A stretch of DNA of 64,000 nucleotides, taken from the IMG/VR virus record IMGVR_UViG_2675903153_000001, positions 3,467 through 67,466 of that record; one strand, written 5' to 3'. A model generated the notes under the pieces. That model saw only the letters and a list, made by a program, of their open reading frames with translations, had not been told where the DNA came from and searched no databases. This stretch comes from a virus. Lineage: Duplodnaviria; Caudoviricetes. The position numbers were made by a program, and so were the translations under genes. Shown here piece by piece: positions 1 through 64,000 of the stretch (its first letter is position 1; every line of letters starts with the position of its first letter).

Positions 1-361
1 TATGGATGCCGAAGACTTCGGCGACCGCTGCGGTCACCGTCTCTTTGCTCTCTTTCAGTGCCGCCGCCAGAGCGAAGATGGTGTCCGGCGTAGGAAACGC
101 GCGTAACTCGTTGTTGACCATCTTCGAAAGCTGTGCGCGCGACAGGCTGTAGCCGGCCACCCTCGCCCGGAGCACCATGGTTCCGTAGGTCACCCGGCGG
201 AAGCTCGGCAACCGGGTCCCCGGGTTCTTCGTGTTCCGCTCGTCTTTGACGGCGTCCAGAAACGCGTCGTCCTTCTCGGTTTTGTCCTCTTCGTGTAGTC
301 GTTCGTCCTCCTCGGTTCGCGGTTCATCCAATTTGCTCAGAATTAATTCCGGCAACTTCAT
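1..361 (-). CDS. Putative immunity repressor (XRE-like HTH), runs off the left edge; not in ORF track
   Basis: Manual translation from ATG 361: MKLPELILSKLDEP...SLSRAQLSKMVNNELRAFPTPDTIFALAAAL; divergent from cro-like gene. Confidence 0.7.
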   Translation of the reverse strand, partial: MKLPELILSKLDEPRTEEDERLHEEDKTEKDDAFLDAVKDERNTKNPGTRLPSFRRVTYGTMVLRARVAGYSLSRAQLSKMVNNELRAFPTPDTIFALAAALKESKETVTAAVAEVFGIH

Positions 362-444
362 CGGGGCACCTCTCGCAGGGGTGGTAGGTACACCAGTGAC
401 CGTGATCAAACCACAGTTGACAGCAACCGCGTGTTAACAGCCAG

Positions 445-473
445 TTGACGGGCGCGTCGGGGCGACCTACGGT
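445..473 (+). promoter_or_regulatory. Sigma70/HrdB-type early promoter for cro operon
   Basis: TTGACG (445-450), 17 nt, TACGGT (468-473). Confidence 0.6.
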
Positions 474-557
474 GAGGACCGAAGATCAACTAGGCCCCGC
501 GCACCACGCAGACGTGTCCTCTGCCGGTCGATGCGCCGAGCGAGGAAGGGCGCTCGG

Positions 558-818
558 ATGACCGTCTACGTGCACGTGCGCGACCTCTCTGAGCTGCGGG
601 AACGCGTCGCCGCTGCGGGCCCGCGCGCAGAGACAGCACGCCGCGCCGGCATGACGCCCCAGCGGCTACATCAGCTTGTGCACGGCGACCGAACCACCGT
701 CGCCGTAACCACCGCCGCCGCCCTCGAAGACGCCTTGAGCGTCGACCGGGGCGCCCTCTTCCGGTTCCCCGACACCGCACTCGCCGCCCCGTACGCCAGC
801 CCGGACGCCGTCGCATGA
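558..818 (+). CDS. Cro-like HTH protein
   Basis: RAETARRAGMTPQRLHQLVHGDRTTV HTH; GAGGAAGG RBS before ATG 558; divergent from repressor. Confidence 0.75.
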   Translation: MTVYVHVRDLSELRERVAAAGPRAETARRAGMTPQRLHQLVHGDRTTVAVTTAAALEDALSVDRGALFRFPDTALAAPYASPDAVA

Positions 819-993
819 ACGCCGCGACCGAGGCCGCGACCGGCCGCGAGACCACCGCACGCCGCCACGCCGTGGGAGCAACCCTCGCCGACGTAGGGCC
901 CCCACGCGCGGTCTGAACCACCCAACCCCCGGCGCCTGTGGCGCGCCCCGGGGCTGACCCATCCCAAAAACCGGTCACAACAGGGACAGAACC

Positions 994-1227
994 ATGCCAG
1001 GAGACCGCCCGACCCACGCCGCGACCATCCGACCGGCCTTGGTCGAGATCCCCATGTGGATCACATCTCGACTGGTCCACCTCACCCGCGTCGCCCGGTG
1101 GCAGGTCGGCCAACTCGCCGACGCCTACCCCGACACGGCCGTGGAACAGCTCCACGTCGTCGGCCGGCTCGCCATCGCTGCGTGCCTGCTCGACGCCGCC
1201 ATCACCGCCGCGCCGCTGCTCACGTGA
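994..1227 (+). CDS. Hypothetical protein
   Basis: Natural composition, RBS-like GGGA, lies in early operon. Confidence 0.5.
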   Translation: MPGDRPTHAATIRPALVEIPMWITSRLVHLTRVARWQVGQLADAYPDTAVEQLHVVGRLAIAACLLDAAITAAPLLT

Positions 1228-1277
1228 ACCGGCCGCGCCCCCGAAAGCCCACCGCACCTCAACCGGAAGGAACATCC

Positions 1278-1637
1278 GTGGCCCTGCCGACCTGCGACCC
1301 GCTCGCCCCGCTCGCCAACTCGCCCGCCGAGCTGATCGCCGCCATCACCACCCCGCACCCGGACACCCCGATCCTCAACGCATGGGTTGAGGCGTTGGGC
1401 GCCGCCCGGGTCGCCGCCTTGCTGTCCGACGACACCGCCGAGCCCGCCCCCGACGCGGCGCCAGTCGAACCCGACACGGCAGAACCCGCGTCCGAGCCTG
1501 CGCCGACGGATGACGTCGCCGACGCACCCGGCGAAGCCGAGCCCGAGCCCGGCCGCGAGACGACCGGCGGGCCCGACGACCCGGCGGGCGACGACCCGCG
1601 GCAGACCGAACCCGACCCCGCGTCCGACGCCGACTGA
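1278..1637 (+). CDS. Hypothetical protein with acidic Pro/Ala/Asp/Glu tail
   Basis: GGAAGG RBS before GTG 1278. Confidence 0.6.
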   Translation: MALPTCDPLAPLANSPAELIAAITTPHPDTPILNAWVEALGAARVAALLSDDTAEPAPDAAPVEPDTAEPASEPAPTDDVADAPGEAEPEPGRETTGGPDDPAGDDPRQTEPDPASDAD

Positions 1638-1714
1638 ACGTTCCGCCCGCGTCGCCTTGCCTTGCCCCGGTCCCCGCCGCGTACCTCCGCCGAAGTGAGG
1701 AAAGGCGATTTCCC

Positions 1715-2032
1715 ATGCTCGACCCCAAGACGGTCGCACTCGACGCGATCGCGCCGGCCGTCGCCCGCTGGCGGGCCGCCCGATGCGGTGCCGCCCGGCT
1801 CGCCGCGACCGCCGCCCAGGCCGAAAAGGACATCATCGCGGCCCTCGGCGACGCCGACATCGGCACCGTCGACGGCCGGCCCGTCGTCCGCCGCGACGTC
1901 CAGGAACGCCAGGGCTTCGCGTTCGGGCTGTTCCGCACCGAACATCCCGAACTCGCCGATCGCTACATCACCCGCCGCCGCCGCGAATCTCTGAAGATGC
2001 CGCGGCTCGACACCGAAGCGGAAGCGTCATGA
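1715..2032 (+). CDS. Hypothetical phage protein (resembles C-terminal part of YqaJ-type proteins)
   Basis: AAAGG RBS; ALGDADIGTVDGRPVV...FRTEHPELADRY pattern. Confidence 0.6.
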   Translation: MLDPKTVALDAIAPAVARWRAARCGAARLAATAAQAEKDIIAALGDADIGTVDGRPVVRRDVQERQGFAFGLFRTEHPELADRYITRRRRESLKMPRLDTEAEAS

Positions 2033-2223
2033 CCGCCGCCGACCGGCTCGCCCGAATCGCCGACGCGCACGTCCGCGCGATTCTTGAGGGCGGTCTCTTC
2101 GACGACTTTTGCATGGAATGCCAACTGCCTTGGCCATGCCCGACCTACGTGTGGGCCACCACCGAACGCAACGTCTGCGCCACCTGGAACCCCCTTGACG
2201 ACGAGGACGGGGAGGACGGGTGA
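2029..2223 (+). CDS. Small Cys-containing hypothetical protein
   Basis: ATGA coupling; CMECQLPWPCPT motif. Confidence 0.6.
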   Translation: MTAADRLARIADAHVRAILEGGLFDDFCMECQLPWPCPTYVWATTERNVCATWNPLDDEDGEDG

Positions 2224-2468
2224 CCATCGACGAATGCCCGCACTGCGGGACATGCTTGCGCGGTAACGAAATTCCCGAAGAGCGTCGCCAGTACTACAGC
2301 TACGCCACGCACTACAGCCGCGTCATCGGGCAGGAGATCCGGGGCGTCTACGACGGCGTCTTGTTCTGGTCGTGCCCTGACTGCGGGGGCTGTTGGCACC
2401 GCTGGCCGGAAGGCCACTACCTGCGCGTCCGCGCCGAAAACTACGTCACCACAGGGGAAATCTCATGA
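2220..2468 (+). CDS. Zn-ribbon phage protein
   Basis: CPHC...SRVIGQEIRGVYDGVLFWSCPDC; GTGA coupling. Confidence 0.7.
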   Translation: MTIDECPHCGTCLRGNEIPEERRQYYSYATHYSRVIGQEIRGVYDGVLFWSCPDCGGCWHRWPEGHYLRVRAENYVTTGEIS

Positions 2469-2812
2469 GCGTCATCCTCTCCGGCAAGCTGCCGCGCGAC
2501 GATCGCACCAACGGTATCGCCAGCATCGCCGCCGCCCTCATCGCCAACCCCAGCGACGTCCACATCGTCGTTGCCCTGGTCGACTGCCTCAAGATCACGA
2601 CCAAGACCGAATCCGGCGAGGTCATCCCGGAGGCCCGGATTCGCGCCATCGAAGCATTTCCGGGCGCTACTGCGGACGGTGAAGAGCTGCGCCGTCTCTG
2701 GCGCCGAGCCCGGGAACGCCGGACCGGCGAAGTAGAACTCGAACTCCCCATTGAGCTGGAACGCGAACTCGACAGCCTCAAGCCCGCGCCGGCCGAGGGG
2801 GATGACGAATGA
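2465..2812 (+). CDS. Conserved actinophage hypothetical protein
   Basis: LSGKLPRDDRTNG...VVALVDCLKITT; ATGA coupling. Confidence 0.7.
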   Translation: MSVILSGKLPRDDRTNGIASIAAALIANPSDVHIVVALVDCLKITTKTESGEVIPEARIRAIEAFPGATADGEELRRLWRRARERRTGEVELELPIELERELDSLKPAPAEGDDE

Positions 2813-3105
2813 CCCGCACTGGCGATACCTACGTTCGGTGGCGCTCGGGAGCGCCCCGCGAGGGACGCGCGTTCCCACCGCTCGGGCCCGGTCACCCGGC
2901 CTATCGGGACGTGTGCCCGGCCTGCGACCACTTCCTAGGTAACGGGCTGCCGGTTCAGATTCTCGCGATCGGACCGACCGACGACGAAGCCCGTGACCGT
3001 CATCGCGCCGGCCGTTGGTACTCCGCGCTTGCGTTGCTGTTCCACGCGGCGTGCCTCGGCTCAAACATCGTCGACCTCGCCGATGCCGAGGGGGCGGCGG
3101 GATGA
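2809..3105 (+). CDS. Hypothetical protein, CxxC...HxxC
   Basis: CPAC and HAAC motifs; coupled on both sides. Confidence 0.6.
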   Translation: MTRTGDTYVRWRSGAPREGRAFPPLGPGHPAYRDVCPACDHFLGNGLPVQILAIGPTDDEARDRHRAGRWYSALALLFHAACLGSNIVDLADAEGAAG

Positions 3106-4301
3106 TCACCTTCGGATCGCTGTTCACCGGCACCGCCGCCCTCGACCACGCTGCGGGCTCCGTGCTCGGATGCGTGCCCGCGTGGTTCTGCGACAACGAC
3201 AAGGGCGCGTCGAAGCTGCTCGCCTACCACTACCCGCACATTCCGAATCTCGGGGATATCACCGCCGTTGACTGGTCCACTGTGGAACCCGTCGATGTCC
3301 TTGGCGGCGGCTTTCCCTGCCAGGATGTGTCTGCCGCGGGCCGCCGCGTCGGCATGGCCCCCGGGACCCGGTCCGGCCTCTGGTCACACATGGCATTCGC
3401 CATCGCCACGATTCGGCCGCGCCTGGTGGTCGTCGAGAACGTAAGGGGTCTGCTCAGTGCCAAAGCGCATAGCCACGTGGAACCCTGCACGGGGTGCCTG
3501 GGAGACCACCCGAAGAAGCCTGCTTTGCGCGCACTGGGAGCCGTACTCGGCGACCTGGCCGACATCGGGTATGACGCGGTCTGGTGTGGCGTTCGAGCTT
3601 CCGACGTCGGCGCTCCGCACCAACGATTCCGCGTCTTCGTTGCTGCTCAAGACACCAACCGCACAGCTGGCGAAGAACGGCGGAAGCCAGCACCCGGACA
3701 AGCGGAAGGCCGGTCGGCACGGGCCGACGCTGGCGGACGAAGTGGAACACCTCTTGCCAACGCCGCGGGCATCCGACACGGCGGGCCCGGGTTTGCATGG
3801 TCAGGGTGGGGCGGACTTGCGCACGACGATCGCGTTGTTGCCGACACCTCGGGCGACCGACGGGGACAAGGGGAGCCCGAAGCAACGCGGTTCATCGGGC
3901 GACATGATGTTGCCGAGCGCGGTGTACGCGCTACTGCCGACTCCGACCGCGACGGACGCGAAGTCGTCGAGCGGTTCGAATCCCGCGTGGGGCCACGGGA
4001 TGACGTTGACGGACGCCGCGCGCACAGCTGGGGCGCCTATGCCCCCGCGATCGCCCGATGGGCCGCCATCATCGGACGACCAGCACCCGACCCCACCGTC
4101 CTCGGACAGCGCGGCGGGCAAGTCCTGAACCCGGCGCTTGTCGAATGGATGATGGGGCTGCCTGCCGGCTACATCACGGCCGTGCCGGGACTGAGCCGCA
4201 ATGACATGCTGCGGCTCGGCGGCAACGGCGTTGTGCCGCAACAGGCGGCGGCCGCGCTTCGCCGGCTCGTGTCGCTGCTCGATGGGGCGGTGGCGGCATG
4301 A
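3102..4301 (+). CDS. DNA cytosine-5 methyltransferase, main frame
   Basis: Motif I SLFTG, IV GGFPCQDVS, VI ENV, VIII QRFRVF, IX LNPALVEWMMGLP, X GNGVVP. Confidence 0.9.
   Translation: MITFGSLFTGTAALDHAAGSVLGCVPAWFCDNDKGASKLLAYHYPHIPNLGDITAVDWSTVEPVDVLGGGFPCQDVSAAGRRVGMAPGTRSGLWSHMAFAIATIRPRLVVVENVRGLLSAKAHSHVEPCTGCLGDHPKKPALRALGAVLGDLADIGYDAVWCGVRASDVGAPHQRFRVFVAAQDTNRTAGEERRKPAPGQAEGRSARADAGGRSGTPLANAAGIRHGGPGFAWSGWGGLAHDDRVVADTSGDRRGQGEPEATRFIGRHDVAERGVRATADSDRDGREVVERFESRVGPRDDVDGRRAHSWGAYAPAIARWAAIIGRPAPDPTVLGQRGGQVLNPALVEWMMGLPAGYITAVPGLSRNDMLRLGGNGVVPQQAAAALRRLVSLLDGAVAA
3457..4128 (+). CDS. Nested out-of-frame ORF inside the MTase gene; probable second MTase subunit (target-recognition repeats)
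   Basis: WPTSGMTRSG block plus four LL(P/K)TP repeats; the overlapping main-frame segment is low-complexity. Confidence 0.7.
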   Translation: MPKRIATWNPARGAWETTRRSLLCAHWEPYSATWPTSGMTRSGVAFELPTSALRTNDSASSLLLKTPTAQLAKNGGSQHPDKRKAGRHGPTLADEVEHLLPTPRASDTAGPGLHGQGGADLRTTIALLPTPRATDGDKGSPKQRGSSGDMMLPSAVYALLPTPTATDAKSSSGSNPAWGHGMTLTDAARTAGAPMPPRSPDGPPSSDDQHPTPPSSDSAAGKS

Positions 4302-4786
4302 AGCCCGAACTCACCGGCGAAACCATCGCGACGATGATCGTGGTCCCGCTGCTCATCGCCGTGGTTTGCGTCGTCGGCGTCTTTTTCTTCGTGGTGTGGC
4401 GCTCCCTGCGGGCTCGCGACCACGACGACGCGCCGTTGGCGTTGGCCTGCTGGATCCTCTCCGCGTTGCTCGTGGTCGGCATCGTCGCGGCGACCTGGTG
4501 GGGCATGTACCCGTGGGAAGCCGAATACCACCACTGGACGCCGAAATCTGGTGTGGTCGCCACGGTCGATTCGCGCATCGTCCCCGGCGGCGCGGACTCG
4601 AAGTCGGTGGAACAGAAGTTCGTGGTGTCGTTCGTCGGCGAAGACCAGCAATACGCCGTCATGGACACCCGCGCCGCCGGCGTCAAGCCCGGCGACCGGC
4701 TCACCATCACGTGCGTCCGCCGCTGGCAGTGGAGCGGAACCCCGGGCTACGACTGCAATTTCGTGTCCTTGGAGCGTGGCCGGTGA
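4298..4786 (+). CDS. Membrane protein (2 TM plus soluble C-terminal domain)
   Basis: Two hydrophobic segments; ATGA coupling. Confidence 0.7.
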   Translation: MKPELTGETIATMIVVPLLIAVVCVVGVFFFVVWRSLRARDHDDAPLALACWILSALLVVGIVAATWWGMYPWEAEYHHWTPKSGVVATVDSRIVPGGADSKSVEQKFVVSFVGEDQQYAVMDTRAAGVKPGDRLTITCVRRWQWSGTPGYDCNFVSLERGR

Positions 4787-4820
4787 CCAATTACGACCAC
4801 CCGAACGGGGAGGGTGTGGA

Positions 4821-5819
4821 ATGACCGGCGTCATCGACTCGGCGGCCACGCCGATCCCGCGGGACCGGTTCGGCCGACCCATGGTTGTCCCGCCCGGCGG
4901 GCACAAGGCCGTCGGCTATACCCGGTGCACCACCTACGTGTCGTGCCTGGAAGACACCTACAACCTCGGCAAGTGGCAGCAACGCATGGTCGCGATCGGC
5001 CTTGCCGACCGGCCCGACCTGCTGTTGGCGGTGTCCGCGAGCCAACGCGACGACAAAGACGGCCTCAACCGCATCGCCGACCAAGCGATGGACGCCGCCA
5101 AGGCCGGCGCCGCGTCGACCACTGGCACGGCGCTCCACGCCCTGACCGAGCGCATCGACCGGCGCGAACAGCTGCCGATCGTGCCCGCCGCCCACCTCGA
5201 CGACCTCGACGCGTACCGGGCCGCCACGCGCGACCTCGAACCGCTCATGATCGAACAGTTCACGGTGTTGGACGAACTCCGCATCGGCGGCACCCCGGAC
5301 CGGGTCGTGCGGTACCAGGGCAATGCCTACATCGGCGACGTCAAGACCGGGTCGATCGACTACGCCGCAGGCAAAATCGCCATGCAACTTGCGGTCTACG
5401 CCCGATCGATGCCCTACGACCACGCGACGGGTGAGCGGTTCCCGTACCCCGAGCCGGTCGACACCAGCCGCGGCATCGTGATCCACCTCCCCGCCGGGAC
5501 CGGCCGGTGCGAGCTGCATTGGATTGACCTGGACGCCGGTTGGGACGGCGTCCGGCTCGCCGGGAAAGTCCGCGACTGGCGAACCCGGAAGGGCCTGCTC
5601 GAACCCTGGGACGTCACCCGCCCGGACACATCGGCGGCGCCCGTCGTCGCCGGCGGCGTGTCCGACAACGTCGCCGCTGCCCTCGCGGAGATCCGGGCAG
5701 CGACCACCCTGGACGGGCTCCGCGCCGCCTACCAACAGCACGTCGCGTCCGGTGTGGACGGTGACTTCATCCTCCCGGCCTGCCTCGCGCGGAAGGCCGA
5801 ATTGGAGGGGGCGGCGTGA
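4821..5819 (+). CDS. PD-(D/E)XK exonuclease (RecE/Cas4-like actinophage family)
   Basis: RDRFGRP, GTALH, GGTPDRV...DVKTG, QLAVYA. Confidence 0.85.
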   Translation: MTGVIDSAATPIPRDRFGRPMVVPPGGHKAVGYTRCTTYVSCLEDTYNLGKWQQRMVAIGLADRPDLLLAVSASQRDDKDGLNRIADQAMDAAKAGAASTTGTALHALTERIDRREQLPIVPAAHLDDLDAYRAATRDLEPLMIEQFTVLDELRIGGTPDRVVRYQGNAYIGDVKTGSIDYAAGKIAMQLAVYARSMPYDHATGERFPYPEPVDTSRGIVIHLPAGTGRCELHWIDLDAGWDGVRLAGKVRDWRTRKGLLEPWDVTRPDTSAAPVVAGGVSDNVAAALAEIRAATTLDGLRAAYQQHVASGVDGDFILPACLARKAELEGAA

Positions 5820-6064
5820 GCAGGCTGACTTTGCACACCGTCGTGGCCGACGTCCTCGAATCGCTGCCCCACGCCCTGCGGGAGATCCGGGAACGTCGCG
5901 GGATGTCGATCCGGTCTGCGGCCAAAGAGATCGGCATCAACTTCGCGACCGTGTCCCGCATCGAGGCAGGGCGGGACCACCGAGTGGACAACGTCATCGC
6001 CGTTCTCCGATGGCTCGACCACCGCCCCGAGGAACACGACGCGACCATGGAGGGACGACCGTGA
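5816..6064 (+). CDS. XRE-family HTH protein
   Basis: LREIRERRGMSIRSAAKEIGINFATVSRIEAG. Confidence 0.9.
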   Translation: MSRLTLHTVVADVLESLPHALREIRERRGMSIRSAAKEIGINFATVSRIEAGRDHRVDNVIAVLRWLDHRPEEHDATMEGRP

Positions 6065-6513
6065 CCAGCCCCATTCTCGAAGAAGACAGCTACGACGCCC
6101 ACTTGGCGCGGCGACTGGTCCGCGCCGCCGCGGCAGCGGTCTCCCACGAAGAGTGCCGCCAGCTCGGTGGGGGCGACCCGGCCGGCGGCGACGGGTTCTA
6201 CGCGGCCGGGATCGTTGCCGCGCAAGCCGTCCTGCGCACACTCGCCGAGGCCACCCCCGGCAACGAATACACAGTCGACCTGGACTTTGACAGCCTCGCC
6301 GACCTGATCGAGGACTACGCCGCCCGCGTCGCCGACCCCAGCGTGTACCGCGACCGCCGGCCATGGCGCGTCGGCAACCACTACGGCATCCACATCTACG
6401 CCGTCAACGGTGACGATGGCGACGACGAATCCATCGGCACCACCCATTCCGCCCGAGTGGCGCGGCAGATCGTGGCCGAACACAACGTCCGGCTCCCGGG
6501 GGCGGCGTCGTGA
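6061..6513 (+). CDS. Hypothetical protein
   Basis: GGAGG RBS, GTGA coupling; WRVGNHYGIHIYA. Confidence 0.65.
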   Translation: MTSPILEEDSYDAHLARRLVRAAAAAVSHEECRQLGGGDPAGGDGFYAAGIVAAQAVLRTLAEATPGNEYTVDLDFDSLADLIEDYAARVADPSVYRDRRPWRVGNHYGIHIYAVNGDDGDDESIGTTHSARVARQIVAEHNVRLPGAAS

Positions 6514-6791
6514 TCCACGGAACGATGAGCGGGTACAAGAACCATCGGTGCCGGTGCACCGGATGCCGCGCCGCGCACAACGCGATGATCAACCGCCGCC
6601 GCGCCGAGCGGTACGCAGCGCGGGTGCTGGTCAACGGGGTGTGGATCGCGCCGCTCCCGGCCGAGAAGCACGGCCGGGTCACGTTGTACGCGAACTGGGG
6701 ATGCCGTTGCCAGCCATGCACCGCCGCGGCTAGCGCGTCCTCGCGGCGATCCCGCCTCTCCCGTCTCGCACTGGCCGGGGAGGCGCGATGA
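6510..6791 (+). CDS. Zn-finger repeat protein, paralog 1
   Basis: Two HGxxxxYxxxxCRCxxC motifs. Confidence 0.8.
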   Translation: MIHGTMSGYKNHRCRCTGCRAAHNAMINRRRAERYAARVLVNGVWIAPLPAEKHGRVTLYANWGCRCQPCTAAASASSRRSRLSRLALAGEAR

Positions 6792-7099
6792 ACGGGCGCC
6801 GTCGCCTCACTTACCACGGGACCGCCCACGGGTACAAGAACGTCGGTTGTCGTTGCGTCGCATGTTCCGAGGCCAACCGCGCCGCCGCCCGCGACGAACG
6901 CCACCGGCGGTATGCCCGCCGGCTGCTGGTCGACGGGGTGTGGGTCGCGCCGGTCGCCGCCGAGCGGCACGGCCGGGTCACCACCTACAACGCGTGGGGA
7001 TGCCGCTGCGAGCCATGCACCGGGGCCGCCAGCGCCGAACGGCAGCGCCTCGCCCGGGTGCGCGCCGAGCGGCAGCGGACCGCGCGGGCGGCGTCATGA
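6788..7099 (+). CDS. Zn-finger repeat protein, paralog 2
   Basis: Two HGxxxxYxxxGCRCxxC motifs; ATGA coupling. Confidence 0.8.
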   Translation: MNGRRRLTYHGTAHGYKNVGCRCVACSEANRAAARDERHRRYARRLLVDGVWVAPVAAERHGRVTTYNAWGCRCEPCTGAASAERQRLARVRAERQRTARAAS

Positions 7100-7371
7100 C
7101 CGAGCACGGCAACGCCAGCACGTACGTCAACCACGGGTGCCGGTGCCAGTGGTGCACCGCGGCCAACACCGAACGGGGCCGGGAACAGCGCCGCGTCCGG
7201 TTCGCCAGCCGGCGCATCGTCGACGGCGTGTTGGTCGCGCCCGTCCCGCAGCACCGGCACGGGATCGCCAACACCTACACCAACTGGGGATGCCGCTGCG
7301 CGCCCTGCGCTGGCGCGCACCGGCGGGCCAGCCGCGATCGGTACTGGCGGCGCGTGGCGGTGACCCGGTGA
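7096..7371 (+). CDS. Zn-finger repeat protein, paralog 3
   Basis: Two HGxxxxYxNxGCRCxxC motifs; ATGA coupling. Confidence 0.8.
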   Translation: MTEHGNASTYVNHGCRCQWCTAANTERGREQRRVRFASRRIVDGVLVAPVPQHRHGIANTYTNWGCRCAPCAGAHRRASRDRYWRRVAVTR

Positions 7372-7655
7372 ACCGCCGCCGCTGGTCCGGCGCGACCACC
7401 GCGCCCGTCGTGAAACGCCGGCCGTGCCGGTTCGGGTGCGGACGCAGCGTCGACGTGTTCACCGAAAACCACCGGGTGATCCAGCTCGACACCGAACCGC
7501 CGGCGGTGACCGTCGACCTGACCACGGTCCACCTGCGGATCTACGAGTATCGAGGCCCACGCATCGGGTGGGTCCCGAAGTTTCTGCCCGAGCGCGGATG
7601 GCGAGAGCTCCGCCTACTCCACGAATGCGCGGCAGAGCAACAGAAATTGCGCTAG
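7368..7655 (+). CDS. Hypothetical protein
   Basis: GTGA coupling; CRFGC...HEC. Confidence 0.55.
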   Translation: MNRRRWSGATTAPVVKRRPCRFGCGRSVDVFTENHRVIQLDTEPPAVTVDLTTVHLRIYEYRGPRIGWVPKFLPERGWRELRLLHECAAEQQKLR

Positions 7656-7678
7656 CACCACACGAGAAGGGCAACACC

Positions 7679-8062
7679 ATGACCGATCTGTTCGACGGTC
7701 CCGGCAGCATCACCGGGATCGAATGGGCCGACCTCAATGGGCGGCTCTTGCTGATCACCCCCCACGAGGTGATCGCCAGTTTCAAGACGCAGGTGTCCGA
7801 CGGCCCCACCGTCCGCGCCGACGTCGTCGTCCTGGACGGCCCGGACGCGCCGTTCGAATACAAGGACACCCTGATTTTCCCCAAGCTGCTGCAGGGCCAA
7901 GTCCGGTCCAACGCGGGAACCGGCCGGATGAACCTCGGCCGCCTCGGGCAGGGGGAAAAGAAGCCGGGCCAGTCGGCGCCTTGGATGCTCGCGGAACCCA
8001 CCGAGGCGGACAAGGCCGTCGCCCGGCGGCACCTCGCGTCGTCTGCTCAGCCGCCGTTCTGA
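7679..8062 (+). CDS. Conserved actinophage protein, possibly ssDNA-binding/annealing
   Basis: GAAGGG RBS; ADVVVLDG, LGRLGQG, PWML; ends in PF; sits before primase. Confidence 0.6.
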   Translation: MTDLFDGPGSITGIEWADLNGRLLLITPHEVIASFKTQVSDGPTVRADVVVLDGPDAPFEYKDTLIFPKLLQGQVRSNAGTGRMNLGRLGQGEKKPGQSAPWMLAEPTEADKAVARRHLASSAQPPF

Positions 8063-8158
8063 GGCTCGACCGTCACCGCCGGGGCCCCGACCCCCGGCGG
8101 TGTGCGGCCGCACCTCAGCGCAAACCCACGAACCGTCGATCGGAGGTGGATCAACCCC

Positions 8159-8872
8159 GTGCGCACCTTCACCACCTGCCCCGGATGCGGCGACGTGCTG
8201 GCGTACCAAGACCGGCGGACCCGCACCCACCCGGGATGCCAGGACCCGCAGGGCTACGAATTCGAACTGGAAAGGGAATTCCTCGCCGCCGCCGAGGCCG
8301 GCGACAACGCCTTGGCCGACACCCTCGCCGCCCAGCTGGACGGCATGTTCGACCGGCCGCCCCGGCTGTTCGACGCCGCGTTGGCCTACGCCGAAATGGG
8401 ATGGCCGGTGTTCCCGCTCCGGCCGGGCACGAAGATCCCGTTTCCGAACACCCGCGGGTTCAAGGACGCCACCGACAACCGCATCCTCATCCGGCAGTGG
8501 TGGGGCCGGTGGCCGATGGCGAACATCGGTCTCCCGACCGGCCGCCACTTCGATGTGATCGACATCGATTTCCGGCACGGCGCCCGGCCCGCGTGGGACC
8601 GGCTCCGTGCCGTCGACGCCATGCCGGACGTTCACGGCGTCGCGTCGACGGCACACAACGGGATACACCTGCTGCTCGAACCAGCCGGGGGCGGCAACCT
8701 CACCCGCGCCGGCGCGCTGCCCGGCATCGACTACCGGGGCCGCGGCGGCTACATCGTCGCCCCGCCGTCGATCCTCGCGAGCGGTCGCCGGTACACGTGG
8801 GAGGTCAAGCCGTCGCCCGTCATCACCGCGCCGCGCCGGCCCGTCCCGACGCGCTCGGCCGGTGCACCATGA
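8159..8872 (+). CDS. Bifunctional DNA primase/polymerase (prim-pol) with N-terminal Zn ribbon
   Basis: ALAYAEMGWPVFPL..GTKIP, GFKDAT, NIGLPTG..FDVIDID, DYRGRGGYIVAPPS; GGAGG RBS before GTG 8159. Confidence 0.9.
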   Translation: MRTFTTCPGCGDVLAYQDRRTRTHPGCQDPQGYEFELEREFLAAAEAGDNALADTLAAQLDGMFDRPPRLFDAALAYAEMGWPVFPLRPGTKIPFPNTRGFKDATDNRILIRQWWGRWPMANIGLPTGRHFDVIDIDFRHGARPAWDRLRAVDAMPDVHGVASTAHNGIHLLLEPAGGGNLTRAGALPGIDYRGRGGYIVAPPSILASGRRYTWEVKPSPVITAPRRPVPTRSAGAP

Positions 8873-10278
8873 CGGCCGCCGCGTCGCACCCGTTCCTTGC
8901 CGTGCTCGAAGCGGCCGGCCTCTACACCCCGAACGGGCACGCCGTCACCGTTGACCTGTCGGATCTCCCAGCCGCCGCCGCCGGCGACCCGGCGGCGGCC
9001 CACTACGCCGAAAAGGCATTGGAGTACGAAGCGGACGCGGTCGCCGCGTCCACCGAGGGCACCCGCAACGACAACCTCAACCGCGCCTGTTTCAAGATCG
9101 GCAGTCTCGTCGCCGCCGGCCACCTCGACGCCCAGCACGCCATAGACACCCTGATCGCGGCCGCCCGGGTGTCCGGGCTTCCCGCCAGCGAAATCAACCA
9201 CGTCGTCTACCGCGCCACGCGCGAGGGCGGCGCCGAACCCCGCGTCGTCAAGCTCGAACCCGTCAAGGGCTACCGCCCGGCGTACACGTTGGACGGCCCA
9301 CCCCCGGCGCCCCCCGGCGCCGCCGGGGTATCAACCTCCGGGGCCGTTGACACCGGTGCGACCGACACGGTCGCCCTCAACACCGCGTACCCGCCGCTCG
9401 ATTGGCGCGAGACCTGGTCACGCACACCCGAAGACGTCGATTGGCTGGCGTACCCGGTACTCGAGCGCGGCGGCATGTACGCCCTGTACAGCCCGGCGAA
9501 GGCCGGCAAGTCGCTGTTCGCGCTCGACCTGTGCGCCGCCATCGCCGCGGGCCGATCCGCGCTCGGACAACCGCCCGCGGCCCCGGCGACGGTGCTCTAC
9601 GTCGACTTGGAAAACCATGTCACCGACATCGTGGGCCGGCTCAAAGACATGGGGTACCAGCCGTCCGAACTGGACAGGCTCATCTACCTCAGCTTCCCGG
9701 CCCTCCCTGCGCTGGACACCCGCGTCGGCGGCGCCCAGCTGTTCGCCGAGGCCACCCGGCATCGCGCCGAGATGGTCGTGATCGACACGGTCAGCCGGGT
9801 CATCAGCGGCGAGGAGAACAGCGCCGACACGTTCAACGCCCTGTACCGGTATTCGTGCGTGCCGCTCAAGGCGGCCGGGATCACCGTGCTGCGGCTCGAC
9901 CACGCCGGCAAGGACGAAGACCGCGGGATGCGCGGGTCGTCGGCGAAGATCTCGGACGTCGACGTGGCGTGGAAGCTGACCCGCACCAGTGAAAGCCGGG
10001 TCCGGCTGGACCGGATCGCGTGCCGCAACGCCCACCATCCCGACTCGGTGATCCTCGACCAGCACGACATGCCGTTACGGCACGTGCTGTTGCCCGGCAG
10101 TGGCCTGCCGGACCGGGTCGCGCAGATCGTGCGGACCCTCGACCGGCTCGCCGTGCCGGCCGACTGGGGCCGGGATCGGGTGCGGCACATGCTCGCCGAG
10201 CGGGGGATCAAGGTCCGTAACGACGCCCTCGGCGAGGCCCTTCGGGTGCGCCGAACGACCTTCACCGGGGGTGCCTGA
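8869..10278 (+). CDS. AAA/RecA-type replicative helicase with primase C-terminal-like N-domain
   Basis: EGTRNDNLNRA; Walker A SPAKAGKS, VLYVDLEN, VVIDT, DHAGK...RGSSAK. Confidence 0.85.
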   Translation: MTAAASHPFLAVLEAAGLYTPNGHAVTVDLSDLPAAAAGDPAAAHYAEKALEYEADAVAASTEGTRNDNLNRACFKIGSLVAAGHLDAQHAIDTLIAAARVSGLPASEINHVVYRATREGGAEPRVVKLEPVKGYRPAYTLDGPPPAPPGAAGVSTSGAVDTGATDTVALNTAYPPLDWRETWSRTPEDVDWLAYPVLERGGMYALYSPAKAGKSLFALDLCAAIAAGRSALGQPPAAPATVLYVDLENHVTDIVGRLKDMGYQPSELDRLIYLSFPALPALDTRVGGAQLFAEATRHRAEMVVIDTVSRVISGEENSADTFNALYRYSCVPLKAAGITVLRLDHAGKDEDRGMRGSSAKISDVDVAWKLTRTSESRVRLDRIACRNAHHPDSVILDQHDMPLRHVLLPGSGLPDRVAQIVRTLDRLAVPADWGRDRVRHMLAERGIKVRNDALGEALRVRRTTFTGGA

Positions 10279-10289
10279 AATGTCCGAAA

Positions 10290-10436
10290 ACCTGTCCGGG
10301 ACAGGTGGGACGGACACCACCTGTCCCGTCCACATGGGACAGCCGGGGACCGAGCCCATGTTTGCCCAGCTCAGACCTGTCCCCGTCCACCTGGGACACC
10401 CCGGGACACCCCCATCGCCACCACCTGTCCCCGTCC
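10290..10436. repeat. ACCTGTCC iteron-like repeats and palindrome; candidate replication origin
   Basis: ACCTGTCC-G-GGACAGGT (10290-10306); ACCTGTCCC(C)GTCC at 10319, 10375, 10423. Confidence 0.6.
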
Positions 10437-10522
10437 CCCTCCCTCTAAAGGAGGGGACGGGTGGGTCAGGGGCCGTCCGGAACGGCCCGAAACCGCCAGA
10501 CCATCGCCCGGGAGGCGACGTT

Positions 10523-10684
10523 GTGAAGCTGACTATCTCGCCGCTCGCGTGGTTCCTCATCACCGTGTACGGCGCCCTCGGTGCGCTCATCCTCTGGGGC
10601 ACCCTCGAAGACCCCTGGTGGCTCGGCATCGCCGTGTGGCTGCTGCTGCTGGCCCGCTGGCCCGGCGAAGGGCAAGCCGAATGA
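10523..10684 (+). CDS. Small membrane protein
   Basis: GGAGG RBS; two hydrophobic helices. Confidence 0.6.
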   Translation: MKLTISPLAWFLITVYGALGALILWGTLEDPWWLGIAVWLLLLARWPGEGQAE

Positions 10685-11241
10685 CCACGATCGTCGGCAT
10701 CGACCTGTCCTTGACCAGCACGGGCCTCGCCCGGATCACCACCGACGGCCGCAAGTGGATCGTTGAAACGAACTGCCGGCAGTCCAAACCCACCGGGACC
10801 AATCTCGCCGCCCGGGACAGCCGCATCCGCGGCATCCGCGACGACGTGATCGCCTGGACCACGCCATGCCGGCTCGCCGTCATCGAGGCGCCCATACCGC
10901 ACGGCCACGGCGCCGGCACGTTCGAACGAGCCTGGTTATGGGGTGCCGTCGTCTCAGCCCTGATCGGCCGCCACGTGCCCGTCGTCGCGATCCCGCCGGC
11001 GACCCGCGCCAAGTTCGCCGCCGCGTCCGGTGGGGCCGACAAAGCCGCCGTCGCGCTCGCGGCGAACCGGATGTGGCCGTCGTGGACACCCGGTGTCCCG
11101 CACGGCGTCAACGACCAGGCCGACGCCTTGGCCTTGGGATCGATCGGTGTGGTCCTCGCCGGCCTCACGCCGCCGTTCCTCATGCCCGCCTATCGCGTCG
11201 ACGCCCTCAAGAAACTCCCGCGAATGGAGCGCGCAGCGTGA
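10681..11241 (+). CDS. RuvC-like Holliday junction resolvase
   Basis: IVGIDLSLTSTG, VIEAP, ADKAAV, DQADA. Confidence 0.85.
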   Translation: MTTIVGIDLSLTSTGLARITTDGRKWIVETNCRQSKPTGTNLAARDSRIRGIRDDVIAWTTPCRLAVIEAPIPHGHGAGTFERAWLWGAVVSALIGRHVPVVAIPPATRAKFAAASGGADKAAVALAANRMWPSWTPGVPHGVNDQADALALGSIGVVLAGLTPPFLMPAYRVDALKKLPRMERAA

Positions 11242-11423
11242 AGCCCAGCGACCACATGTCGACGTCCTACCACCTGGTCAGCGCCTACGCCGTCGACCCG
11301 GAAACCCGTACCCGAGCCGCCCGGGTCGTCGCCGCCAACGCGCGAGACGCCGCCGACCTCCGCCTGTTGTTCGACGTGCTCGGACTCGCCGACCAGACGA
11401 CCACAACTGAGGTGACCCCGTGA
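11238..11423 (+). CDS. Small conserved actinophage protein
   Basis: AARVVAANARDAADLRLLFDVLGL; GTGA coupling. Confidence 0.65.
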   Translation: MKPSDHMSTSYHLVSAYAVDPETRTRAARVVAANARDAADLRLLFDVLGLADQTTTTEVTP

Positions 11424-11680
11424 CCAACCCCCAATGCCGATGCCCCGACCAACGCCACACGCCGCCGAACGCCGCGCCCGAAAACGTCCTGGCGAAACTG
11501 CCGCAGCGCATCCACGCGGCACGCACCCGCAAGAACATGACCATGCGCGACCTCGCCGCCGAGATCGGCGTGAGCGTCAGCACCATCCACCGCATCGAAT
11601 CCCGGCGGGCACAGTCGCCGTTGCCCAAGTGGTTCCCCGCGATGATGCAATGGCTCACCGATGCGGAGACCGGCCAGTGA
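11420..11680 (+). CDS. XRE-family HTH protein
   Basis: MTMRDLAAEIGVSVSTIHRIES. Confidence 0.85.
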   Translation: MTNPQCRCPDQRHTPPNAAPENVLAKLPQRIHAARTRKNMTMRDLAAEIGVSVSTIHRIESRRAQSPLPKWFPAMMQWLTDAETGQ

Positions 11681-11871
11681 TCGCCCGCAAGCGCATCACC
11701 GGCAACGCCAACGACCCCCAACGCGGGATGACGCTGGACGAAATCGCCGCATGGCTGGACTACGCGCGGGCGTCCGGCGGCCACGGCAACGACCGAGTCC
11801 ACGTCGTCACCAACCGGCATCACGGCCTCAAGATCATCTCGGTCGAGATCACGGGAGACCTGCGTCAATGA
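11677..11871 (+). CDS. Hypothetical protein
   Basis: GTGA coupling; GMTLDEIAAWLD. Confidence 0.55.
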   Translation: MIARKRITGNANDPQRGMTLDEIAAWLDYARASGGHGNDRVHVVTNRHHGLKIISVEITGDLRQ

Positions 11872-12137
11872 ACCGGATCGAAGACCCCCGCGTCGGTCAG
11901 TACGAACGTGAGCGAGCCGAGGCAATCGATATCGCGCATCGGGCGATGTCAACGTCGTACATCGGGGCGCCCCCGCCGGGCCTGCGCGGTGACGCCGACC
12001 GCATGGTGGCGGCGCTGCTGGCGGCAGGCTGGACGCCGCCCAGTGAGCTGACGGCCGAGTACGCCACGGCCGGCATGAAGACCTACCGGCGGCGCGTCAT
12101 CGTCGTCGAAGACTGGACGGAGGTACCCCGTGGATGA
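11868..12137 (+). CDS. Hypothetical protein
   Basis: GGAG RBS; ATGA coupling. Confidence 0.55.
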   Translation: MNRIEDPRVGQYERERAEAIDIAHRAMSTSYIGAPPPGLRGDADRMVAALLAAGWTPPSELTAEYATAGMKTYRRRVIVVEDWTEVPRG

Positions 12138-12867
12138 ATGCCACCACCGTTGCCACCGTGGCCCCCGGTGCGCTCGGTGGCAACGCCACCCCGACACCGG
12201 CGCCCGGATCGGTGCCGAAATCAACGCCGACCGTGGGTTGTGCACCGCGTGCACAGTCCACCTCGGCGACGTCCTCGGCGAGCTCCCGCGCGACTACGTC
12301 GAATTACACCGCGTCCTCGCCCGCATCGCCCGGCCCGGCGCCGACGTTGTCACCGGCACCCGAGACCTCCCGATCCCCGTCCGGGCCGACGTCGAAGCTC
12401 TCATGGCCGAAATCGTGCATGAAGCGATCTGCTGGGCCGAGTCCACAAGCGACGTGCTCGGCATCGTGATGGACACGCAAGTCACCCGCGATTCACGGCC
12501 CGGCGTGGCCCTGCAGCGCGCCGCGCGCATCCTCGCCAACGCCGTGCCCGTGTTCCTCGCCCTGCGCGACGTCGAGCACGTCGAACACGCCGGCCTGGTC
12601 GACGGCATTGCCACGGTCCTCGTCCGCGACGGCCTCGACGGCGCCGTCCTCCTGCTCGACCGGCATCACCGCGCCCGCGCCGTCATCGGGCAGACCCGAA
12701 AAATCAACCACTTGCCGTCGCCCTGCCCGCGGTGCCAATACCTCAGCTTGGAGCGTGAAGACGGCGACGACGTCATCCATTGCCGCGCCTGTCTGCGGGA
12801 TTACACGTGGGAGGAATACGACACGTTGTGCAGCATTCTCGCCGATCGCAAAGGCTTCGCGGCGTGA
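12130..12867 (+). CDS. Zn-binding conserved phage protein, possible late-gene regulator
   Basis: N-terminal Cys/His cluster; C-terminal CPRC...CRAC; position at end of early region. Confidence 0.65.
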   Translation: MDECHHRCHRGPRCARWQRHPDTGARIGAEINADRGLCTACTVHLGDVLGELPRDYVELHRVLARIARPGADVVTGTRDLPIPVRADVEALMAEIVHEAICWAESTSDVLGIVMDTQVTRDSRPGVALQRAARILANAVPVFLALRDVEHVEHAGLVDGIATVLVRDGLDGAVLLLDRHHRARAVIGQTRKINHLPSPCPRCQYLSLEREDGDDVIHCRACLRDYTWEEYDTLCSILADRKGFAA

Positions 12868-13247
12868 GTCCCCGGCGCAAACAGCCCGATCCGTGGCCGT
12901 GGCCGGCCGACACGCCCACCGAGCGTGCCCGCCGGATCGCCCGCACCTACCGGGACGCGTACGCCGCCGTCGCTCCCGAGGCGTGCCGCGAGCTCGACGG
13001 CCGGGTTCAGGGCCTCGGTCAGGGCTGGATCGTGCCCGCCGTCGCGCAGTTCAGCGACGACGACTTGCTGACCGTCGAAGAACTGGCGGACTTCTGCCGC
13101 GTCCAGCCCGGGACGATCGACCAGTGGTGTTCTCGCGGACTGGCCAGTGTGGACACCCCGGACGGTCGGCGATTCCTCATCCGCGACGCCCTCGAATACC
13201 AGGCACGGGCACGCCGCCGCCGGGCCGGACTTGGCGAAAGCGGCTGA
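12864..13247 (+). CDS. HTH (MerR/excisionase-like) DNA-binding protein
   Basis: WPWPADTPTERARRIA; LLTVEELADFCRVQPGTIDQWCSRG. Confidence 0.75.
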   Translation: MSPRRKQPDPWPWPADTPTERARRIARTYRDAYAAVAPEACRELDGRVQGLGQGWIVPAVAQFSDDDLLTVEELADFCRVQPGTIDQWCSRGLASVDTPDGRRFLIRDALEYQARARRRRAGLGESG

Positions 13248-13321
13248 CAGTATTACCGTGTGCACCAAGCACACGTGCGCCCGAAATCCGGCGCCGACGT
13301 CAATTCCCATTTGATTGTCTC

Positions 13322-13528
13322 GTGTTTCCACGCGCGACCTACCGTCTTCAGATCTCGACCAACTACGGCCACGTACTGACGGTCGACATCGACGCGGCTG
13401 ACGCGGCTGACGCCGTCACAGCCGCCAATGACCAGCTCCGCGCCGGCGTTCTCGAAATGCCGGACGGGGAGGTCGTTCGCGGTGCCATCGTCCACCTCAA
13501 TGTCCGGCCGCTACGCGGTGGACGGTGA
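13322..13528 (+). CDS. Small hypothetical protein
   Basis: Globular-looking 68 aa at 3' end of a long shadow ORF. Confidence 0.4.
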   Translation: MFPRATYRLQISTNYGHVLTVDIDAADAADAVTAANDQLRAGVLEMPDGEVVRGAIVHLNVRPLRGGR

Positions 13529-13703
13529 AAGGAATCCGCCGGCCTTGCCGTTCTGGATCGTCTGCCTCGGATGGGCACTGATCATCACCAGCCTGATCGC
13601 GACCGGCGCCGGAATCGGCGTCGTCGCCGAACGCGCTCGCACCCGCAACGCCGGTAGACACCGCCGCGAACGCGCCGAGCCCCACGCCGAGAGGACGTCA
13701 TGA
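13518..13703 (+). CDS. Small single-TM protein
   Basis: FWIVCLGWALIITSLIATGAGIGVV. Confidence 0.5.
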   Translation: MDGERNPPALPFWIVCLGWALIITSLIATGAGIGVVAERARTRNAGRHRRERAEPHAERTS

Positions 13704-13930
13704 TCACCGCGAAGGTCAAGTGCACCAGCAAGACCGTCCAGGGCGAACCCGGGGACGCCGGCCGCTTCGCGCAGGTCGCGTTCGCGGCCGACTACGCCGA
13801 CGGTCGCAACGCCGAATGGGCGTTGGCCACTCCGCACCTCACCGTGAACATGACCCTCAACGGGCAGGCCGCCGACCTGTTCGACCAGGGCACCGCCTAC
13901 ACCTTGCAGTTCGTCGAGAGCGACGACTGA
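13700..13930 (+). CDS. Small conserved phage protein
   Basis: GAGGA RBS; ITAKVKC...NAEWALATP...FDQG. Confidence 0.7.
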   Translation: MITAKVKCTSKTVQGEPGDAGRFAQVAFAADYADGRNAEWALATPHLTVNMTLNGQAADLFDQGTAYTLQFVESDD

Positions 13931-14101
13931 GACCCCCTCGGTGCTGCTGGCCGACCCGTAGGTAAGAGCAGGTCCAACGGGGTTTCACCGGCACCGGTCC
14001 GCGTCCCGAAGATGCCGGGCCGGTGACGCCCGGCGCAGATTACGGGTGGTCCCACCTGCCGCCAGCTTCCGAACCGCCACCAACGCGAAAGGGCAACCGC
14101 C

Positions 14102-14635
14102 GTGCCCACACGCATCATCGAACCCCTGCGCGGGCTCGCCGTCCCCATCGACAACCTGATCAGCGACCCCGACAACGCCCGCCGTGGCGACGTCGCCGCG
14201 ATCCGGCGCAGCCTCAACGTCTTCGGACAGCGCAAACCCGTCGTCGCGAAACTCACCGGCACCGACGCCGAAGGCCGGCCAACCGGCATCGTCACCGCCG
14301 GCAACCACACGTTGCAAGCGGCCCGAGACCTCGGCTGGTCCGACCTCGCCGCCGTGTTCGTCGACGACGACGCCACCACCGCCAAGGCGTACGCGCTCGC
14401 CGACAACCGAACTGCCGAACTGGCTACATGGGACGCCGACCAGCTCGCCGCGAACCTCCGCAGCCTCGCCGATGCCGAGTTCGACACCCTTGCCCTCGGC
14501 TGGTCGGAAACCGAACTCGACAAGCTGACCGGCGACCCGGCCGACCTGACCGAGTTCAAAGAGTACGACGAATCGGCCGCCGATGACGTCAAGCTCATGA
14601 CCTGCCCCGAATGCGGGCACGAATTCCCGCCGTGA
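14102..14635 (+). CDS. ParB/Srx-like nuclease-domain protein
   Basis: DPDNARRG, SLNVFGQRKPVV, AGNHTLQAARDLGW, ALADNRTAELATWD, CPECGHEF. Confidence 0.85.
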   Translation: MPTRIIEPLRGLAVPIDNLISDPDNARRGDVAAIRRSLNVFGQRKPVVAKLTGTDAEGRPTGIVTAGNHTLQAARDLGWSDLAAVFVDDDATTAKAYALADNRTAELATWDADQLAANLRSLADAEFDTLALGWSETELDKLTGDPADLTEFKEYDESAADDVKLMTCPECGHEFPP

Positions 14636-15732
14636 CCGGCTACGGCGCCGAGTTGACCGCCGCATGGGCCGCCCACACCGCGCCTCGCGAGCCGGACGCA
14701 CCCACCGTGGCGTCCCTGTTCGCCGGATGCGGCGGATCGTCTCTCGGCTACTCCATGGCCGGTTTCCGCGAACTACTCGCCGTCGAACGCGACCCGCACG
14801 CCGTAGCCATGTTCCGCCGCAACTTCCCCGACGTAGCCGTCTACCACGGCGACGTCACCGAGCTGGACCCCGCCGCACTGCCGCTCGCACCCGGCGAACT
14901 CGACGTGCTCGACGGGTCCCCACCGTGCCAAGGGTTCTCCCGCGCCGGCAAGTTCACCGCACGCGACACCCGCAACGACCTGTTCCGCCACTTCGTGCGC
15001 CTGCTCTCGGCATGGCAACCCCGGATGTTCGTGATGGAAAACGTCGCCGACATGATCCGGACACGGATGCGGGTCCGGTTCGCCGAAGTCCTCGCCGCGC
15101 TCCGCACCGCCGGCCCCGGCTACCGCGTCACCGCGCGCGTCCTGGACTCTTCATGGCTGCGGGTGCCGCAGTCCCGAAGCCGGATGATCTTCATCGGCGT
15201 ACGGTCCGATCTGGACGCCGAGCCGACCCACCCCACGCCGGTGTCCCGGCCTCTGACCGTGCGCCACGCCTGGGCCGACCTGGACAACCCCGGGCTGATC
15301 GTCCGCCCGACGGGGAAGTTCGTGGCTCTCGCCCCGATGATCGGTCCCGGCGAAAACGGCGCCAAGGCCCTCCGGGCAGCAGGACGCAAGCCCGCACAGT
15401 TCAACCTGTACCGGCTGTCATGGCACCGGCCGGCACCCGCATTGCCGAGCCTGTTCGGGACCAGCTGGGCCGGCTTCCTCCACCCCGCCGAAGACCGGTT
15501 CATCGGGTCGCGGGAGATGACCCGACTCCAGTCGTTCCCGGACGAATACGACTGGGGCGACTCGGCGTACAAGCTGATCCACGCCCGGGTGGGCAACAGC
15601 GTGCCGCCGTTGATGATGCGGGCCGTGGCCACCGCCGTCCGGTCCACACTGGACCAGACGCGCACCGGCCCGGTTGTGGGGCAGGGAGGCGCACCGTGTC
15701 CCGCACCGAGGCCACACGCGCCGGCAGGGTAG
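14632..15732 (+). CDS. DNA cytosine-5 methyltransferase 2
   Basis: SLFAGCGG, GSPPCQGFS, ENV, QSRSR, RLQSFPD, GNSVPP. Confidence 0.9.
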   Translation: MTGYGAELTAAWAAHTAPREPDAPTVASLFAGCGGSSLGYSMAGFRELLAVERDPHAVAMFRRNFPDVAVYHGDVTELDPAALPLAPGELDVLDGSPPCQGFSRAGKFTARDTRNDLFRHFVRLLSAWQPRMFVMENVADMIRTRMRVRFAEVLAALRTAGPGYRVTARVLDSSWLRVPQSRSRMIFIGVRSDLDAEPTHPTPVSRPLTVRHAWADLDNPGLIVRPTGKFVALAPMIGPGENGAKALRAAGRKPAQFNLYRLSWHRPAPALPSLFGTSWAGFLHPAEDRFIGSREMTRLQSFPDEYDWGDSAYKLIHARVGNSVPPLMMRAVATAVRSTLDQTRTGPVVGQGGAPCPAPRPHAPAG

Positions 15733-16055
15733 GCCGCGCGTGGCGCGAGGTCAGCTCCCGCGTCTACGCCGAAGAGACCCACTGCTGGATCTGCGGGGAC
15801 TACGTGGACCCCCGGTTGCACCCCCGGCACCCGCGGGCCCGCTCGGCTGACCATCTGATCCAGCTGAGCCACGGCGGCCACCCCACGCGGCGTGCCGGGC
15901 TCCGGCTCGCTCACCTCGGGTGCAACAGCGCGCGAGGCAACCGGCTACGGGCCGTCGCCCTCGGTGACTGCGCGTGCCAGCACGGTCGGCCGTGCGCGCC
16001 GCTCGCCAGCCACCAGCCGCGCGGCTACGTCGCCGTCGACGCGAGCAGCGTGTGA
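15696..16055 (+). CDS. Terminase-associated HNH endonuclease
   Basis: CWICG...ADHLIQLSHGG...AHLGCNSARG; GGAGG RBS. Confidence 0.85.
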   Translation: MSRTEATRAGRVGRAWREVSSRVYAEETHCWICGDYVDPRLHPRHPRARSADHLIQLSHGGHPTRRAGLRLAHLGCNSARGNRLRAVALGDCACQHGRPCAPLASHQPRGYVAVDASSV

Positions 16056-16141
16056 CGTCAGCATCTGACCTACTTGTCGTGAGTTAGCTCGGAGCTCGCA
16101 CCGTGTTCGTCAGCTACTCACGGGTAAGGACCGGCCGAGCC

Positions 16142-16360
16142 TGTGGACAGCCTTGTGGATCTTGTGGATGGTTGGGTAGTTGATCTCCACCGGGTCGAAG
16201 ATTGATCTCCAACCGGGACTTGGTGATCAACTACCGGGGGGTACCAAGATCACGTGGAGATCAACTCAGCTGACCCCGCGCCCCACGTCCCCCGCAGATC
16301 TCCCCCCGCGCTCGTGCGCAGGCCCGCCAACGGGTCCTCACATGTCAGTTGATCACAGTG
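16142..16360. other. Candidate cos/packaging-initiation region
   Basis: Non-coding gap between HNH and TerS; eight GATC, TGATCTCC(A)ACCGGG direct repeats, G-run/C-run tracts. Confidence 0.5.
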
Positions 16361-16498
16361 CGCGTTCGTAAGTTGTCGTGAGCAACCTGCCAACGTTTGC
16401 GCAGGTAGGAAGCTGACGGACCGGTGATGGTCAGGACCTTGACGACCTGTTAGCAGGAGATTTTCGGTGACGTTCTGTAGTCGGCGGGAGGTGCCGAC

Positions 16499-16936
16499 TT
16501 GGCCGCCTCGGAAGAGCAGAGAGCTAAGACCGCCGAGCGTCGCCGCCGGGCGGTCGCGATGCGTTTTGCCGGCGTCGATTACGAGACGATCGCCGAACGG
16601 CTTGGCTACGCCGGCCGCGCGGCGGCGTGCAAGGACATTCAGCGCGCGCTCGCCCCGAACATCGCTGAGGACGCCGCCCCGGCTACCGACGAACAGCGCG
16701 CGCTCGAACTGATGCGGCTGGACCGGCTACAGGCCGCCGCGTGGCCCGCGGTCCTCAAAGGAGACCTGCGCGCGATCGACACGGTCGTCCGGATCATCTC
16801 GACCCGGGCGAAGATCCGCCGCGACGCCGACGCCGCCGAGCGCGGAGCCCGGCAGGCCACCCCGGTTGCGGAGGTGAGTGGCATTGCCGATCTCACTGAG
16901 CGAATCGCCGCGCGGCGCGGGGCGGCCACGGGTTGA
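16499..16936 (+). CDS. terS: Terminase small subunit
   Basis: RRRRAVAMRFAGVDYETIAERLGY HTH; LELMRLDRLQAAAW; precedes TerL. Confidence 0.75.
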   Translation: MAASEEQRAKTAERRRRAVAMRFAGVDYETIAERLGYAGRAAACKDIQRALAPNIAEDAAPATDEQRALELMRLDRLQAAAWPAVLKGDLRAIDTVVRIISTRAKIRRDADAAERGARQATPVAEVSGIADLTERIAARRGAATG

Positions 16937-18392
16937 GGTTGTCCCGCCGCACGTGTTCAGCCTGGGCGCCGAGGCGGTCGAACTCGCCCGCCGCGCCGGC
17001 CTGGAACTGGACCCGTGGCAGCAGGACGCCCTACGGGTGATGTTGGCCGTCCGCGAGGACGGCAAGTGGGCGTGCTTCGAGTACGGCGAGATCGTGGCTC
17101 GCCAGAACGGCAAGGGCGCGATCCTCGAAGCGCGTGCGCTCGCGGGGCTGTTCCTGCTGGGCGAACGCCTGATCATGTGGAGCGCGCACGAGTACAAGAC
17201 CGCGATGGAAGCGTTTTTGCGGTTGCGGGCGCTCATCCGGAATCTCGAACACGTCGGCGTGATCCCGGCCGACACCGTGAAAACCTGCAACACCAACGGC
17301 GAAGAGAGCTTCGAGATCCGCGCCACCGGCCAGCGGCTCAAGTTCATCGCCCGCTCGAAGAGCAGTGGCCGCGGATTCTCCGGCGACTGCAACCTGATCG
17401 ACGAAAGCTTTGCCTACAGCGCAATCCAGCACGCCGCCCTACTCCCGACGATGAGCGCTCGCCAGAACCCGCAGATCGTGTACACGTCGTCGCCACCCCT
17501 GGACGGGGACAGCGGGGACGTCCTGTTCGCCCTCAAGGCGCGCGCCGAGGCCGGCGGTGACGACTCGCTCGGCTGGCGCGACTGGGGCCCGGCGGCGAAC
17601 CTGGACCAGCTCGACCGGCTCAACCTCGACGACGTCGCGTTGTGGGCCGCCACGAACCCGGCCATGGGCGTCCGGATCACCGAGGAGACGATTCGGCGGG
17701 AACGCCGGTCGATGGGTGCTCCGGAGTTCGCCCGCGAGCGGCTGAGTGTGTGGCCGCGGCAACTGATCGGCGGCGGCGCGATCGACCCCGCGAACTGGGC
17801 GGCCCTCATGGACCCCGAGTCGCGCCGGGACGGCGACGTCGCGATCGGCGTGGATATCGCGCCGGACCGCAACTATGCCGCGATCGGGCTGTATGGCCGC
17901 CGCGCCGACGGGTACGGCCACATGCAGATTGTGGACTACCGCCCGGGGACGGATTGGCTGCTGGACCGCATCCGGGAGTGGCGCGAGGCTGTCAACCCCG
18001 TCGCGATCGCCATGGGCCGGGCCTGCGCGGCGTCCCTGGACGTCGAGTTGGAAAAGGTCGGCATCACCCGGCCCGAAGACCCCGAGAAGCCGCGACGCGG
18101 CGATCTCGCGGTCACCAGCGCCATGGAGATGTCCGCCGCGTGCGGTCAGTTCCTCGATGGAGTCCGGCAGCGCACCGAACGGTACGTCCCCGACGCCGCA
18201 AACGCCCTGGACGCCTCGGTGGCCGGCGCCAAGGTCAAGCAGAACGGCGACACGCTCGTGTGGGCCCGCAAAGAGTCTGCCGCGGACACAAGCCCGCTGG
18301 TGGCCGTCACGGTCGCGCGGTGGGCATGGCACGCCCTGTCGCACCTGGTGGACCAGAACGTCAGTGCCGAACCGACGTTCGCGCTGCTCTGA
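16878..18392 (+). CDS. terL: Terminase large subunit
   Basis: LDPWQ, VARQNGKG, NLIDES, FARERL, GVDIAPDR. Confidence 0.92.
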   Translation: MALPISLSESPRGAGRPRVEVVPPHVFSLGAEAVELARRAGLELDPWQQDALRVMLAVREDGKWACFEYGEIVARQNGKGAILEARALAGLFLLGERLIMWSAHEYKTAMEAFLRLRALIRNLEHVGVIPADTVKTCNTNGEESFEIRATGQRLKFIARSKSSGRGFSGDCNLIDESFAYSAIQHAALLPTMSARQNPQIVYTSSPPLDGDSGDVLFALKARAEAGGDDSLGWRDWGPAANLDQLDRLNLDDVALWAATNPAMGVRITEETIRRERRSMGAPEFARERLSVWPRQLIGGGAIDPANWAALMDPESRRDGDVAIGVDIAPDRNYAAIGLYGRRADGYGHMQIVDYRPGTDWLLDRIREWREAVNPVAIAMGRACAASLDVELEKVGITRPEDPEKPRRGDLAVTSAMEMSAACGQFLDGVRQRTERYVPDAANALDASVAGAKVKQNGDTLVWARKESAADTSPLVAVTVARWAWHALSHLVDQNVSAEPTFALL

Positions 18393-18394
18393 CG

Positions 18395-18895
18395 ATGCGG
18401 ATCGTCGTCATCGCCGGGCCACCGTGCGCCGGCAAGACCACGTTCGCCGACCTGGTCGCCGGTCCCGACGACATCGTCTTGGACTTCGACGTGATCGCCC
18501 GCGAACTGGGGTCACCGGTGCTGTGGAGCCATCCGGAGCCGTGGCGGTCCCGGGCCGAAGCGGACATGCAAGCCGCCGTCCGCTGGGCCGTACTCGAGCC
18601 CAGCGGCGCGACCGCGTGGGTCATCCGCACGGCCCCGCGGCCTCGGCAGCGCGCCGAACTCGCCGCCCGATGGGACGCGGCCGTCTACCTGCTCAACCCG
18701 GGCGAGCGGGAATGCCGCCGGAGAGCACGGGCCGACGGCCGACCTGCCGGGACGTCGACGTCGATCGGTGAATGGTTCAGCCGCTACGCCCCATGGATTC
18801 ACGACCAGGACCCCGGCCGGCTCCGCCCGGAGTGGGCGAGCCCGTCGCCGCCCGTTGACCGGGGAATCGTCTGCGTCGATCCCCGCTACGTCTGA
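18395..18895 (+). CDS. P-loop kinase/AAA-like protein
   Basis: IVVIAGPPCAGKTT, VLDFDVIARELG. Confidence 0.8.
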   Translation: MRIVVIAGPPCAGKTTFADLVAGPDDIVLDFDVIARELGSPVLWSHPEPWRSRAEADMQAAVRWAVLEPSGATAWVIRTAPRPRQRAELAARWDAAVYLLNPGERECRRRARADGRPAGTSTSIGEWFSRYAPWIHDQDPGRLRPEWASPSPPVDRGIVCVDPRYV

Positions 18896-18906
18896 CGGGG
18901 GGCACC

Positions 18907-19116
18907 ATGGCCGTTCTCGACCGCGTCCCCACCGACCGGATCAACGCCAGGGCCAAGGCTCTTTCGGCCGGACGCGTCGCCCTCACCGTCGTCGCCGCCG
19001 TCCTGTTCGGACTCGGCTGGCTCATTGCCAAGGCGCTCGGTGGTGCGTGGTTCGTCCTGGCGTGGTGCTTCGCCGCAATCCAGGTGGGTTGGAACGACGC
19101 GAGGGGCCGTGACTGA
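18907..19116 (+). CDS. Small membrane protein upstream of portal
   Basis: Hydrophobic hairpin; TGATG coupling to portal. Confidence 0.7.
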   Translation: MAVLDRVPTDRINARAKALSAGRVALTVVAAVLFGLGWLIAKALGGAWFVLAWCFAAIQVGWNDARGRD

Positions 19117-20465
19117 TGGGCCTGCTCGAACGGATCGCACAGTCGCGAAAGCGCCCCGAGGCCCGAGACAACAACACCGTCGGTCTCTCGATGACCGATT
19201 GGCAACGGATGTGGCGGCCCGGCTCACAGGTCGTCTACGACGGCTTGACGTACCAGGCGTACCAGCTCGGTTCGTCCGGGTCGATGAACTCCGGGTTCTA
19301 CGAGTCGAACGCCGTGGTCTACGCCTGCGAAGCCAAGCGCGTATCGGTCTTCTCCGAGGCCAGGTTTCAGTACCAGCAGATGCGCAACGGCCGACCCGGC
19401 GACCTGTTCGGCACGCCGGACCTCGCAATCCTCGAAGAGCCGTGGCCGGGAGCAACCACCCGTGACCTTCTGGTCGCCGCGGAACTCGACGTCGCCACCT
19501 ACGGCAACTCGTATTGGGTCGCCGACCACGACAACTACTTGGTCCGGCTCGACCCCGGCAACGTCAAGATTCTCACCGAGGCCATCGAGGACCAGGTGAC
19601 CGGCCTGCGCGTCGGGGAACGCCTGCTCGGCTACGTCTACATGTCCACCAACGACACCATGACGGTCTACTCACCGCACGAGATCGCGCATTACAAGCCG
19701 ATCCCGTCGCGGTGGCAGTTCCTCGGTCAGTCGTGGATGACGGCGTGCCTACAAGACATCGACGCCGACACACAGATGACCGAGCACAAGCGCGTGTCCT
19801 TGCGCACCGGCGCGAACCTGTCCTATGTGGTCAGCCTTGACAAGTCGATCACGCCAGATCAGTTCGCCGCCTTCGTCGAAAAGTTCCGGGCCGCGACCGA
19901 AGGCCCCGCCAACGCGGGCAAAACGGTGTTCCTCGGCGGCGGCGCGGACATCAAGACCATCTCGCAGACGTTCGGCGACCTCGCGTTGGCCGCCACGCAG
20001 GGCGCGACCGAAACCCGGATCGCCGCGTGCGCCGGCGTCCACCCCGTCATCGTCGGCCTGTCCGAAGGCATGGCCGGCAGCTCTCTCAATGCCGGCAACT
20101 ACACGTCGGCGAAACGGCAGTTCGTGGACGGCACGATGCGCCCGTTGTGGGGCGCGTTCTGCGGCGCGTTTCAGTGGCTGCTCAAGGTTCCCAGCGGTGC
20201 CCGGCTTTGGTACGACGACCGCGACATCGCGTTCCTGCGCGAAGACGTCAAGGACCAAGCCGAAATCCAGGCATCCGACGCGGCGACGATCAGCACGCTG
20301 ATCATGGCCGGGTTCACCCCGGACGCGGTCGTGGAAGCGGTCCACGCAAACGACCTCAAGCGACTCGCGGGCGCCCACTCCGGCCTGTTCTCGGTGCAAC
20401 TCCACCCTCCGGGCGCCGAGCAGGCGCCGCCACCGGCCACCGAAAAGAAGGTGCAAAAGCCATGA
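19116..20465 (+). CDS. Portal protein (HK97 family)
   Basis: NAVVYAC, IAACAGVHPVIVG, GTMRP; position after TerL. Confidence 0.88.
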   Translation: MGLLERIAQSRKRPEARDNNTVGLSMTDWQRMWRPGSQVVYDGLTYQAYQLGSSGSMNSGFYESNAVVYACEAKRVSVFSEARFQYQQMRNGRPGDLFGTPDLAILEEPWPGATTRDLLVAAELDVATYGNSYWVADHDNYLVRLDPGNVKILTEAIEDQVTGLRVGERLLGYVYMSTNDTMTVYSPHEIAHYKPIPSRWQFLGQSWMTACLQDIDADTQMTEHKRVSLRTGANLSYVVSLDKSITPDQFAAFVEKFRAATEGPANAGKTVFLGGGADIKTISQTFGDLALAATQGATETRIAACAGVHPVIVGLSEGMAGSSLNAGNYTSAKRQFVDGTMRPLWGAFCGAFQWLLKVPSGARLWYDDRDIAFLREDVKDQAEIQASDAATISTLIMAGFTPDAVVEAVHANDLKRLAGAHSGLFSVQLHPPGAEQAPPPATEKKVQKP

Positions 20466-21454
20466 ACGCGCCCACCGACCTGTGCCGTTCGGTGCAGTTC
20501 ACGGTCACCCGGGCCGACGCGGAGCCGACCGGCGACGGCCTCACGCTCGAAGGCTACGCGGCCGTATTCGACCAGCCCACCGAAATCGACTCGTGGGAAG
20601 GCTGTTTCCTGGAGAAGATCCGCCGGGGAGCATTCAAGAAGACGATCCGCGAGACCACGCCCGTCATGCAATTCGATCACGGACGGCATCCGCTGATCGG
20701 ATCGATTCCCATCGGCACGATCACTGACCTGCGCGAGGACGACCAGGGCCTGTACGTCGCCGGCCGCATTTCGGACAACTGGCTGATGCAGCCTGTGCGC
20801 GACGCCATCGCCAACAAGTCCGTCAACGGCATGAGCTTCCGGTTCTCGGTGGTGCGGGACGAGTGGCGCGACAACACCGGCACGTTGCTGAAGGCCGGGG
20901 AGCTGCCCGAACTGCTGTGGGACCCCGGTGACCGGGGCCCGCTCGAACGCACACTGATCGAACTCAAGATGGCCGAACTCGGGCCCGTGGTGTTCCCGGC
21001 CTACGTCGGGACTTCCGTGTCGGTCCGCGCGGCCGGCATCGCCGCGACGATTCAGCAGGACGACGAGCTTCGCCGCGAGGTCCGCGCCGCGCTCGCCAGC
21101 GCCCGCACCTCTCACGACGCACCGCCCGAAGACCCGGCCTTGCGCCGCGAAGTCGCTCGGGCCGTGCTGTTCCCCACGACTTCACAGGCCGCGCCGCCCG
21201 AGGGGCACCCGGCTGACCGTTCGCCGTTCGGTCATGACCGAACGGCGAACACGGAGACCGAGCCCGCAGAGGCTCCCGACGCGCCGCCCGAGGGGCACCC
21301 GTCGAACCCCGAAGACGCGCCGCCCGCCGAAGGGCACCCGTCGCCCACTGATCGCGCCGCTCGGCAGCTCTATGCCCGGCGCGCTTACGTGACGCGCAAT
21401 GGCGTCGGAAAGCTAGGCATCAATGCCCGAGGAGAAGAACACGCGGCTTGTTGA
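20462..21454 (+). CDS. HK97-type prohead protease with Pro-rich C-terminal extension
   Basis: LEGYAAVFD, GAFKKTI, FDHG, GMSFRF, VVFPAY; three APP(A)EGHP repeats. Confidence 0.88.
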   Translation: MNAPTDLCRSVQFTVTRADAEPTGDGLTLEGYAAVFDQPTEIDSWEGCFLEKIRRGAFKKTIRETTPVMQFDHGRHPLIGSIPIGTITDLREDDQGLYVAGRISDNWLMQPVRDAIANKSVNGMSFRFSVVRDEWRDNTGTLLKAGELPELLWDPGDRGPLERTLIELKMAELGPVVFPAYVGTSVSVRAAGIAATIQQDDELRREVRAALASARTSHDAPPEDPALRREVARAVLFPTTSQAAPPEGHPADRSPFGHDRTANTETEPAEAPDAPPEGHPSNPEDAPPAEGHPSPTDRAARQLYARRAYVTRNGVGKLGINARGEEHAAC

Positions 21455-22847
21455 GCTGCGTAATCGCCTCAAGGACCTTGACGCGAAGATCCTGCACCTG
21501 GCGGAGAAGGAATCCATCCTCACGCCCGATGAGGAACAGCGTTGGGACGACCTCACCGTTGAACGGGAAACGATTCTTCCCGAGTACGAGAAGCTGGAAG
21601 AGCGCGCAGCCCGCGCGGCGCAGATCCGGAACAAGACGTATCGGCAGATCTCCGGCCTGCCGGACGCCAAGAAGCCGACCGATGAGTGGTTCGGCGTCGA
21701 CGTCCGGACGATGGATTGGCGGACCGCCCGTGACGGCGCGCTCCGGGTCCTCGAAGACCGCGACTCGAACCACATGCTCAACGCCCACCAGGCCGACCTT
21801 CTGGACAACCGCGTCCGGTCGGCCGGATACACCGAACTCGCCCGCCGCATCCTCGTCACCGAGAACGAGCACTACCGCAGCGCGTTCCACAAGAAGATGA
21901 CCCGCGGCAACGACGCGGTTCTCACGCCGGAGGAAAGCATTGCGATGCTCCGGTACGAGGAGTACCGCGCCGCGTCGGAAGGCACCACCACCGCCGGCGG
22001 TTTCGCGATCCCGGTGTTCATCGACCCCAGTGTCATCCTGACCGACCAGGAAACGGACAACCCGTTCCTGAGCATCGCGCGACAGGTCGACGTCAACACC
22101 AACGCGTGGAAGGGTGTCAGCGCGGCCGGCGTTAGCTGGTCGTTCGACGCCGAGGCCACGGCGGTGTCCGACGACAGCATCACCATCGCTCAGCCGAGCG
22201 TGACCGTCTTCACGGCACGCGGCTTTATCCCGTACTCGATCGAGATCGGCGAGGACTGGCCCGGCTTTCAGTCCGAGATGGCTCGACTTCTGGCTGAGGG
22301 CTACGACGAACTTCTCATCGACAAGTTCAGCCGTGGCTCGGGTTCCGGCGAGCCACGCGGCATCCTCACCGCCCTCGGTGCGGCGTCGGGATCGCAGGTC
22401 GTGTCCACTACGGACGGTGCGTTCGGCCAGGAAGACATCTACAAGACGTGGAAGTCCCTGCCGCAGAAGTACCGCCGGAAGGCATCGTGGATGATGTCGG
22501 TCGACATCAACAACCGCATCCGGCAGTTCGGCGCGGCGAACGTGTACCACGCCGCCACTGTCACCCTGCCCGCCGGCGCGGCCGAGGTCCTGTTCAACAA
22601 GCCGGTGTACGAATCCCCGTACTTCCCGGACTTCACCGGCACGACCGGCGTCGAAAACCGCTGCGTCGTCGGCGACTTCTCCAACTACGTGATTGCCCGT
22701 CGTACCGGCATGAACGTGGAGCTTGTTCCGCAGCTGTTCGACGTGACCAACAACCGGCCCACGGGCCAGCGCGGTTGGTTCGCTTACGCACGCATCGGTG
22801 GCAACAGCGTCAACGACGCGGCGTTCCGCCTGCTGCAGAACCAGTAA
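21423..22847 (+). CDS. Major capsid protein (HK97 fold, N-terminal delta domain)
   Basis: Coiled-coil N-terminus, GGFAIPVFID, GDFSNY, GWFAYARIGG. Confidence 0.92.
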   Translation: MPEEKNTRLVELRNRLKDLDAKILHLAEKESILTPDEEQRWDDLTVERETILPEYEKLEERAARAAQIRNKTYRQISGLPDAKKPTDEWFGVDVRTMDWRTARDGALRVLEDRDSNHMLNAHQADLLDNRVRSAGYTELARRILVTENEHYRSAFHKKMTRGNDAVLTPEESIAMLRYEEYRAASEGTTTAGGFAIPVFIDPSVILTDQETDNPFLSIARQVDVNTNAWKGVSAAGVSWSFDAEATAVSDDSITIAQPSVTVFTARGFIPYSIEIGEDWPGFQSEMARLLAEGYDELLIDKFSRGSGSGEPRGILTALGAASGSQVVSTTDGAFGQEDIYKTWKSLPQKYRRKASWMMSVDINNRIRQFGAANVYHAATVTLPAGAAEVLFNKPVYESPYFPDFTGTTGVENRCVVGDFSNYVIARRTGMNVELVPQLFDVTNNRPTGQRGWFAYARIGGNSVNDAAFRLLQNQ

Positions 22848-22851
22848 TCAC

Positions 22852-22912
22852 GCCCCCTCGGCGATCGGCGAGGGACCGAGGGGGCTGGTGCCCGGCGGAC
22901 ACCAGCCCCCTC
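22852..22912 (+). terminator. Two mutually exclusive hairpins after the capsid gene
   Basis: GCCCCCTCGG/CCGAGGGGGC (22852-22885) versus GAGGGGGCTGGTG/CACCAGCCCCCTC (22878-22912). Confidence 0.5.
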
Positions 22913-22937
22913 AACCACCATCCCGGAAGGACAAACC

Positions 22938-23318
22938 ATGGCTGTCGTCTACGCGACCTTCTCAACGTGGGTCACCCCGACCGTCCAGATCGAGCGGGGT
23001 GAAATCTGGGACGCTGACGACCCGGTCGTGGCCAGTCACCCGGACTGGTTCACGTCCGACCCGAGCGCGTTCGCCCGTCGCTCAGCCGCCGACGTCTACA
23101 ACGCGGGGAACGCTGAGACTGGCCGGGTCGAAAAGGCGACCGCCGAACCCGGCGAGAAGCGCGCTCTCAGCAAGACCGATCAGGCTTTCGACGAAGCCGC
23201 GAGCCTGCGCGAAGAACTCGAGAACGCCGACGTCAAGGTGGACGGTCGATGGGGACTCGACCGGCTTCGCGAGGAATACGCCAAGATCAACGAAGCCGCC
23301 GAGACCACCGACGAATGA
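22938..23318 (+). CDS. Head-associated hypothetical protein
   Basis: GEIWDADDPVVASHPDWF; C-terminal VKVDGRWGLDRLREE; follows capsid. Confidence 0.65.
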   Translation: MAVVYATFSTWVTPTVQIERGEIWDADDPVVASHPDWFTSDPSAFARRSAADVYNAGNAETGRVEKATAEPGEKRALSKTDQAFDEAASLREELENADVKVDGRWGLDRLREEYAKINEAAETTDE

Positions 23319-24691
23319 CGGGGTCTGTCTGCCTCGCGTACGTCCACGACATCGACGTGGCGTACAGCTTCCACGACTCGGTGATCAACCTGCTGATGTT
23401 CGACGCGTCCACCCGCGGCCGCGTCCTCGAAGGCGGGTACATCGCCGTCCGGTGCGCGCGGAGCTCCGACCTGGTCGACGCCCGCAACCACGCCGTGAAG
23501 ACATTCCTCGAACGGCCGGCCGACTGGCTGTTCTTCGTGGACACCGATATGGGTTTCGCACCGGACACCATCGACCGCCTCATCGAGGTCGCCGACCCGA
23601 AGACCCGCCCCATCGTCGGCGGCCTGTGCTTCGCCCAGAAAGAGACCGCCCAAGATGGCCTATCGGGCTACCGCACCGCACCCCGGGTGACGATCCTCGA
23701 TTGGGTCGACACCGACGGCGGGCCGACGTTCATGGGTCGCACCCGATACCCGGTCAACAGCGTCATCAAGTGCGCCGGCACGGGCGCCGCGTGCATCCTC
23801 ATCCACCGGTCCGTCCTGGAACGCATCCGGGACGAGAACGGTCCCGTGTGGTTCGACCGCGTACCCGGCGGCGGCGGCAAGCTGCTCGGCGAAGACGTGT
23901 CGTTCTGCGTCCGCGCTGGCGCACTCGACATCCCCGTCCACGTGCACACCGGCGTCCGGACAACGCACCTGAAAAGCGCCTGGCTCGGCGAAGCCGACTT
24001 CTGGGACGCCGCGACCGCACCGCCCGCAACCGAGCCGACCGCAGTCGTCGTCCCGGTCATGCGCCGTCCCCAGAACGCGGAACCGTTCATGGCCACCCTG
24101 CGGGCGACGACCGGACTGGCGACCGTCTACGCCGTGGCCGACGTCGCCGACACCGAGACCGCCGACGCATGGCGGCACGCCGGCGCCCAAGTCATTGACT
24201 ATGACGGCGATACGCCCGGGACGTTCTCGGAAAAGATGAACACCGGCTACCGAGAGACGACCGAGCCGTGGATCTTCCTGACCGGCGATGACGTCGCGTT
24301 CCGCCCGGGATGGCTCGACCACGCCCAGGCAACCGCCGGGGACGATCTCCACGTCATCGGCACCAACGACCTGGGAAACCCCGCCGTCATCGCCGGCGAA
24401 CACGCAACACACATCCTGATCCGCCGCGCCTATGTGGACGAGACCGGCGCAAGTTGGGACGGCCCGAAGGTCCTCGCGCACGAAGGCTACCGACATTGGT
24501 TCGTGGATAACGAGATCGTGACCGCAGCTCGCCGACGCGGCGTCTGGGGCATGGCACTGGCGTCCGTCGTCGAGCACCTGCACCCGCGGTGGGGCAAGGC
24601 CGACACCGACGACGTGTACGCGCTCGGCGAGTCCCGTGCGATCCCGGACCGGCACCTGTTCGAGAGGCGCGCACGCAAGCATGTTCAGTGA
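23315..24691 (+). CDS. Glycosyltransferase with two tandem GT-A domains
   Basis: Domain 1 DARN...FFVDTDMGF...GEDVSFC...H; domain 2 VVVPVMRR...FLTGDDVAF...HWFVDNE...VEHLHP. Confidence 0.85.
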   Translation: MTGSVCLAYVHDIDVAYSFHDSVINLLMFDASTRGRVLEGGYIAVRCARSSDLVDARNHAVKTFLERPADWLFFVDTDMGFAPDTIDRLIEVADPKTRPIVGGLCFAQKETAQDGLSGYRTAPRVTILDWVDTDGGPTFMGRTRYPVNSVIKCAGTGAACILIHRSVLERIRDENGPVWFDRVPGGGGKLLGEDVSFCVRAGALDIPVHVHTGVRTTHLKSAWLGEADFWDAATAPPATEPTAVVVPVMRRPQNAEPFMATLRATTGLATVYAVADVADTETADAWRHAGAQVIDYDGDTPGTFSEKMNTGYRETTEPWIFLTGDDVAFRPGWLDHAQATAGDDLHVIGTNDLGNPAVIAGEHATHILIRRAYVDETGASWDGPKVLAHEGYRHWFVDNEIVTAARRRGVWGMALASVVEHLHPRWGKADTDDVYALGESRAIPDRHLFERRARKHVQ

Positions 24692-25313
24692 CCCGGCCAC
24701 GTTCAGGACAGCGGAACCGTTCCCACACGTCGTCATCGACGACCTGTGGGACGCCGCGCGCCTGCGGGCTATCGCCGCCGAGTTCCCGCCAGCCACCGAC
24801 CCACGATGGGTGACCTACCCCGACCCCAAGGAACGCGGCAAGCGCTGCGGCGGCCCCGACATGTGGGGCCCCGAGACGCATCGATGGTTCTCCGACATGC
24901 GAACCCCGGAGATGGCCCGGGAACTGGAGACCTTGACCGGAATCCAATCCCTCTCCGCCGACACCCTCGGCGGCGGGATGCATATGACATCCGACGGCGG
25001 CCGACTCGCATCGCACGTCGATTTCAATATCCACCCGCATGACCCGACACGAGAGCGGCGCGTCAACGTCCTCGTCTTTCTCAACCCCTTGTGGCGAAAC
25101 GAGTGGGGCGGCGCGCTGGTCCTCGGCGAACACCGCGACGTCGAGATCACCCCGACGTTCAACCGGACCGTGATCTTCGAAACCTCGGACCGGTCATGGC
25201 ACGGCCACCCCGACCCGATTGCGGGCGAGCACCACCGCAAGTCGCTGGCCTGCTACTTCTACGCACCGCGCCGCACCGAGGCCAGCAACCCGCACTCAAC
25301 GATTTGGCGGTGA
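24681..25313 (+). CDS. 2OG-Fe(II) oxygenase (prolyl-4-hydroxylase-like)
   Basis: PFPHVVIDD, HVD (HxD), RRVNVLVFLN, PTFNRTVIF, WHG, RKSLACYFY. Confidence 0.88.
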   Translation: MFSDPATFRTAEPFPHVVIDDLWDAARLRAIAAEFPPATDPRWVTYPDPKERGKRCGGPDMWGPETHRWFSDMRTPEMARELETLTGIQSLSADTLGGGMHMTSDGGRLASHVDFNIHPHDPTRERRVNVLVFLNPLWRNEWGGALVLGEHRDVEITPTFNRTVIFETSDRSWHGHPDPIAGEHHRKSLACYFYAPRRTEASNPHSTIWR

Positions 25314-25317
25314 GGCG

Positions 25318-25821
25318 GTGCACGCCGAGGCACACGCGTGGGTGGAATACCACCGCACATTTCAACGGGTCGCCGTCCTCGACATTGGCGGCCGTGACAT
25401 CAACGGCTCCGTGCGAGACCTCTTCCCGAACGCCGACTACACCGTACTCGATATCCGCCCCGGCGCCCGCGTCCACATCATCGCCGACGCCGCTAGCTGG
25501 ACCCCGGACCGGGAATACGACGTCGTGGTCTGCTGCGAAGTGTTCGAGCACACCGACGTCTGGCCGGAAATTTGCGCAACCGCGTACAAGGCCGCCGCAC
25601 CCGGTGGGAAGTTCATCGTCACGTGCGCCGGCCCCGGACGGGGCGAACACTCCGCGATCGACGGATCGGGCGGACTACACCCGGGCGAGCACTACGCGAA
25701 CGTGTCTGCTGACGCGCTCGGGCGCGTCCTGCGCGACTGCGGATTCGTCGACGTGATCACCGACCAGCGCACCGGCCCGTGCGACACCCGCGCCGTCGCC
25801 TACAAACCTCGGACCGCCTAA
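25318..25821 (+). CDS. Class I SAM-dependent methyltransferase
   Basis: VLDIGGRDING, YDVVVCCEVFEH, PGGKFIVT. Confidence 0.85.
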   Translation: MHAEAHAWVEYHRTFQRVAVLDIGGRDINGSVRDLFPNADYTVLDIRPGARVHIIADAASWTPDREYDVVVCCEVFEHTDVWPEICATAYKAAAPGGKFIVTCAGPGRGEHSAIDGSGGLHPGEHYANVSADALGRVLRDCGFVDVITDQRTGPCDTRAVAYKPRTA

Positions 25822-25837
25822 ACCGAAAGGTGTTGGC

Positions 25838-26737
25838 ATGGCGCTTGTCGCGGCCTACTCCATGGACGAATCCGGTGACACCGTCATCGACCTTTCCGGC
25901 AACGCCCACGATTTCGCCCTGACGTCCGGCGCGACCCGGGTCACCGGCCACACCCTCGGCGGACTTCGCCCCAACGGGGCCACGCCGCTTACCCTGCCGA
26001 ACATCGGCCAGACCGACGAACGCACGGTCATGTTGTGGGCGAAAGGCAGCATCCCGGACGCGTGGCCGATCCAGTGGTACGACCCGACCGCAGACGGCGG
26101 GGCAGGGTCCGGCGCGTGGGGAATCCTCAGCAATATGGGGAACATCTGCATACAAGGCCGCAACGGCGCCGACGAATTCGCCCGGCCGCTCACCGCATGG
26201 CCGGACACGACGAATTGGCATCACGTGGCCGGCACGTTCGGCGGCAACGCCGTGAAGCTGTACCTCGACGGCGTGTTGGCGGACCAGCAGACGCTAACCG
26301 GCCCGCTCCGCATCGCCGACGCCCCGACGTTGTTCGGGTGGACCGGCACGGATTCCTATGACGACCTACGGATCTACAACACAGCCCTAGAGCCCGCGGG
26401 CATCGTCGCCGCCATGAACACTCCGGTCGCGTCGTCCGACCTCGCGTCCGCCGCCGCGCTCGCCATCGACGCCACGTTCGTCAACCGGGTGTGCGCCGCA
26501 ATGCAGCAATACGGGGTCATCGTCGGAAAGGCGATCCTCGGGGCCGGCTCGCCGTCCGCCGCGGATAAGGCCCGCTTGATCCTTGCGCAAGCCTGCCTTG
26601 CCGACCACGCGACCTACACCGACCGGTTCGTCTGGGCTCTCGCGTCCGACGCCGAGGTGGACAACACCGTCGACGACGCGACGATCCGATCAAAGGTCGC
26701 TGACGTCTACAACCTCATCGCCGGCGTGCCGGTGTAG
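25838..26737 (+). CDS. LamG/concanavalin-like domain protein with helical C-terminal domain
   Basis: AYSMDE, TVMLWAK, WHHVAGTF, LYLDG, YDDLRIYNTAL. Confidence 0.8.
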   Translation: MALVAAYSMDESGDTVIDLSGNAHDFALTSGATRVTGHTLGGLRPNGATPLTLPNIGQTDERTVMLWAKGSIPDAWPIQWYDPTADGGAGSGAWGILSNMGNICIQGRNGADEFARPLTAWPDTTNWHHVAGTFGGNAVKLYLDGVLADQQTLTGPLRIADAPTLFGWTGTDSYDDLRIYNTALEPAGIVAAMNTPVASSDLASAAALAIDATFVNRVCAAMQQYGVIVGKAILGAGSPSAADKARLILAQACLADHATYTDRFVWALASDAEVDNTVDDATIRSKVADVYNLIAGVPV

Positions 26738-26765
26738 ATCCCAACCCCATACGGAGGGACACGCA

Positions 26766-27095
26766 ATGCCGCACGGACCATGGCCGCCCGCATCACCGTG
26801 GGTATGGGGCGACTCATTTTGGGACGTTGATGGAAACCAGCACCCCCTGACCTTCTACGTACGGTTCGACAGCCCGGTCAACGGCACGGGAACCCTTGTA
26901 CTGCAGGGCATCGACTACGAACGCGACAGTGAGGTCCCATGGAACTACATGATCGTCGACCGATCGGACGCGGAACGCGTGTCACTTGAGATGACCGGCG
27001 AGACTGGCACGTTCGGCGTTGAGGAACTTAGCGGCATCGGTCTAGAGACCTTTGACGACATCGGTTCCCTGACTGCCGGAGTGAATCCGGAGTAA
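26766..27095 (+). CDS. Hypothetical protein
   Basis: GGAGG RBS before ATG 26766. Confidence 0.6.
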   Translation: MPHGPWPPASPWVWGDSFWDVDGNQHPLTFYVRFDSPVNGTGTLVLQGIDYERDSEVPWNYMIVDRSDAERVSLEMTGETGTFGVEELSGIGLETFDDIGSLTAGVNPE

Positions 27096-27100
27096 CCGGC

Positions 27101-27766
27101 ATGGCAATAGCCCTCGACGGCAGTTCGCCGGCGTTCGTCAAGGGCACGGCGAACCCCGCCACCACCGCGAGTTTCACCCCGCCGTCCGGTGCCCTGCTCA
27201 TCGCGTTCTCGATGGCGGACGAATCCAACACATTCTCCTTGTCAGGCGGCGGTCTCAGCTGGACCCAACTGGACACCGTGGGCGTGACCTCGCGCAACTC
27301 GCTCGCGAGCTGGTGGGCGATCTCGGCCGGGTCCAGCATGACCGTGTCGAGTACCAAGAGCGGTAGCTTCACGGCGAACGCCCTGCGGGTACTGGTATTC
27401 ACTGGCGCTGAGGCGTCGTTCACCGGCGCGCACAACGTCGCGCAGTCCAACACGATCACATTGACGATGACGCAGACCGGCTCATGGGGATGGGCGGCGT
27501 TCGGCGACAACCTCGGCGCCACGACCGACACCGCGGGCACCGGATGCACCTGGAACGACGCGGAATCCGCATTCGGCGGTGTCGCGGGCGGCATCCTCAA
27601 GCGCACGACCGCAGACGGTGTGTCCGGTTCCGGCACCACGATGTCCGCGGGATCGGCAGCGTCGGATTGCAGCATCATCATGGTTGAGGTCAAGGCCACC
27701 GCGACGGCCATCACACCCAGAACCGTTCGACTTCCGCAAGCGGCCTTCCGCGCGGCGTGCCAGTGA
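27101..27766 (+). CDS. Ser/Thr/Gly-rich beta protein, probable virion accessory
   Basis: TASFTPPSGALLIA; beta-rich composition. Confidence 0.6.
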   Translation: MAIALDGSSPAFVKGTANPATTASFTPPSGALLIAFSMADESNTFSLSGGGLSWTQLDTVGVTSRNSLASWWAISAGSSMTVSSTKSGSFTANALRVLVFTGAEASFTGAHNVAQSNTITLTMTQTGSWGWAAFGDNLGATTDTAGTGCTWNDAESAFGGVAGGILKRTTADGVSGSGTTMSAGSAASDCSIIMVEVKATATAITPRTVRLPQAAFRAACQ

Positions 27767-27778
27767 ACGGGGGCCACT

Positions 27779-27922
27779 GTGGACCTTCCGCCAGACATCC
27801 CGATCGATCCGGACGCCCCGCCCGGAGCGTTGCCGGACCTCCCGCCCGGCTACGTGTGGGGACTCAAGATCACGGCCGAGGCCGAAGTGATCAAAGCCGC
27901 CGACGCCGAACAGGAAGGCTGA
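27779..27922 (+). CDS. Small hypothetical protein (47 aa; not in track)
   Basis: VDLPPDIPIDPDAPPGALPDLPPGYVWGLKITAEAEVIKAADAEQEG; ends 3 nt before next gene. Confidence 0.45.
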   Translation: MDLPPDIPIDPDAPPGALPDLPPGYVWGLKITAEAEVIKAADAEQEG

Positions 27923-27925
27923 TCA

Positions 27926-28318
27926 ATGACCGTCGGAATCAGCTCCGCGAACCTCGCTAACAAGTGGCTGGACATGTTGGCGGGCACGGCTTTCACTGCG
28001 CCGACGACCTGTGCAGTCAAGCTGCACACCGGCGACCCGGGTTCAGCCGGGACCACCAACGCATCGTCGGTCACCACCAGGCCGACCGTGTCGTGGTCTG
28101 CGGCGTCCGCCGGTTCCAAGTCGATGTCGAACACGCCGAGCTGGGCGAGCTGGGCCGGCACCAACGGGGAGGTTGTCTCGCACATCTCGGCGTGGGATGC
28201 AACCTCGGCGGGAAACTTCCTGTTCTCCGCCGCCCTGACGGCGTCGAAAACCGTGAACACCGGAGACACGCTGAATCTGACGAGTCTGACGTTCGCGTTC
28301 ACCCCGATCGCGGCGTGA
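27926..28318 (+). CDS. Fibre/decoration-like structural protein
   Basis: VKLHTGDPGSAGT...SHISAWDA.SAGNFLF..AL..SKTV.TGD pattern typical of phage fibre-associated proteins. Confidence 0.65.
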   Translation: MTVGISSANLANKWLDMLAGTAFTAPTTCAVKLHTGDPGSAGTTNASSVTTRPTVSWSAASAGSKSMSNTPSWASWAGTNGEVVSHISAWDATSAGNFLFSAALTASKTVNTGDTLNLTSLTFAFTPIAA

Positions 28319-28322
28319 TCCG

Positions 28323-28790
28323 ATGGCATCCGTTCGGTACTACATCGCGTGGAACGCCGTGTCCCTCTCGGCGGCCACGGCCAAGACGATTTTGGAACTC
28401 CCCTCGCCGGCAAACGGGTCGCCGCAGATCGAAGAACTCGTGATCGGGTGCGACGCGACCGCCGCGGGCAGCCTCAAAATCGAGTGGGGAACGTTCACCA
28501 CCACCGGCACCGGCACCGCTGCCACACCGCAGAAATGGGCCGGGGACCGTAACATCGACTCTGCGGTGTCGGCGGCGAAAGTCGCCGACACCGTCGAACC
28601 CACGGGATTTAGCCAAGGAACCCTCGGCGGCACCCTGTACCCGGCCGTGACGATTCCAACGCCCATGTATTTCCCGTTTCAGTGGCCGCTCGACCAGGAA
28701 TTCGCGATCCCCGAATCGACGAACTTTGCTATCCGACTCACGTCCTCCGGCGCCGCGAACACGGTGGGCTGGATTCGGTGGCGCGAGTAG
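28323..28790 (+). CDS. Hypothetical beta-rich structural protein
   Basis: In structural operon; AATAKTILEL. Confidence 0.55.
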   Translation: MASVRYYIAWNAVSLSAATAKTILELPSPANGSPQIEELVIGCDATAAGSLKIEWGTFTTTGTGTAATPQKWAGDRNIDSAVSAAKVADTVEPTGFSQGTLGGTLYPAVTIPTPMYFPFQWPLDQEFAIPESTNFAIRLTSSGAANTVGWIRWRE

Positions 28791-28799
28791 GGGTGACCC

Positions 28800-29765
28800 A
28801 TGGCGAGGTTCGGCCGTACCTTCCCGATCCCGCGGCGCCCGTTCTACCTTCTCGCCAGTAGTGCCAAGACCGCCGATGCGGTTGTCGCCGAAGCCGCCGC
28901 TATCACGGCCGATACGACGACCACCAAGCCGGTGGACGCAGCGGTCACCGAGACCGCCACCGTCACCGCCGCCGCGACGTGCACCAAGGCCGTCGCGGCG
29001 TCGGCCACCACCACGGCCACGATCACCGCCGACACCGCCGTGACCAAGCCGGTCACCAGCTCGGCCACCACGACGGCCACCATCACAGCCGACACGGCCG
29101 TGACGAAGCCGGTGACCACCTCGGTCACCGCGACGGCCACCGTCACCGCAGACACGACCACCGCCAAGCCCGCGGCGGCCTCGGTCACGACGACCGTCAC
29201 GATCACCGCGTCCGCGACGGTGACCAAGCCGACCGACGCCGCGGTCACGACCACCGCGACCATCACGGCGGACGCCACGATCGGCGCCGCGCCCAAGACC
29301 ATCGACGCGGCCGTCACCGAGACGGCCACCGTCACCGCGGACGGGCAGGCCACCAAGCCCGTCGACGCGTTCACCACCGCCACGGCCGGGATCACCGCAG
29401 CTGCTCAAGGCACCCGGCCGGCCGTCGCCACCCTCACCACGACCGCCGCTCTTTCTGGCACCGCGGCGACGACCAAGCCCGAAGACGCGTCGGTCACCAC
29501 GACGGCGACGATCACGGCAACGGCCACGGTGATCAAGGGCGTCACCGCCGCAGCCACCATCAGCGCGACCGTGACGACGACCGCCGCGATCCCGACGGCG
29601 ACCGGCGGGTTCGTCTGCCAGGACTTCACCACCGTCGTCACCGTCGACGCGCTCACCGGCGCAGCGACCATCGACGCCTACGCGACGACCGCATTCATCA
29701 CCCTCACCGACGCCACCGCCACCGTCGTGACCGACGACGCCACCGCCACGATCTGCGGGAGGTGA
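28800..29765 (+). CDS. Thr/Ala/Val-rich repeat protein (12 repeats of 20 aa)
   Basis: Consensus KPVxAxVTTTATITADxTxT at residues 23-265. Confidence 0.8.
   Translation: MARFGRTFPIPRRPFYLLASSAKTADAVVAEAAAITADTTTTKPVDAAVTETATVTAAATCTKAVAASATTTATITADTAVTKPVTSSATTTATITADTAVTKPVTTSVTATATVTADTTTAKPAAASVTTTVTITASATVTKPTDAAVTTTATITADATIGAAPKTIDAAVTETATVTADGQATKPVDAFTTATAGITAAAQGTRPAVATLTTTAALSGTAATTKPEDASVTTTATITATATVIKGVTAAATISATVTTTAAIPTATGGFVCQDFTTVVTVDALTGAATIDAYATTAFITLTDATATVVTDDATATICGR
28866..29594 (+). repeat. Degenerate 60-nt coding tandem repeat, 12 copies
   Basis: Eleven 20-aa units and one 23-aa unit, each starting K/R. Confidence 0.85.
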
Positions 29766-29768
29766 TCC

Positions 29769-30116
29769 GTGGCCACCCAACAGGCGATCACGCTCAATGA
29801 GTCGAACGACGAAAACGTCAAACTCATCATCACCACCAACGTCCCAACCGCCGGGACCGCGCTCGACCTCACCGGGATGTCCCTAGAGGCGTTCGTCAAA
29901 CCCACCCGCGCCACCGCCGATTCGGACGGCGCCGTGTGGAAGGGCACCACCACCGGCGGGCAGGTCGTCATCACCGACGCGGCCAACGGCAAGGCGACAG
30001 TGTCGATCCCGGGGTCCGCCCTCACCACGACGCAAACGTGGTGGCGCGTCGATGTCCTATCCGGCGGCCTGCGCAAGACCGCCATATACGGCGCCCTCAC
30101 CGTTACCGACCTCTAG
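29769..30116 (+). CDS. BppU-N-like Ig-fold virion protein
   Basis: ALDLTG...VVITDAANGKATVSI...GALTV. Confidence 0.6.
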   Translation: MATQQAITLNESNDENVKLIITTNVPTAGTALDLTGMSLEAFVKPTRATADSDGAVWKGTTTGGQVVITDAANGKATVSIPGSALTTTQTWWRVDVLSGGLRKTAIYGALTVTDL

Positions 30117-30193
30117 GGCCCCGCCCCGAACGCCACCCCGCCGGCCGTCCTCGAGCCCGCCGGCGCCAAGCCCACCACCACCAAGGAGGGCCG

Positions 30194-31015
30194 ATGGCGA
30201 TCGACGTTGGCGACCTCTACCGCTGTTCGTTCACCCTCACGTCCCCGGCGGGCGGCAACGTCAACGCCGGGACGATGACGTTGACGATCACCCTTCCTGA
30301 CCAGACCACAACGGTCGTGGGCCCGGTGGCGCCCACCACCACCGGCGTCTACGTCTACGACTACCAAACCGTCCAGGCAGGACGGCACACAGCGCATTGG
30401 GTCGGCACCGGCGCGAACCCCGGCGCCTACGTCGAGGTCTTCGACGTACGGCCCGCAGACGCCCCCTACCTGGTCAGCCTCGCCGACATCAAGGCCCAGA
30501 CGAATATCAGCAACACCGTCTCGGACGAAGAGCTGCGGACATACCTCGAAGCCGCAACCGGCGTCATCGAACGCCACCTCGGCCAAGCGGTGGTGCGACG
30601 GTCACGGACCGAGGAACACCTCATCCCCTCCGGCGGCGGCCTGGTCCTCAACTGGACACCCGTCGTCTCGGTGACCTCTCTCGCCACGGTCGACGGCTCA
30701 TACACCTGGAATCCGGCGACCCTGTACGCGACGCCGGCCGGCTTGGTCACGTGCCCGCTCGGGACTGCCCCGTACGGCCATGTCGCCGTGACCTACGTGG
30801 CCGGCACGTCCCTGGTGCCCGAGGAATACGGGCTGGCCGCCCGGATCATCGTGCAGCACCTCTGGGAAACCCAACGTGGCGCCGCCGGCGCCCCGCGGGC
30901 TGGCGGGCTCGGCGACACGCTCGGCATCAGCCGGTCGGCCGGGTCCGGACTCGGCTACGCCATCCCCAACCGCGCCCTCGAACTGCTCGGCACCGGACTG
31001 CCGGGGGTCGCATGA
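30194..31015 (+). CDS. Head-tail adaptor (gp6-like) with N-terminal Ig-like domain
   Basis: LVSLADIKAQTNI...DEELRTYLEAATGVIERH; VTYVAG; AARIIVQHLWETQRG. Confidence 0.8.
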   Translation: MAIDVGDLYRCSFTLTSPAGGNVNAGTMTLTITLPDQTTTVVGPVAPTTTGVYVYDYQTVQAGRHTAHWVGTGANPGAYVEVFDVRPADAPYLVSLADIKAQTNISNTVSDEELRTYLEAATGVIERHLGQAVVRRSRTEEHLIPSGGGLVLNWTPVVSVTSLATVDGSYTWNPATLYATPAGLVTCPLGTAPYGHVAVTYVAGTSLVPEEYGLAARIIVQHLWETQRGAAGAPRAGGLGDTLGISRSAGSGLGYAIPNRALELLGTGLPGVA

Positions 31016-31470
31016 GCGAATCCCGGCTCCCTGCGGCCATCGACGCCATCGTTGCCGCACTCACTGCCGCCGGCCTCACCGTCTGGGACGGCCCGGTCAT
31101 CAGCGGCGACTACTCGGTGGCCTGCGTCTACATCGGATACGACGGCGACCCGTCGTACGAAGAAGAACGCGCATCGTCCACACAGCAGACGTGGGCCGGC
31201 CTCGGCGCCAAGCGGAGAGACGAGACCAACGAAATCGTCTGCGCTGCCGTGACCATCACCGGCAATGACGCCCGGTCATGGAAAGAAGCACGGGACTCCG
31301 TCTATGCCCTCGTTGAAACCGTCGGGCAAACCCTGCGGGCCGATCCGTCCCTAGGGCTCTCAACGCCGTCCGTCGCCGAGTTGTGGCCCGGTGACTATTT
31401 CCAGGAAGCGGGACCGGCCGGATACCAAGCCCGGGTCGTTTTCTCCATCAATCACAAGACCCGCGTGTAA
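31012..31470 (+). CDS. Tail terminator-like protein
   Basis: LPAAIDAIVAAL, VWDGP, LRADPSLG; before tail tube. Confidence 0.65.
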   Translation: MSESRLPAAIDAIVAALTAAGLTVWDGPVISGDYSVACVYIGYDGDPSYEEERASSTQQTWAGLGAKRRDETNEIVCAAVTITGNDARSWKEARDSVYALVETVGQTLRADPSLGLSTPSVAELWPGDYFQEAGPAGYQARVVFSINHKTRV

Positions 31471-31482
31471 AGGGAGACATTC

Positions 31483-31776
31483 ATGCCCAGGTTCCGCCTG
31501 CGGTCGAACCATGCCGCCGTCGACCTGTACCAGCCGTCCGGCGGGCCCGACAGCTTCGAAATCGAGCCCGGACAGGAAATCGAAGTTCCCGGCGAACTCG
31601 TCACCGAACGACCGGCCCCGAAAAAGGGAGAGCCGGAACCCGCGCCCCTTCCCGACGACGCATTCATCGTCGCGAACGGGGGCGAAGAGCAGGCATGGCC
31701 GCACGCCGTGTGGGAGCTCGCCGACAAGCCCGCCGCCGCGTCGGCACCCGCGGCCTCGCCGGTGAAGGAGAAGTGA
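31483..31776 (+). CDS. Hypothetical tail-region protein
   Basis: GGAG RBS; before tail tube. Confidence 0.55.
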   Translation: MPRFRLRSNHAAVDLYQPSGGPDSFEIEPGQEIEVPGELVTERPAPKKGEPEPAPLPDDAFIVANGGEEQAWPHAVWELADKPAAASAPAASPVKEK

Positions 31777-31777
31777 C

Positions 31778-32806
31778 GTGACCACGGGAAGCGGCCTCGA
31801 CGCTCAGATCGGGTTCGGCCAGGAAAGTGTGTGGGGGACGCCCGTCACCCCGACGCGGTTCGTCGAATTCGATTCGGAGAGCATGAAGTTCGATCCGACC
31901 TGGCTCGAACCGAACGCACTCCACAAGGGACTGAAGTACAAGCGACTCAGCCGCGCGACGATCTCGCGCAGCTCCGTGTCCGGCGATGTCACGATGGACG
32001 TCAACACGCTCGGCATGGGGATGTTGGTCCGGAACATGCTGGGCTCTACCACAACGACGACGACTCTGGTGTCCGGATCGGCGTACAAGCAAATCCATGT
32101 GCCCGGAGACTTCCGCGGCCTCGGCCTAACCGTCCAGGTTGGACGGCCCGAGCCGTCGACCGGAACCGTGCGTCCGTTCACTTACGAAGGGTGCAAGGTC
32201 GTCAAATGGGAGTTTTCGTTGAAGGACAACGACACTCCCAGCCTCAAGCTGACCTTTGACGGCCAGGCTGAATCGACGGCGACGGCGCTGACGGCGGCGT
32301 CGTACCTCAGTGGGTCCAGCACCTACAACTTTTCGCAAGCCACGCTAAAGCTGGGCGGCACGCCTGCCACGGCAAGCGGCGAGACGACCATCACGTCCGG
32401 CGTCACGGTCGCGACGATCATCAAGGAAATCACGATCTCTGGCACGGTCCCGATGGCAACCGACCGGTACGGAGTCGGCAACAGCGGCCAAAAGGCTGAG
32501 CCTCTCGAAAACGGGATTCCCATGATCACAGGGAAGCTCTCGGCCGAGTTCAATAAGACCGAGCTGTACGACCTGTACACCGCCGCTTCGGGGACCGCGC
32601 TACAGCTCGACTTGACTGGTGCCGCAATCGGAAGCGCGAACTACCTGTTCAGCTTCATTATCCCGGCGATCAAGCTCAAGACCGCCGCGCCGACGGTGGG
32701 TGGTCCGGACATCGTGCCCATGAGCACCGACTTCGAGGGCTACAGCAACGAAGTCGATCCGGTCATTCAGTGCAAGATCGTCTCCACCGAGTCGACGACG
32801 GTGTAG
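31778..32806 (+). CDS. Major tail (tube) protein
   Basis: GSGLDAQIGFGQESVWGTPVTPTRF; Thr-rich, 342 aa. Confidence 0.85.
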   Translation: MTTGSGLDAQIGFGQESVWGTPVTPTRFVEFDSESMKFDPTWLEPNALHKGLKYKRLSRATISRSSVSGDVTMDVNTLGMGMLVRNMLGSTTTTTTLVSGSAYKQIHVPGDFRGLGLTVQVGRPEPSTGTVRPFTYEGCKVVKWEFSLKDNDTPSLKLTFDGQAESTATALTAASYLSGSSTYNFSQATLKLGGTPATASGETTITSGVTVATIIKEITISGTVPMATDRYGVGNSGQKAEPLENGIPMITGKLSAEFNKTELYDLYTAASGTALQLDLTGAAIGSANYLFSFIIPAIKLKTAAPTVGGPDIVPMSTDFEGYSNEVDPVIQCKIVSTESTTV

Positions 32807-32809
32807 CCG

Positions 32810-33367
32810 ATGGCGACCGAGGCGGAGTTAATCCTGAACGCCGAGGCGCGCCGAGACTACCGCGAATTGGCCGCGAAACTCCGCAAGCGCAAGGAACACC
32901 GGAAGACGTTGCGCAAGAAGATCGCCGATGCCGGCCGTCCGATCCTCGCCGAGGTGAGGACGGCCGTCCAGGAACTCCGTGTCACCGGCCGGTCCGGCGG
33001 CGGAGCGAAGCAACGGCGGCTTCACAACGTGGCCCGCGCCAGAACGGAACGCGCCGCGCAAGCGGCCGCGCGTCGACATGCCGGGCTAAGGCGGACCGTC
33101 GCATCGGCAACCAACCTCAAGGTGACCGCCAAGGGCGTCAAGTTCGTCGTGGACGAGAACCGTTTGCCGGCCAATCAACGGGGCTTGCCCCGCGCGCTGG
33201 ACCTGCGTAAGGGGTGGGACCACCCGGTCTTTGGCCGTGCGGATATTCCCAAGGCGCACCAGAAGGGCGGACCGTGGTTCGCGTCGACAATCGCCAAGCA
33301 CGAGCAGGCGTTCCGGCACGCAATCGTTGAGGCAATGGACGAGATCAAACGAGATATCGAAGAGTAA
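32810..33367 (+). CDS. Basic tail-completion-like protein (HK97 gp10-like)
   Basis: GWDHPVFG, PWF; highly basic. Confidence 0.55.
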   Translation: MATEAELILNAEARRDYRELAAKLRKRKEHRKTLRKKIADAGRPILAEVRTAVQELRVTGRSGGGAKQRRLHNVARARTERAAQAAARRHAGLRRTVASATNLKVTAKGVKFVVDENRLPANQRGLPRALDLRKGWDHPVFGRADIPKAHQKGGPWFASTIAKHEQAFRHAIVEAMDEIKRDIEE

Positions 33368-33382
33368 GAGGGACGAGAGCCT

Positions 33383-33691
33383 ATGCGCTGCCGCATCGGT
33401 GACAACGAATACGACTTCGACTTCCGGATGACGGTCGCCGAGGCGATCTTTCTGCAAGAGAAAGCTTTTTGCACGGTCCTGGAATTCGGGCCCGCCCTGC
33501 AAAAGGCGGACGCCCGCGCCCTCGCGGTACTGATGTACATGCTGAAGAAGCGAAACAAAGAGGTCGTCAAGTGGGACGACATCCTCAAGATGGACGTGTT
33601 CAGCCTCCAAATGCTGCCTGACCCGGAGCAGGCCGACGCCGGTGATGACGTCGAGGACGAGGTGGCGGAATCAGCGGGGGACCCTACCTAG
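33383..33691 (+). CDS. Tail assembly chaperone (gpG-like)
   Basis: Between tube and tape measure; ends just after GCG GGG GAC slippery run. Confidence 0.8.
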   Translation: MRCRIGDNEYDFDFRMTVAEAIFLQEKAFCTVLEFGPALQKADARALAVLMYMLKKRNKEVVKWDDILKMDVFSLQMLPDPEQADAGDDVEDEVAESAGDPT

Positions 33692-33843
33692 CCAACTGGA
33701 AGGACCCGCAACTCCGGTACCTCACCTGGCGGCGGTTGCTGTCATTCCACTTCTCGTGGACGCCGGAGGAAATCCTACAGTTGACCCTTTTCGACTTCGA
33801 TGACTACGTGGTGTTCGTCGAGGCAGCCAATAAAGGGGGGTAG
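33676..33843 (+). CDS. -1 frameshift extension of chaperone (gpGT-like)
   Basis: -1 frame from GGGGGA is open: GPYLANWKDPQLRYLTWRRLLSFHFSWTPEEILQLTLFDFDDYVVFVEAANKGG; stops 3 nt before TMP. Confidence 0.75.
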   Translation, partial: GGPYLANWKDPQLRYLTWRRLLSFHFSWTPEEILQLTLFDFDDYVVFVEAANKGG

Positions 33844-33846
33844 CCG

Positions 33847-36800
33847 ATGGCCACCCTTCAGTACAACATCATTGCCCTCGACCAGTTCACGGCGACATTC
33901 GAGCGAGCCGCTGCGGAAATCGAGCGCATCAGTGGACGCCTCGAACGGCTCAATGGGCAGTCCGCGCGGGTGGCCGTCGACGTCAAGACCGACGACAGCC
34001 AGAAGGCACTCGACAGCTTTACCACCCGCTTCCAGCTCATGGCGGCGGGAATCATCGCCGCCTCTCCGGCGGTCGGAGCTGCCATTCTCGGCGGCGCCGG
34101 CGCCGGTTTCATCGGGCTCGCCGCCCTCGCGGTCCAGTCGAACGACCAGGTTAAGCAGACCTATCAAAATCTGTGGTCCAACGTCGTCAACGAAACCAAG
34201 GCGGGCGCCGCACAGCTGGCGCCGCAGATCGTCGCGGCCGGGAACCAGATGGGGGCGGCGGCCGACCGCCTCGGCCCGCAGCTCCGCCAGGCATTTTCGG
34301 CCGCTGGGCCGGACATCACGGCGTTGTCCCGCGGCGTAACGACCTTCGCCACCAACGCCATGCCCGGCGCGGTGTCCGCGACGCAGGCATCGCTACCGAT
34401 CTTCGAGGCTGCGGCGAACGTGATGGGTGTCCTCGGGACTTCCTTCTCTACCAACGTCCAGTCGATCGGTCAGCACTCTTCGGACTACGCCCGGTTCGTC
34501 ACCTCGATCGGCAACGTCACGTCCTCGGTGCTCGGCGTGATCGTTTCGGTGGTCAACGACATCGCGTCCGCCTGGGCCGGCAACGCGGACGAAATCGACG
34601 CAGCGATCGCCGGCGTCGCCGACGTCATCACCGGCCTCGCCCAAGGCGTCCTGCCGGTGTTCGCGGCGGCGCTCGGCGCGGCAGCATCCGCAGTCCGTGA
34701 GATCACGGCCGTACTGGGGCCGATGGCCCCGGTCCTGGGCACGCTCGCCGCGCTTGCGCTGGCTGCGTGGGCGGCGTTCAAGGGCGCATCGCTGGTGACA
34801 GCGGGTGTCAAGGCATTGTCCAGCACGGTCCTTGACGTCGGCACGGCCATGGAGAAGGCGGCGACCCGATCGGCCGCGACCGTAGCCGCGATGCAAGGCG
34901 TGTCGGTCGGGTCGTCGGCGGCGGCCGGCGCGATTACCACTGCCGGGGCGGCGGCGAGCAGTGGCGCCCTCCGCTTCGGCGTCATGGCTTCCGAACTCGC
35001 CGGGCCAGTGGGCATCGCCCTGATCGCCGGTGTCGGCCTGTTCGCTCTGCTCAAGTCGCAAGTGGATTCCACCTCGGGTGCGACCGACGCACTGAAGGGC
35101 AATCTCGACGGCGTCACTTCGGCTCTGGAGTCGACCGACGGCGCGATCAGCAATTCCGTCATCAAGGCCCTGCAGAACGAACAAGGCTTCAAGGACGCCG
35201 CGGCCGCGACCGATGCGTTCGCCATCAAGCAATCCGACCTCGCCACCGCAGTAACGCAAGGCGGCGTGAAGCTCGACTCCCTCAAGGCCAAGCTTCAAGC
35301 GATCATCGACGCTCACAAGCAATACGCCACCGATGAGGTCACCGGTGAGCTGAACTTCACCGGCTACGACGACGAAGGCGCCGCCGCCGCCAAGGCGCTA
35401 GATGCCGTGAACCTCCTGACCAAGGGGTTCAAGGGTTCCCAGGACGCAGCGGCGGAGAATCAGCGGGCGATCGAGCAACACGCCTCGGCGATGACAAGCA
35501 CGCCCGAGGGGTTCGCGGCCGCCGGCAGTGCGGCGATGCTGTTCGGCGGAAGCCTCGGCACTGTCCGGGCGGGACTCGACAACGTCGCAAAGTCCAGCGG
35601 CGATGCGAGCATCAGCCTCGACGACGTCGTTCAGAAGTACGAACAAGGCGCGCTCGCGATCGCGAATGCGACGGCCTCAATCCAGCAGGGATTCGCCCAG
35701 GCGGACAAGGCCGTCGCGCAGGCACAGAATGCCGTGTCCGACGCGGCGCACTCGGCGTCGAACGCGAGCCGCGCCATCGGAGATGCCCGGCATTCCGAGG
35801 CGCAAGCGGCGCAAGCGGTGGTCCAGGCCGAACAGGCGGTCGCCGACGCCCAGCGCGGCGTCATGACCGCCCAACAGAACTACGTCAAGGCCCAGGACCA
35901 AGAACGGCAGGCGCAGCGGGCACTGTCCGAGGCACGCCAACAGGCGGTCAAGGACCTCAAGGCGCTCCACGACCAACTCGAGGACGCGTTCACGTCCGAG
36001 GCGCAAGCGCGCGTCCGACTGTTCGATGCCCAGCAAGCGGCCGCCGGATTCGGCATCACCGGAGGCAACGCCAAGGGCATAGCGAGCCAAACAGTCACGG
36101 CCGAGAACGAAGACAAGGTCAAGGCGGCGATTGACCTGCTCAGCGCACAAAACGCGCTGAACCAGGCCCAGAGCAATAATGTCGATCTCCGCGACAAGGT
36201 CGCGAAGGCCGACGCCGCTGGGGTCAACGGCGCTCAGAATGTCGTCGCGGCACAGCAAGCCGTCGTCGCCGCGCAACAGCAGGTCAGCGACTCGGCATAC
36301 GGCGTCGACCAGGCCAAGCGATCACTGACGCGAGCTCAACAGGGTGTTGCCGATGCGGCGTACGGCGAACAGCGTGCACACCAGGCGGTCCGAGACGCCC
36401 AGTACCAGGCCAGCAGGGCGGCCGACCAGCTTCGGCAGGCAAAGGAGGCTCTGACCGAGGCTGAAAAGGCGGCTTCACGGTCGCTGGACGTCAGCACCGA
36501 GGCAGGGCGCCGAAATCTGGGTGAGCTGTTCAACCTCGCGAACGCGATCAAGACCGAGTTCGGTCCCACCTCGGCGGGGTACAACACCTTGATCCAGAAG
36601 ACCGCGGACGCGTTCGGCATCACGACCGACAAGGCCGCGGATCTTCTCAAGGGCCTGCACCAGATTCCGCAGGACTGGCGATTCGACGTCACTGCGGTGG
36701 CCAATGTGGACACCGCGTCGCTTCAGCAGGTGTTCAAGGGAACCGACGCCGGCGGCTACTACAACGACTCGAAGAACGTCAAGAAGACGATCGGCGGGAC

Positions 36801-37740
36801 AGGATACGCCGAGGGCGGCCACATCCGCGGCCCCGGCGGACCGACGGGCGATGCGATCCCGGCGTGGTTGTCGGACAACGAGTACATCCAGCCGGCCGAC
36901 GTCGTCGACTACTACGGCATCGGGTTCATGGACGACGTCCGCCGCAAGCGTCTCCCGCGGTTCGCGCGTGGCGGCGCGGTCCGGTGGAACGCGTTCGGCG
37001 CCGGCGCAGGCGCGGCGTACATCTCCACCGTCGACGCCCTCACCGCGATGGGCCTTCCGCACCCTGCCCAGCTCCCGCAGTGGACGCCGCCGGTCGTGCC
37101 GATCCCGACGTTCGGAGGCGTGCCCGGTAACCGAGCGGGCAACGTGGAGATCGTCCGGCAGGTCTTCGCGTCGATGTTCGGATGGACCGGGGCGGAATGG
37201 GACGCGGCGGTGGCGCTGATCATGAGCGAGTCCGGGTTCAACAACACCATCAAGAACCCGACGAGCACGGCCTACGGAATTTTCCAATTCTTGGACAGCA
37301 CGTGGGGCGGGTACGGCATTCCCAAGACGTCGGACCCGACCTTGCAGGCGATCGCCGGCGGCCGGTACATCCGGGCTCGCTATACCGACCCGATCAACGC
37401 GTGGGCGTTCAAGCGCTCGCACAATTGGTATTCGCAGGGTGGCCCGGTCCATGACGTCGGAACGATGCTCTACGGCCGGCCGAAGGTCCTCGACACCGGC
37501 GGCACCGTCGACCCGGGCTTGAACCTCATTTACAACGGCACTGGCCGGGGCGAGACCGTCCGCACCGGTGCGACCGAGGACAAGTTGTTGGCCGCTGTCA
37601 CGCAGATCGCGGCAGCACAGAGCACGACCGGAACGTTCGTCGGGGCTCTCTACCTGGAGTCCGGCGAATTCCTCGGGAAGGTACGCGGCGAAGTCGCGCA
37701 GGAATTCCGGCGTATGGAGCTCGCAAGCGGGGTGCTATGA
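33847..37740 (+). CDS. Tape measure protein with C-terminal lytic transglycosylase-like domain
   Basis: 1297 aa Ala-rich helical; GYAEGG...AWLSDNEY; ALIMSESGFN...NPTSTAYGIFQFL. Confidence 0.92.
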   Translation: MATLQYNIIALDQFTATFERAAAEIERISGRLERLNGQSARVAVDVKTDDSQKALDSFTTRFQLMAAGIIAASPAVGAAILGGAGAGFIGLAALAVQSNDQVKQTYQNLWSNVVNETKAGAAQLAPQIVAAGNQMGAAADRLGPQLRQAFSAAGPDITALSRGVTTFATNAMPGAVSATQASLPIFEAAANVMGVLGTSFSTNVQSIGQHSSDYARFVTSIGNVTSSVLGVIVSVVNDIASAWAGNADEIDAAIAGVADVITGLAQGVLPVFAAALGAAASAVREITAVLGPMAPVLGTLAALALAAWAAFKGASLVTAGVKALSSTVLDVGTAMEKAATRSAATVAAMQGVSVGSSAAAGAITTAGAAASSGALRFGVMASELAGPVGIALIAGVGLFALLKSQVDSTSGATDALKGNLDGVTSALESTDGAISNSVIKALQNEQGFKDAAAATDAFAIKQSDLATAVTQGGVKLDSLKAKLQAIIDAHKQYATDEVTGELNFTGYDDEGAAAAKALDAVNLLTKGFKGSQDAAAENQRAIEQHASAMTSTPEGFAAAGSAAMLFGGSLGTVRAGLDNVAKSSGDASISLDDVVQKYEQGALAIANATASIQQGFAQADKAVAQAQNAVSDAAHSASNASRAIGDARHSEAQAAQAVVQAEQAVADAQRGVMTAQQNYVKAQDQERQAQRALSEARQQAVKDLKALHDQLEDAFTSEAQARVRLFDAQQAAAGFGITGGNAKGIASQTVTAENEDKVKAAIDLLSAQNALNQAQSNNVDLRDKVAKADAAGVNGAQNVVAAQQAVVAAQQQVSDSAYGVDQAKRSLTRAQQGVADAAYGEQRAHQAVRDAQYQASRAADQLRQAKEALTEAEKAASRSLDVSTEAGRRNLGELFNLANAIKTEFGPTSAGYNTLIQKTADAFGITTDKAADLLKGLHQIPQDWRFDVTAVANVDTASLQQVFKGTDAGGYYNDSKNVKKTIGGTGYAEGGHIRGPGGPTGDAIPAWLSDNEYIQPADVVDYYGIGFMDDVRRKRLPRFARGGAVRWNAFGAGAGAAYISTVDALTAMGLPHPAQLPQWTPPVVPIPTFGGVPGNRAGNVEIVRQVFASMFGWTGAEWDAAVALIMSESGFNNTIKNPTSTAYGIFQFLDSTWGGYGIPKTSDPTLQAIAGGRYIRARYTDPINAWAFKRSHNWYSQGGPVHDVGTMLYGRPKVLDTGGTVDPGLNLIYNGTGRGETVRTGATEDKLLAAVTQIAAAQSTTGTFVGALYLESGEFLGKVRGEVAQEFRRMELASGVL

Positions 37741-38597
37741 CCGCCGAGATCACCACGTGGATCGACGCGTCCGGGTCGGCGACCGTTCTGGACGTCGACT
37801 TGGACGCGTCGGGCCGCTTCATGCCGGAGCCGGCGTTCATCTCGAACGCTGTTCCCGGTGCACCTGGCGAACGGCTCCGGTCCGCGCGTCACTCGGTCCA
37901 CGACTTCACGATCCGCGTCGTCATCAGCGGCGCGAACGAACCAGCCGTCCGGGCATCGTTGCGGGCGCTCATGACGGCGATGGACCCCACCCGCGGGGAC
38001 GGAATCATCCGGGTTCAGTCCCCGCTCGGCGACACACGCGAAATCGTGTGCCGGTACGTCGGCGGCCTGGGCCTGGACGAGAAGGTCGGTAACACCGGCC
38101 CGCAAGTCCAGTTCGCCGACGTCAAGTTCCGGGCCTTCGATCCTTTCTGGCGGGACCCCAGCGATGTCGTGACGGCCCCGTACGTCGTGGGCGTCACGCC
38201 GACGTTTTTCCCGTTCTTCCCGATCCGGCTCACCGCCTCGGAAATCGCGGTCGACACGTCGATCACCAACGGCGGCGACACCGAGGCGTGGCCGGTCTGG
38301 CAGATCACCGGACCGGGATCGTCCATCGTGCTCCGCAACCTGACCACCGGCAAGTTGCTTCAGTTCACGTCCCTAGTACTCGGGGCCAGCGAATTCGTCA
38401 CGATCGACACGCGACCCGAGGCAGTGACGCAGGTGGTCAAGTCCGACGGAACGCAGATCTTCTACGACCTCACGGCAACATCGTCGTTGTGGTCGCTAGC
38501 CGTTGGCCTCAACGCGATCCGCTTGGAGATGGCGACCGCGGCCGCCGGCTCATCGTCGCTTGTCCTGAGCTACCGACAGAAATACGTGTCGCCATGA
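37737..38597 (+). CDS. Distal tail protein (Dit)
   Basis: FRAFDPFW, ITNGGDTEAWPVWQITGP; after TMP. Confidence 0.8.
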   Translation: MTAEITTWIDASGSATVLDVDLDASGRFMPEPAFISNAVPGAPGERLRSARHSVHDFTIRVVISGANEPAVRASLRALMTAMDPTRGDGIIRVQSPLGDTREIVCRYVGGLGLDEKVGNTGPQVQFADVKFRAFDPFWRDPSDVVTAPYVVGVTPTFFPFFPIRLTASEIAVDTSITNGGDTEAWPVWQITGPGSSIVLRNLTTGKLLQFTSLVLGASEFVTIDTRPEAVTQVVKSDGTQIFYDLTATSSLWSLAVGLNAIRLEMATAAAGSSSLVLSYRQKYVSP

Positions 38598-39754
38598 CCT
38601 TCGAGTGGCGCCTATACGTCCGGGACGCGAATTATCAACGGCAAGGTGAGATCCGCGACTACACGTCGGCCACGCTTTCGCCCGTCTACAACGACGTGGG
38701 GACTTGGTCGATCACCCTCGACCGCAACTCGCCGATGGCTCCGTATCTGACAACGCCGGGGTGGGGAATCATCGCCACCCGCAACGACGTTGCGTTGTTT
38801 ACCGGTATCACGACGAACATCCGCCACGTCGTAGGTGCGACCGACAACCACATGGAGATCTCGGGTTCGACAGACGAGATCTGGCTACAGAGTCGACTAG
38901 TGTCGCCGTCGCCGGGGGAATCGTCGGCCCCGTACACCGTGCAAGCCGTCGACGTCCGGACCGGCCCGGCGTCAACGGTTCTGATCGGCTACGTCAACGC
39001 GAACCTAGGCCCCGGCGCTGTCACGACCCGCCGCAAGGCTGGCTTCACTGTCGGCGCGGACCCGGTGATCGGGGCGAGCGTGCGCGGCGAAGGCCGTTGG
39101 GACGCCGACCTTCTCACGTTCATCCAACCAATGGCGCAGACCGCGAACGTCGGGTTCCGTGTCGTCCAGGTCGGTGCCGGCCTTCAGTTTCAGGTGTTCG
39201 CGCCCACGGATCGATCGAGCACCGTCAAATTCTCGGTGGCCCTGGGCAATCTGTCGGCCTTTGAGTACAGCAGCAGTCGGCCCCGAGCGAACTATGTGTT
39301 CGTCGGCGCGAGCGGCACCGGCACTGCTCGCATCATCAAGGAATTCGCCGACGGACCCGCGATCGCGACGTGGGAACGGATCGAAGGACCACTAGCCAAC
39401 CAGGGGACCACGTCGGACAGCACGGCCATCGCGCAAGCGGGGGCGGATGCGTTGGCGCAGAACAGCGAACAGGCATCGCTCACGATCACACCGCTTGAAA
39501 AGCCGAACCTGATGTACGGGGTCCACTACGCGCTCGGCGACATCGTGACCGTGCAGCTGGAAGGGCCGGCGCAGACGCCGTACACCGAGTCCGGCCAAAT
39601 CGTCGACCTGCTGCGTCAGGTGACGATCACGTTGTCGAAAGACGAACAGACCATCACGCCGACGATCGGCACGCCGGCCAAGGGCACGATTCCCCGCCTC
39701 ATACGCGCGTTCCAGCAACAGGCACGGCGAATCAACAACTTGGAGAGGACGTGA
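38594..39754 (+). CDS. Tail hub/Tal-like protein (ReqiPepy6 Gp37-like)
   Basis: YNDVGTWSITL, YGVHYALGDIVTV, ITPTIG. Confidence 0.75.
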   Translation: MTFEWRLYVRDANYQRQGEIRDYTSATLSPVYNDVGTWSITLDRNSPMAPYLTTPGWGIIATRNDVALFTGITTNIRHVVGATDNHMEISGSTDEIWLQSRLVSPSPGESSAPYTVQAVDVRTGPASTVLIGYVNANLGPGAVTTRRKAGFTVGADPVIGASVRGEGRWDADLLTFIQPMAQTANVGFRVVQVGAGLQFQVFAPTDRSSTVKFSVALGNLSAFEYSSSRPRANYVFVGASGTGTARIIKEFADGPAIATWERIEGPLANQGTTSDSTAIAQAGADALAQNSEQASLTITPLEKPNLMYGVHYALGDIVTVQLEGPAQTPYTESGQIVDLLRQVTITLSKDEQTITPTIGTPAKGTIPRLIRAFQQQARRINNLERT

Positions 39755-39763
39755 GCGGGGCCC

Positions 39764-40675
39764 ATGGCAACGACGCTTGACACCTACATGCCGTACGACA
39801 GCGGCCCCGGCTCCAACGTGACCGAAGACGGCTGGCGCCAGTTCGCCCGACACTTCCGCGGCGACGGCGTGATCCGCAACGTGGGCAGCGAGTTCCGTCC
39901 CCTCGGCGACTCGACCGGAATGCAAGTCAAGGTGCCGGCGGGTGAGTGTTGGATTCGCGGGCAATGGGGGTCCAGCACCGCCACGAAGACTCTGCCCATT
40001 GCTGCGGCGCACGCGACCCTGCAGCGGCTCGACCGGGTCATTCTCCGCAACGACTTTCTCAACAACCGCATCGAGCTGGACGTCCTCACCGGCACGCCGG
40101 GAAGCAGCAGCTACCCGAGCGTGACCCAAAGTACGGCGATGTGGGAGATCCAGCTCGGACAGGTGACGGTGCCGGCCGCCGCGGTCACCATCACATCGGG
40201 CAACGTCCGCGCGATCCCGGAGTACACCGACGGCTCGTGCTCGTACACAGTGGACGCCGGATTCCAAACCGTCGCGAGCGGCACAACTGGCGCCCGCATC
40301 GACTTCGACGTGGAACAATTCCCGAGCAGCGTGGTCGGGCGGCCGAGCATCCGTGAGTGGCAGCTCAACCGCGCGGGAATGTGGCTGATCGTCTTTAACC
40401 TGTACTGGGACAACCCCAACGGAACCGGAAGTCGCCGGGCGTGGATTCAACGTCAGAACGGCGGCAGCCCCAACCCCGTGAAGCTGGCCTGGGACACGCG
40501 GGTGCCTGTGACGGATATTGGTCCGGCGCACAACATCTCAGCACTTGAACGGTTCTCCTCCGGCGAGATCGTCGAGATGTGGGGCGCACAGAACTCGGGC
40601 GTGAGCATCAACGTCCTCGGCACGTCGACGTTCAACGAAGGGACGCGCGTGCAGCTGTATTGGCTCGGACCGTGA
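39764..40675 (+). CDS. Minor tail protein
   Basis: MQVKVPAGECWIRG, RLDRVILR, WEIQLGQVTV. Confidence 0.7.
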   Translation: MATTLDTYMPYDSGPGSNVTEDGWRQFARHFRGDGVIRNVGSEFRPLGDSTGMQVKVPAGECWIRGQWGSSTATKTLPIAAAHATLQRLDRVILRNDFLNNRIELDVLTGTPGSSSYPSVTQSTAMWEIQLGQVTVPAAAVTITSGNVRAIPEYTDGSCSYTVDAGFQTVASGTTGARIDFDVEQFPSSVVGRPSIREWQLNRAGMWLIVFNLYWDNPNGTGSRRAWIQRQNGGSPNPVKLAWDTRVPVTDIGPAHNISALERFSSGEIVEMWGAQNSGVSINVLGTSTFNEGTRVQLYWLGP

Positions 40676-40681
40676 TCCGGC

Positions 40682-41080
40682 GTGTTCGGCTACGCGGCCG
40701 ATGATCCCGGTGCCGGCCTCGCCGATGTCACGACGTGGGTCAACTTCGGCGTCTTGGGCTTGGTGGTCCTTTCGCTGTTGACGGGGTGGCTATGGGCGAA
40801 GCCGTCCGTTGACAAGTTGCAAGCCGAAAAGGACCGAGCGGTCAAGGAACGCGAACACGCGGACGCCCAGAGAGACGCCATGGCAACGGTTTTGCAAGAG
40901 AAGCTGTTGCCAGTCGTGGGCGATTTCATAGCCACGACGCGCGCCCTGATGCCCGTGCTGCAGCAGTTGCAGCAACTTCAAGCGATGATCCCGATTCTTC
41001 AGGAACTCATCCGTGCCAACGATGTAGGTGATACGCGTGGCACCCGACCGCCCCCGCGGGAACGGAAGCGCAAGACGTGA
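40682..41080 (+). CDS. Membrane protein with coiled coil (holin-like lysis-module gene)
   Basis: WVNFGVLGLVVLSLLTGWLW TM; upstream of endolysin. Confidence 0.55.
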   Translation: MFGYAADDPGAGLADVTTWVNFGVLGLVVLSLLTGWLWAKPSVDKLQAEKDRAVKEREHADAQRDAMATVLQEKLLPVVGDFIATTRALMPVLQQLQQLQAMIPILQELIRANDVGDTRGTRPPPRERKRKT

Positions 41081-41210
41081 CTACGAACCCGAGGAAGTCG
41101 ACGCGCTGACACAACGCGCCTCGGAGTTGCTTGACCAGCTCCACGAGGTGATGGCGGAGATGTCCGCACGTCTGCGGACATTCCTGGGAGAAGAGGACAA
41201 CTCCCCATGA
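41028..41210 (+). CDS. Small helical protein, paralog A
   Basis: EEVDALTQRASELLDQLHEVMAEMSARLR. Confidence 0.5.
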   Translation: MIRVAPDRPRGNGSARRDYEPEEVDALTQRASELLDQLHEVMAEMSARLRTFLGEEDNSP

Positions 41211-41386
41211 GCCGATGGCCTTTCCGGCGCCGACCGCGAGACGCACACCAGCCGCGAACGGCGACCCAGGACACAGAGGTGGCCCGATTGACCGCAAAGG
41301 CGGACCTCATCATGGACGAACTCGAATCGGTCGTCGGCCAGATGGCGGACATGCTCCGGGAAGCACACGGGGGCAATGATGACTGA
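41207..41386 (+). CDS. Small helical protein, paralog B (not in track)
   Basis: ATGA coupling; TEVARLTAKADLIMDELESVVGQMADMLR. Confidence 0.55.
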   Translation: MSRWPFRRRPRDAHQPRTATQDTEVARLTAKADLIMDELESVVGQMADMLREAHGGNDD

Positions 41387-41813
41387 ACCGTGTAGCGACG
41401 ACGACCGCGTCCGCGTGTTCGCGGCGGCCGAACGTCTACAGGACTCGATGACGGATCTCGGCGCCGAACTGGCGACTCTCCGCGCGTACGGCCAACACAA
41501 CCGCCGGTATATCTGGGGGTTGTTCGTGTCGTTGGCGCTCGACGTCGCGCTGTCCATTGTGGTCGCCGTGGTCGCCGTCCAGGCGAACGAGGCGTCGTCG
41601 CTGGCGAACCAGAACCGGCAGGCCCAGCGCACTACCTGCGAGGCGGGGAACCAGGCGCGCGCCGTCTCGGTCCAGCTGTGGAACTACGTCTTGGACGCCA
41701 CGAAGGACGACCCGCGGAATCAGACACCGGAACGTAAGGCGTTGATTGCGAAGTTCCGGACATACATGGAATCCGCTTACGCGCAGCGGGATTGCGCCGC
41801 TGCGGACAAGTAG
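41376..41813 (+). CDS. Lysis-module membrane protein
   Basis: One TM; CEAGN..R and C-terminal RDC cysteines. Confidence 0.65.
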   Translation: MMTEPCSDDDRVRVFAAAERLQDSMTDLGAELATLRAYGQHNRRYIWGLFVSLALDVALSIVVAVVAVQANEASSLANQNRQAQRTTCEAGNQARAVSVQLWNYVLDATKDDPRNQTPERKALIAKFRTYMESAYAQRDCAAADK

Positions 41814-41878
41814 AGGCGGCCGGCCATGAGGTCAACCGGACACCGCGGCTTCATCCGAGACGGGAAGTGGGTGCCGGC

Positions 41879-42832
41879 ATGACGCAGTTCGCCGACTACT
41901 CGGCCGGTCGGCCCTCGGGTGCGGCGCTCAAGGCCGCCGGCTTCACGGGCGTCGTGCGGTACGTCGGGCTCGGCAGCGCCGGGAAGCGGCTCACTGCGGC
42001 TGAGTACCGCGACCTGGTCGCCGCCGGGGTTCAGGTACTCCTAGTCGCCGAACTCGGCGTAGGCGACTCCTGGGGCACCGCGACGGACGACGACTACGCG
42101 CGGGGCAAGGCCAACGCCGCGGCCGCGCTCAACGATGCCCACGCTTGCGGCATACCGGACCGCGACATCGTGATCTTTGCCGCCTCGGACGCCCAGCCGT
42201 CCGCGACCTGGCATGTCACCGACACCGTCAAATACGTCAGAGGGTTCCGCGACGTGCTCGGTCTCAGCCGAACCGGCCACTACGGGTTCGCCGCGACCAA
42301 CCAAGCCGTCCACGCCGCCGGCGTGGCGTCGTTCTACTGGCGGTGCGGGGCGGAGCCCTCGGCGGCCGACAAGGGGTGGGTTCACCTCTGGCAACGCAAC
42401 CGCAACCCGACGACGCGGGTGGTGGCGGGCGTGCCCTGCGACATCAATGACGTGTACCGGCCGATCTCGCCGGTCGCGCCATCCCCAGTTCCCACGCCAG
42501 CCGTTGAGGAGGACGACGCCATGGACCCGATCCAGCTCCCGGTGTCCGAGAGCACGACGTACCGGACGATCCCGTGGAACGGTCGCGCCGCCGTGCTCAA
42601 CTTGATCACCACGAACACGGATCTTTTCGTGGCGCGGCCGGGGAACTGGGGGCCCGGCGGCGGCACGGGCGGCGGTGACCCGACCAACCCGAACCTCCCG
42701 CGCGCGGGTGACGGGTGGCGGATCACCGCCAACCTCCCGGGTGCTTTCACCGTCCCCGGCGGGACCACCCGGATTTTCCTTGCCTACTCATGCGCGAGCC
42801 TCGCCTACGCGTGGCCCGTCGCTACGGCCTAA
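41879..42832 (+). CDS. Endolysin, GH25-like (DUF1906/Rv2525c type) with Pro linker and C-terminal domain
   Basis: DYSAGRPS.AALKAAGF.GVVRY, IFAASD, GHYG, CDIND. Confidence 0.8.
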   Translation: MTQFADYSAGRPSGAALKAAGFTGVVRYVGLGSAGKRLTAAEYRDLVAAGVQVLLVAELGVGDSWGTATDDDYARGKANAAAALNDAHACGIPDRDIVIFAASDAQPSATWHVTDTVKYVRGFRDVLGLSRTGHYGFAATNQAVHAAGVASFYWRCGAEPSAADKGWVHLWQRNRNPTTRVVAGVPCDINDVYRPISPVAPSPVPTPAVEEDDAMDPIQLPVSESTTYRTIPWNGRAAVLNLITTNTDLFVARPGNWGPGGGTGGGDPTNPNLPRAGDGWRITANLPGAFTVPGGTTRIFLAYSCASLAYAWPVATA

Positions 42833-42833
42833 T

Positions 42834-42965
42834 TTACATGCACGTGCACTCTGGCACGGGCTTCTTACACTCCGAGCATTTGATGTCAGGCAATTCTTCG
42901 CCGTAGTCGGCGAAAAAATCGTCTTTCTGCTGTTGCGTGTAGTTTCCGTATTCGTCTGCTGGCAT
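42834..42965 (-). CDS. 43-aa acidic Cys-rich protein (not in track), low GC
   Basis: MPADEYGNYTQQQKDDFFADYGEELPDIKCSECKKPVPECTCM. Confidence 0.55.
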   Translation of the reverse strand: MPADEYGNYTQQQKDDFFADYGEELPDIKCSECKKPVPECTCM

Positions 42966-43006
42966 GGCTAGAAAACGTCCGTTCCTGGTGGTGGACTGCG
43001 GGTGGT

Positions 43007-43888
43007 TCAGATCTTGGTTTCGTCGACCTCAACCACGGCGGGACGATGGTCTGTGCACTGGCCGACGACGTCGGTCCCCACCACCCGGTAGCTGGTCACG
43101 GCGGCCTCGGGAAAGTTGTAAGTCACGTAAACCCGGTCAATCCGGCGCGGCTCGTTGGTGTCGGTGTGGTGGTGCCCGGTGGTGGCCTCCCAATCCGCGC
43201 CGACCAGCTGGGCGCAGTCACGGAACCGGCCGTACCGTTCGAGCCGGATCGCGCCGTGCCGGTCGACCTCGCCGTTGAGGTCGTAGTGCAAGGCGTGGGA
43301 GACGTCCCACGGCTTCCCCTTGTACGGGTCTTTGTCGTAGGTCTCGTCCGAGCCGATGCCCTGCCAGTCGCCGCCGACGATGCCGGGGATGCCGTCGTTC
43401 CGATTGAATGCCCGCATGACAACGCCGGCGTCGCGCCAGCCGCCGGACAGGCCGGGGTCGAAGTGGCTGAAATGCGCCGACCCGACCCGCAGTGGCCGGC
43501 CGCCCACGTCGAACAGCACGACGGCCATCCCATGCGAATTGCCGTAGACGTCGCTGTCATACGGGGAGAAGCGGCGCGGAACCACGTCGATCCCGTGCCG
43601 CCACAGGACACCCGTGTGGTGTCGGGTCTGACTGATTGACGCCGTAGCCCGTTCGTCGGCGCTGCACGTCAGGCCGAGGGCGTCGGCCAGGTCGATGAGC
43701 GCGTCTTCGGCGGCCCGGAGGCGAGTCAGGGCGTCGCCACCGTTGTCGGGCCCGGAAATGAGTTCCTGGACGACGAGAATATCGGGCTTCTGACTGGCCA
43801 GCATGGAGACCAATTGCGCGTACCGGGCGTATTGCTCCGGGTCTTTGCCGTCGTAATTCATCAAGTTTGCCGTGACGAAGTTGATCAC
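43007..43888 (-). CDS. Endonuclease/exonuclease/phosphatase (EEP) family protein 1
   Basis: FVTANL, PDILVVQE, SAHFS, GGDWQ, RRIDRVY, TDHRPA. Confidence 0.85.
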   Translation of the reverse strand: MINFVTANLMNYDGKDPEQYARYAQLVSMLASQKPDILVVQELISGPDNGGDALTRLRAAEDALIDLADALGLTCSADERATASISQTRHHTGVLWRHGIDVVPRRFSPYDSDVYGNSHGMAVVLFDVGGRPLRVGSAHFSHFDPGLSGGWRDAGVVMRAFNRNDGIPGIVGGDWQGIGSDETYDKDPYKGKPWDVSHALHYDLNGEVDRHGAIRLERYGRFRDCAQLVGADWEATTGHHHTDTNEPRRIDRVYVTYNFPEAAVTSYRVVGTDVVGQCTDHRPAVVEVDETKI

Positions 43889-44832
43889 GGTCGAGTCCCC
43901 TCGGCGGTACGGGTGGCGCCTCCGGTCGGCGCGAATTCGAGCCAGCACGACACCATCCGGTGATCCGACAGCTCTTTGTCCCCCGGCTTCGGCACGTGGA
44001 CCTTGTACGAACCCGGTACGAGACGGGCGGGCGTGCGGTCGCTGACCATGATGCGGTCGATCCTCATCCCCGAACCGCCATCGACCCACGGGTTGACGGT
44101 GACGGTGAAGTCGCCGGCTCGCTCGCCAGCGTCCCACCATCCGTGCTCGAGAAAGCTATCGATGGCGTCGGTGTTGACCTTCCACACTCCGTTCGGCCCA
44201 CGGACGCCCTTCTGGCTGCGCTTCTGCGACTGCCCCTGATCGTCGCATCGCTGCCCCCAGTCCGCTGGGACGATTTCCTTCGGGTGTCCGCTGGTGGCAT
44301 TGAAGTCACCGCCAATGACGGCCGAGTGCTGCGCCATCTGTCCGTCCTGGCTGGCCTGCTGGTCGAATACCGTCGCCCCGCCGGAGCCATTCCAGTGCAC
44401 GGACTTGAGCTGGATGTCATGCCCGTTGATCCGCGCCGTCAGCGAGTTGGCCAGACTGCGCCGCTGCGTCTCGCCGTACCAACGCAAAGGGCGAACATAG
44501 CGGGGATCGATGAACAGGCCGGGCACGTTCACCGAGCCGTGGACTTCCGAGATGAACGCCTCATAGTTCGTCTTCGGGAGGGTGTTGCCGGCCTCGTCCT
44601 CGTCGTACCCCCACAGGGACGCAAGGGTTTCCTTGACGTCGAACAGTGGAGCGGACTGGATCATCGGATCGGTGTAGTACGTGCATTCCGACAGGAACAG
44701 GATGTGCGGGGGGCTGTCCAATGCGGACAACATGGCGAAGAGCTTCCCGTGGTCGTGCTGACGCGTGTCGCGGTCGTACCCGCCACGCTTGAGATTCAGC
44801 GCGACAACGTGAAGTTTCAAGGGGTTGAACAA
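43885..44832 (-). CDS. EEP family protein 2
   Basis: VVALNL, PHILFLSE, SVHW, GGDFNA, RIDRIM, SDHRMV. Confidence 0.85.
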   Translation of the reverse strand: MFNPLKLHVVALNLKRGGYDRDTRQHDHGKLFAMLSALDSPPHILFLSECTYYTDPMIQSAPLFDVKETLASLWGYDEDEAGNTLPKTNYEAFISEVHGSVNVPGLFIDPRYVRPLRWYGETQRRSLANSLTARINGHDIQLKSVHWNGSGGATVFDQQASQDGQMAQHSAVIGGDFNATSGHPKEIVPADWGQRCDDQGQSQKRSQKGVRGPNGVWKVNTDAIDSFLEHGWWDAGERAGDFTVTVNPWVDGGSGMRIDRIMVSDRTPARLVPGSYKVHVPKPGDKELSDHRMVSCWLEFAPTGGATRTAEGTRP

Positions 44833-44905
44833 GATCTACCCTTTCGTTCGGGCCCGCTCGGCGGGCTGTCATGGAGGGGGTTGGGCCGGTGGTCGGTGGC
44901 CCGTG

Positions 44906-45034
44906 CTAGTGGTCTAGCGTGCGCATCCACAGGTTGTTGGCCTCTTCGCGGGTCAGACCCCCGCCCTGTTCGGTCGTTGTCTCCGGTTCTTCGGCGCCGC
45001 CTTCGGGGGCACCTTCGGTCGGGGACTCGGTCAT
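44906..45034 (-). CDS. 42-aa acidic peptide
   Basis: GAAAGG RBS; MTESPTEGAPEGGAEEPETTTEQGGGLTREEANNLWMRTLDH. Confidence 0.5.
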   Translation of the reverse strand: MTESPTEGAPEGGAEEPETTTEQGGGLTREEANNLWMRTLDH

Positions 45035-45137
45035 TCGATTACCTTTCTCTTTCGGCGACATTAAGCAACGGCGGGACGGTTTTCGTCTTATCCAGTTGCT
45101 CCGCCACCACTCGCACGATGAATGGCTCACGTGTCGT

Positions 45138-45584
45138 TCAGATCTCGTTGGGTACGACGGTGAAGAAAGATTTGATCAGCGCGGCGTCCCATCCGAGGAA
45201 GTCGCGCGCCTCGAACCATGTGGCAGTAGCGTCGACCCACATGCGATATTCGTTGCGGTTGAGCGAGGTTCGCGCGTCGTCGCCCAGGTTTTCGGTGATG
45301 TAGGCGTCGAACGATAGGCGGCCGTCAGCGGCATCTCTTACTTTCAGGGCGATTTCGTCGTCCCAGTCTGGGGCGGTAGCGTCGGGCTTCGTGGTGGTGA
45401 TCCAAGCCCAGTCGTACATTTTTCCTGCGGCGTCGCGCCGTTCGATCCGTGCCGCCCACAGTCGTCTCGGCCCATGCGGGTATTCGTATACACCCATGTC
45501 CCAGGCGTTGTACCGGATGTTGTGCTTTTCGATAAAGTCGAGGCCGAAAAAGTAGTCGTCGTCTTCGACGGGTTCGGGTGCCAC
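45138..45584 (-). CDS. Hypothetical protein (aromatic/acidic-rich, lower GC)
   Basis: AAGGGG RBS; no motif recognised. Confidence 0.65.
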   Translation of the reverse strand: MAPEPVEDDDYFFGLDFIEKHNIRYNAWDMGVYEYPHGPRRLWAARIERRDAAGKMYDWAWITTTKPDATAPDWDDEIALKVRDAADGRLSFDAYITENLGDDARTSLNRNEYRMWVDATATWFEARDFLGWDAALIKSFFTVVPNEI

Positions 45585-45588
45585 GGAA

Positions 45589-46095
45589 TTACCCCTTCTG
45601 GCGTTTTATGGTAGGCCCTATGTAGGTCCGGGTCGTGGTCACGAACTGGACGCCGTCGCCGACGAACCCGGTGAGGCCGCGCCGAGTGGTCGCCAGGATG
45701 ACGCTCCCCGGGTGGCCGGCGGTGAGTGCGCGGACTTGCGCGGCCGCGTCAGCATTTCCGATGACAATCAACACTCTTCGGCTCGCGGCCCGCTGGTGGT
45801 ACTTCGTGATGCGGGCGGGCAGGGACTTCGGCACTCGCCATCGCCAAACGCCAAGTCGGCGGAGCATCACTCGGGACACTTCGGCTAGATCGACACAGCC
45901 GTTGCGCCGGAATTCAGACAGGTCGACGGTGTACATGTCGCGCGGGAAGTCGTGGCGCCGGCGGTATGCCCAGCAGGCGGCCGCCCAGCTGGTGAACCGA
46001 GCGTCGCCCTCGATCACGACGACGGCGACGGGGCCGTTCGCGTGTGACCGCTTCACCGCGGCTTCGATGGCGGCAAATGCGTCGTCCGGCGTCAT
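45589..46095 (-). CDS. Stand-alone degenerate NB-ARC (STAND NTPase) domain
   Basis: Collinear with AfsR-type NB-ARC cores: VVVIEG..., WAYR...FP...VDL, LRRLGV, RRVLIVIGNA..AAQVRAL..G.PGS.ILATTRR.L. Confidence 0.75.
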   Translation of the reverse strand: MTPDDAFAAIEAAVKRSHANGPVAVVVIEGDARFTSWAAACWAYRRRHDFPRDMYTVDLSEFRRNGCVDLAEVSRVMLRRLGVWRWRVPKSLPARITKYHQRAASRRVLIVIGNADAAAQVRALTAGHPGSVILATTRRGLTGFVGDGVQFVTTTRTYIGPTIKRQKG

Positions 46096-46610
46096 CGGAG
46101 CCCTCGCCGTTCGTAGAGCCCGGTTCTCGGGTTGTAGACGGTCCCTTCCGGTTGCTCCCATGTCTGCCCGGCAGAGTCGCAGTGCACGATCCCCCAGCAC
46201 GGATTCAGGGCGCACAGGCCGTTCCAGCACGGACTGTGCAGGCGCGGCGCTGGCGGGTCCCACGGCTTGTAATGCCGGATCTGCGCCTGTCGGTCGCAAG
46301 CGGTATGGAGAGCCCAGAATTCCCGAGCGCGGTTGCCGGTCCAGAAGTCCCGTGCGCGAACCTTGCCGTCGTCACCCCAATGGAGCACGCGGAACGGCAA
46401 GACGCCGACGTCGTCTCGGTCGAACCATCGGGGTTTCGGCTCCACGAAGCCCGGGGCCGGCTGGCCGTCGTGGTCGTCTTCCCAGTCCGCGTACGCGATG
46501 TCGCGTTCGAAGCGGTTTCGTTCACGATGGTCCATGAACGGGTTTCTGAGCTGGGCCTCATCGTAGGCCCGTCGAGCCGCGACGCCGCGCGGCCCGGCAT
46601 GTTCGGGCAT
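46092..46610 (-). CDS. Hypothetical protein
   Basis: GAAAGG RBS; ATGA coupling to NB-ARC gene. Confidence 0.55.
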   Translation of the reverse strand: MPEHAGPRGVAARRAYDEAQLRNPFMDHRERNRFERDIAYADWEDDHDGQPAPGFVEPKPRWFDRDDVGVLPFRVLHWGDDGKVRARDFWTGNRAREFWALHTACDRQAQIRHYKPWDPPAPRLHSPCWNGLCALNPCWGIVHCDSAGQTWEQPEGTVYNPRTGLYERRGLR

Positions 46611-46694
46611 GAGCCTTTCCGTCCCCTCCGATGCCGCAACAGCCCGCACACAGGCGGGCTGTCCGACAAGGTCCCTCTTACCTCGGGCAGCCTC

Positions 46695-47021
46695 TTAGGC
46701 CCCCGCGCTCCCGGACTCGTCCCCGGGATGCGCGGGGGCCATTTCTCTGTGTCTAGGCGCCGGGATCGTCATACCGCCGAGGCACAGCACGGCACCGCCC
46801 CCGACAATCAGGCCGGCAGCGGCCTGCCAGTCGGTGACGACCTGGCCGCATTCATGTGCACCAGTGGCCGGACCAACCCCGGGAGCGCTCGGGCTGATTG
46901 CGGTTCCACAGTGGACGGCCTTCCCCATGGCGCTCTCGGCGCGGAGTGGGACGAAGACCATCAGGACGCCGCCGAAGATGCCGACGAATCCGACGGCAAG
47001 GGCGGCGCGGCGCAGGTTCAC
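46695..47021 (-). CDS. Two-TM membrane protein with Cys pair in loop
   Basis: TM-CG...C-TM; GAAGAGGG RBS. Confidence 0.6.
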   Translation of the reverse strand: MNLRRAALAVGFVGIFGGVLMVFVPLRAESAMGKAVHCGTAISPSAPGVGPATGAHECGQVVTDWQAAAGLIVGGGAVLCLGGMTIPAPRHREMAPAHPGDESGSAGA

Positions 47022-47353
47022 TCGGTATCCCTCTTCGTCACCGTGTAGCCGAGTCTCGCCGCGAGCATGAGCAGCAATTCGTGCGCGCCAGGAATCTCGG
47101 CGTTCATGAGTTGGGCGGCCCACGCGTCACACTCGGGCGACGTGTGCGTAGCGGTCCCGCACGCGCAGTTGGTTTGTTGGGGCGCTTCGTAAATCACGAC
47201 AAGGGGTTCGGCGTCGGGGCCGTCGCCCGCGGCGGCCGTGAGGTCGCACAGTTCCCAGCCCTGCCCATCGGGGGCGGCGTGGAGGTCGACGCGAACTGAC
47301 TGTTCGACGTGGTGGTATCCGGCGGCCTCGCCGTGACAGAGGATCGTCGACAA
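47018..47353 (-). CDS. Hypothetical protein
   Basis: Coupled to next gene; CACG...C. Confidence 0.5.
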   Translation of the reverse strand: MSTILCHGEAAGYHHVEQSVRVDLHAAPDGQGWELCDLTAAAGDGPDAEPLVVIYEAPQQTNCACGTATHTSPECDAWAAQLMNAEIPGAHELLLMLAARLGYTVTKRDTE

Positions 47354-47368
47354 TGTACTTCATTCCTT

Positions 47369-47608
47369 TCAGCTGCCCGACCATCCCGGGTAGCACTCCT
47401 GACACCACTCGACGGTATTTGTGTTGCCTTGCAACGGTGATCGGCAGATTCGGCCGCATTCCGAGACGCCCAGCCACATTCCGCGCCATTTGAGCCGTTC
47501 GAGGTACCGCCCGGTCACACGGTGCATGACGACCCGGCCGTAGAACCAATGTGAGATCAGTTCGGGTCGCGCCTCATCTCGGAGCACCCGGTTCCCCCGG
47601 TCCGGCAT
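47369..47608 (-). CDS. Small Zn-finger-like protein
   Basis: H...CG..C...CQEC. Confidence 0.5.
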   Translation of the reverse strand: MPDRGNRVLRDEARPELISHWFYGRVVMHRVTGRYLERLKWRGMWLGVSECGRICRSPLQGNTNTVEWCQECYPGWSGS

Positions 47609-47615
47609 GGCGCGT

Positions 47616-48029
47616 TCAGTCCGGCGTCGTCGGCCGCGACCACGGCGGGATGCCGGGGACGGGGCGTAGGCCGCGCGAGCCGTGACGGAGCCGCGAAGTG
47701 GGGACCTGGGAGACGACTAGGAGTTCGTCCTTCGTCGGCAGGACCAGGCCGCCCGCGGCGCGGGCGGCGTTCACACGCTCAATGACGGCGGTGAAGTAGG
47801 ACATGGGGGGCGAAGGGCGGTCGGCGTTCCAGGCGATCGACAACGAGTGACGGGGAATGGTGACGACTTGGACGGCGAGCCCGACCCGCATGGCCAACAG
47901 CCCGAGTTGCCCGGCCCACTGCTCGGGCGAGCCGTCGATGTCCGCCCACTCCCATGGGAAGGTGATGGGCGTGCCGTGCATCAGTTCGCGGATCTGGTCG
48001 TCCAGGGTCGGCACCCGGTAGCTAGGCAT
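47616..48029 (-). CDS. Hypothetical protein
   Basis: GGAG RBS; coupled to upstream regulator. Confidence 0.55.
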   Translation of the reverse strand: MPSYRVPTLDDQIRELMHGTPITFPWEWADIDGSPEQWAGQLGLLAMRVGLAVQVVTIPRHSLSIAWNADRPSPPMSYFTAVIERVNAARAAGGLVLPTKDELLVVSQVPTSRLRHGSRGLRPVPGIPPWSRPTTPD

Positions 48030-49056
48030 GGGCGTCTCCCGGCCCCGGGCGTTCGAGTTCGCGCAACGCCGCGATGAGCCGGCTGGCTTCGATGCCGAGA
48101 CTGCCGGCGAGATGTTCGAGGGCGTCGATGTCGATGGGGATGGTGAACCGTTCGAGGTGGTCGGCCGAGGCGGCTCGGAGCCGGGCCCACTCCCGGAGCC
48201 CTTCGAGGTCGGGGCGGTCGGTGTGAGCGAGGGCGGCGAGGTCGACCATGATCGCGTCGGTGCGCGGGGCGGCGGGTGCGTCGATGGCGGCGAACGCCTC
48301 GGCGACCAGCTCGGCGGGCGTGACGCTGTAGGCGCCGGCGTACCTCAACAGTGTGTCGATGCCCATGACCCGGGTGCCGTTCTCGTGGGTGGAGAGTGCG
48401 GGACGGCTGACGCCGATCTGTTCGGCGGCGAAACGTGCGTCCCATCCGGCGGCGCGGCGCCGGCGGCGAAGGGCGCTGCCGATTGCGGACACGAATGCCT
48501 CGGCGGCGGCGTCCGTGACGAGGTACGGGGTGCGTTCGGCGAGGTCGGCCGGGGGGCCGTCCGGGATTTCGGCGAAGGCCAACGCGGCGTCTTGGTTGGC
48601 GGCGGCGGCTCGAACCCACATACCGACGCTGTCCCGGGCTACGCCGAATCGCGCGCCGATCGCGGCGTACGAGACTTGTTCGCGCCGGAGCCGGAGGATC
48701 TCCACGTCGACGCTGGTGATCAACTGCTCAAGGGTCTCCTCGGTCAGTTCGTACTCAGTCGACAGGCGCCCCATCGACCACCCGGTATGCCGATCCCGGC
48801 GGACCATCAGCGCTAGCGCTCGGCGTCGCGCCGGGTCTTCGATCCGGGCCGCGACCTCCGGTCGATCCGCCTCGACGGCGGACACGCCGGGCGTGATGCG
48901 GCGGCTATAGAGGAGGTCGCCGACGTCGTTGATCACCGCCCTCAACGGGACGTCGTACTTCGCGCGTAGTTCGCGCAGGGTTGCACCCGCGAGGTACTGC
49001 CCGCGCAGTGTGGTGACGCTGTACGGCACCGGGCTGTCGTCGGTCACGGCCGTCAC
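48022..49056 (-). CDS. Multi-HTH regulator ending in a BldD-like XRE plus C-terminal domain
   Basis: N-terminal HTHs; AIGSALRRRRRAAG...HENGTR XRE; last ~65 aa align gap-free to recalled BldD CTD. Confidence 0.7.
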   Translation of the reverse strand: MTAVTDDSPVPYSVTTLRGQYLAGATLRELRAKYDVPLRAVINDVGDLLYSRRITPGVSAVEADRPEVAARIEDPARRRALALMVRRDRHTGWSMGRLSTEYELTEETLEQLITSVDVEILRLRREQVSYAAIGARFGVARDSVGMWVRAAAANQDAALAFAEIPDGPPADLAERTPYLVTDAAAEAFVSAIGSALRRRRRAAGWDARFAAEQIGVSRPALSTHENGTRVMGIDTLLRYAGAYSVTPAELVAEAFAAIDAPAAPRTDAIMVDLAALAHTDRPDLEGLREWARLRAASADHLERFTIPIDIDALEHLAGSLGIEASRLIAALRELERPGPGDAHA

Positions 49057-49445
49057 GCTGCCGTGTCGGGCTCGGCGGGGCGGCGGTGCACCAGCCGGGC
49101 AATCCGACGGGACAACGTCCGGCGGTGGGCGGCGCGGTCGCGTTGGCGCGGAATCTGGTCGGCGAGCCCTTCGCGGTAGATGAGGTCAGCCACGTCGATC
49201 GGCTGGCGACCTTCCTCCGGGTCGTCCGGGGGAGGCTCGGCTAGGGCACGCTTGTGGATCTTGCATGGCCTGCAGATGCGGGATGGCCCGACCGCGCCCG
49301 GCGCGGGGATGAGCTGATCATCACAGAGGGTGGGGAGCCGGACGTCATCGCGCTCGACGGCGATGGCTTCTTCGGGGACTTCATGTTCAACATGCGTGGT
49401 TGTGCATGTGACTGGGATGGATGCCCTGGTGGCGGGTTTGGTCAT
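49053..49445 (-). CDS. Cys/His small protein of XRE-DUF397 cassettes
   Basis: VTC...HEV...LC...CRPC. Confidence 0.55.
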   Translation of the reverse strand: MTKPATRASIPVTCTTTHVEHEVPEEAIAVERDDVRLPTLCDDQLIPAPGAVGPSRICRPCKIHKRALAEPPPDDPEEGRQPIDVADLIYREGLADQIPRQRDRAAHRRTLSRRIARLVHRRPAEPDTAA

Positions 49446-49562
49446 GGGATTGGTCCCCGTGGTCGGCTCCCCGGCTCATCGGCCCGTGGGATGCGGTCAT
49501 GTGGTGAGGCAGCGGACGCGAATGGATCGGGGGCCCGCTCGCGTCCGCCGCCCGTCTGGGGG

Positions 49563-49660
49563 GGGCGGCGACCGACGGGGAGTCAAGCCGGGATGCGGTC
49601 CGAGGGGGTTTGGATAAGAACCGCTATCCCGGCGACTCAACCACGGGTCGGTCGCCGCCC
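49563..49660. other. 98-nt rod-like hairpin in intergenic region
   Basis: GGGCGGCGACCGAC/GTCGGTCGCCGCCC, GAGTC/GACTC, GCCGGGAT/ATCCCGGC and GCGGT/ACCGC nested stems. Confidence 0.6.
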
Positions 49661-49730
49661 GGCGGGTTGTCCCCGGGGCCTAGGAACGCCGTGTCAAGCG
49701 GACCCCGGGGACGGCCTTGGCGGGCTGGTT

Positions 49731-49994
49731 TCAGGCGCCGGATGGCACGGGAGCCAAGTGGCGGCCGCGCGCGTGGGCGTCACCGAGCGCGGCAAACTCA
49801 AGCAAGGCACGCGAGAGAGCGCGGGCCTGCTCTCTGTCGAAAGTGCCGGAGCCGCCCGGCGGGATGATGACGACGACCCGGCCAGCGTCGTCGTTCTGCA
49901 CTCGCGTGTGCCGGGGGCGCCCAGTGGCGTCGGCGCAGGGGACTTCTCCGAAGCCGGCCGGTCCGCCGGTATCGCCGGTGGTGGTGTGATCCAT
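49731..49994 (-). CDS. Small conserved Pseudonocardiaceae-type protein
   Basis: CADATGRPR...GRVVVIIPPG...QARALSRAL. Confidence 0.6.
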   Translation of the reverse strand: MDHTTTGDTGGPAGFGEVPCADATGRPRHTRVQNDDAGRVVVIIPPGGSGTFDREQARALSRALLEFAALGDAHARGRHLAPVPSGA

Positions 49995-50104
49995 GGCTCT
50001 GCCCTCTCGTGACCGGCGCCCGCGGCTCGCACTGACCCATCGGTCGGCGCGGACCCGGATGCAACGTTCCACTAAGCTCGCGGTACGCGGGGTAACCCCG
50101 CTGG

Positions 50105-50116
50105 TGAAATATTTCA
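50105..50116. promoter_or_regulatory. Palindromic candidate operator in divergent promoter region
   Basis: Perfect AT-rich palindrome TGAAATATTTCA between divergent genes. Confidence 0.4.
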
Positions 50117-50229
50117 TGTGAGCGGCGTGAGTGATATCGCGACATGGGAGATTTCACCCGATCGGCCGACGCCGTCTGTCGTAACTTGGCGGGCATCCGA
50201 GGCTGACCATGTGAGCGCGTGGAGGTGGA

Positions 50230-51108
50230 GTGGCTGACAAGCCCGAGGTCAAGAAGGCTCGGCCGAACATCCGGCAACGGCGGGTCGCCGCCAGACTCAA
50301 GGCGTGGCGAGCCGCGACGGGCAAGACCACGGAGGAAGCCGCCGCGCAGTTGCGATGGAGCGCGGCGAAACTCAACCGGTTCGAGACGGCAGGCCAGATT
50401 GCGGGACCTGCGGAGATCATCGCGCTTGCCGCCATCCTCGGCGTTGACGAAGAGGAACGCGACCGTGTCGTGACCTACGCCGTCAAGGGTCAGGAAGGTC
50501 TCGTGTGGTGGCGTGCCTTTGCCGACGCGGACACGGGCGACGACTTCGCCGACTTCATGGTCACCGAGTCCGACGCTACTGACGTATGGAACAAGGAGGC
50601 CCTGTTGATGCCGGGGCTTCTCCAAGATGAGGACTACATGACCCGCCTCATGCGGGCGTGGAACTCCGATGACGACCGGATTGAGGCTCGGCGTGAACTC
50701 CGGCGTCGCCGACAAGAGCGAGTCACGTCCGGCGCACTGCGGATCAAGGCCATCATCTACGAAGCGGCGTTCCACCAGCCGTTCGTGTCGCGCGGCCAAA
50801 AGGATCACTTGCTGACCATGGGCGAGTTGCCGAACGTCACGTGGCAAGTCTTGCCGGCCGAGGCCGCCGAGGATGCCCCCGTCAAGACGGAGCAGGGCAG
50901 CCCGGCGGCGGGCTTCGAGGCGGCCTACCACCTCATGAAGTTCGAGAACGAAGAAGACGTGTCCGCCGTCTACGTCGAGAACCTGACCTCCGGCCTGTAC
51001 ATCGAATCGAGGCCGGACGTTGAGGCGTATACCCTCAACTTTGAGCGCCTGGAACGTCTGGCGCTGGACCCCAACGCGTCGGCACGGTGGCTTGAACGTG
51101 CGCGGTGA
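50230..51108 (+). CDS. XRE-HTH plus DUF5753 regulator (WhiJ/Scr1-like)
   Basis: RRVAARLKAWR...KLNRFETA; MPGLLQDEDY; VYVENL.SGLY.E...VEAY...FERL. Confidence 0.88.
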   Translation: MADKPEVKKARPNIRQRRVAARLKAWRAATGKTTEEAAAQLRWSAAKLNRFETAGQIAGPAEIIALAAILGVDEEERDRVVTYAVKGQEGLVWWRAFADADTGDDFADFMVTESDATDVWNKEALLMPGLLQDEDYMTRLMRAWNSDDDRIEARRELRRRRQERVTSGALRIKAIIYEAAFHQPFVSRGQKDHLLTMGELPNVTWQVLPAEAAEDAPVKTEQGSPAAGFEAAYHLMKFENEEDVSAVYVENLTSGLYIESRPDVEAYTLNFERLERLALDPNASARWLERAR

Positions 51109-51144
51109 CCCGACGCAGCAGTAAGAACAAAGGAAAGGACAACA

Positions 51145-51339
51145 ATGTCCGACATCACCAGTGGCGCCCGCTGGCGAAAGAGCAGTTATAGCGGCGGCGG
51201 CGACCAACAGGCTTGCGTCGAAGTGGCCCAGACCCCGGACGTGACCGCCGTCCGAGACAGCACGGACCCCGCCGGACCGGTCATCGCGGTACCGCACGGT
51301 TCGTGGGCGGCATTCCTCGACGACGCGGTGGTCCGCTAG
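51145..51339 (+). CDS. DUF397 protein (BldB/Scr2-like)
   Basis: WRKSSYS...ACVEVA...VRDSTDP.GP.I...W.AFL. Confidence 0.92.
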   Translation: MSDITSGARWRKSSYSGGGDQQACVEVAQTPDVTAVRDSTDPAGPVIAVPHGSWAAFLDDAVVR

Positions 51340-51360
51340 TCCACCGATAGGTTCGAAGGG

Positions 51361-51409
51361 AACGGCCCCTCGGGCGCGGGAACAAAGGGAACCGCGCCGA
51401 GGGGCCGTT
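51361..51409. terminator. Hairpin terminator between convergent genes
   Basis: AACGGCCCCTCGG-GCGCGG...CCGCGC-CGAGGGGCCGTT. Confidence 0.7.
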
Positions 51410-51481
51410 CTTATGCGGTCCGCCGGACCCATGGGCGGCCGTGTCGACAGCCTACGTGATCGACGGCTCATGCCTGCTCCG

Positions 51482-52051
51482 TCATGTCGCTAAGCCGTGA
51501 AGTCGACGTGCGGCGGTGTGCACCCGCAATAGACCGGGATACACGTGCTCCCCGCCGAGGCGGTCGACCGGCCCGGCGTCGGTCCGGGTATTCAACACTT
51601 CCTGTTGCCGGCCTCGGTCACGGCGCAGATAGAGCACGTCGGCTTCGCCGACGATCCCCACCGCGAACCGGCATTCGATGCTGCCCACCACGTCGGCAGG
51701 GTCGCACCCCGGCGGCAGAGTGATACCCGTGGCGGCGCGGTATCCCTCGGCAAGGAAGACGTGCGCGACCGGGTCGCCGGGTGGGTCGAACCCGGCCCGT
51801 TCCTCCGCCGTGCCGGTCTCCAACAGGTGCGCGATCCGGGCAAGGTCGCTGGCCTCATTGACCGGCGTCATCGACAGGTCGAGGTATCCGGGTCGGGAAT
51901 CCGGGGTCCGGCTGAGCACGTACAGCATCGGGGGCAGCTGGTCCCATCCCCGGTCGTTGTGGCATTCCTCGGCGCCGGCGATGACCCCGGCCACCGTGCC
52001 GAGGTCACCCCGCAGCCCGTGCCGGAACGCAGGCCGCCACTTAGCGGACAC
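51482..52051 (-). CDS. Hypothetical protein (weak PPA1309-like GWDQ motif)
   Basis: EECHNDRGWDQLPPMLYVL; CRFAVG. Confidence 0.55.
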   Translation of the reverse strand: MSAKWRPAFRHGLRGDLGTVAGVIAGAEECHNDRGWDQLPPMLYVLSRTPDSRPGYLDLSMTPVNEASDLARIAHLLETGTAEERAGFDPPGDPVAHVFLAEGYRAATGITLPPGCDPADVVGSIECRFAVGIVGEADVLYLRRDRGRQQEVLNTRTDAGPVDRLGGEHVYPGLLRVHTAARRLHGLAT

Positions 52052-52478
52052 CAGCGTCCTCAGGCGTTGTTGTGGCCGTCGCGTCGAGTTCTGCCCCGCC
52101 GAACCAGTCGTCGGGGTCGGCTCCAACGGCGCCCAACGCCGTTTCGAAGACGTCCGCCGCTTCGGAGTGGTACTTCATGCCGTCGATGACGCCCCACACC
52201 GACACCGTGAGGCCGGGGAACTGGGCGATCAGTTGGCGTGTCCCCGCCACCACAGGGTCGGTCAACGTCATGCCGAGGAAGTCCCGCCACCCGGCGAGCA
52301 CGGCGGGCACTTCGCTGTCGGGGTACATTCCGGCCGCCGAGCCCGAGAGGATCAGGCTGGAAAACGACGCGTCGAGTGTCCACGTGAGGTCGTCGCAACC
52401 GGCCTTGCGGCCCGCGGCGTTGAGCTCCGCCGTGACACCGGCGTTCACCAGGCCCGTCACGTTCCACGGGATCGTCAT
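52041..52478 (-). CDS. Hypothetical protein
   Basis: TAATG coupling. Confidence 0.55.
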   Translation of the reverse strand: MTIPWNVTGLVNAGVTAELNAAGRKAGCDDLTWTLDASFSSLILSGSAAGMYPDSEVPAVLAGWRDFLGMTLTDPVVAGTRQLIAQFPGLTVSVWGVIDGMKYHSEAADVFETALGAVGADPDDWFGGAELDATATTTPEDAGVR

Positions 52479-53065
52479 TACTGAGCTTGCCTTTCAGTGT
52501 CGTTGTCTATGGGTAGGTATTCGGAGAGGCCGGCCACGACCGCGCGCGCCTTGTCGGCCGGCAGGTCGATCCGCTCGGTCAGGTAGCGGAACAGCCGGTC
52601 GTCGAGCACCGCGCCGGCCATGGTGTTCAAGACGCCCTCACCGTGATCGCGAACCGCGTCCGGTTCAAGAACGCCGAGCTGTTCGCCACCAAGCTCGATC
52701 ACCACTATCGGCGTGAACCGGTTGGGGCTCGCCGGATTCAGGTTGCGGCCGATCGCGGGCACCAGGCGAAGCGGTGCGGTCGTGTCGTGATCGCCGACCA
52801 GCTGTTGCCGCAAGTCACGCATGACGACGGTCTTCGCCGCGTCCTCACCGAGTTTCAGACGTTCCGTGAGCAGGCGAATCACGGCGACGGCGTGTTCCGC
52901 CTCGGTCGCCCGGCTCATGCACGTTGCGGCGTACTCGAGCGCCTGCGCTCGGTCTAGGTGGAACGCGCAGTCAGGCCCTACCGTCACGGCCACGCCGTAT
53001 GTTCCGTCCGGCAATACGTCCGACCGCACCCACAGGCCGTCGTCTTCATCAGGTGTCGTTGTCAT
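52478..53065 (-). CDS. Hypothetical phage protein
   Basis: GGAGG-like RBS; LWVRSDVLPDGTY. Confidence 0.6.
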   Translation of the reverse strand: MTTTPDEDDGLWVRSDVLPDGTYGVAVTVGPDCAFHLDRAQALEYAATCMSRATEAEHAVAVIRLLTERLKLGEDAAKTVVMRDLRQQLVGDHDTTAPLRLVPAIGRNLNPASPNRFTPIVVIELGGEQLGVLEPDAVRDHGEGVLNTMAGAVLDDRLFRYLTERIDLPADKARAVVAGLSEYLPIDNDTERQAQ

Positions 53066-53523
53066 AGCCGCCTCGACCTCGGAACGCCGGTCACGGCGAT
53101 TGACAGTTCCTCGATCTGCCGCAGAGCTCGGAACAGCTCCGAGGCGTCGATGGTCGCGTCCGGGATGCAGCCGTGTTCGCAACGCAGGCCACCGCGGATC
53201 AGGTCCGAACGGTCGCGCACCACGCCGAAGACGCGGCAAATCAGAGGCCGGACGTCGTACACCGAACAGGTGTTGAGCGGCGACAACGCCGGGCACCGAG
53301 GGGTCTTGCCGGTCGCGATCAGGGCCTGTAAGCGCTCGTACGACATGTGGACTGGCAAAGTCACCCCCCGGGCGGCAAGCCGCTCACGCTCCAGTTCGGA
53401 CGCATCGATCGACGTGCATGAGTCATGGCACAAGCCCTTGCACTCAATGGCCGGCACCTGCTCGTAAAGGTCTTCGAGCGCGGCGATTGCCTCGGCGCGC
53501 GTGGGAATCCGCTGGCGGCTCAT
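53062..53523 (-). CDS. YkgJ-like cysteine-cluster (Zn or Fe-S) protein
   Basis: CKGLCHDSC, CPAL...CSVYDVRPLICR.FG. Confidence 0.8.
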   Translation of the reverse strand: MSRQRIPTRAEAIAALEDLYEQVPAIECKGLCHDSCTSIDASELERERLAARGVTLPVHMSYERLQALIATGKTPRCPALSPLNTCSVYDVRPLICRVFGVVRDRSDLIRGGLRCEHGCIPDATIDASELFRALRQIEELSIAVTGVPRSRRL

Positions 53524-53741
53524 CGTTTCGCCCCCGCTCGGCCCGAGCCGCGTTGTGGCGGTGTCGCGGCCGCCGGCGGCGTCGCGGCGCCCTCGGTTTC
53601 GCGGACGCATACCGTGCATCGCCATCCCGTCGACTTGCCGTCTTTCATTCGCTTAGCGTTATGGACGCGCCGGCCTTCGCCGTAGGTGTCGTCCTGGAAC
53701 CGGTTTGCGCAGGTGCAACGCCTGATCTCCGTCTTGGACAT
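53520..53741 (-). CDS. Small Zn-ribbon phage protein
   Basis: CTC...FQD..YG.G.RVHN...RCTVC. Confidence 0.7.
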   Translation of the reverse strand: MSKTEIRRCTCANRFQDDTYGEGRRVHNAKRMKDGKSTGWRCTVCVRETEGAATPPAAATPPQRGSGRAGAKR

Positions 53742-54179
53742 CTAGTTGCCCGCCCGTCCTTCGGCGTTGTCGAGCGTGTCCACGGTGGACATCTGGTCCG
53801 GCGCCCAGGCCGGCCCGAGGCTGCCCGCCTTACGCTGCGCCGCCTTACCCTGTGCCGCGTTCGCTTCGAGGCGATGCCAGACCTCGTGAACCAAGTCGAC
53901 CCCTGCAATGTCGGCCAGCCTGATCACGTACATCAGTACGTCCGCGAGACCTTCGGCGATATCACGATCACCGGCAAGGTCCGCGCTGACGCTGTCCGCG
54001 TCGTAGATGGTCGCCAACACGCCGGCCGCTTTGAGAACCAGTCCGCTGACCAGCTGTCGAGGCGGGAAGCCCGCTCGCCACTTCCGTTCACCCACGAAGC
54101 TCCGAAGTTCCACGGTGAGCGTGAACAGCGAAGGGTCGTCTTTCGCCAAGGTCCGGTAGTAGCCCGGATCGATTGTCAT
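53742..54179 (-). CDS. MazG-like nucleotide pyrophosphohydrolase, degenerate
   Basis: LRSFVGERKW...AEGLADVLMYVIRLADIAGVDL; TAATG coupling. Confidence 0.7.
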   Translation of the reverse strand: MTIDPGYYRTLAKDDPSLFTLTVELRSFVGERKWRAGFPPRQLVSGLVLKAAGVLATIYDADSVSADLAGDRDIAEGLADVLMYVIRLADIAGVDLVHEVWHRLEANAAQGKAAQRKAGSLGPAWAPDQMSTVDTLDNAEGRAGN

Positions 54180-54346
54180 TATTCCCCGTCCTGACGCCGC
54201 GCCTGCTGCTTCCCTTCGCGGCGCTCGCGGCGATTGCCGATTCGTTTGACTTTCTTCACGGCGCCCGACTTCTGTGTCCAGCAGAACCGGCGGCGCCATC
54301 GGCTGTGCACGTCCCGTTCCGCACCCGACCGGGTTCGTCGTTTCAC
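54179..54346 (-). CDS. Small basic phage protein (55 aa)
   Basis: ERDVHSRWRRR...GAVKKVKR..NRRERREGK. Confidence 0.6.
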   Translation of the reverse strand: MKRRTRSGAERDVHSRWRRRFCWTQKSGAVKKVKRIGNRRERREGKQQARRQDGE

Positions 54347-54368
54347 GTTGCACCGCCTTGGAAATAGG

Positions 54369-54401
54369 GTCGGGCGGCCACGTATCCAGTGACCGCCCGA
54401 C
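54369..54401 (-). terminator. 13-bp hairpin closing the ncRNA locus
   Basis: GTCGGGCGGTCAC-TGGATAC-GTGGCCGCCCGAC on minus strand. Confidence 0.5.
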
Positions 54402-54414
54402 ATGCAAAGTGTGT

Positions 54415-54433
54415 AACGGATTAACAGTCCGTT
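54415..54433 (-). ncRNA. Isolated tRNA-Asn(GTT)-like anticodon stem-loop
   Basis: AACGGA-CTGTTAA-TCCGTT; no recognisable D or T arm. Confidence 0.45.
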
Positions 54434-54506
54434 GCCCTCACGGGCGACTTTTGCGCCGTCATTGGGCGCGTCACCACGTTTAAACACGGGGATCAAGTTC
54501 ATGTTC

Positions 54507-54579
54507 CGTCGCGCTCTGCCGTTGAGCCACAGCGCCATGATTGGAGGCGCCGGCGGGAATCGAACCCGCAATCTCGACA
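54507..54579 (-). ncRNA. Circularly permuted tRNA-like cloverleaf B (YrlA/Y-RNA-like architecture)
   Basis: TGTCG-AGATT-[GCGGG TTCGATT CCCGC]-CGGCGCC-TCCA-ATCAT-GGCGCTG-TG-[GCTC AACGGCA GAGC]-G-CGACG. Confidence 0.8.
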
Positions 54580-54652
54580 AGGAATCGTCCCCGCGTGGTC
54601 GATGTGACGTGCGGCGGCAATGCTGAGTCTGTGGCAAGAATCTGACATGCGG

Positions 54653-54725
54653 CCCGCTGCCTCTGCCGATTGGGCTACCCGGGCCCGTGGTGCCCGGGGC
54701 AGGATTCGAACCTGCACTGTGCGGG
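54653..54725 (-). ncRNA. Circularly permuted tRNA-like cloverleaf A
   Basis: CCCGC-ACAGT-[GCAGG TTCGAAT CCTGC]-CCCGGGC-ACCA-CGG-GCCCGGG-TA-[GCC CAATCGGCAGA GGC]-A-GCGGG. Confidence 0.8.
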
Positions 54726-54738
54726 GTTGTTCCGCCTA

Positions 54739-54762
54739 TGAGTCTGAGTCTGAGTCTGAGTC
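54739..54762 (-). repeat. (GACTCA)4 hexamer repeat in ncRNA leader
   Basis: TGAGTC four times on plus strand. Confidence 0.9.
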
Positions 54763-54828
54763 GTTCAGTCTGTGCCAATCCCCAAGCTGCCCAACCTAGG
54801 GCCCGAGGGGAAACCGTTGGGTCCGCGC

Positions 54829-55560
54829 CTACGCGAACAGGAAGTCGAAGAAGCGGCGGCCAATCTTCACGTCTTCGACCTCGACGGTGTTCGCCGCTTC
54901 GCGCGCCATCTTTACGGCCCGCTGTAGCGTCTCGACGCGTTCGATGAGGATCTTAATGCGGGCGGCCGGCAGTGCGCCACTCCGCTTCACTGTGGTCCAT
55001 GTGCCCACAATGACGTCCTCAAAGTACATTTCCACCTGCGCCTTGTGGTGCTCGGTCGCCGGGGCTTTCTCGTAGCTGCGCGGGAGCTTCTTCGACCTGG
55101 TCGTCTCAAACGGCTCGGTCGACCACGTGTCGGTCGTCTCGTCGTACTCCCACTGCTCCGACGGGTCCAGCACAGGAAGCCTGCGGATGAACGTGTTCAG
55201 GCTGACCAACTGCTTTTCCAGGAACAGCAACACGGCCACCGGCACGTTATCCAAGAGCGTGACGTCACCCACCACCAGATCAGCCGAGGCGTTCCGGTTG
55301 GCCGTCTCCTTGGTGGCCACCGCGTCGAACGCCCGGGTCATCTTCAGGACCACGTCCGCGATGACCGCGCCGGCGCGGACCTGGACGCGCGTGGACTCGG
55401 GCGGGAGCGGGTCCCCACCGTCTTCCTTCGGCCGGTACGTGCGCGAAATGCCGGACAAAAGCGGTTGCTTCTCAAGCAGGTGATCCGCGTTTTTGAGCGC
55501 GGCGAACGCCTGCGCCTTGGCGTCCTTTTCGACCGGCAGGATTTGATGCAGCTTGACCAT
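54829..55560 (-). CDS. Conserved 243-aa protein of unknown function directly upstream of the tRNA-like array
   Basis: KLHQILPVEK, LLSGISRTY.P...G..LPPESTRVQV, LLFLEKQL, LPVLDP, GTWTTVK.SGALPA; GAAGGAGG RBS. Confidence 0.85.
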   Translation of the reverse strand: MVKLHQILPVEKDAKAQAFAALKNADHLLEKQPLLSGISRTYRPKEDGGDPLPPESTRVQVRAGAVIADVVLKMTRAFDAVATKETANRNASADLVVGDVTLLDNVPVAVLLFLEKQLVSLNTFIRRLPVLDPSEQWEYDETTDTWSTEPFETTRSKKLPRSYEKAPATEHHKAQVEMYFEDVIVGTWTTVKRSGALPAARIKILIERVETLQRAVKMAREAANTVEVEDVKIGRRFFDFLFA

Positions 55561-55604
55561 GGGCCCGTGACCTCCTTCTGAATCTGGTAGTTCGCATGGG
55601 GGAC

Positions 55605-55650
55605 GGGGTTCCCCGCCGTGGGGTGTGCTTCACGGCGGGGAACCCCTTTT
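55605..55650. terminator. 16-bp perfect hairpin with T-tract on plus strand
   Basis: GGGGTTCCCCGCCGTG/CACGGCGGGGAACCCC then TTT; a second long hairpin at ~55684-55737. Confidence 0.65.
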
Positions 55651-55741
55651 CCAACCCCGGCACCCCCTGCGTGCCGTGGGCGGGCGTAGCCGGGCCTCTG
55701 CTCTCGGCGGGGGCAGCCCTACAGAGCCCGGCTACGCGTCT

Positions 55742-56182
55742 TCACTGGACCGCGTGGACTACGACGTCCAGTCGTTCGGGGCTATCAGTCGCTTCATCGG
55801 CGACCATGCCGACGGCGATGCGGACCTTTCGCAGCTCACCGGCCGCGATCGGCGCTATCGCGATCCACGTGTGCATCCCAAGGAACACACCGTGGTACCG
55901 GCAGATGATCGGGACAACTACCCGCGGGTCGGGTGCTGGCGCCGATGCAGCGCGAAGCTTCCTGGTCCGGCTCTCGACTTCGAGCAGGACCGCGATGCCG
56001 AACAGGAACAGAAACGTCGTGCTCGCCGCCCCGATGGGGAGCCCAGTGGGGTGGGGGTTGGCCCACACGAGCCACGTCATCAGGACGCCGCCAAATGACA
56101 CGGTCAGCAAGGACCACATGGTGGCGCGAGAGAACACGGCGGTGAGTACGCGCCGACATGCCGCGCGCGCTCGGGACATCAC
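55742..56182 (-). CDS. Two-TM membrane protein
   Basis: Hydrophobic segments; GTGA/ATG coupling. Confidence 0.55.
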   Translation of the reverse strand: MMSRARAACRRVLTAVFSRATMWSLLTVSFGGVLMTWLVWANPHPTGLPIGAASTTFLFLFGIAVLLEVESRTRKLRAASAPAPDPRVVVPIICRYHGVFLGMHTWIAIAPIAAGELRKVRIAVGMVADEATDSPERLDVVVHAVQ

Positions 56183-56550
56183 GCCGCCTCAGCTTCCTCG
56201 ACGGCCGCGCGTTCGGCCAAGAACCGTTCCATGTTCCACGACCGCATGTCGTGGCGGGACATGGTCATGCCCACCAACAGATAGCCGTCGGGGTACTCGT
56301 AGGCGCGACGGATGAGGTCGCGCGTGACGCTGCTGTACTCGTCGATCCGCTTGGTGCCGCACGACCGGCATTTCAGCTTCTTCAGCAACGTGAACGCTGA
56401 CCCGGACGCCTTGCCGATGTAGTCCCGGTGGGTGGGGCGCATCGCGTGGCCGAACTCCCGGCACATCTGGAACTCAGGATGGTCGAGTACGTACGCCTCG
56501 ACCATCGACATGACGAACTCGTACGTAACGGCAGAGTCGTTGTAAGCCAA
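56179..56550 (-). CDS. Zn-ribbon phage protein
   Basis: CREFGH...CRSCGTKR...YEYPDGY. Confidence 0.7.
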   Translation of the reverse strand: MAYNDSAVTYEFVMSMVEAYVLDHPEFQMCREFGHAMRPTHRDYIGKASGSAFTLLKKLKCRSCGTKRIDEYSSVTRDLIRRAYEYPDGYLLVGMTMSRHDMRSWNMERFLAERAAVEEAEAA

Positions 56551-56565
56551 CCTGATCTCGCCCCC

Positions 56566-57123
56566 TTACATCAATGTGTCCTGAGTGGACTTGGTCGCCT
56601 TCGCCCGTGGCTGCTTGCGCTTCGGCGGACTGTCCTTGTCACGTGCATCTCGCCACGCCGACCACTCTTCGAAGAGGGGACCCGTCCACCCCATCGTCTT
56701 TTTCCATGCGACGTAGGCGTGATCTGGCACCCGGCCTCGGTCGCCGAGGCCCGGCCACCCGTTCACCAGCGCCCACGCGCGAGCGTCTTTCCGCATCAGC
56801 GTCCAGCGCTCACGTTCACGGGTCGAGTGCACTTCGGGCGGCGTGAACCACTCGTGCGTGACCTCGCTTTGGTCTGCGACGACCGGCGGGGGGATAGGGG
56901 CCCGTATCACGGCCTGCCCCTTGTCGGCTTTCCGTGCGTGCGATGCCCACTCGGTCAGCACGGCTGTCAGTTCCTCAAGCCGCTCCGGGCCGAGGTCGAT
57001 CACGTATTCCTGTCGCGCCGCGCGGGTGCCGGCCGCGCCGTTGACGCGGAAACCGAACTCAACCGACCCGACGGCGACGGTCTCTAGGTCGACGTCGTCG
57101 ACGATGGTGATTCGTTGCGCCAT
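56566..57123 (-). CDS. Divergent Lsr2-like protein
   Basis: MAQRITIVDDVD...YVIDL; ARAWALVNG...DRGRVP. Confidence 0.75.
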   Translation of the reverse strand: MAQRITIVDDVDLETVAVGSVEFGFRVNGAAGTRAARQEYVIDLGPERLEELTAVLTEWASHARKADKGQAVIRAPIPPPVVADQSEVTHEWFTPPEVHSTRERERWTLMRKDARAWALVNGWPGLGDRGRVPDHAYVAWKKTMGWTGPLFEEWSAWRDARDKDSPPKRKQPRAKATKSTQDTLM

Positions 57124-57130
57124 GTGGCGT

Positions 57131-57550
57131 TCACGCCTTGGCGTTCACGCGGGTTCCACGGGCACGTCCGGTGGCCTTCGCCGGGGCCGACCGTTCCTTG
57201 ACCTGGTCGGCGCGGTAGGCGGCGATCACTTCATTGGGGATGCGGCCCTGCGCGTTGACGTGGTGTCCGTTGGCTGCCGCCCATTCGCGGATGCGGGCCG
57301 ATTCGCTCTGCGCCGCGAGCGGCACCGCGGCGCTGAGGTGGCGAGGCCGCTCGGCGACGCGGCGACGTACCGCACGGCCGCCGGTGCGGCGCGCACCTTC
57401 GACGTAGCGCGCCAGCTCTTCCCGCAGGTCGGCGGCGTGTTCGTCGTTGAGGTCGATGGTGTATTCGACGCCGTCGAGCATGAACTGAACGGTTTCGCTC
57501 GCCTCGGACCCGTCGAGGTCGTCGACCAACGTGATGTGCGCGTGCTGCAA
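57131..57550 (-). CDS. lsr2: Lsr2 nucleoid-associated/xenogeneic silencer protein
   Basis: LVDDLDG.EASETVQF.LDGVEYTIDL...A..LR; IREWAAANG..V..QGRIP. Confidence 0.92.
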   Translation of the reverse strand: MQHAHITLVDDLDGSEASETVQFMLDGVEYTIDLNDEHAADLREELARYVEGARRTGGRAVRRRVAERPRHLSAAVPLAAQSESARIREWAAANGHHVNAQGRIPNEVIAAYRADQVKERSAPAKATGRARGTRVNAKA

Positions 57551-57910
57551 CGTGTGTGCTCCCGCCGTGATTTGAACGTGAGGGGAAAGGGCCTGCGCGG
57601 TCCGCGTGAAGGGGGTGCGGACTCGTCAACTGCCTTTCAATACGCGGTGACCGCGTGTTGCCTGGCAGTTAACACCCGAGGCCATGACCTCGCAACCAAC
57701 CGGCCGGCTGGCGTCGGGGTGTTTCGGCGTCTTGTCCGTGTGCCAATTGACCACTGTGGACCGGGTCCGACTCGTCCCCCTGTGGCCGAATCCCCAGCAA
57801 GATCGTCATCTTTGGCATACCCGGCACTGTCCATAGTGGGCACACCGTGGGTGCGTCCGGTGCGCCGAACCGTCTCTTGATATGTCACTCAACCGGGCGA
57901 CGGCAACCAC

Positions 57911-58102
57911 TCAGGCGACGCGTTCCCCGCCGGCTTCGTGGGCGCGCTCCCACGCCTCGACGTCCGCGAGCCGGTATCGCACGTGGCGGCCGGCCCGGAA
58001 GTACTTCGGACCGGTCTGGTGACTGTTCCAGCGGTAGAGCGTCGGCACGGGGACGCCGAGCCGGTCGGACAGGTCGCGGATGCTCAGGTGCTTCGCAGGC
58101 AT
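57911..58102 (-). CDS. xis: Excisionase/AlpA-like HTH
   Basis: LSIRDLSDRLGVPVPTLYRW...GPKYFRAGRHVRYR..DVEAW. Confidence 0.8.
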   Translation of the reverse strand: MPAKHLSIRDLSDRLGVPVPTLYRWNSHQTGPKYFRAGRHVRYRLADVEAWERAHEAGGERVA

Positions 58103-58204
58103 CGTCAACACCTCTCAGTGGTGGTGATCATTTCGCAGTAGTTGCGACATTGGCACACCTAGTGGCACAGTCGTACTGCCAGACCACGACCGAAAGGTGG
58201 CAGG

Positions 58205-58798
58205 GTGCCCGATCACCCACGTCCGTTGACGCGCGCAGACTTCACCTACGGCTACGCCGAGTTCGACGCCGGCGACACAGTCCGCATGGGTGGTGACCGA
58301 CTGCTACCGCGGCGGATCACCGCGTACATCACCAGTGCTCCGGACCTTCCGGCCACCATGTTGACGATCGAAGCCCGGGACGGCGTCCCGGTGTGCACGG
58401 CCGTGACCGTGACCGCCAAGGACGGCGGCCGCGAAGTCCGAGCGGTCGATCTTCGGGCGATCAAACTCGAAGACTGGATAGAGGCGATCGTTGCCGAAGT
58501 CGCACCCACGATCGTCGCGTCCGACGACGACGGCCGCCCCATCATCGTGAGCCCGGCACCCGGCACCCCGGATGCACAGCGGCTCGCCGTTGCCGCCGTC
58601 CGGGCAGCCCGCCACGGCACCCGCAAGACGGTCACCGAAGACCACTTGCGCACCGTCGCCGAGGTCTACAACGCCGCCGACCCTCGGCGGGGGATTAAGA
58701 CCGTGGAAGAGCGGTTCGGCACGTCGTACCGCACCGCCGCCCGGTGGATCGCCGCCGCGCGCGACAAGGGTTTCATTCCAGAAAGGGACGAGAAATGA
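58205..58798 (+). CDS. DUF6214-like protein with C-terminal HTH
   Basis: VAEVY...VEERFGTSYRTAARWIAAARDKG; ATGA-coupled to integrase. Confidence 0.65.
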   Translation: MPDHPRPLTRADFTYGYAEFDAGDTVRMGGDRLLPRRITAYITSAPDLPATMLTIEARDGVPVCTAVTVTAKDGGREVRAVDLRAIKLEDWIEAIVAEVAPTIVASDDDGRPIIVSPAPGTPDAQRLAVAAVRAARHGTRKTVTEDHLRTVAEVYNAADPRRGIKTVEERFGTSYRTAARWIAAARDKGFIPERDEK

Positions 58799-59994
58799 CA
58801 GTCGAAGATCGCTGGCATCACAGAGGCACACGCACGCGGACCAAGGACTACGGGCGCGGGAAGCGTTGGCGTGTGAGGAATCCCGGGTGCCCCACCCGCT
58901 CGTTCGCGAAGAAGAGCGACGCGGAAAAGCACGACACGGCCGTTAACGCCGACCTGCTGAAAGGGTTGCAGCCGTACGACGCAACCAAGGGTCTCATCCT
59001 GTTCCGGGACTACGTGGAAAAGCATTGGCTGCCGAACCACCCCGGCACGCCCCGGACGATCGAGACGGTCAAGTCCCGGCTTAAGAACCACATCTATCCG
59101 CACTTCGGGGCCAAGCGCATGATCGATTGCCGACCGTCCTCGGTGAACGGATGGAAGGCGTACATGCGGAACAAGACGTCAGTGCGCGGCGGGAAACTCT
59201 CGGACGCAACGATCCTCGCGTGCTGGATACACCTCGGTGGCATCTTTCGCGGGGCCAAGATCGACGGCGTGATCCCGGCACACCCGTACGACGAGGTAGA
59301 GCGCGTGGACGACCCCCGCCGGGTGGAACCCCGATTGTTCGAGGACGAGACGGTCGACGGCATCCTGAGCGCCTTCCCCGACCGGTACCACGCGATCCCG
59401 CTGGTGTCCGCCACGTGCGGTCACAGGCAGGGCGAGAGCTTCGCCGTCGCCGTCGAGGACATCGACTTTCTGCAACGGAAGATCACGATCCGTCACCAAG
59501 TGCAGCGCATCAACGGGACGCTCACCCTGGTCCCGCCCAAGCGGGGGTCCGTGCGGACGGTGCCGCTTCCCGCGATGACGGCGGAAGCCCTTGCCGCGCA
59601 TATTGCCCGGTACGGCACCATGGCCGTCCGGTGCGAGTGCTGCAAGAAGTCGAACCGTCTCCTGTTCATCTCGGAGACCGGGAAGTTGATCAACCGTAGT
59701 CAGTTCAACGAGCGGGTCTGGCGGCCGGCTGTGATGGCGGCGGGTCTGGACCCCGCCGATGAGGACGAGACCGGGCAGCACTGCCTGCGGCACTACTACG
59801 TGTCGACGCTCATCGACGGCCACACCAACCCCAAGGCGATCCAGCAGTACCTAGGCCACAAGAACATGAAGACGACCATGGACGTGTACGGCCACCTGTT
59901 CGAGCGGGCCCACGGGCAGGCGGCGGACACCATCGACCGCGCGTTCGCTGGCCGGGCCCGCGCGTACCCTCCGCGTACCGGGACGGGGGCCTAG
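58795..59994 (+). CDS. int: Tyrosine recombinase/integrase
   Basis: Catalytic R (GHRQGE), K (PPK), HCLRH, LGH, Y (DVYGH). Confidence 0.93.
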   Translation: MTVEDRWHHRGTRTRTKDYGRGKRWRVRNPGCPTRSFAKKSDAEKHDTAVNADLLKGLQPYDATKGLILFRDYVEKHWLPNHPGTPRTIETVKSRLKNHIYPHFGAKRMIDCRPSSVNGWKAYMRNKTSVRGGKLSDATILACWIHLGGIFRGAKIDGVIPAHPYDEVERVDDPRRVEPRLFEDETVDGILSAFPDRYHAIPLVSATCGHRQGESFAVAVEDIDFLQRKITIRHQVQRINGTLTLVPPKRGSVRTVPLPAMTAEALAAHIARYGTMAVRCECCKKSNRLLFISETGKLINRSQFNERVWRPAVMAAGLDPADEDETGQHCLRHYYVSTLIDGHTNPKAIQQYLGHKNMKTTMDVYGHLFERAHGQAADTIDRAFAGRARAYPPRTGTGA

Positions 59995-60060
59995 CGGTGC
60001 TCCCCGCAGGTCAGGGCCAGATTTCGCCTGAACCCGTCGTGAAAGGACCGTTCGCGCCGT
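59962..60060. other. Candidate attR region
   Basis: CGCGTACC direct repeat at end of int and CCGCAGGTCAG; host-type sequence follows; attL not in window, so core unverified. Confidence 0.35.
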
Positions 60061-60071
60061 CGGTCCCGAAA

Positions 60072-60094
60072 CTGTCGGGGGTGTGTTCTAGCGT
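60072..60094 (+). promoter_or_regulatory. RecA-NDp/PafBC-type DNA-damage promoter of host SNF2 operon
   Basis: CTGTCGGGG, 8 nt, TAGCGT matches TTGTCRGTG-N8-TAnnnT; GTG start 7 nt downstream (leaderless). Confidence 0.65.
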
Positions 60095-60101
60095 TGCCGT
60101 C

Positions 60102-62840
60102 GTGGAGTTCAGCGCAGACACCCGGGCCACCTACCTTCCCGCGGATCCCCCGCGGGACGGCGTGCTGGCCTTGTGGGGCGACGACGTGGCCGGCGGGACC
60201 ACGATCGAGCTCGTGCTGCCCCGGGGCGCCAAGTTCGCGCGGACGAAGGTCGAGGCGGAGCTGGTGCCCCTCGAACGCGCCCTGCCCCGGCTGCTGTCGG
60301 TCGGGGAGGAGGCGAGCCCGGCGGTCGCGGCGTGGTCGGCGGCGGTCAACGCGGGGGTGAACCTCGTCGCACGCGGGCGGCTGCGTCCCGCGGTCTCCCC
60401 GGCGGGGGCGGCGGCGTGGCGGATCGGGCCGCTGGACGCGGCCGACGAGGAACTGCTGCGCGGGCTGGCCGGGGCGTTGCCACCGGAGGCGTACGCGCTG
60501 CCGCTGACCGGGCTGAAACGCATCCGCCTGCACTCGCCGGACTCCCTGGTCCGCGCCCTGTGGGACGCGACGGCCGACCTGCTGGCGCGCAGCCCGGCGG
60601 CCCCGGTCGGCGCGGGCGACCCGGCGTTCGCGGCGCGCGAACCGGCGCTGCTCGGCCCGGACGGCGCGGCGTGGCTGGCCGAGCTGGAGGCGCGTGAGCC
60701 GCGGGGTGTCCAGGTGCTGCTGCGGGTCGAGGGCCTGGACGACGAGTCGTTCGCCGGGGTGCTGGCGGTGCGGAGCATGGCGGAGCCGAGCCTGGTGGTG
60801 GAGGCGTCGACGCTGTGGGACGCGCCGGACGCGGTGCTGAGCCGGCTCGGCGACCAGGTGGAGACGCAGCTGCTGCTGGGCCTCCGCCGCGGCGCGCGGG
60901 CGTGGGCGCCGCTGGAGCGGGTGCTGGACCAGCCGGCCCCGTCCTCGCTGGAGCTGTCCGACGACGAGGTGGTCGACCTCCTCACCGACGGCGCCCGCGA
61001 CCTGGGCGGCGCGGGCATCGAGGTGCTGTGGTCGAAGGGGCTGTTCGCGGGCGAGGTGAAGGCGAAGGCGAGCGCGACCCAGGCACCGGCGAGCGTGACG
61101 GAGGCGGAGTTCGCGCTGCGGAGCCTCCTGGAGTTCCGCTGGCAGCTGAGCCTGGGCGGCGAGCAGCTGACGCCATCCGAGGTGGCGGCGCTGGCGGAAG
61201 CGAAGCGGCCGTTGGTCCGGTTGCGCGGGCAGTGGGTGCGGGTGGACCCGCAGCTGCTGGCCCGCGTGCGAAGCCGTACGCGAAAGCTGGAGGCGGGCGA
61301 GGCGCTGGCGGCGGCGCTGACGGGCGAGCTGGAACTGGACGGCGAGCGGGTGGAGTTCACGGCCCCGCCGGTGCTGGGCGACTTGGTTTTCCGGATCCGG
61401 GACCGGGCGTCAAGCGAGGTGGCGCCACCGCCGGGGTTGCGGGCGACGCTGCGGCCGTACCAGCAGGCGGGGTTGGCGTGGCTGTCCACGATGACGGGGC
61501 TCGGGTTGGGCGCGTGCCTGGCCGACGACATGGGGCTGGGCAAGACGATCCAGCTGATCGCGCTCCACCTGCACCGGCGTGCGACAGCGCCGGGCCCCAC
61601 CCTGGTCCTCTGCCCCACCTCCCTCCTCGGCAACTGGGAGCGCGAGTTCGCCCGGTTCGCCCCCGAAATCCCCGTCCGCCGGTTCCACGGTGGCAGCCGT
61701 CACCTCGACGACCTCGCCCCCGACGAGGTCGTCCTCGCCACCTACGGCGTCCTCCGGCGCGACCGCGAAACGCTGTCCGAAGTGGACTGGGGCCTCGTCG
61801 CCGCCGACGAGGCCCAGCACGTCAAGAACCCCCTCTCCGCCACCGCCAAGGAACTCCGCAAGATCCCCGCCCGCGCCAAGGTCGCCCTCACCGGCACCCC
61901 GGTCGAAAACCGGCTCACCGAACTCTGGTCCATTGTGGACTGGACCACCCCCGGCCTCCTCGGTCCGCTCGACCGCTTCCGCCGCACGGTCGCGCGCCCG
62001 ATCGAACGCGACCGCGACAAGGCCGTCACCGAACGGCTCGCCGCCACCGTGCGGCCGTTCCTGTTGCGGCGGCGCAAGTCCGATCCGGACATCGCCCCGG
62101 AACTGCCGCCCAAGACCGAGACCGACCGGTTCGTGCCGCTCACCGCCGAGCAGACCACGCTCTACGAAGCCGTCGTGCGCGAAAACCTCGCCGAGATCCG
62201 CGAGACGCAGGGCATCAAGCGGCGCGGCCAGGTCCTGCAGCTGCTCACCGAGCTCAAGCAGATCTGCAACCACCCGGCCCAGTTCCTCAAGGAACCGCAC
62301 GGCGCGCTCACCGGCCGCTCGGGCAAGCTCGCCGCGTTCGAAGAGCTCATCGACGTCATCCTCGACGAAGGCGAGAGCGTCCTCGTCTTCAGTCAGTACG
62401 TCCAGCTCTGCCGGCTGCTCGAACGCCGCCTCACCGAGCGCGGCATGCCGACCGAGCTGCTCTCCGGCGAAAGCTCGCCGGCGAAACGCCAGGACATGGT
62501 CGACCGGTTCCAGGCCGGCGAAATCCCCGTCTTCCTGCTCTCGCTCAAGGCGGGCGGCGTCGGGCTCAACCTGACCCGCGCGACCCACGTCATCCACTAC
62601 GACCGCTGGTGGAACCCGGCCGTCGAAGACCAGGCGACCGACCGCGCCTACCGCATCGGGCAGGACCGGCCCGTCCAGGTCCACCGGCTCATCGCCGAGG
62701 GCACCCTGGAGGAGCGGATCGCGCAGGTGCTGGAAAAGAAGCGCGGGCTGGCGGAGTCGATCGTCGGCGCGGGGGAAGACTGGATCACCGAGCTCTCCGA
62801 CGACGAGCTCGCCGACCTGGTCCGCCTCGGGAGCGGATGA
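60102..62840 (+). CDS. Host SNF2-family (DEAD/DEAH) helicase
   Basis: LRPYQ, LADDMGLGKT, ADEAQHVKN, ALTGTPVEN, SLKAGGVGLNL, QATDRAYRIGQ. Confidence 0.95.
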   Translation: MEFSADTRATYLPADPPRDGVLALWGDDVAGGTTIELVLPRGAKFARTKVEAELVPLERALPRLLSVGEEASPAVAAWSAAVNAGVNLVARGRLRPAVSPAGAAAWRIGPLDAADEELLRGLAGALPPEAYALPLTGLKRIRLHSPDSLVRALWDATADLLARSPAAPVGAGDPAFAAREPALLGPDGAAWLAELEAREPRGVQVLLRVEGLDDESFAGVLAVRSMAEPSLVVEASTLWDAPDAVLSRLGDQVETQLLLGLRRGARAWAPLERVLDQPAPSSLELSDDEVVDLLTDGARDLGGAGIEVLWSKGLFAGEVKAKASATQAPASVTEAEFALRSLLEFRWQLSLGGEQLTPSEVAALAEAKRPLVRLRGQWVRVDPQLLARVRSRTRKLEAGEALAAALTGELELDGERVEFTAPPVLGDLVFRIRDRASSEVAPPPGLRATLRPYQQAGLAWLSTMTGLGLGACLADDMGLGKTIQLIALHLHRRATAPGPTLVLCPTSLLGNWEREFARFAPEIPVRRFHGGSRHLDDLAPDEVVLATYGVLRRDRETLSEVDWGLVAADEAQHVKNPLSATAKELRKIPARAKVALTGTPVENRLTELWSIVDWTTPGLLGPLDRFRRTVARPIERDRDKAVTERLAATVRPFLLRRRKSDPDIAPELPPKTETDRFVPLTAEQTTLYEAVVRENLAEIRETQGIKRRGQVLQLLTELKQICNHPAQFLKEPHGALTGRSGKLAAFEELIDVILDEGESVLVFSQYVQLCRLLERRLTERGMPTELLSGESSPAKRQDMVDRFQAGEIPVFLLSLKAGGVGLNLTRATHVIHYDRWWNPAVEDQATDRAYRIGQDRPVQVHRLIAEGTLEERIAQVLEKKRGLAESIVGAGEDWITELSDDELADLVRLGSG

Positions 62841-64000
62841 TGCCCCCGAGGCGCAACTTCGGCACGACGTGGTGGGGCCGCGCCTGGGTCGACGCCCTGG
62901 AACAACGCGCCAAGCTCGACCCGAACCGGCTGCCGCGCGGGCGGACGTACGCGCGCAAGGGCACGGTCAGCGAGCTGCACTTCGGCGCCGGTGCGATGAC
63001 GGCGCGGGTGCGCGGCAGCCGGCCGCAGCCGTACAAGGTGACCATCACCATGCGCACCTTCACCGACGGCGAGTGGGACACCCTGCTCGGCGTCGTCGGC
63101 ACGCGGCTCGGCCACGCGGCCGCCCTGCTCGACGGCGAACTGCCGGCCGCGCTGGCCGAGCAGGCGCGCGAGGCGGGCGCCGACCTGCTGCCCGGCCCGG
63201 GCGACCTGCGGCCGCGGTGCTCGTGTCCGGACTCGGCGAACCCGTGCAAGCACGTCGCCGCGGTGTACTACCTGGTCGCCGACGAGGTGGACCGCGACCC
63301 GTTCACGCTGTTCCTGCTGCGCGGCCGCCCCCGCGCGGACGTCCTGGCCGAGCTGCGAGCCCGCCGCTCTCCGACGCGCGGCGAGAAGCCGAAGCTGCCG
63401 AAGCGCGTCGACGAGGGCCTCACGCCCCGCGCGGCCTACGCCCGCCGCCCGGCCGCGATCCCCGCGTTGCCCCCGCCACCGCGAGTGGCCGGCCCACCCG
63501 CGGTCCTGGACCTGGACCCACCACCGAGCACCGGCTGGACGGCGGCGGCGCTCTCCGGCCTGGCGGCGGACGCGGCCTCGCTGGCCCGCGACCTTCTGCA
63601 CACCGGCCCGACGGCAACCCAGCTGACGTTCGAGGAAGACCTGGCCCGCCGGGCGGCGAGCCGCTCCGGCTCGGACTTCACCGCTCTGGCCACCGCCGCC
63701 GAGGTGCCGGCGCGAGAGCTGGTCCTCTGGGCGGAGGCGTGGCGCGAAGCCGGCCGCGCGGGCTTGGCGGTCGTGCGCGAGACGTGGCAACCGGGCCCGG
63801 GCCCGTTGGCCGAAGCACAGGCAGTCCTGGCCGACGCGGGTCTGCCGGGAAAGCCGAAGGTGTGGCGCAACCGCCTGACGCAGGGAGAGCTGCAGCTGCG
63901 CTACGGCCGCGACGCCCGCTGGTACCGATTCGTCCGCGAGGGAACGGAGTGGCGCCTCGACGGCCCACCCTCGGCGAGCCCGGTGGACCTGGCCTACTGA
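62837..64000 (+). CDS. Host SWIM zinc-finger protein
   Basis: FGTTWWGRAW, RGRTYAR, CSCPD...CKHVAAV; ATGA coupling; stop at 63998-64000. Confidence 0.92.
   Translation: MMPPRRNFGTTWWGRAWVDALEQRAKLDPNRLPRGRTYARKGTVSELHFGAGAMTARVRGSRPQPYKVTITMRTFTDGEWDTLLGVVGTRLGHAAALLDGELPAALAEQAREAGADLLPGPGDLRPRCSCPDSANPCKHVAAVYYLVADEVDRDPFTLFLLRGRPRADVLAELRARRSPTRGEKPKLPKRVDEGLTPRAAYARRPAAIPALPPPPRVAGPPAVLDLDPPPSTGWTAAALSGLAADAASLARDLLHTGPTATQLTFEEDLARRAASRSGSDFTALATAAEVPARELVLWAEAWREAGRAGLAVVRETWQPGPGPLAEAQAVLADAGLPGKPKVWRNRLTQGELQLRYGRDARWYRFVREGTEWRLDGPPSASPVDLAY

What the first reader, a model, noticed from the sequence alone, without database searches (positions are those of the whole stretch)
23315..25821. 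PLOD-like hydroxylate/glycosylate/methylate cassette inserted right after the capsid gene
Seen: a tandem GT-A/GT-A protein, an overlapping (11 nt) 2OG-Fe(II) oxygenase with HxD...H...R motifs and a class I methyltransferase sit inside the late structural operon, between capsid and head-tail genes. Established: eukaryotic LH3/PLOD3 and mimivirus L230 have GT-GT-dioxygenase order and hydroxylate then glycosylate protein residues; some mycobacteriophages glycosylate virion proteins with phage GTs. Inference: a virion-modification pathway that hydroxylates Pro/Lys (or a sugar), adds sugars and O-methyl-caps them. I know of no phage example of hydroxylation-primed virion glycosylation.
Basis: partly seen in the sequence, partly recalled or inferred. 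Interest (0 to 1): 0.8.

Follow-up and report, generated by a model that had tools for sequence, protein, structure and literature searches.

The report
Phage head sugar-coating genes with oxygenase
A prophage in a high-GC actinomycete carries, right after its capsid gene, genes for two fused sugar-adding enzymes, an iron/2-oxoglutarate oxygenase and a methyltransferase that most likely coat the virus head with a modified sugar; close relatives add the sugars without the oxygenase, so it is an optional extra and not the step that prepares the attachment site.

Summary
Window 23315-25821 encodes a fused GT-A/GT-A glycosyltransferase, a 2OG-Fe(II) oxygenase (11-nt overlap) and a class I methyltransferase. 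They are translationally coupled inside the head operon of a ~60-kb prophage.

The "PLOD-like, hydroxylation-primed" reading is not supported.
- The oxygenase folds like PHD/Tpa1/OGFOD1-type enzymes and the nucleoside-sugar oxygenases PasI/PolD (Z 18-20). Lysyl hydroxylases score Z 11.5-11.9.
- Among phages found through the capsid, capsid-p126-GT is always present. GT2, MT and oxygenase are added in nested fashion (3/7/3/1 loci).
- The closest relative has GT-GT joined directly to MT. The oxygenase gene is a clean ~650-bp indel.
- Three related phage records at least 90% complete lack it entirely.
- Only the MT co-varies with the oxygenase.
- GT-GT relatives are fused to rhamnosyl O-methyltransferase, LicD or MT domains.
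- Cellular oxygenase homologues lie in polysaccharide loci.

Best reading: a virion (head) glycosylation cassette, analogous to Corndog/Che8, with an optional oxygenase+MT glycan-tailoring pair of unknown chemistry. No acceptor or glycan has been shown.

The same oxygenase-MT pair occurs in Streptomyces Zukovirus phages. This scan has already noted such cassettes on other DNA (e1-3486998, e1-3426761).

Verdict: new variant of a known kind, moderate interest.

The parts
21423..22847 (+). Major capsid protein (HK97 type, 474 aa). It heads the conserved capsid-p126-GT triad and is a candidate glycan acceptor.
   Evidence: PF05065 at 7e-31 and phrog_10. 32 IMG/VR relatives at 51-84% identity all keep p126+GT downstream where the contig allows.
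22938..23318 (+). p126, a conserved small head-module protein of unknown role. Its stop overlaps the GT-GT start by 4 nt (ATGA).
   Evidence: Weak phrog_9538 match at 2.6e-7. Found between capsid and GT in all relatives. Homologous to gp7 of Gordonia phage RavenCo17, a phage without GTs, at E 5e-8.
23315..24691 (+). Fused tandem GT-A/GT-A glycosyltransferase (458 aa). The N domain (about residues 1-235, DxD = D76/D78) is the invariant core of the cassette. The C domain (about 236-458, DD = D325/D326) is GT2-like.
   Evidence: AF2 model has pLDDT 92.7. N domain vs STIV A197: Z 19.6, rmsd 2.4, 174 aligned. C domain vs PcManGT: Z 19.1; also TarS, WrtF and ppGalNAc-T1. The family has 1211 representatives at E<=1e-30, both fused and split forms.
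24681..25313 (+). 2OG-Fe(II) oxygenase (210 aa) of the PHD/Tpa1-like clade. It is an optional, gene-sized insertion between GT-GT and MT.
   Evidence: PF13640 at 6e-17. Triad H112/D114/H176 and R186 are invariant. AF2 pLDDT 92.9. Fold neighbours. Clean indel relative to L140 at window 24661-25318.
25318..25821 (+). Class I SAM methyltransferase (167 aa from GTG 25318), partner of the oxygenase and probable sugar O-methyltransferase.
   Evidence: PF13489 at 2e-11 and phrog_32762 at 2e-17. The start aligns with the ATG of the L140 orthologue. It is the only family co-varying with the oxygenase, 22/25 vs 8/23 loci. A GT-GT-Methyltransf_23 fusion exists (P0204).
25838..26737 (+). LamG/concanavalin-like protein directly after the MT. 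Possible head decoration or glycan-binding protein; its link to the cassette is unproven.
   Evidence: PF13385 at 1.6e-13. Also follows the MT in L140 at 3e-102.
27926..28318 (+). Gp80-like head-fibre/head protein. In several relatives it directly follows the GT cassette, and it is a candidate acceptor.
   Evidence: PF23140 at 4e-28 and phrog_240 at 7e-28. Seen next to the cassette in L036, L037, L143, L145, L146, L152, L154 and L158.
28800..29765 (+). Thr/Ala-rich protein with about 11 repeats of 20 aa, most containing T-K-P. A candidate mucin-like glycan acceptor, but not conserved with the cassette.
   Evidence: Composition is 98 Thr, 81 Ala and 13 Pro of 321 residues, with the repeat register shown. 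A homologue was found only in L036.

Best explanation
This is a phage-encoded glycosylation cassette built into the head-morphogenesis operon. It most likely puts a short, tailored glycan on a head protein of the virion: the capsid, or a head fibre or decoration protein. Inferred steps: the N-terminal GT-A domain attaches the first sugar to the protein, the C-terminal GT2-like domain adds a second sugar, and the methyltransferase O-methylates a sugar. The oxygenase is a late, optional add-on that works with the methyltransferase to modify the glycan or its nucleotide-sugar precursor, for example by hydroxylating or oxidising a sugar carbon or substituent. It does not create the attachment site. 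Shown here: the domain identities, intact catalytic motifs, translational coupling, the nested presence/absence pattern, the clean indel, and the coupling of oxygenase with MT. Inferred only: the acceptor, the sugars and the oxygenase reaction.
For: Location. In about 35 IMG/VR loci the order is capsid-p126-GT-GT-oxygenase-MT. In L025-L028 the oxygenase sits between terminase/portal or portal/protease while GT-GT stays after capsid+p126, so the parts always stay in the head module.
Modularity. Capsid-selected relatives have GT-N alone (3), +GT-C (7), +MT (3), or +oxygenase+MT (1).
Indel. The closest relative, L140 (capsid 84% identical), has GT-GT overlapping the MT start, and the oxygenase gene is a ~650-bp indel.
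Absence. There is no oxygenase anywhere in 5 related viral records, 3 of them at least 90% complete; the positive control found it in 3/3.
Partner. Only the MT family co-varies with the oxygenase, 22/25 vs 8/23 loci, and no candidate protein-substrate family does.
Portability. All MT-linked phage oxygenases form one clade (SH-aLRT 99). The window's copy groups with the Zukovirus/Streptomyces-prophage type, where the GTs are unrelated (GT-B + GT2 +/- NTP_transf_3), not with the copy of its nearest capsid relative.
Tailoring slot. GT-GT relatives are fused C-terminally to RMNT_CmcI rhamnosyl O-methyltransferase, Methyltransf_23, LicD or a CTP-dep_RFKase-like domain.
Cellular homologues. They lie beside GT2, hexapeptide acyltransferase, RmlA+RgpF and Wzx-type genes.
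Fold. The neighbours include PasI and PolD, which act on nucleoside sugar acids (Z 18.6-18.8). The GT N domain is closest to STIV A197, a viral GT-A.
Precedent. Mycobacteriophages glycosylate capsid and tail-tube proteins with their own GTs (PMC12363180, citing Freeman et al. 2023). Corndog carries MT gp35 + GTs gp36-38 between its portal and capsid genes.
Against: No glycan, acceptor or enzyme activity has been measured for any member. The oxygenase's best fold matches are mostly protein prolyl hydroxylases (Tpa1, OGFOD1, PPHD, PhyA, PHD2), so a protein substrate remains possible. Cellular homologues are only 30-45% identical and fall outside the phage clade, so their context is weak evidence. 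Presence/absence counts come from related, non-independent and partly fragmentary metagenomic contigs. The second cassette architecture often lies outside the structural operon, so gene position alone does not prove a virion target. There is no sequence homology to the Corndog enzymes.
Confidence: 0.55

Rival explanations
1. Hydroxylation-primed glycosylation. The oxygenase hydroxylates Pro or Lys on a virion protein, and the GT-GT enzyme attaches sugars to that new hydroxyl, as in LH3/PLOD, mimivirus L230 or the Skp1 PhyA-Gnt1-PgtA pathway.
For: The gene order GT-GT-oxygenase with an 11-nt overlap. The oxygenase fold is closest to protein prolyl hydroxylases, including Dictyostelium PhyA, the enzyme that primes Skp1 glycosylation (Z 18.8). 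A T-K-P repeat protein lies 3 kb downstream.
Against: Highly similar GT-GT orthologues (E 1e-126 in L140) work in phages without any oxygenase. The oxygenase co-varies with the MT, not with the GTs or with any protein family. The same oxygenase clade serves cassettes with unrelated GTs. The LH domains are distant (Z 11.5-11.9). The Thr-repeat protein is present in only one other locus.
Confidence: 0.1
2. A parallel protein modification. The oxygenase hydroxylates a residue (Pro, Lys, Asp or Asn) of a head protein or of a host protein such as EF-Tu or ribosomal uS12, independently of the glycan. It simply rides in the same operon.
For: The top fold neighbours are Tpa1/OGFOD1 (uS12 prolyl hydroxylases) and PPHD (EF-Tu prolyl hydroxylase). 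In L025-L028 the oxygenase lies apart from the GTs, among portal and protease genes.
Against: Within the phage clade (SH-aLRT 99) it is almost always adjacent to the MT and to at least one GT, in two unrelated cassette architectures. Cellular homologues lie in polysaccharide loci. It occupies the slot that holds sugar-tailoring domains in relatives.
Confidence: 0.17
3. The target is not the virion. The cassette modifies a host cell-envelope glycopolymer (for receptor masking or superinfection exclusion) or builds a small glycosylated metabolite.
For: Cellular oxygenase homologues sit in polysaccharide clusters. The second architecture lies near lysis genes or genome ends, outside the structural operon, in Zukovirus and in the S. 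canus prophage.
Against: Here the genes are translationally coupled within the late head operon, with no internal promoter-like site. There is no flippase, GtrA-like or membrane GT in the cassette. Capsid-p126-GT is conserved across capsids 51-84% identical. The cassette parts are interleaved with portal, protease and capsid genes.
Confidence: 0.13
4. DNA hypermodification. The oxygenase oxidises a methylated base, the GTs glycosylate it, and the MT caps it, as in phage TET/5mYOX-GT systems.
For: The prophage encodes a C5 cytosine DNA methylase at 3015-4301. Phage 5mYOX+GT systems exist (bioRxiv 10.1101/2023.12.21.572611).
Against: The oxygenase matches PF13640/PF13661, with no Tet_JBP match, and no TET/JBP structure is among the best 50 fold matches. 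The MT is a small-molecule-type class I enzyme (PF13489; nearest solved structures are phosphoethanolamine N-MTases). The DNA methylase is 20 kb away in the early region. The cassette is embedded in head genes.
Confidence: 0.03

Closest known systems
Mycobacteriophage virion O-glycosylation gene sets (Corndog gp35 methyltransferase + gp36-38 glycosyltransferases; Che8 gp108-110; Myrna). Source: Freeman et al. 2023, as cited in PMC12363180 and PMC12582341.
   Same: Phage-encoded GT-A glycosyltransferases with a methyltransferase, placed inside the head part of the structural operon of an actinobacteriophage (Corndog: between portal and capsid). The likely target is the phage's own capsid or tail proteins.
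   Different: No detectable sequence homology to the Corndog proteins. Here the two GTs are fused. Corndog has no oxygenase in that block. Nothing has been shown experimentally for this cassette.
LH3/PLOD3, ColGalT1 and mimivirus L230/R699 (collagen Lys hydroxylation followed by Gal-Glc addition)
   Same: Tandem GT-A domains plus a 2OG-Fe(II) dioxygenase in the order GT, GT, oxygenase. GT-GT retrieves ColGalT1, LH3 and R699 in Foldseek at E about 1e-11 to 1e-12.
   Different: Separate genes, not one polypeptide. Those matches have TM 0.26-0.31 and rmsd 16-20 A, and other tandem GT-A enzymes (K4CP, LARGE1, heparosan synthase) score alike. The oxygenase is not of the LH type (Z 11.5-11.9 vs 18-20). 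The oxygenase is dispensable for the GTs in relatives.
Skp1 hydroxyproline glycosylation in Dictyostelium/Toxoplasma (PhyA, then Gnt1, the bifunctional PgtA, then AgtA); pathway recalled from established knowledge
   Same: A cytoplasmic PHD-type oxygenase together with soluble GTs, including a two-domain GT. The oxygenase model aligns to DdPhyA with Z 18.8, rmsd 2.6 over 182 residues.
   Different: There the hydroxylase is obligatory for glycosylation; here it is optional. No Gnt1-like (GT60) match was seen. An MT partner is characteristic here but not there.
PasI / PolD, 2OG oxygenases of nucleoside-antibiotic pathways (PDB 9ei6/9ei7, 9blq)
   Same: The same small PHD-like fold and size (Z 18.6-18.8; profile E 3.7e-5 to 9ei6). 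They act on a sugar-acid phosphate of a nucleoside, which shows that this structural neighbourhood includes sugar-directed enzymes.
   Different: 15-17% identity, a natural-product context, and a C-C cleaving reaction. Nothing indicates the same chemistry here.
Streptomyces phages KimJongPhill and Zuko (Zukovirus) genes 110-107, and related Streptomyces, Amycolatopsis, Actinosynnema and Saccharothrix prophage cassettes
   Same: The same oxygenase clade (53-67% identical) and a homologous MT, always with GTs.
   Different: The GTs are unrelated (a GT-B plus small GT2/NTP_transf_3-like proteins), the position is outside the head operon, and the oxygenase is annotated only as 'hypothetical protein'.
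STIV A197 glycosyltransferase (PDB 2c0n)
   Same: The best structural match of the N-terminal GT domain, which is the invariant core of the cassette (Z 19.6, rmsd 2.4, 174 of 191 residues, 17% identity). It is also a virus-encoded minimal GT-A.
   Different: It comes from an archaeal virus, is a single domain, and its own acceptor is not firmly established.

Membership tests
PLOD/LH3-type lysyl hydroxylase-glycosyltransferase | GT, accessory GT-like and LH dioxygenase domains in one polypeptide | tested here: not met
   Three separate ORFs; only the two GT-A domains are fused. No GT-GT-oxygenase fusion was seen among the 10 longest of the best 150 family representatives.
PLOD/LH3-type lysyl hydroxylase-glycosyltransferase | Dioxygenase domain of the lysyl-hydroxylase type | tested here: not met
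   LH3 (8zgc_A) scores Z 11.5 and mimivirus L230 LH (6ax6) Z 11.9. Tpa1, PPHD, OGFOD1, PhyA, PHD2, PasI and PolD score Z 18.4-19.7. The PDB profile search hits only OGFOD1, P4H and PHD entries.
PLOD/LH3-type lysyl hydroxylase-glycosyltransferase | Glycosylation depends on prior hydroxylation, so the hydroxylase always accompanies the GTs | tested here: not met
   This is a comparative test only. 13 of 14 capsid-selected relatives have the GT(s) without the oxygenase. The junction with L140 is a clean indel. Five whole related viral records have none (control).
PLOD/LH3-type lysyl hydroxylase-glycosyltransferase | GT domains specifically related to LH3/ColGalT1 | tested here: inconclusive
   Foldseek E about 1e-11 to 1e-12, but TM 0.26-0.29 and rmsd 16-20 A, shared with other tandem GT-A proteins. 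VIA Z 14.0 at rmsd 15 A.
Prolyl-hydroxylase-like 2OG-Fe(II) oxygenases (PF13640; PHD/P4H/Tpa1 clade) | HxD...H iron triad and a basic residue binding the 2OG C5 carboxylate | tested here: met
   H112, D114, H174/H176 and R186-x-S188 are invariant in 49 homologues. PF13640 at 6.4e-17, above the curated cut-off.
Prolyl-hydroxylase-like 2OG-Fe(II) oxygenases (PF13640; PHD/P4H/Tpa1 clade) | Double-stranded beta-helix fold closest to PHD/Tpa1-type enzymes | tested here: met
   AF2 model pLDDT 92.9. Tpa1 scores Z 19.7 (rmsd 2.6, 188 aligned), PPHD 19.4, OGFOD1 19.1, PhyA 18.8. Foldseek E 7e-10 to 1e-7.
Prolyl-hydroxylase-like 2OG-Fe(II) oxygenases (PF13640; PHD/P4H/Tpa1 clade) | Peptidyl-proline is the substrate | not testable with these tools
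   Fold neighbours of equal score (PasI, PolD) act on nucleoside sugars. The genomic context points to glycans.
TET/JBP 5-methylpyrimidine dioxygenase + DNA glycosyltransferase systems | Tet_JBP-type oxygenase next to a DNA C5 methyltransferase | tested here: not met
   Only PF13640/PF13661 match. The C5 DNA methylase lies 20 kb away at 3015-4301. The cassette MT is PF13489.
Actinobacteriophage virion glycosylation cassettes (Corndog/Che8 type) | Phage-encoded GT-A glycosyltransferase(s), often with a methyltransferase, inside or beside the virion structural operon | tested here: met
   The Corndog layout was checked.
Actinobacteriophage virion glycosylation cassettes (Corndog/Che8 type) | Sequence homology to the characterised Corndog enzymes | tested here: not met
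   BLASTP of the MT vs gp35 and of GT-GT vs gp36, gp37 and gp38 gave a best E of 0.044. The relation is one of analogy, not orthology.
Actinobacteriophage virion glycosylation cassettes (Corndog/Che8 type) | Glycans demonstrated on capsid or tail proteins | not testable with these tools
   Needs virion mass spectrometry or a glycoprotein stain.

The most novel reading that the evidence does not exclude
The oxygenase-methyltransferase pair is a mobile two-enzyme unit that phages plug into otherwise unrelated glycosylation cassettes. It would make a hydroxylated or oxidised, methylated sugar not yet described on any virus particle. A less likely version is that it hydroxylates prolines (for example the T-K-P repeats of the Thr-rich head-fibre-like protein) and so creates hydroxyproline on a bacteriophage virion.
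Probability: 0.4. Interest if true: 0.6.

Novelty: new variant of a known kind. Interest (0 to 1): 0.45.

Why it matters
Virion glycosylation has been shown in only a few mycobacteriophages, where it alters antibody recognition. That makes it relevant to phage therapy and to how phages present their surface.

This analysis shows three things:
- A large, uncultured lineage of high-GC phages keeps a glycosyltransferase fixed next to its capsid gene.
- That lineage varies the glycan through a "tailoring slot" holding a second GT, a methyltransferase, LicD or a rhamnosyl O-methyltransferase domain, or an oxygenase+MT pair.
- A PHD-fold 2OG oxygenase has been recruited repeatedly into that slot.

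The oxygenase family has no characterised member. Finding its substrate would add a reaction to a fold known mainly for protein prolyl hydroxylation. It may also bear on the many unexplained 2OG-Fe(II) oxygenase genes of environmental phages.

The prophage sits in a culturable-type actinomycete, and the same pair is in cultured Streptomyces phages (KimJongPhill, Zuko), so the question can be tested directly.

Tried and rejected
- PLOD-likeness: rejected on fold ranking and on the dispensability of the oxygenase.
- Homology to the Corndog MT and GTs: none found.
- DNA modification: rejected on family assignment and gene position.
- Thr-rich T-K-P repeat protein as the conserved substrate: a homologue exists in only one other locus, L036, so it cannot be the general acceptor.
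- p126 as a cassette-specific acceptor: it has a homologue in Gordonia phage RavenCo17, which has no GTs, so it is ordinary head-module content. It could still be glycosylated.
- A protein family gained together with the oxygenase: only the MT stood out.
- NCBIfam: nothing above the cut-offs.
- ESM Atlas on the oxygenase and on p126: no functional lead.
- Literature: searches for a phage prolyl hydroxylase or 2OG oxygenase combined with virion glycosylation found no study of such a cassette. Freeman et al. 2023 is not held in the library and is cited only through secondary papers. A search for PolD/PasI papers found nothing useful.
- Cultured phages: tblastn of GT-GT against the phage collection gave only two weak partial hits, so this head-module lineage has no cultured representative in that collection.
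- GT-GT-oxygenase fusion proteins: none among the ten long family representatives scanned. The check was not exhaustive.

Full report
**Setting**

The window is G000:C11:330589-394588 of a 10.3-Mb genome with about 68-70% G+C. It holds a prophage of about 60 kb.
- Early genes include a C5 DNA methylase (3015-4301), a PD-(D/E)XK nuclease and an AAA_25 helicase/primase-like protein.
- A late operon runs from terminase (16878-18392) through portal (19116-20465, PF04860), S78 prohead protease (20462-21454), capsid (21423-22847, PF05065), connector (30197-31015), tail tube (31778-32806) and tape measure (33847-37740) to Dit and Gp37-like tail-tip genes.
- A lysin lies at 41792-42832 and a tyrosine integrase at 58744-59994. 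G+C rises to about 74% after 60 kb.

**Observation**

The three genes are as described.
- GT-GT (23315-24691, 458 aa): two GT-A domains, each with a conserved DxD/DD motif (D76-x-D78; D325-D326) across 32 homologues.
- Oxygenase (24681-25313, 210 aa): starts 11 nt before the GT-GT stop. It matches PF13640 at 6e-17, and H112, D114, H174/H176, R186 and S188 are invariant in 49 homologues.
- Methyltransferase: PF13489 at 2e-11. It most likely starts at GTG 25318, four bases after the oxygenase stop. That codon aligns with the ATG of the orthologue in L140.

A conserved 126-aa gene (22938-23318) lies between the capsid gene and GT-GT and overlaps GT-GT by 4 nt. No promoter- or terminator-like sites above chance interrupt the block.

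**What kind of oxygenase**

A profile of the family hits only prolyl hydroxylases in the PDB: OGFOD1 at 5e-9, then P4H and PHD entries.

The AF2 model (pLDDT 92.9) aligns best to a tied group at Z 18.4-19.7 (Foldseek agrees):
- Tpa1, PPHD, OGFOD1, Dictyostelium PhyA, Trichoplax PHD and PHD2.
- PasI and PolD, at the same level. These act on a nucleoside sugar-acid phosphate.

Lysyl hydroxylase domains (LH3, mimivirus L230) score only Z 11.5-11.9. No TET/JBP enzyme is among the best 50. The enzyme is therefore PHD/Tpa1-like, not PLOD-like, and the fold alone does not say whether the substrate is a protein or a sugar.

**What kind of GTs**

The AF2 model has pLDDT 92.7.
- The N domain is closest to STIV A197, a minimal viral GT-A (Z 19.6, rmsd 2.4).
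- The C domain is a GT2-type domain: PcManGT Z 19.1, also TarS, WrtF and ppGalNAc-T1.
- Foldseek returns ColGalT1, LH3 and mimivirus R699 first, but at TM 0.26-0.31 and rmsd 16-20 A. K4CP, LARGE1 and heparosan synthase score alongside them. This means any protein with two GT-A domains, not PLOD specifically.

**Relatives and how the cassette varies**

Oxygenase homologues are numerous: 676 at E<=1e-3 in the word-indexed search. They are rare in the host's family, found in 1 of 200 other genomes sampled.

Scans of IMG/VR and of species-representative genomes gave 131 loci. Two phage architectures emerge.
- Type 1, as here: capsid-p126-GT-GT-oxygenase-MT, in about 35 viral contigs. In L025-L028 the oxygenase sits between terminase and portal, or between portal and protease, while GT-GT stays after capsid+p126. 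The parts are therefore always embedded in the head module.
- Type 2: GT-B, oxygenase, sometimes NTP_transf_3, MT, GT2. This occurs in Streptomyces phages KimJongPhill and Zuko (oxygenase 53-58% identical, annotated hypothetical) and in Streptomyces, Amycolatopsis, Actinosynnema and Saccharothrix prophages. It usually lies outside the head operon.

**The decisive comparison**

Searching with the capsid, not the oxygenase, gives an unbiased sample of the same head-module lineage: 32 loci with capsids 51-84% identical.

Every locus with room downstream has p126 and the N-type GT. Among the 14 with enough flank on both sides:
- 3 have GT-N alone
- 7 have GT-N + GT-C
- 3 add the MT
- 1 adds oxygenase + MT

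The closest relative, L140 (capsid 84% identical, GT-N E 6e-126), has the GT-GT 3' end overlapping the MT start codon. Relative to it, window 24661-25318, which is the oxygenase gene, is a clean indel.

Five related viral records were searched whole and contain no oxygenase; three are at least 90% complete, one with terminal repeats. The same profile finds it in 3 of 3 positive controls.

GTs this similar cannot depend on a hydroxyl group made by an enzyme their phages lack. The priming model is therefore not supported.

**What the oxygenase goes with**

In 25 oxygenase-positive and 23 oxygenase-negative type-1 loci, the only gene family that tracks the oxygenase is the MT (22/25 vs 8/23). No candidate protein-substrate family does. 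These loci are related, so the figure is descriptive, not a test.

A quick IQ-TREE tree shows three things:
- All MT-linked phage oxygenases fall in one clade (SH-aLRT 99), apart from the cellular homologues.
- The window's copy lies in the mostly type-2 subclade (SH-aLRT 96), next to an Amycolatopsis prophage copy and L009/L012.
- L052/L141, its nearest capsid relative that has an oxygenase, carries a copy from the other subclade.

The gene has therefore entered the same GT-GT|MT junction more than once. It also moves between cassettes whose GTs are unrelated, always keeping the MT as partner.

**Evidence that the downstream slot tailors sugar**

The GT-GT family is large, with 1211 cluster representatives at E<=1e-30, both fused and split forms.

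Long members carry a C-terminal extra domain:
- RMNT_CmcI rhamnosyl O-methyltransferase (P0126)
- Methyltransf_23, the MT family found here (P0204)
- LicD (P0123)
- a CTP-dep_RFKase-like domain (P0125)

Cellular oxygenase homologues (30-45% identical) lie beside:
- GT2 and a hexapeptide acyltransferase (L095)
- two GT2 genes and a second oxygenase paralogue (L132)
- RmlA plus RgpF rhamnan-synthesis genes (L105)

Across about 43 such loci, GT2, GT1, MT and Wzx-type families are the commonest neighbours.

**Mechanism proposed**

Shown here: domain identities, intact catalytic motifs, translational coupling in the head operon, the nested modularity, the indel, the oxygenase-MT coupling, and the fusions with sugar-tailoring domains.

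Inferred:
- GT-N attaches a first sugar to a head protein. Candidates are the capsid, the Gp80-like fibre protein at 27926-28318 that abuts the cassette in several relatives, p126, or in this prophage the Thr-rich repeat protein at 28800-29765.
- GT-C extends the glycan.
- The MT O-methylates a sugar.
- The oxygenase, working with the MT, hydroxylates or oxidises the glycan or its nucleotide-sugar precursor.

My estimates: about 0.7 that the target is the virion, about 0.85 that the oxygenase does not prime the GTs, and about 0.6 vs 0.25 that it acts on a sugar and not on a protein residue.

**Comparison with what is known**

The nearest known system is mycobacteriophage virion glycosylation. 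Corndog has MT gp35 and GTs gp36-38 between portal and capsid. Capsid and tail-tube glycosylation by phage GTs is reported in PMC12363180, citing Freeman et al. 2023, which I could not read.

The present proteins are not homologous to Corndog's, and Corndog's block has no oxygenase. I found no paper on a phage cassette that combines a PHD-like oxygenase with GTs and an MT.

This scan has noted the same kind of cassette on other DNA: e1-3486998 (the Zukovirus-type operon) and e1-3426761 (an MT/2OG dioxygenase/GT island, there with a PhyH-type oxygenase).

**Verdict**

This is a new variant of a known kind: a phage virion glycosylation cassette with an added, mobile oxygenase-MT tailoring pair of unknown chemistry. 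Interest is moderate at 0.45. The cassette is widespread, unstudied and testable in cultured Streptomyces phages, but the striking "hydroxylation-primed" idea does not hold.

Noticed in passing
window 28800-29765: A 321-aa protein that is 31% Thr and 25% Ala, with about 11 repeats of 20 aa, most containing T-K-P. It is tightly packed between a 155-aa and a 115-aa ORF, downstream of a Gp80-like head-fibre gene. A homologue was found only in viral contig L036, where it also follows MT and Gp80. It could be a mucin-like glycosylated head fibre.
   Followed up: partly
window 21194-21340: The C-terminal tail of the S78 prohead protease carries three PP(A)EGHP repeats in a Pro/Glu/Ala-rich linker, just before the overlapping capsid start.
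   Followed up: no
window 18395-18895: A small P-loop kinase-like ORF (weak AAA_33/AAA_18 matches, below the cut-offs) sits between the large terminase and portal genes, an unusual place for such a gene.
   Followed up: no
proteins P0126, P0204, P0123, P0125: Relatives of GT-GT are fused C-terminally to a rhamnosyl O-methyltransferase (RMNT_CmcI), Methyltransf_23, LicD or a CTP-dep_RFKase-like domain. This marks a variable glycan-tailoring slot after the tandem GT.
   Followed up: partly
L132:8504-9256 and about 10001-10660 (Halioxenophilus sp.): Two tandem paralogues of the oxygenase family lie next to two GT2 genes in a cellular genome. In L105 (Rhizobium MAG) the oxygenase follows RmlA and RgpF.
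   Followed up: partly
window 25838-26737: A LamG/concanavalin-like protein directly follows the MT, here and in the closest relative L140. It may be a decoration or lectin-like head protein linked to the cassette.
   Followed up: no
window 3015-4301 and 58744-59994: The prophage has a C5 cytosine DNA methylase in its early region. A tyrosine integrase lies at its right end, after which G+C rises from about 66% to about 74%, marking the likely prophage boundary near 60 kb.
   Followed up: partly
L025-L028 (IMG/VR contigs): In these relatives the oxygenase gene lies between terminase and portal, or between portal and protease, several kb from the GT-GT gene. It stays in the head module even when unlinked from the GTs.
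   Followed up: partly
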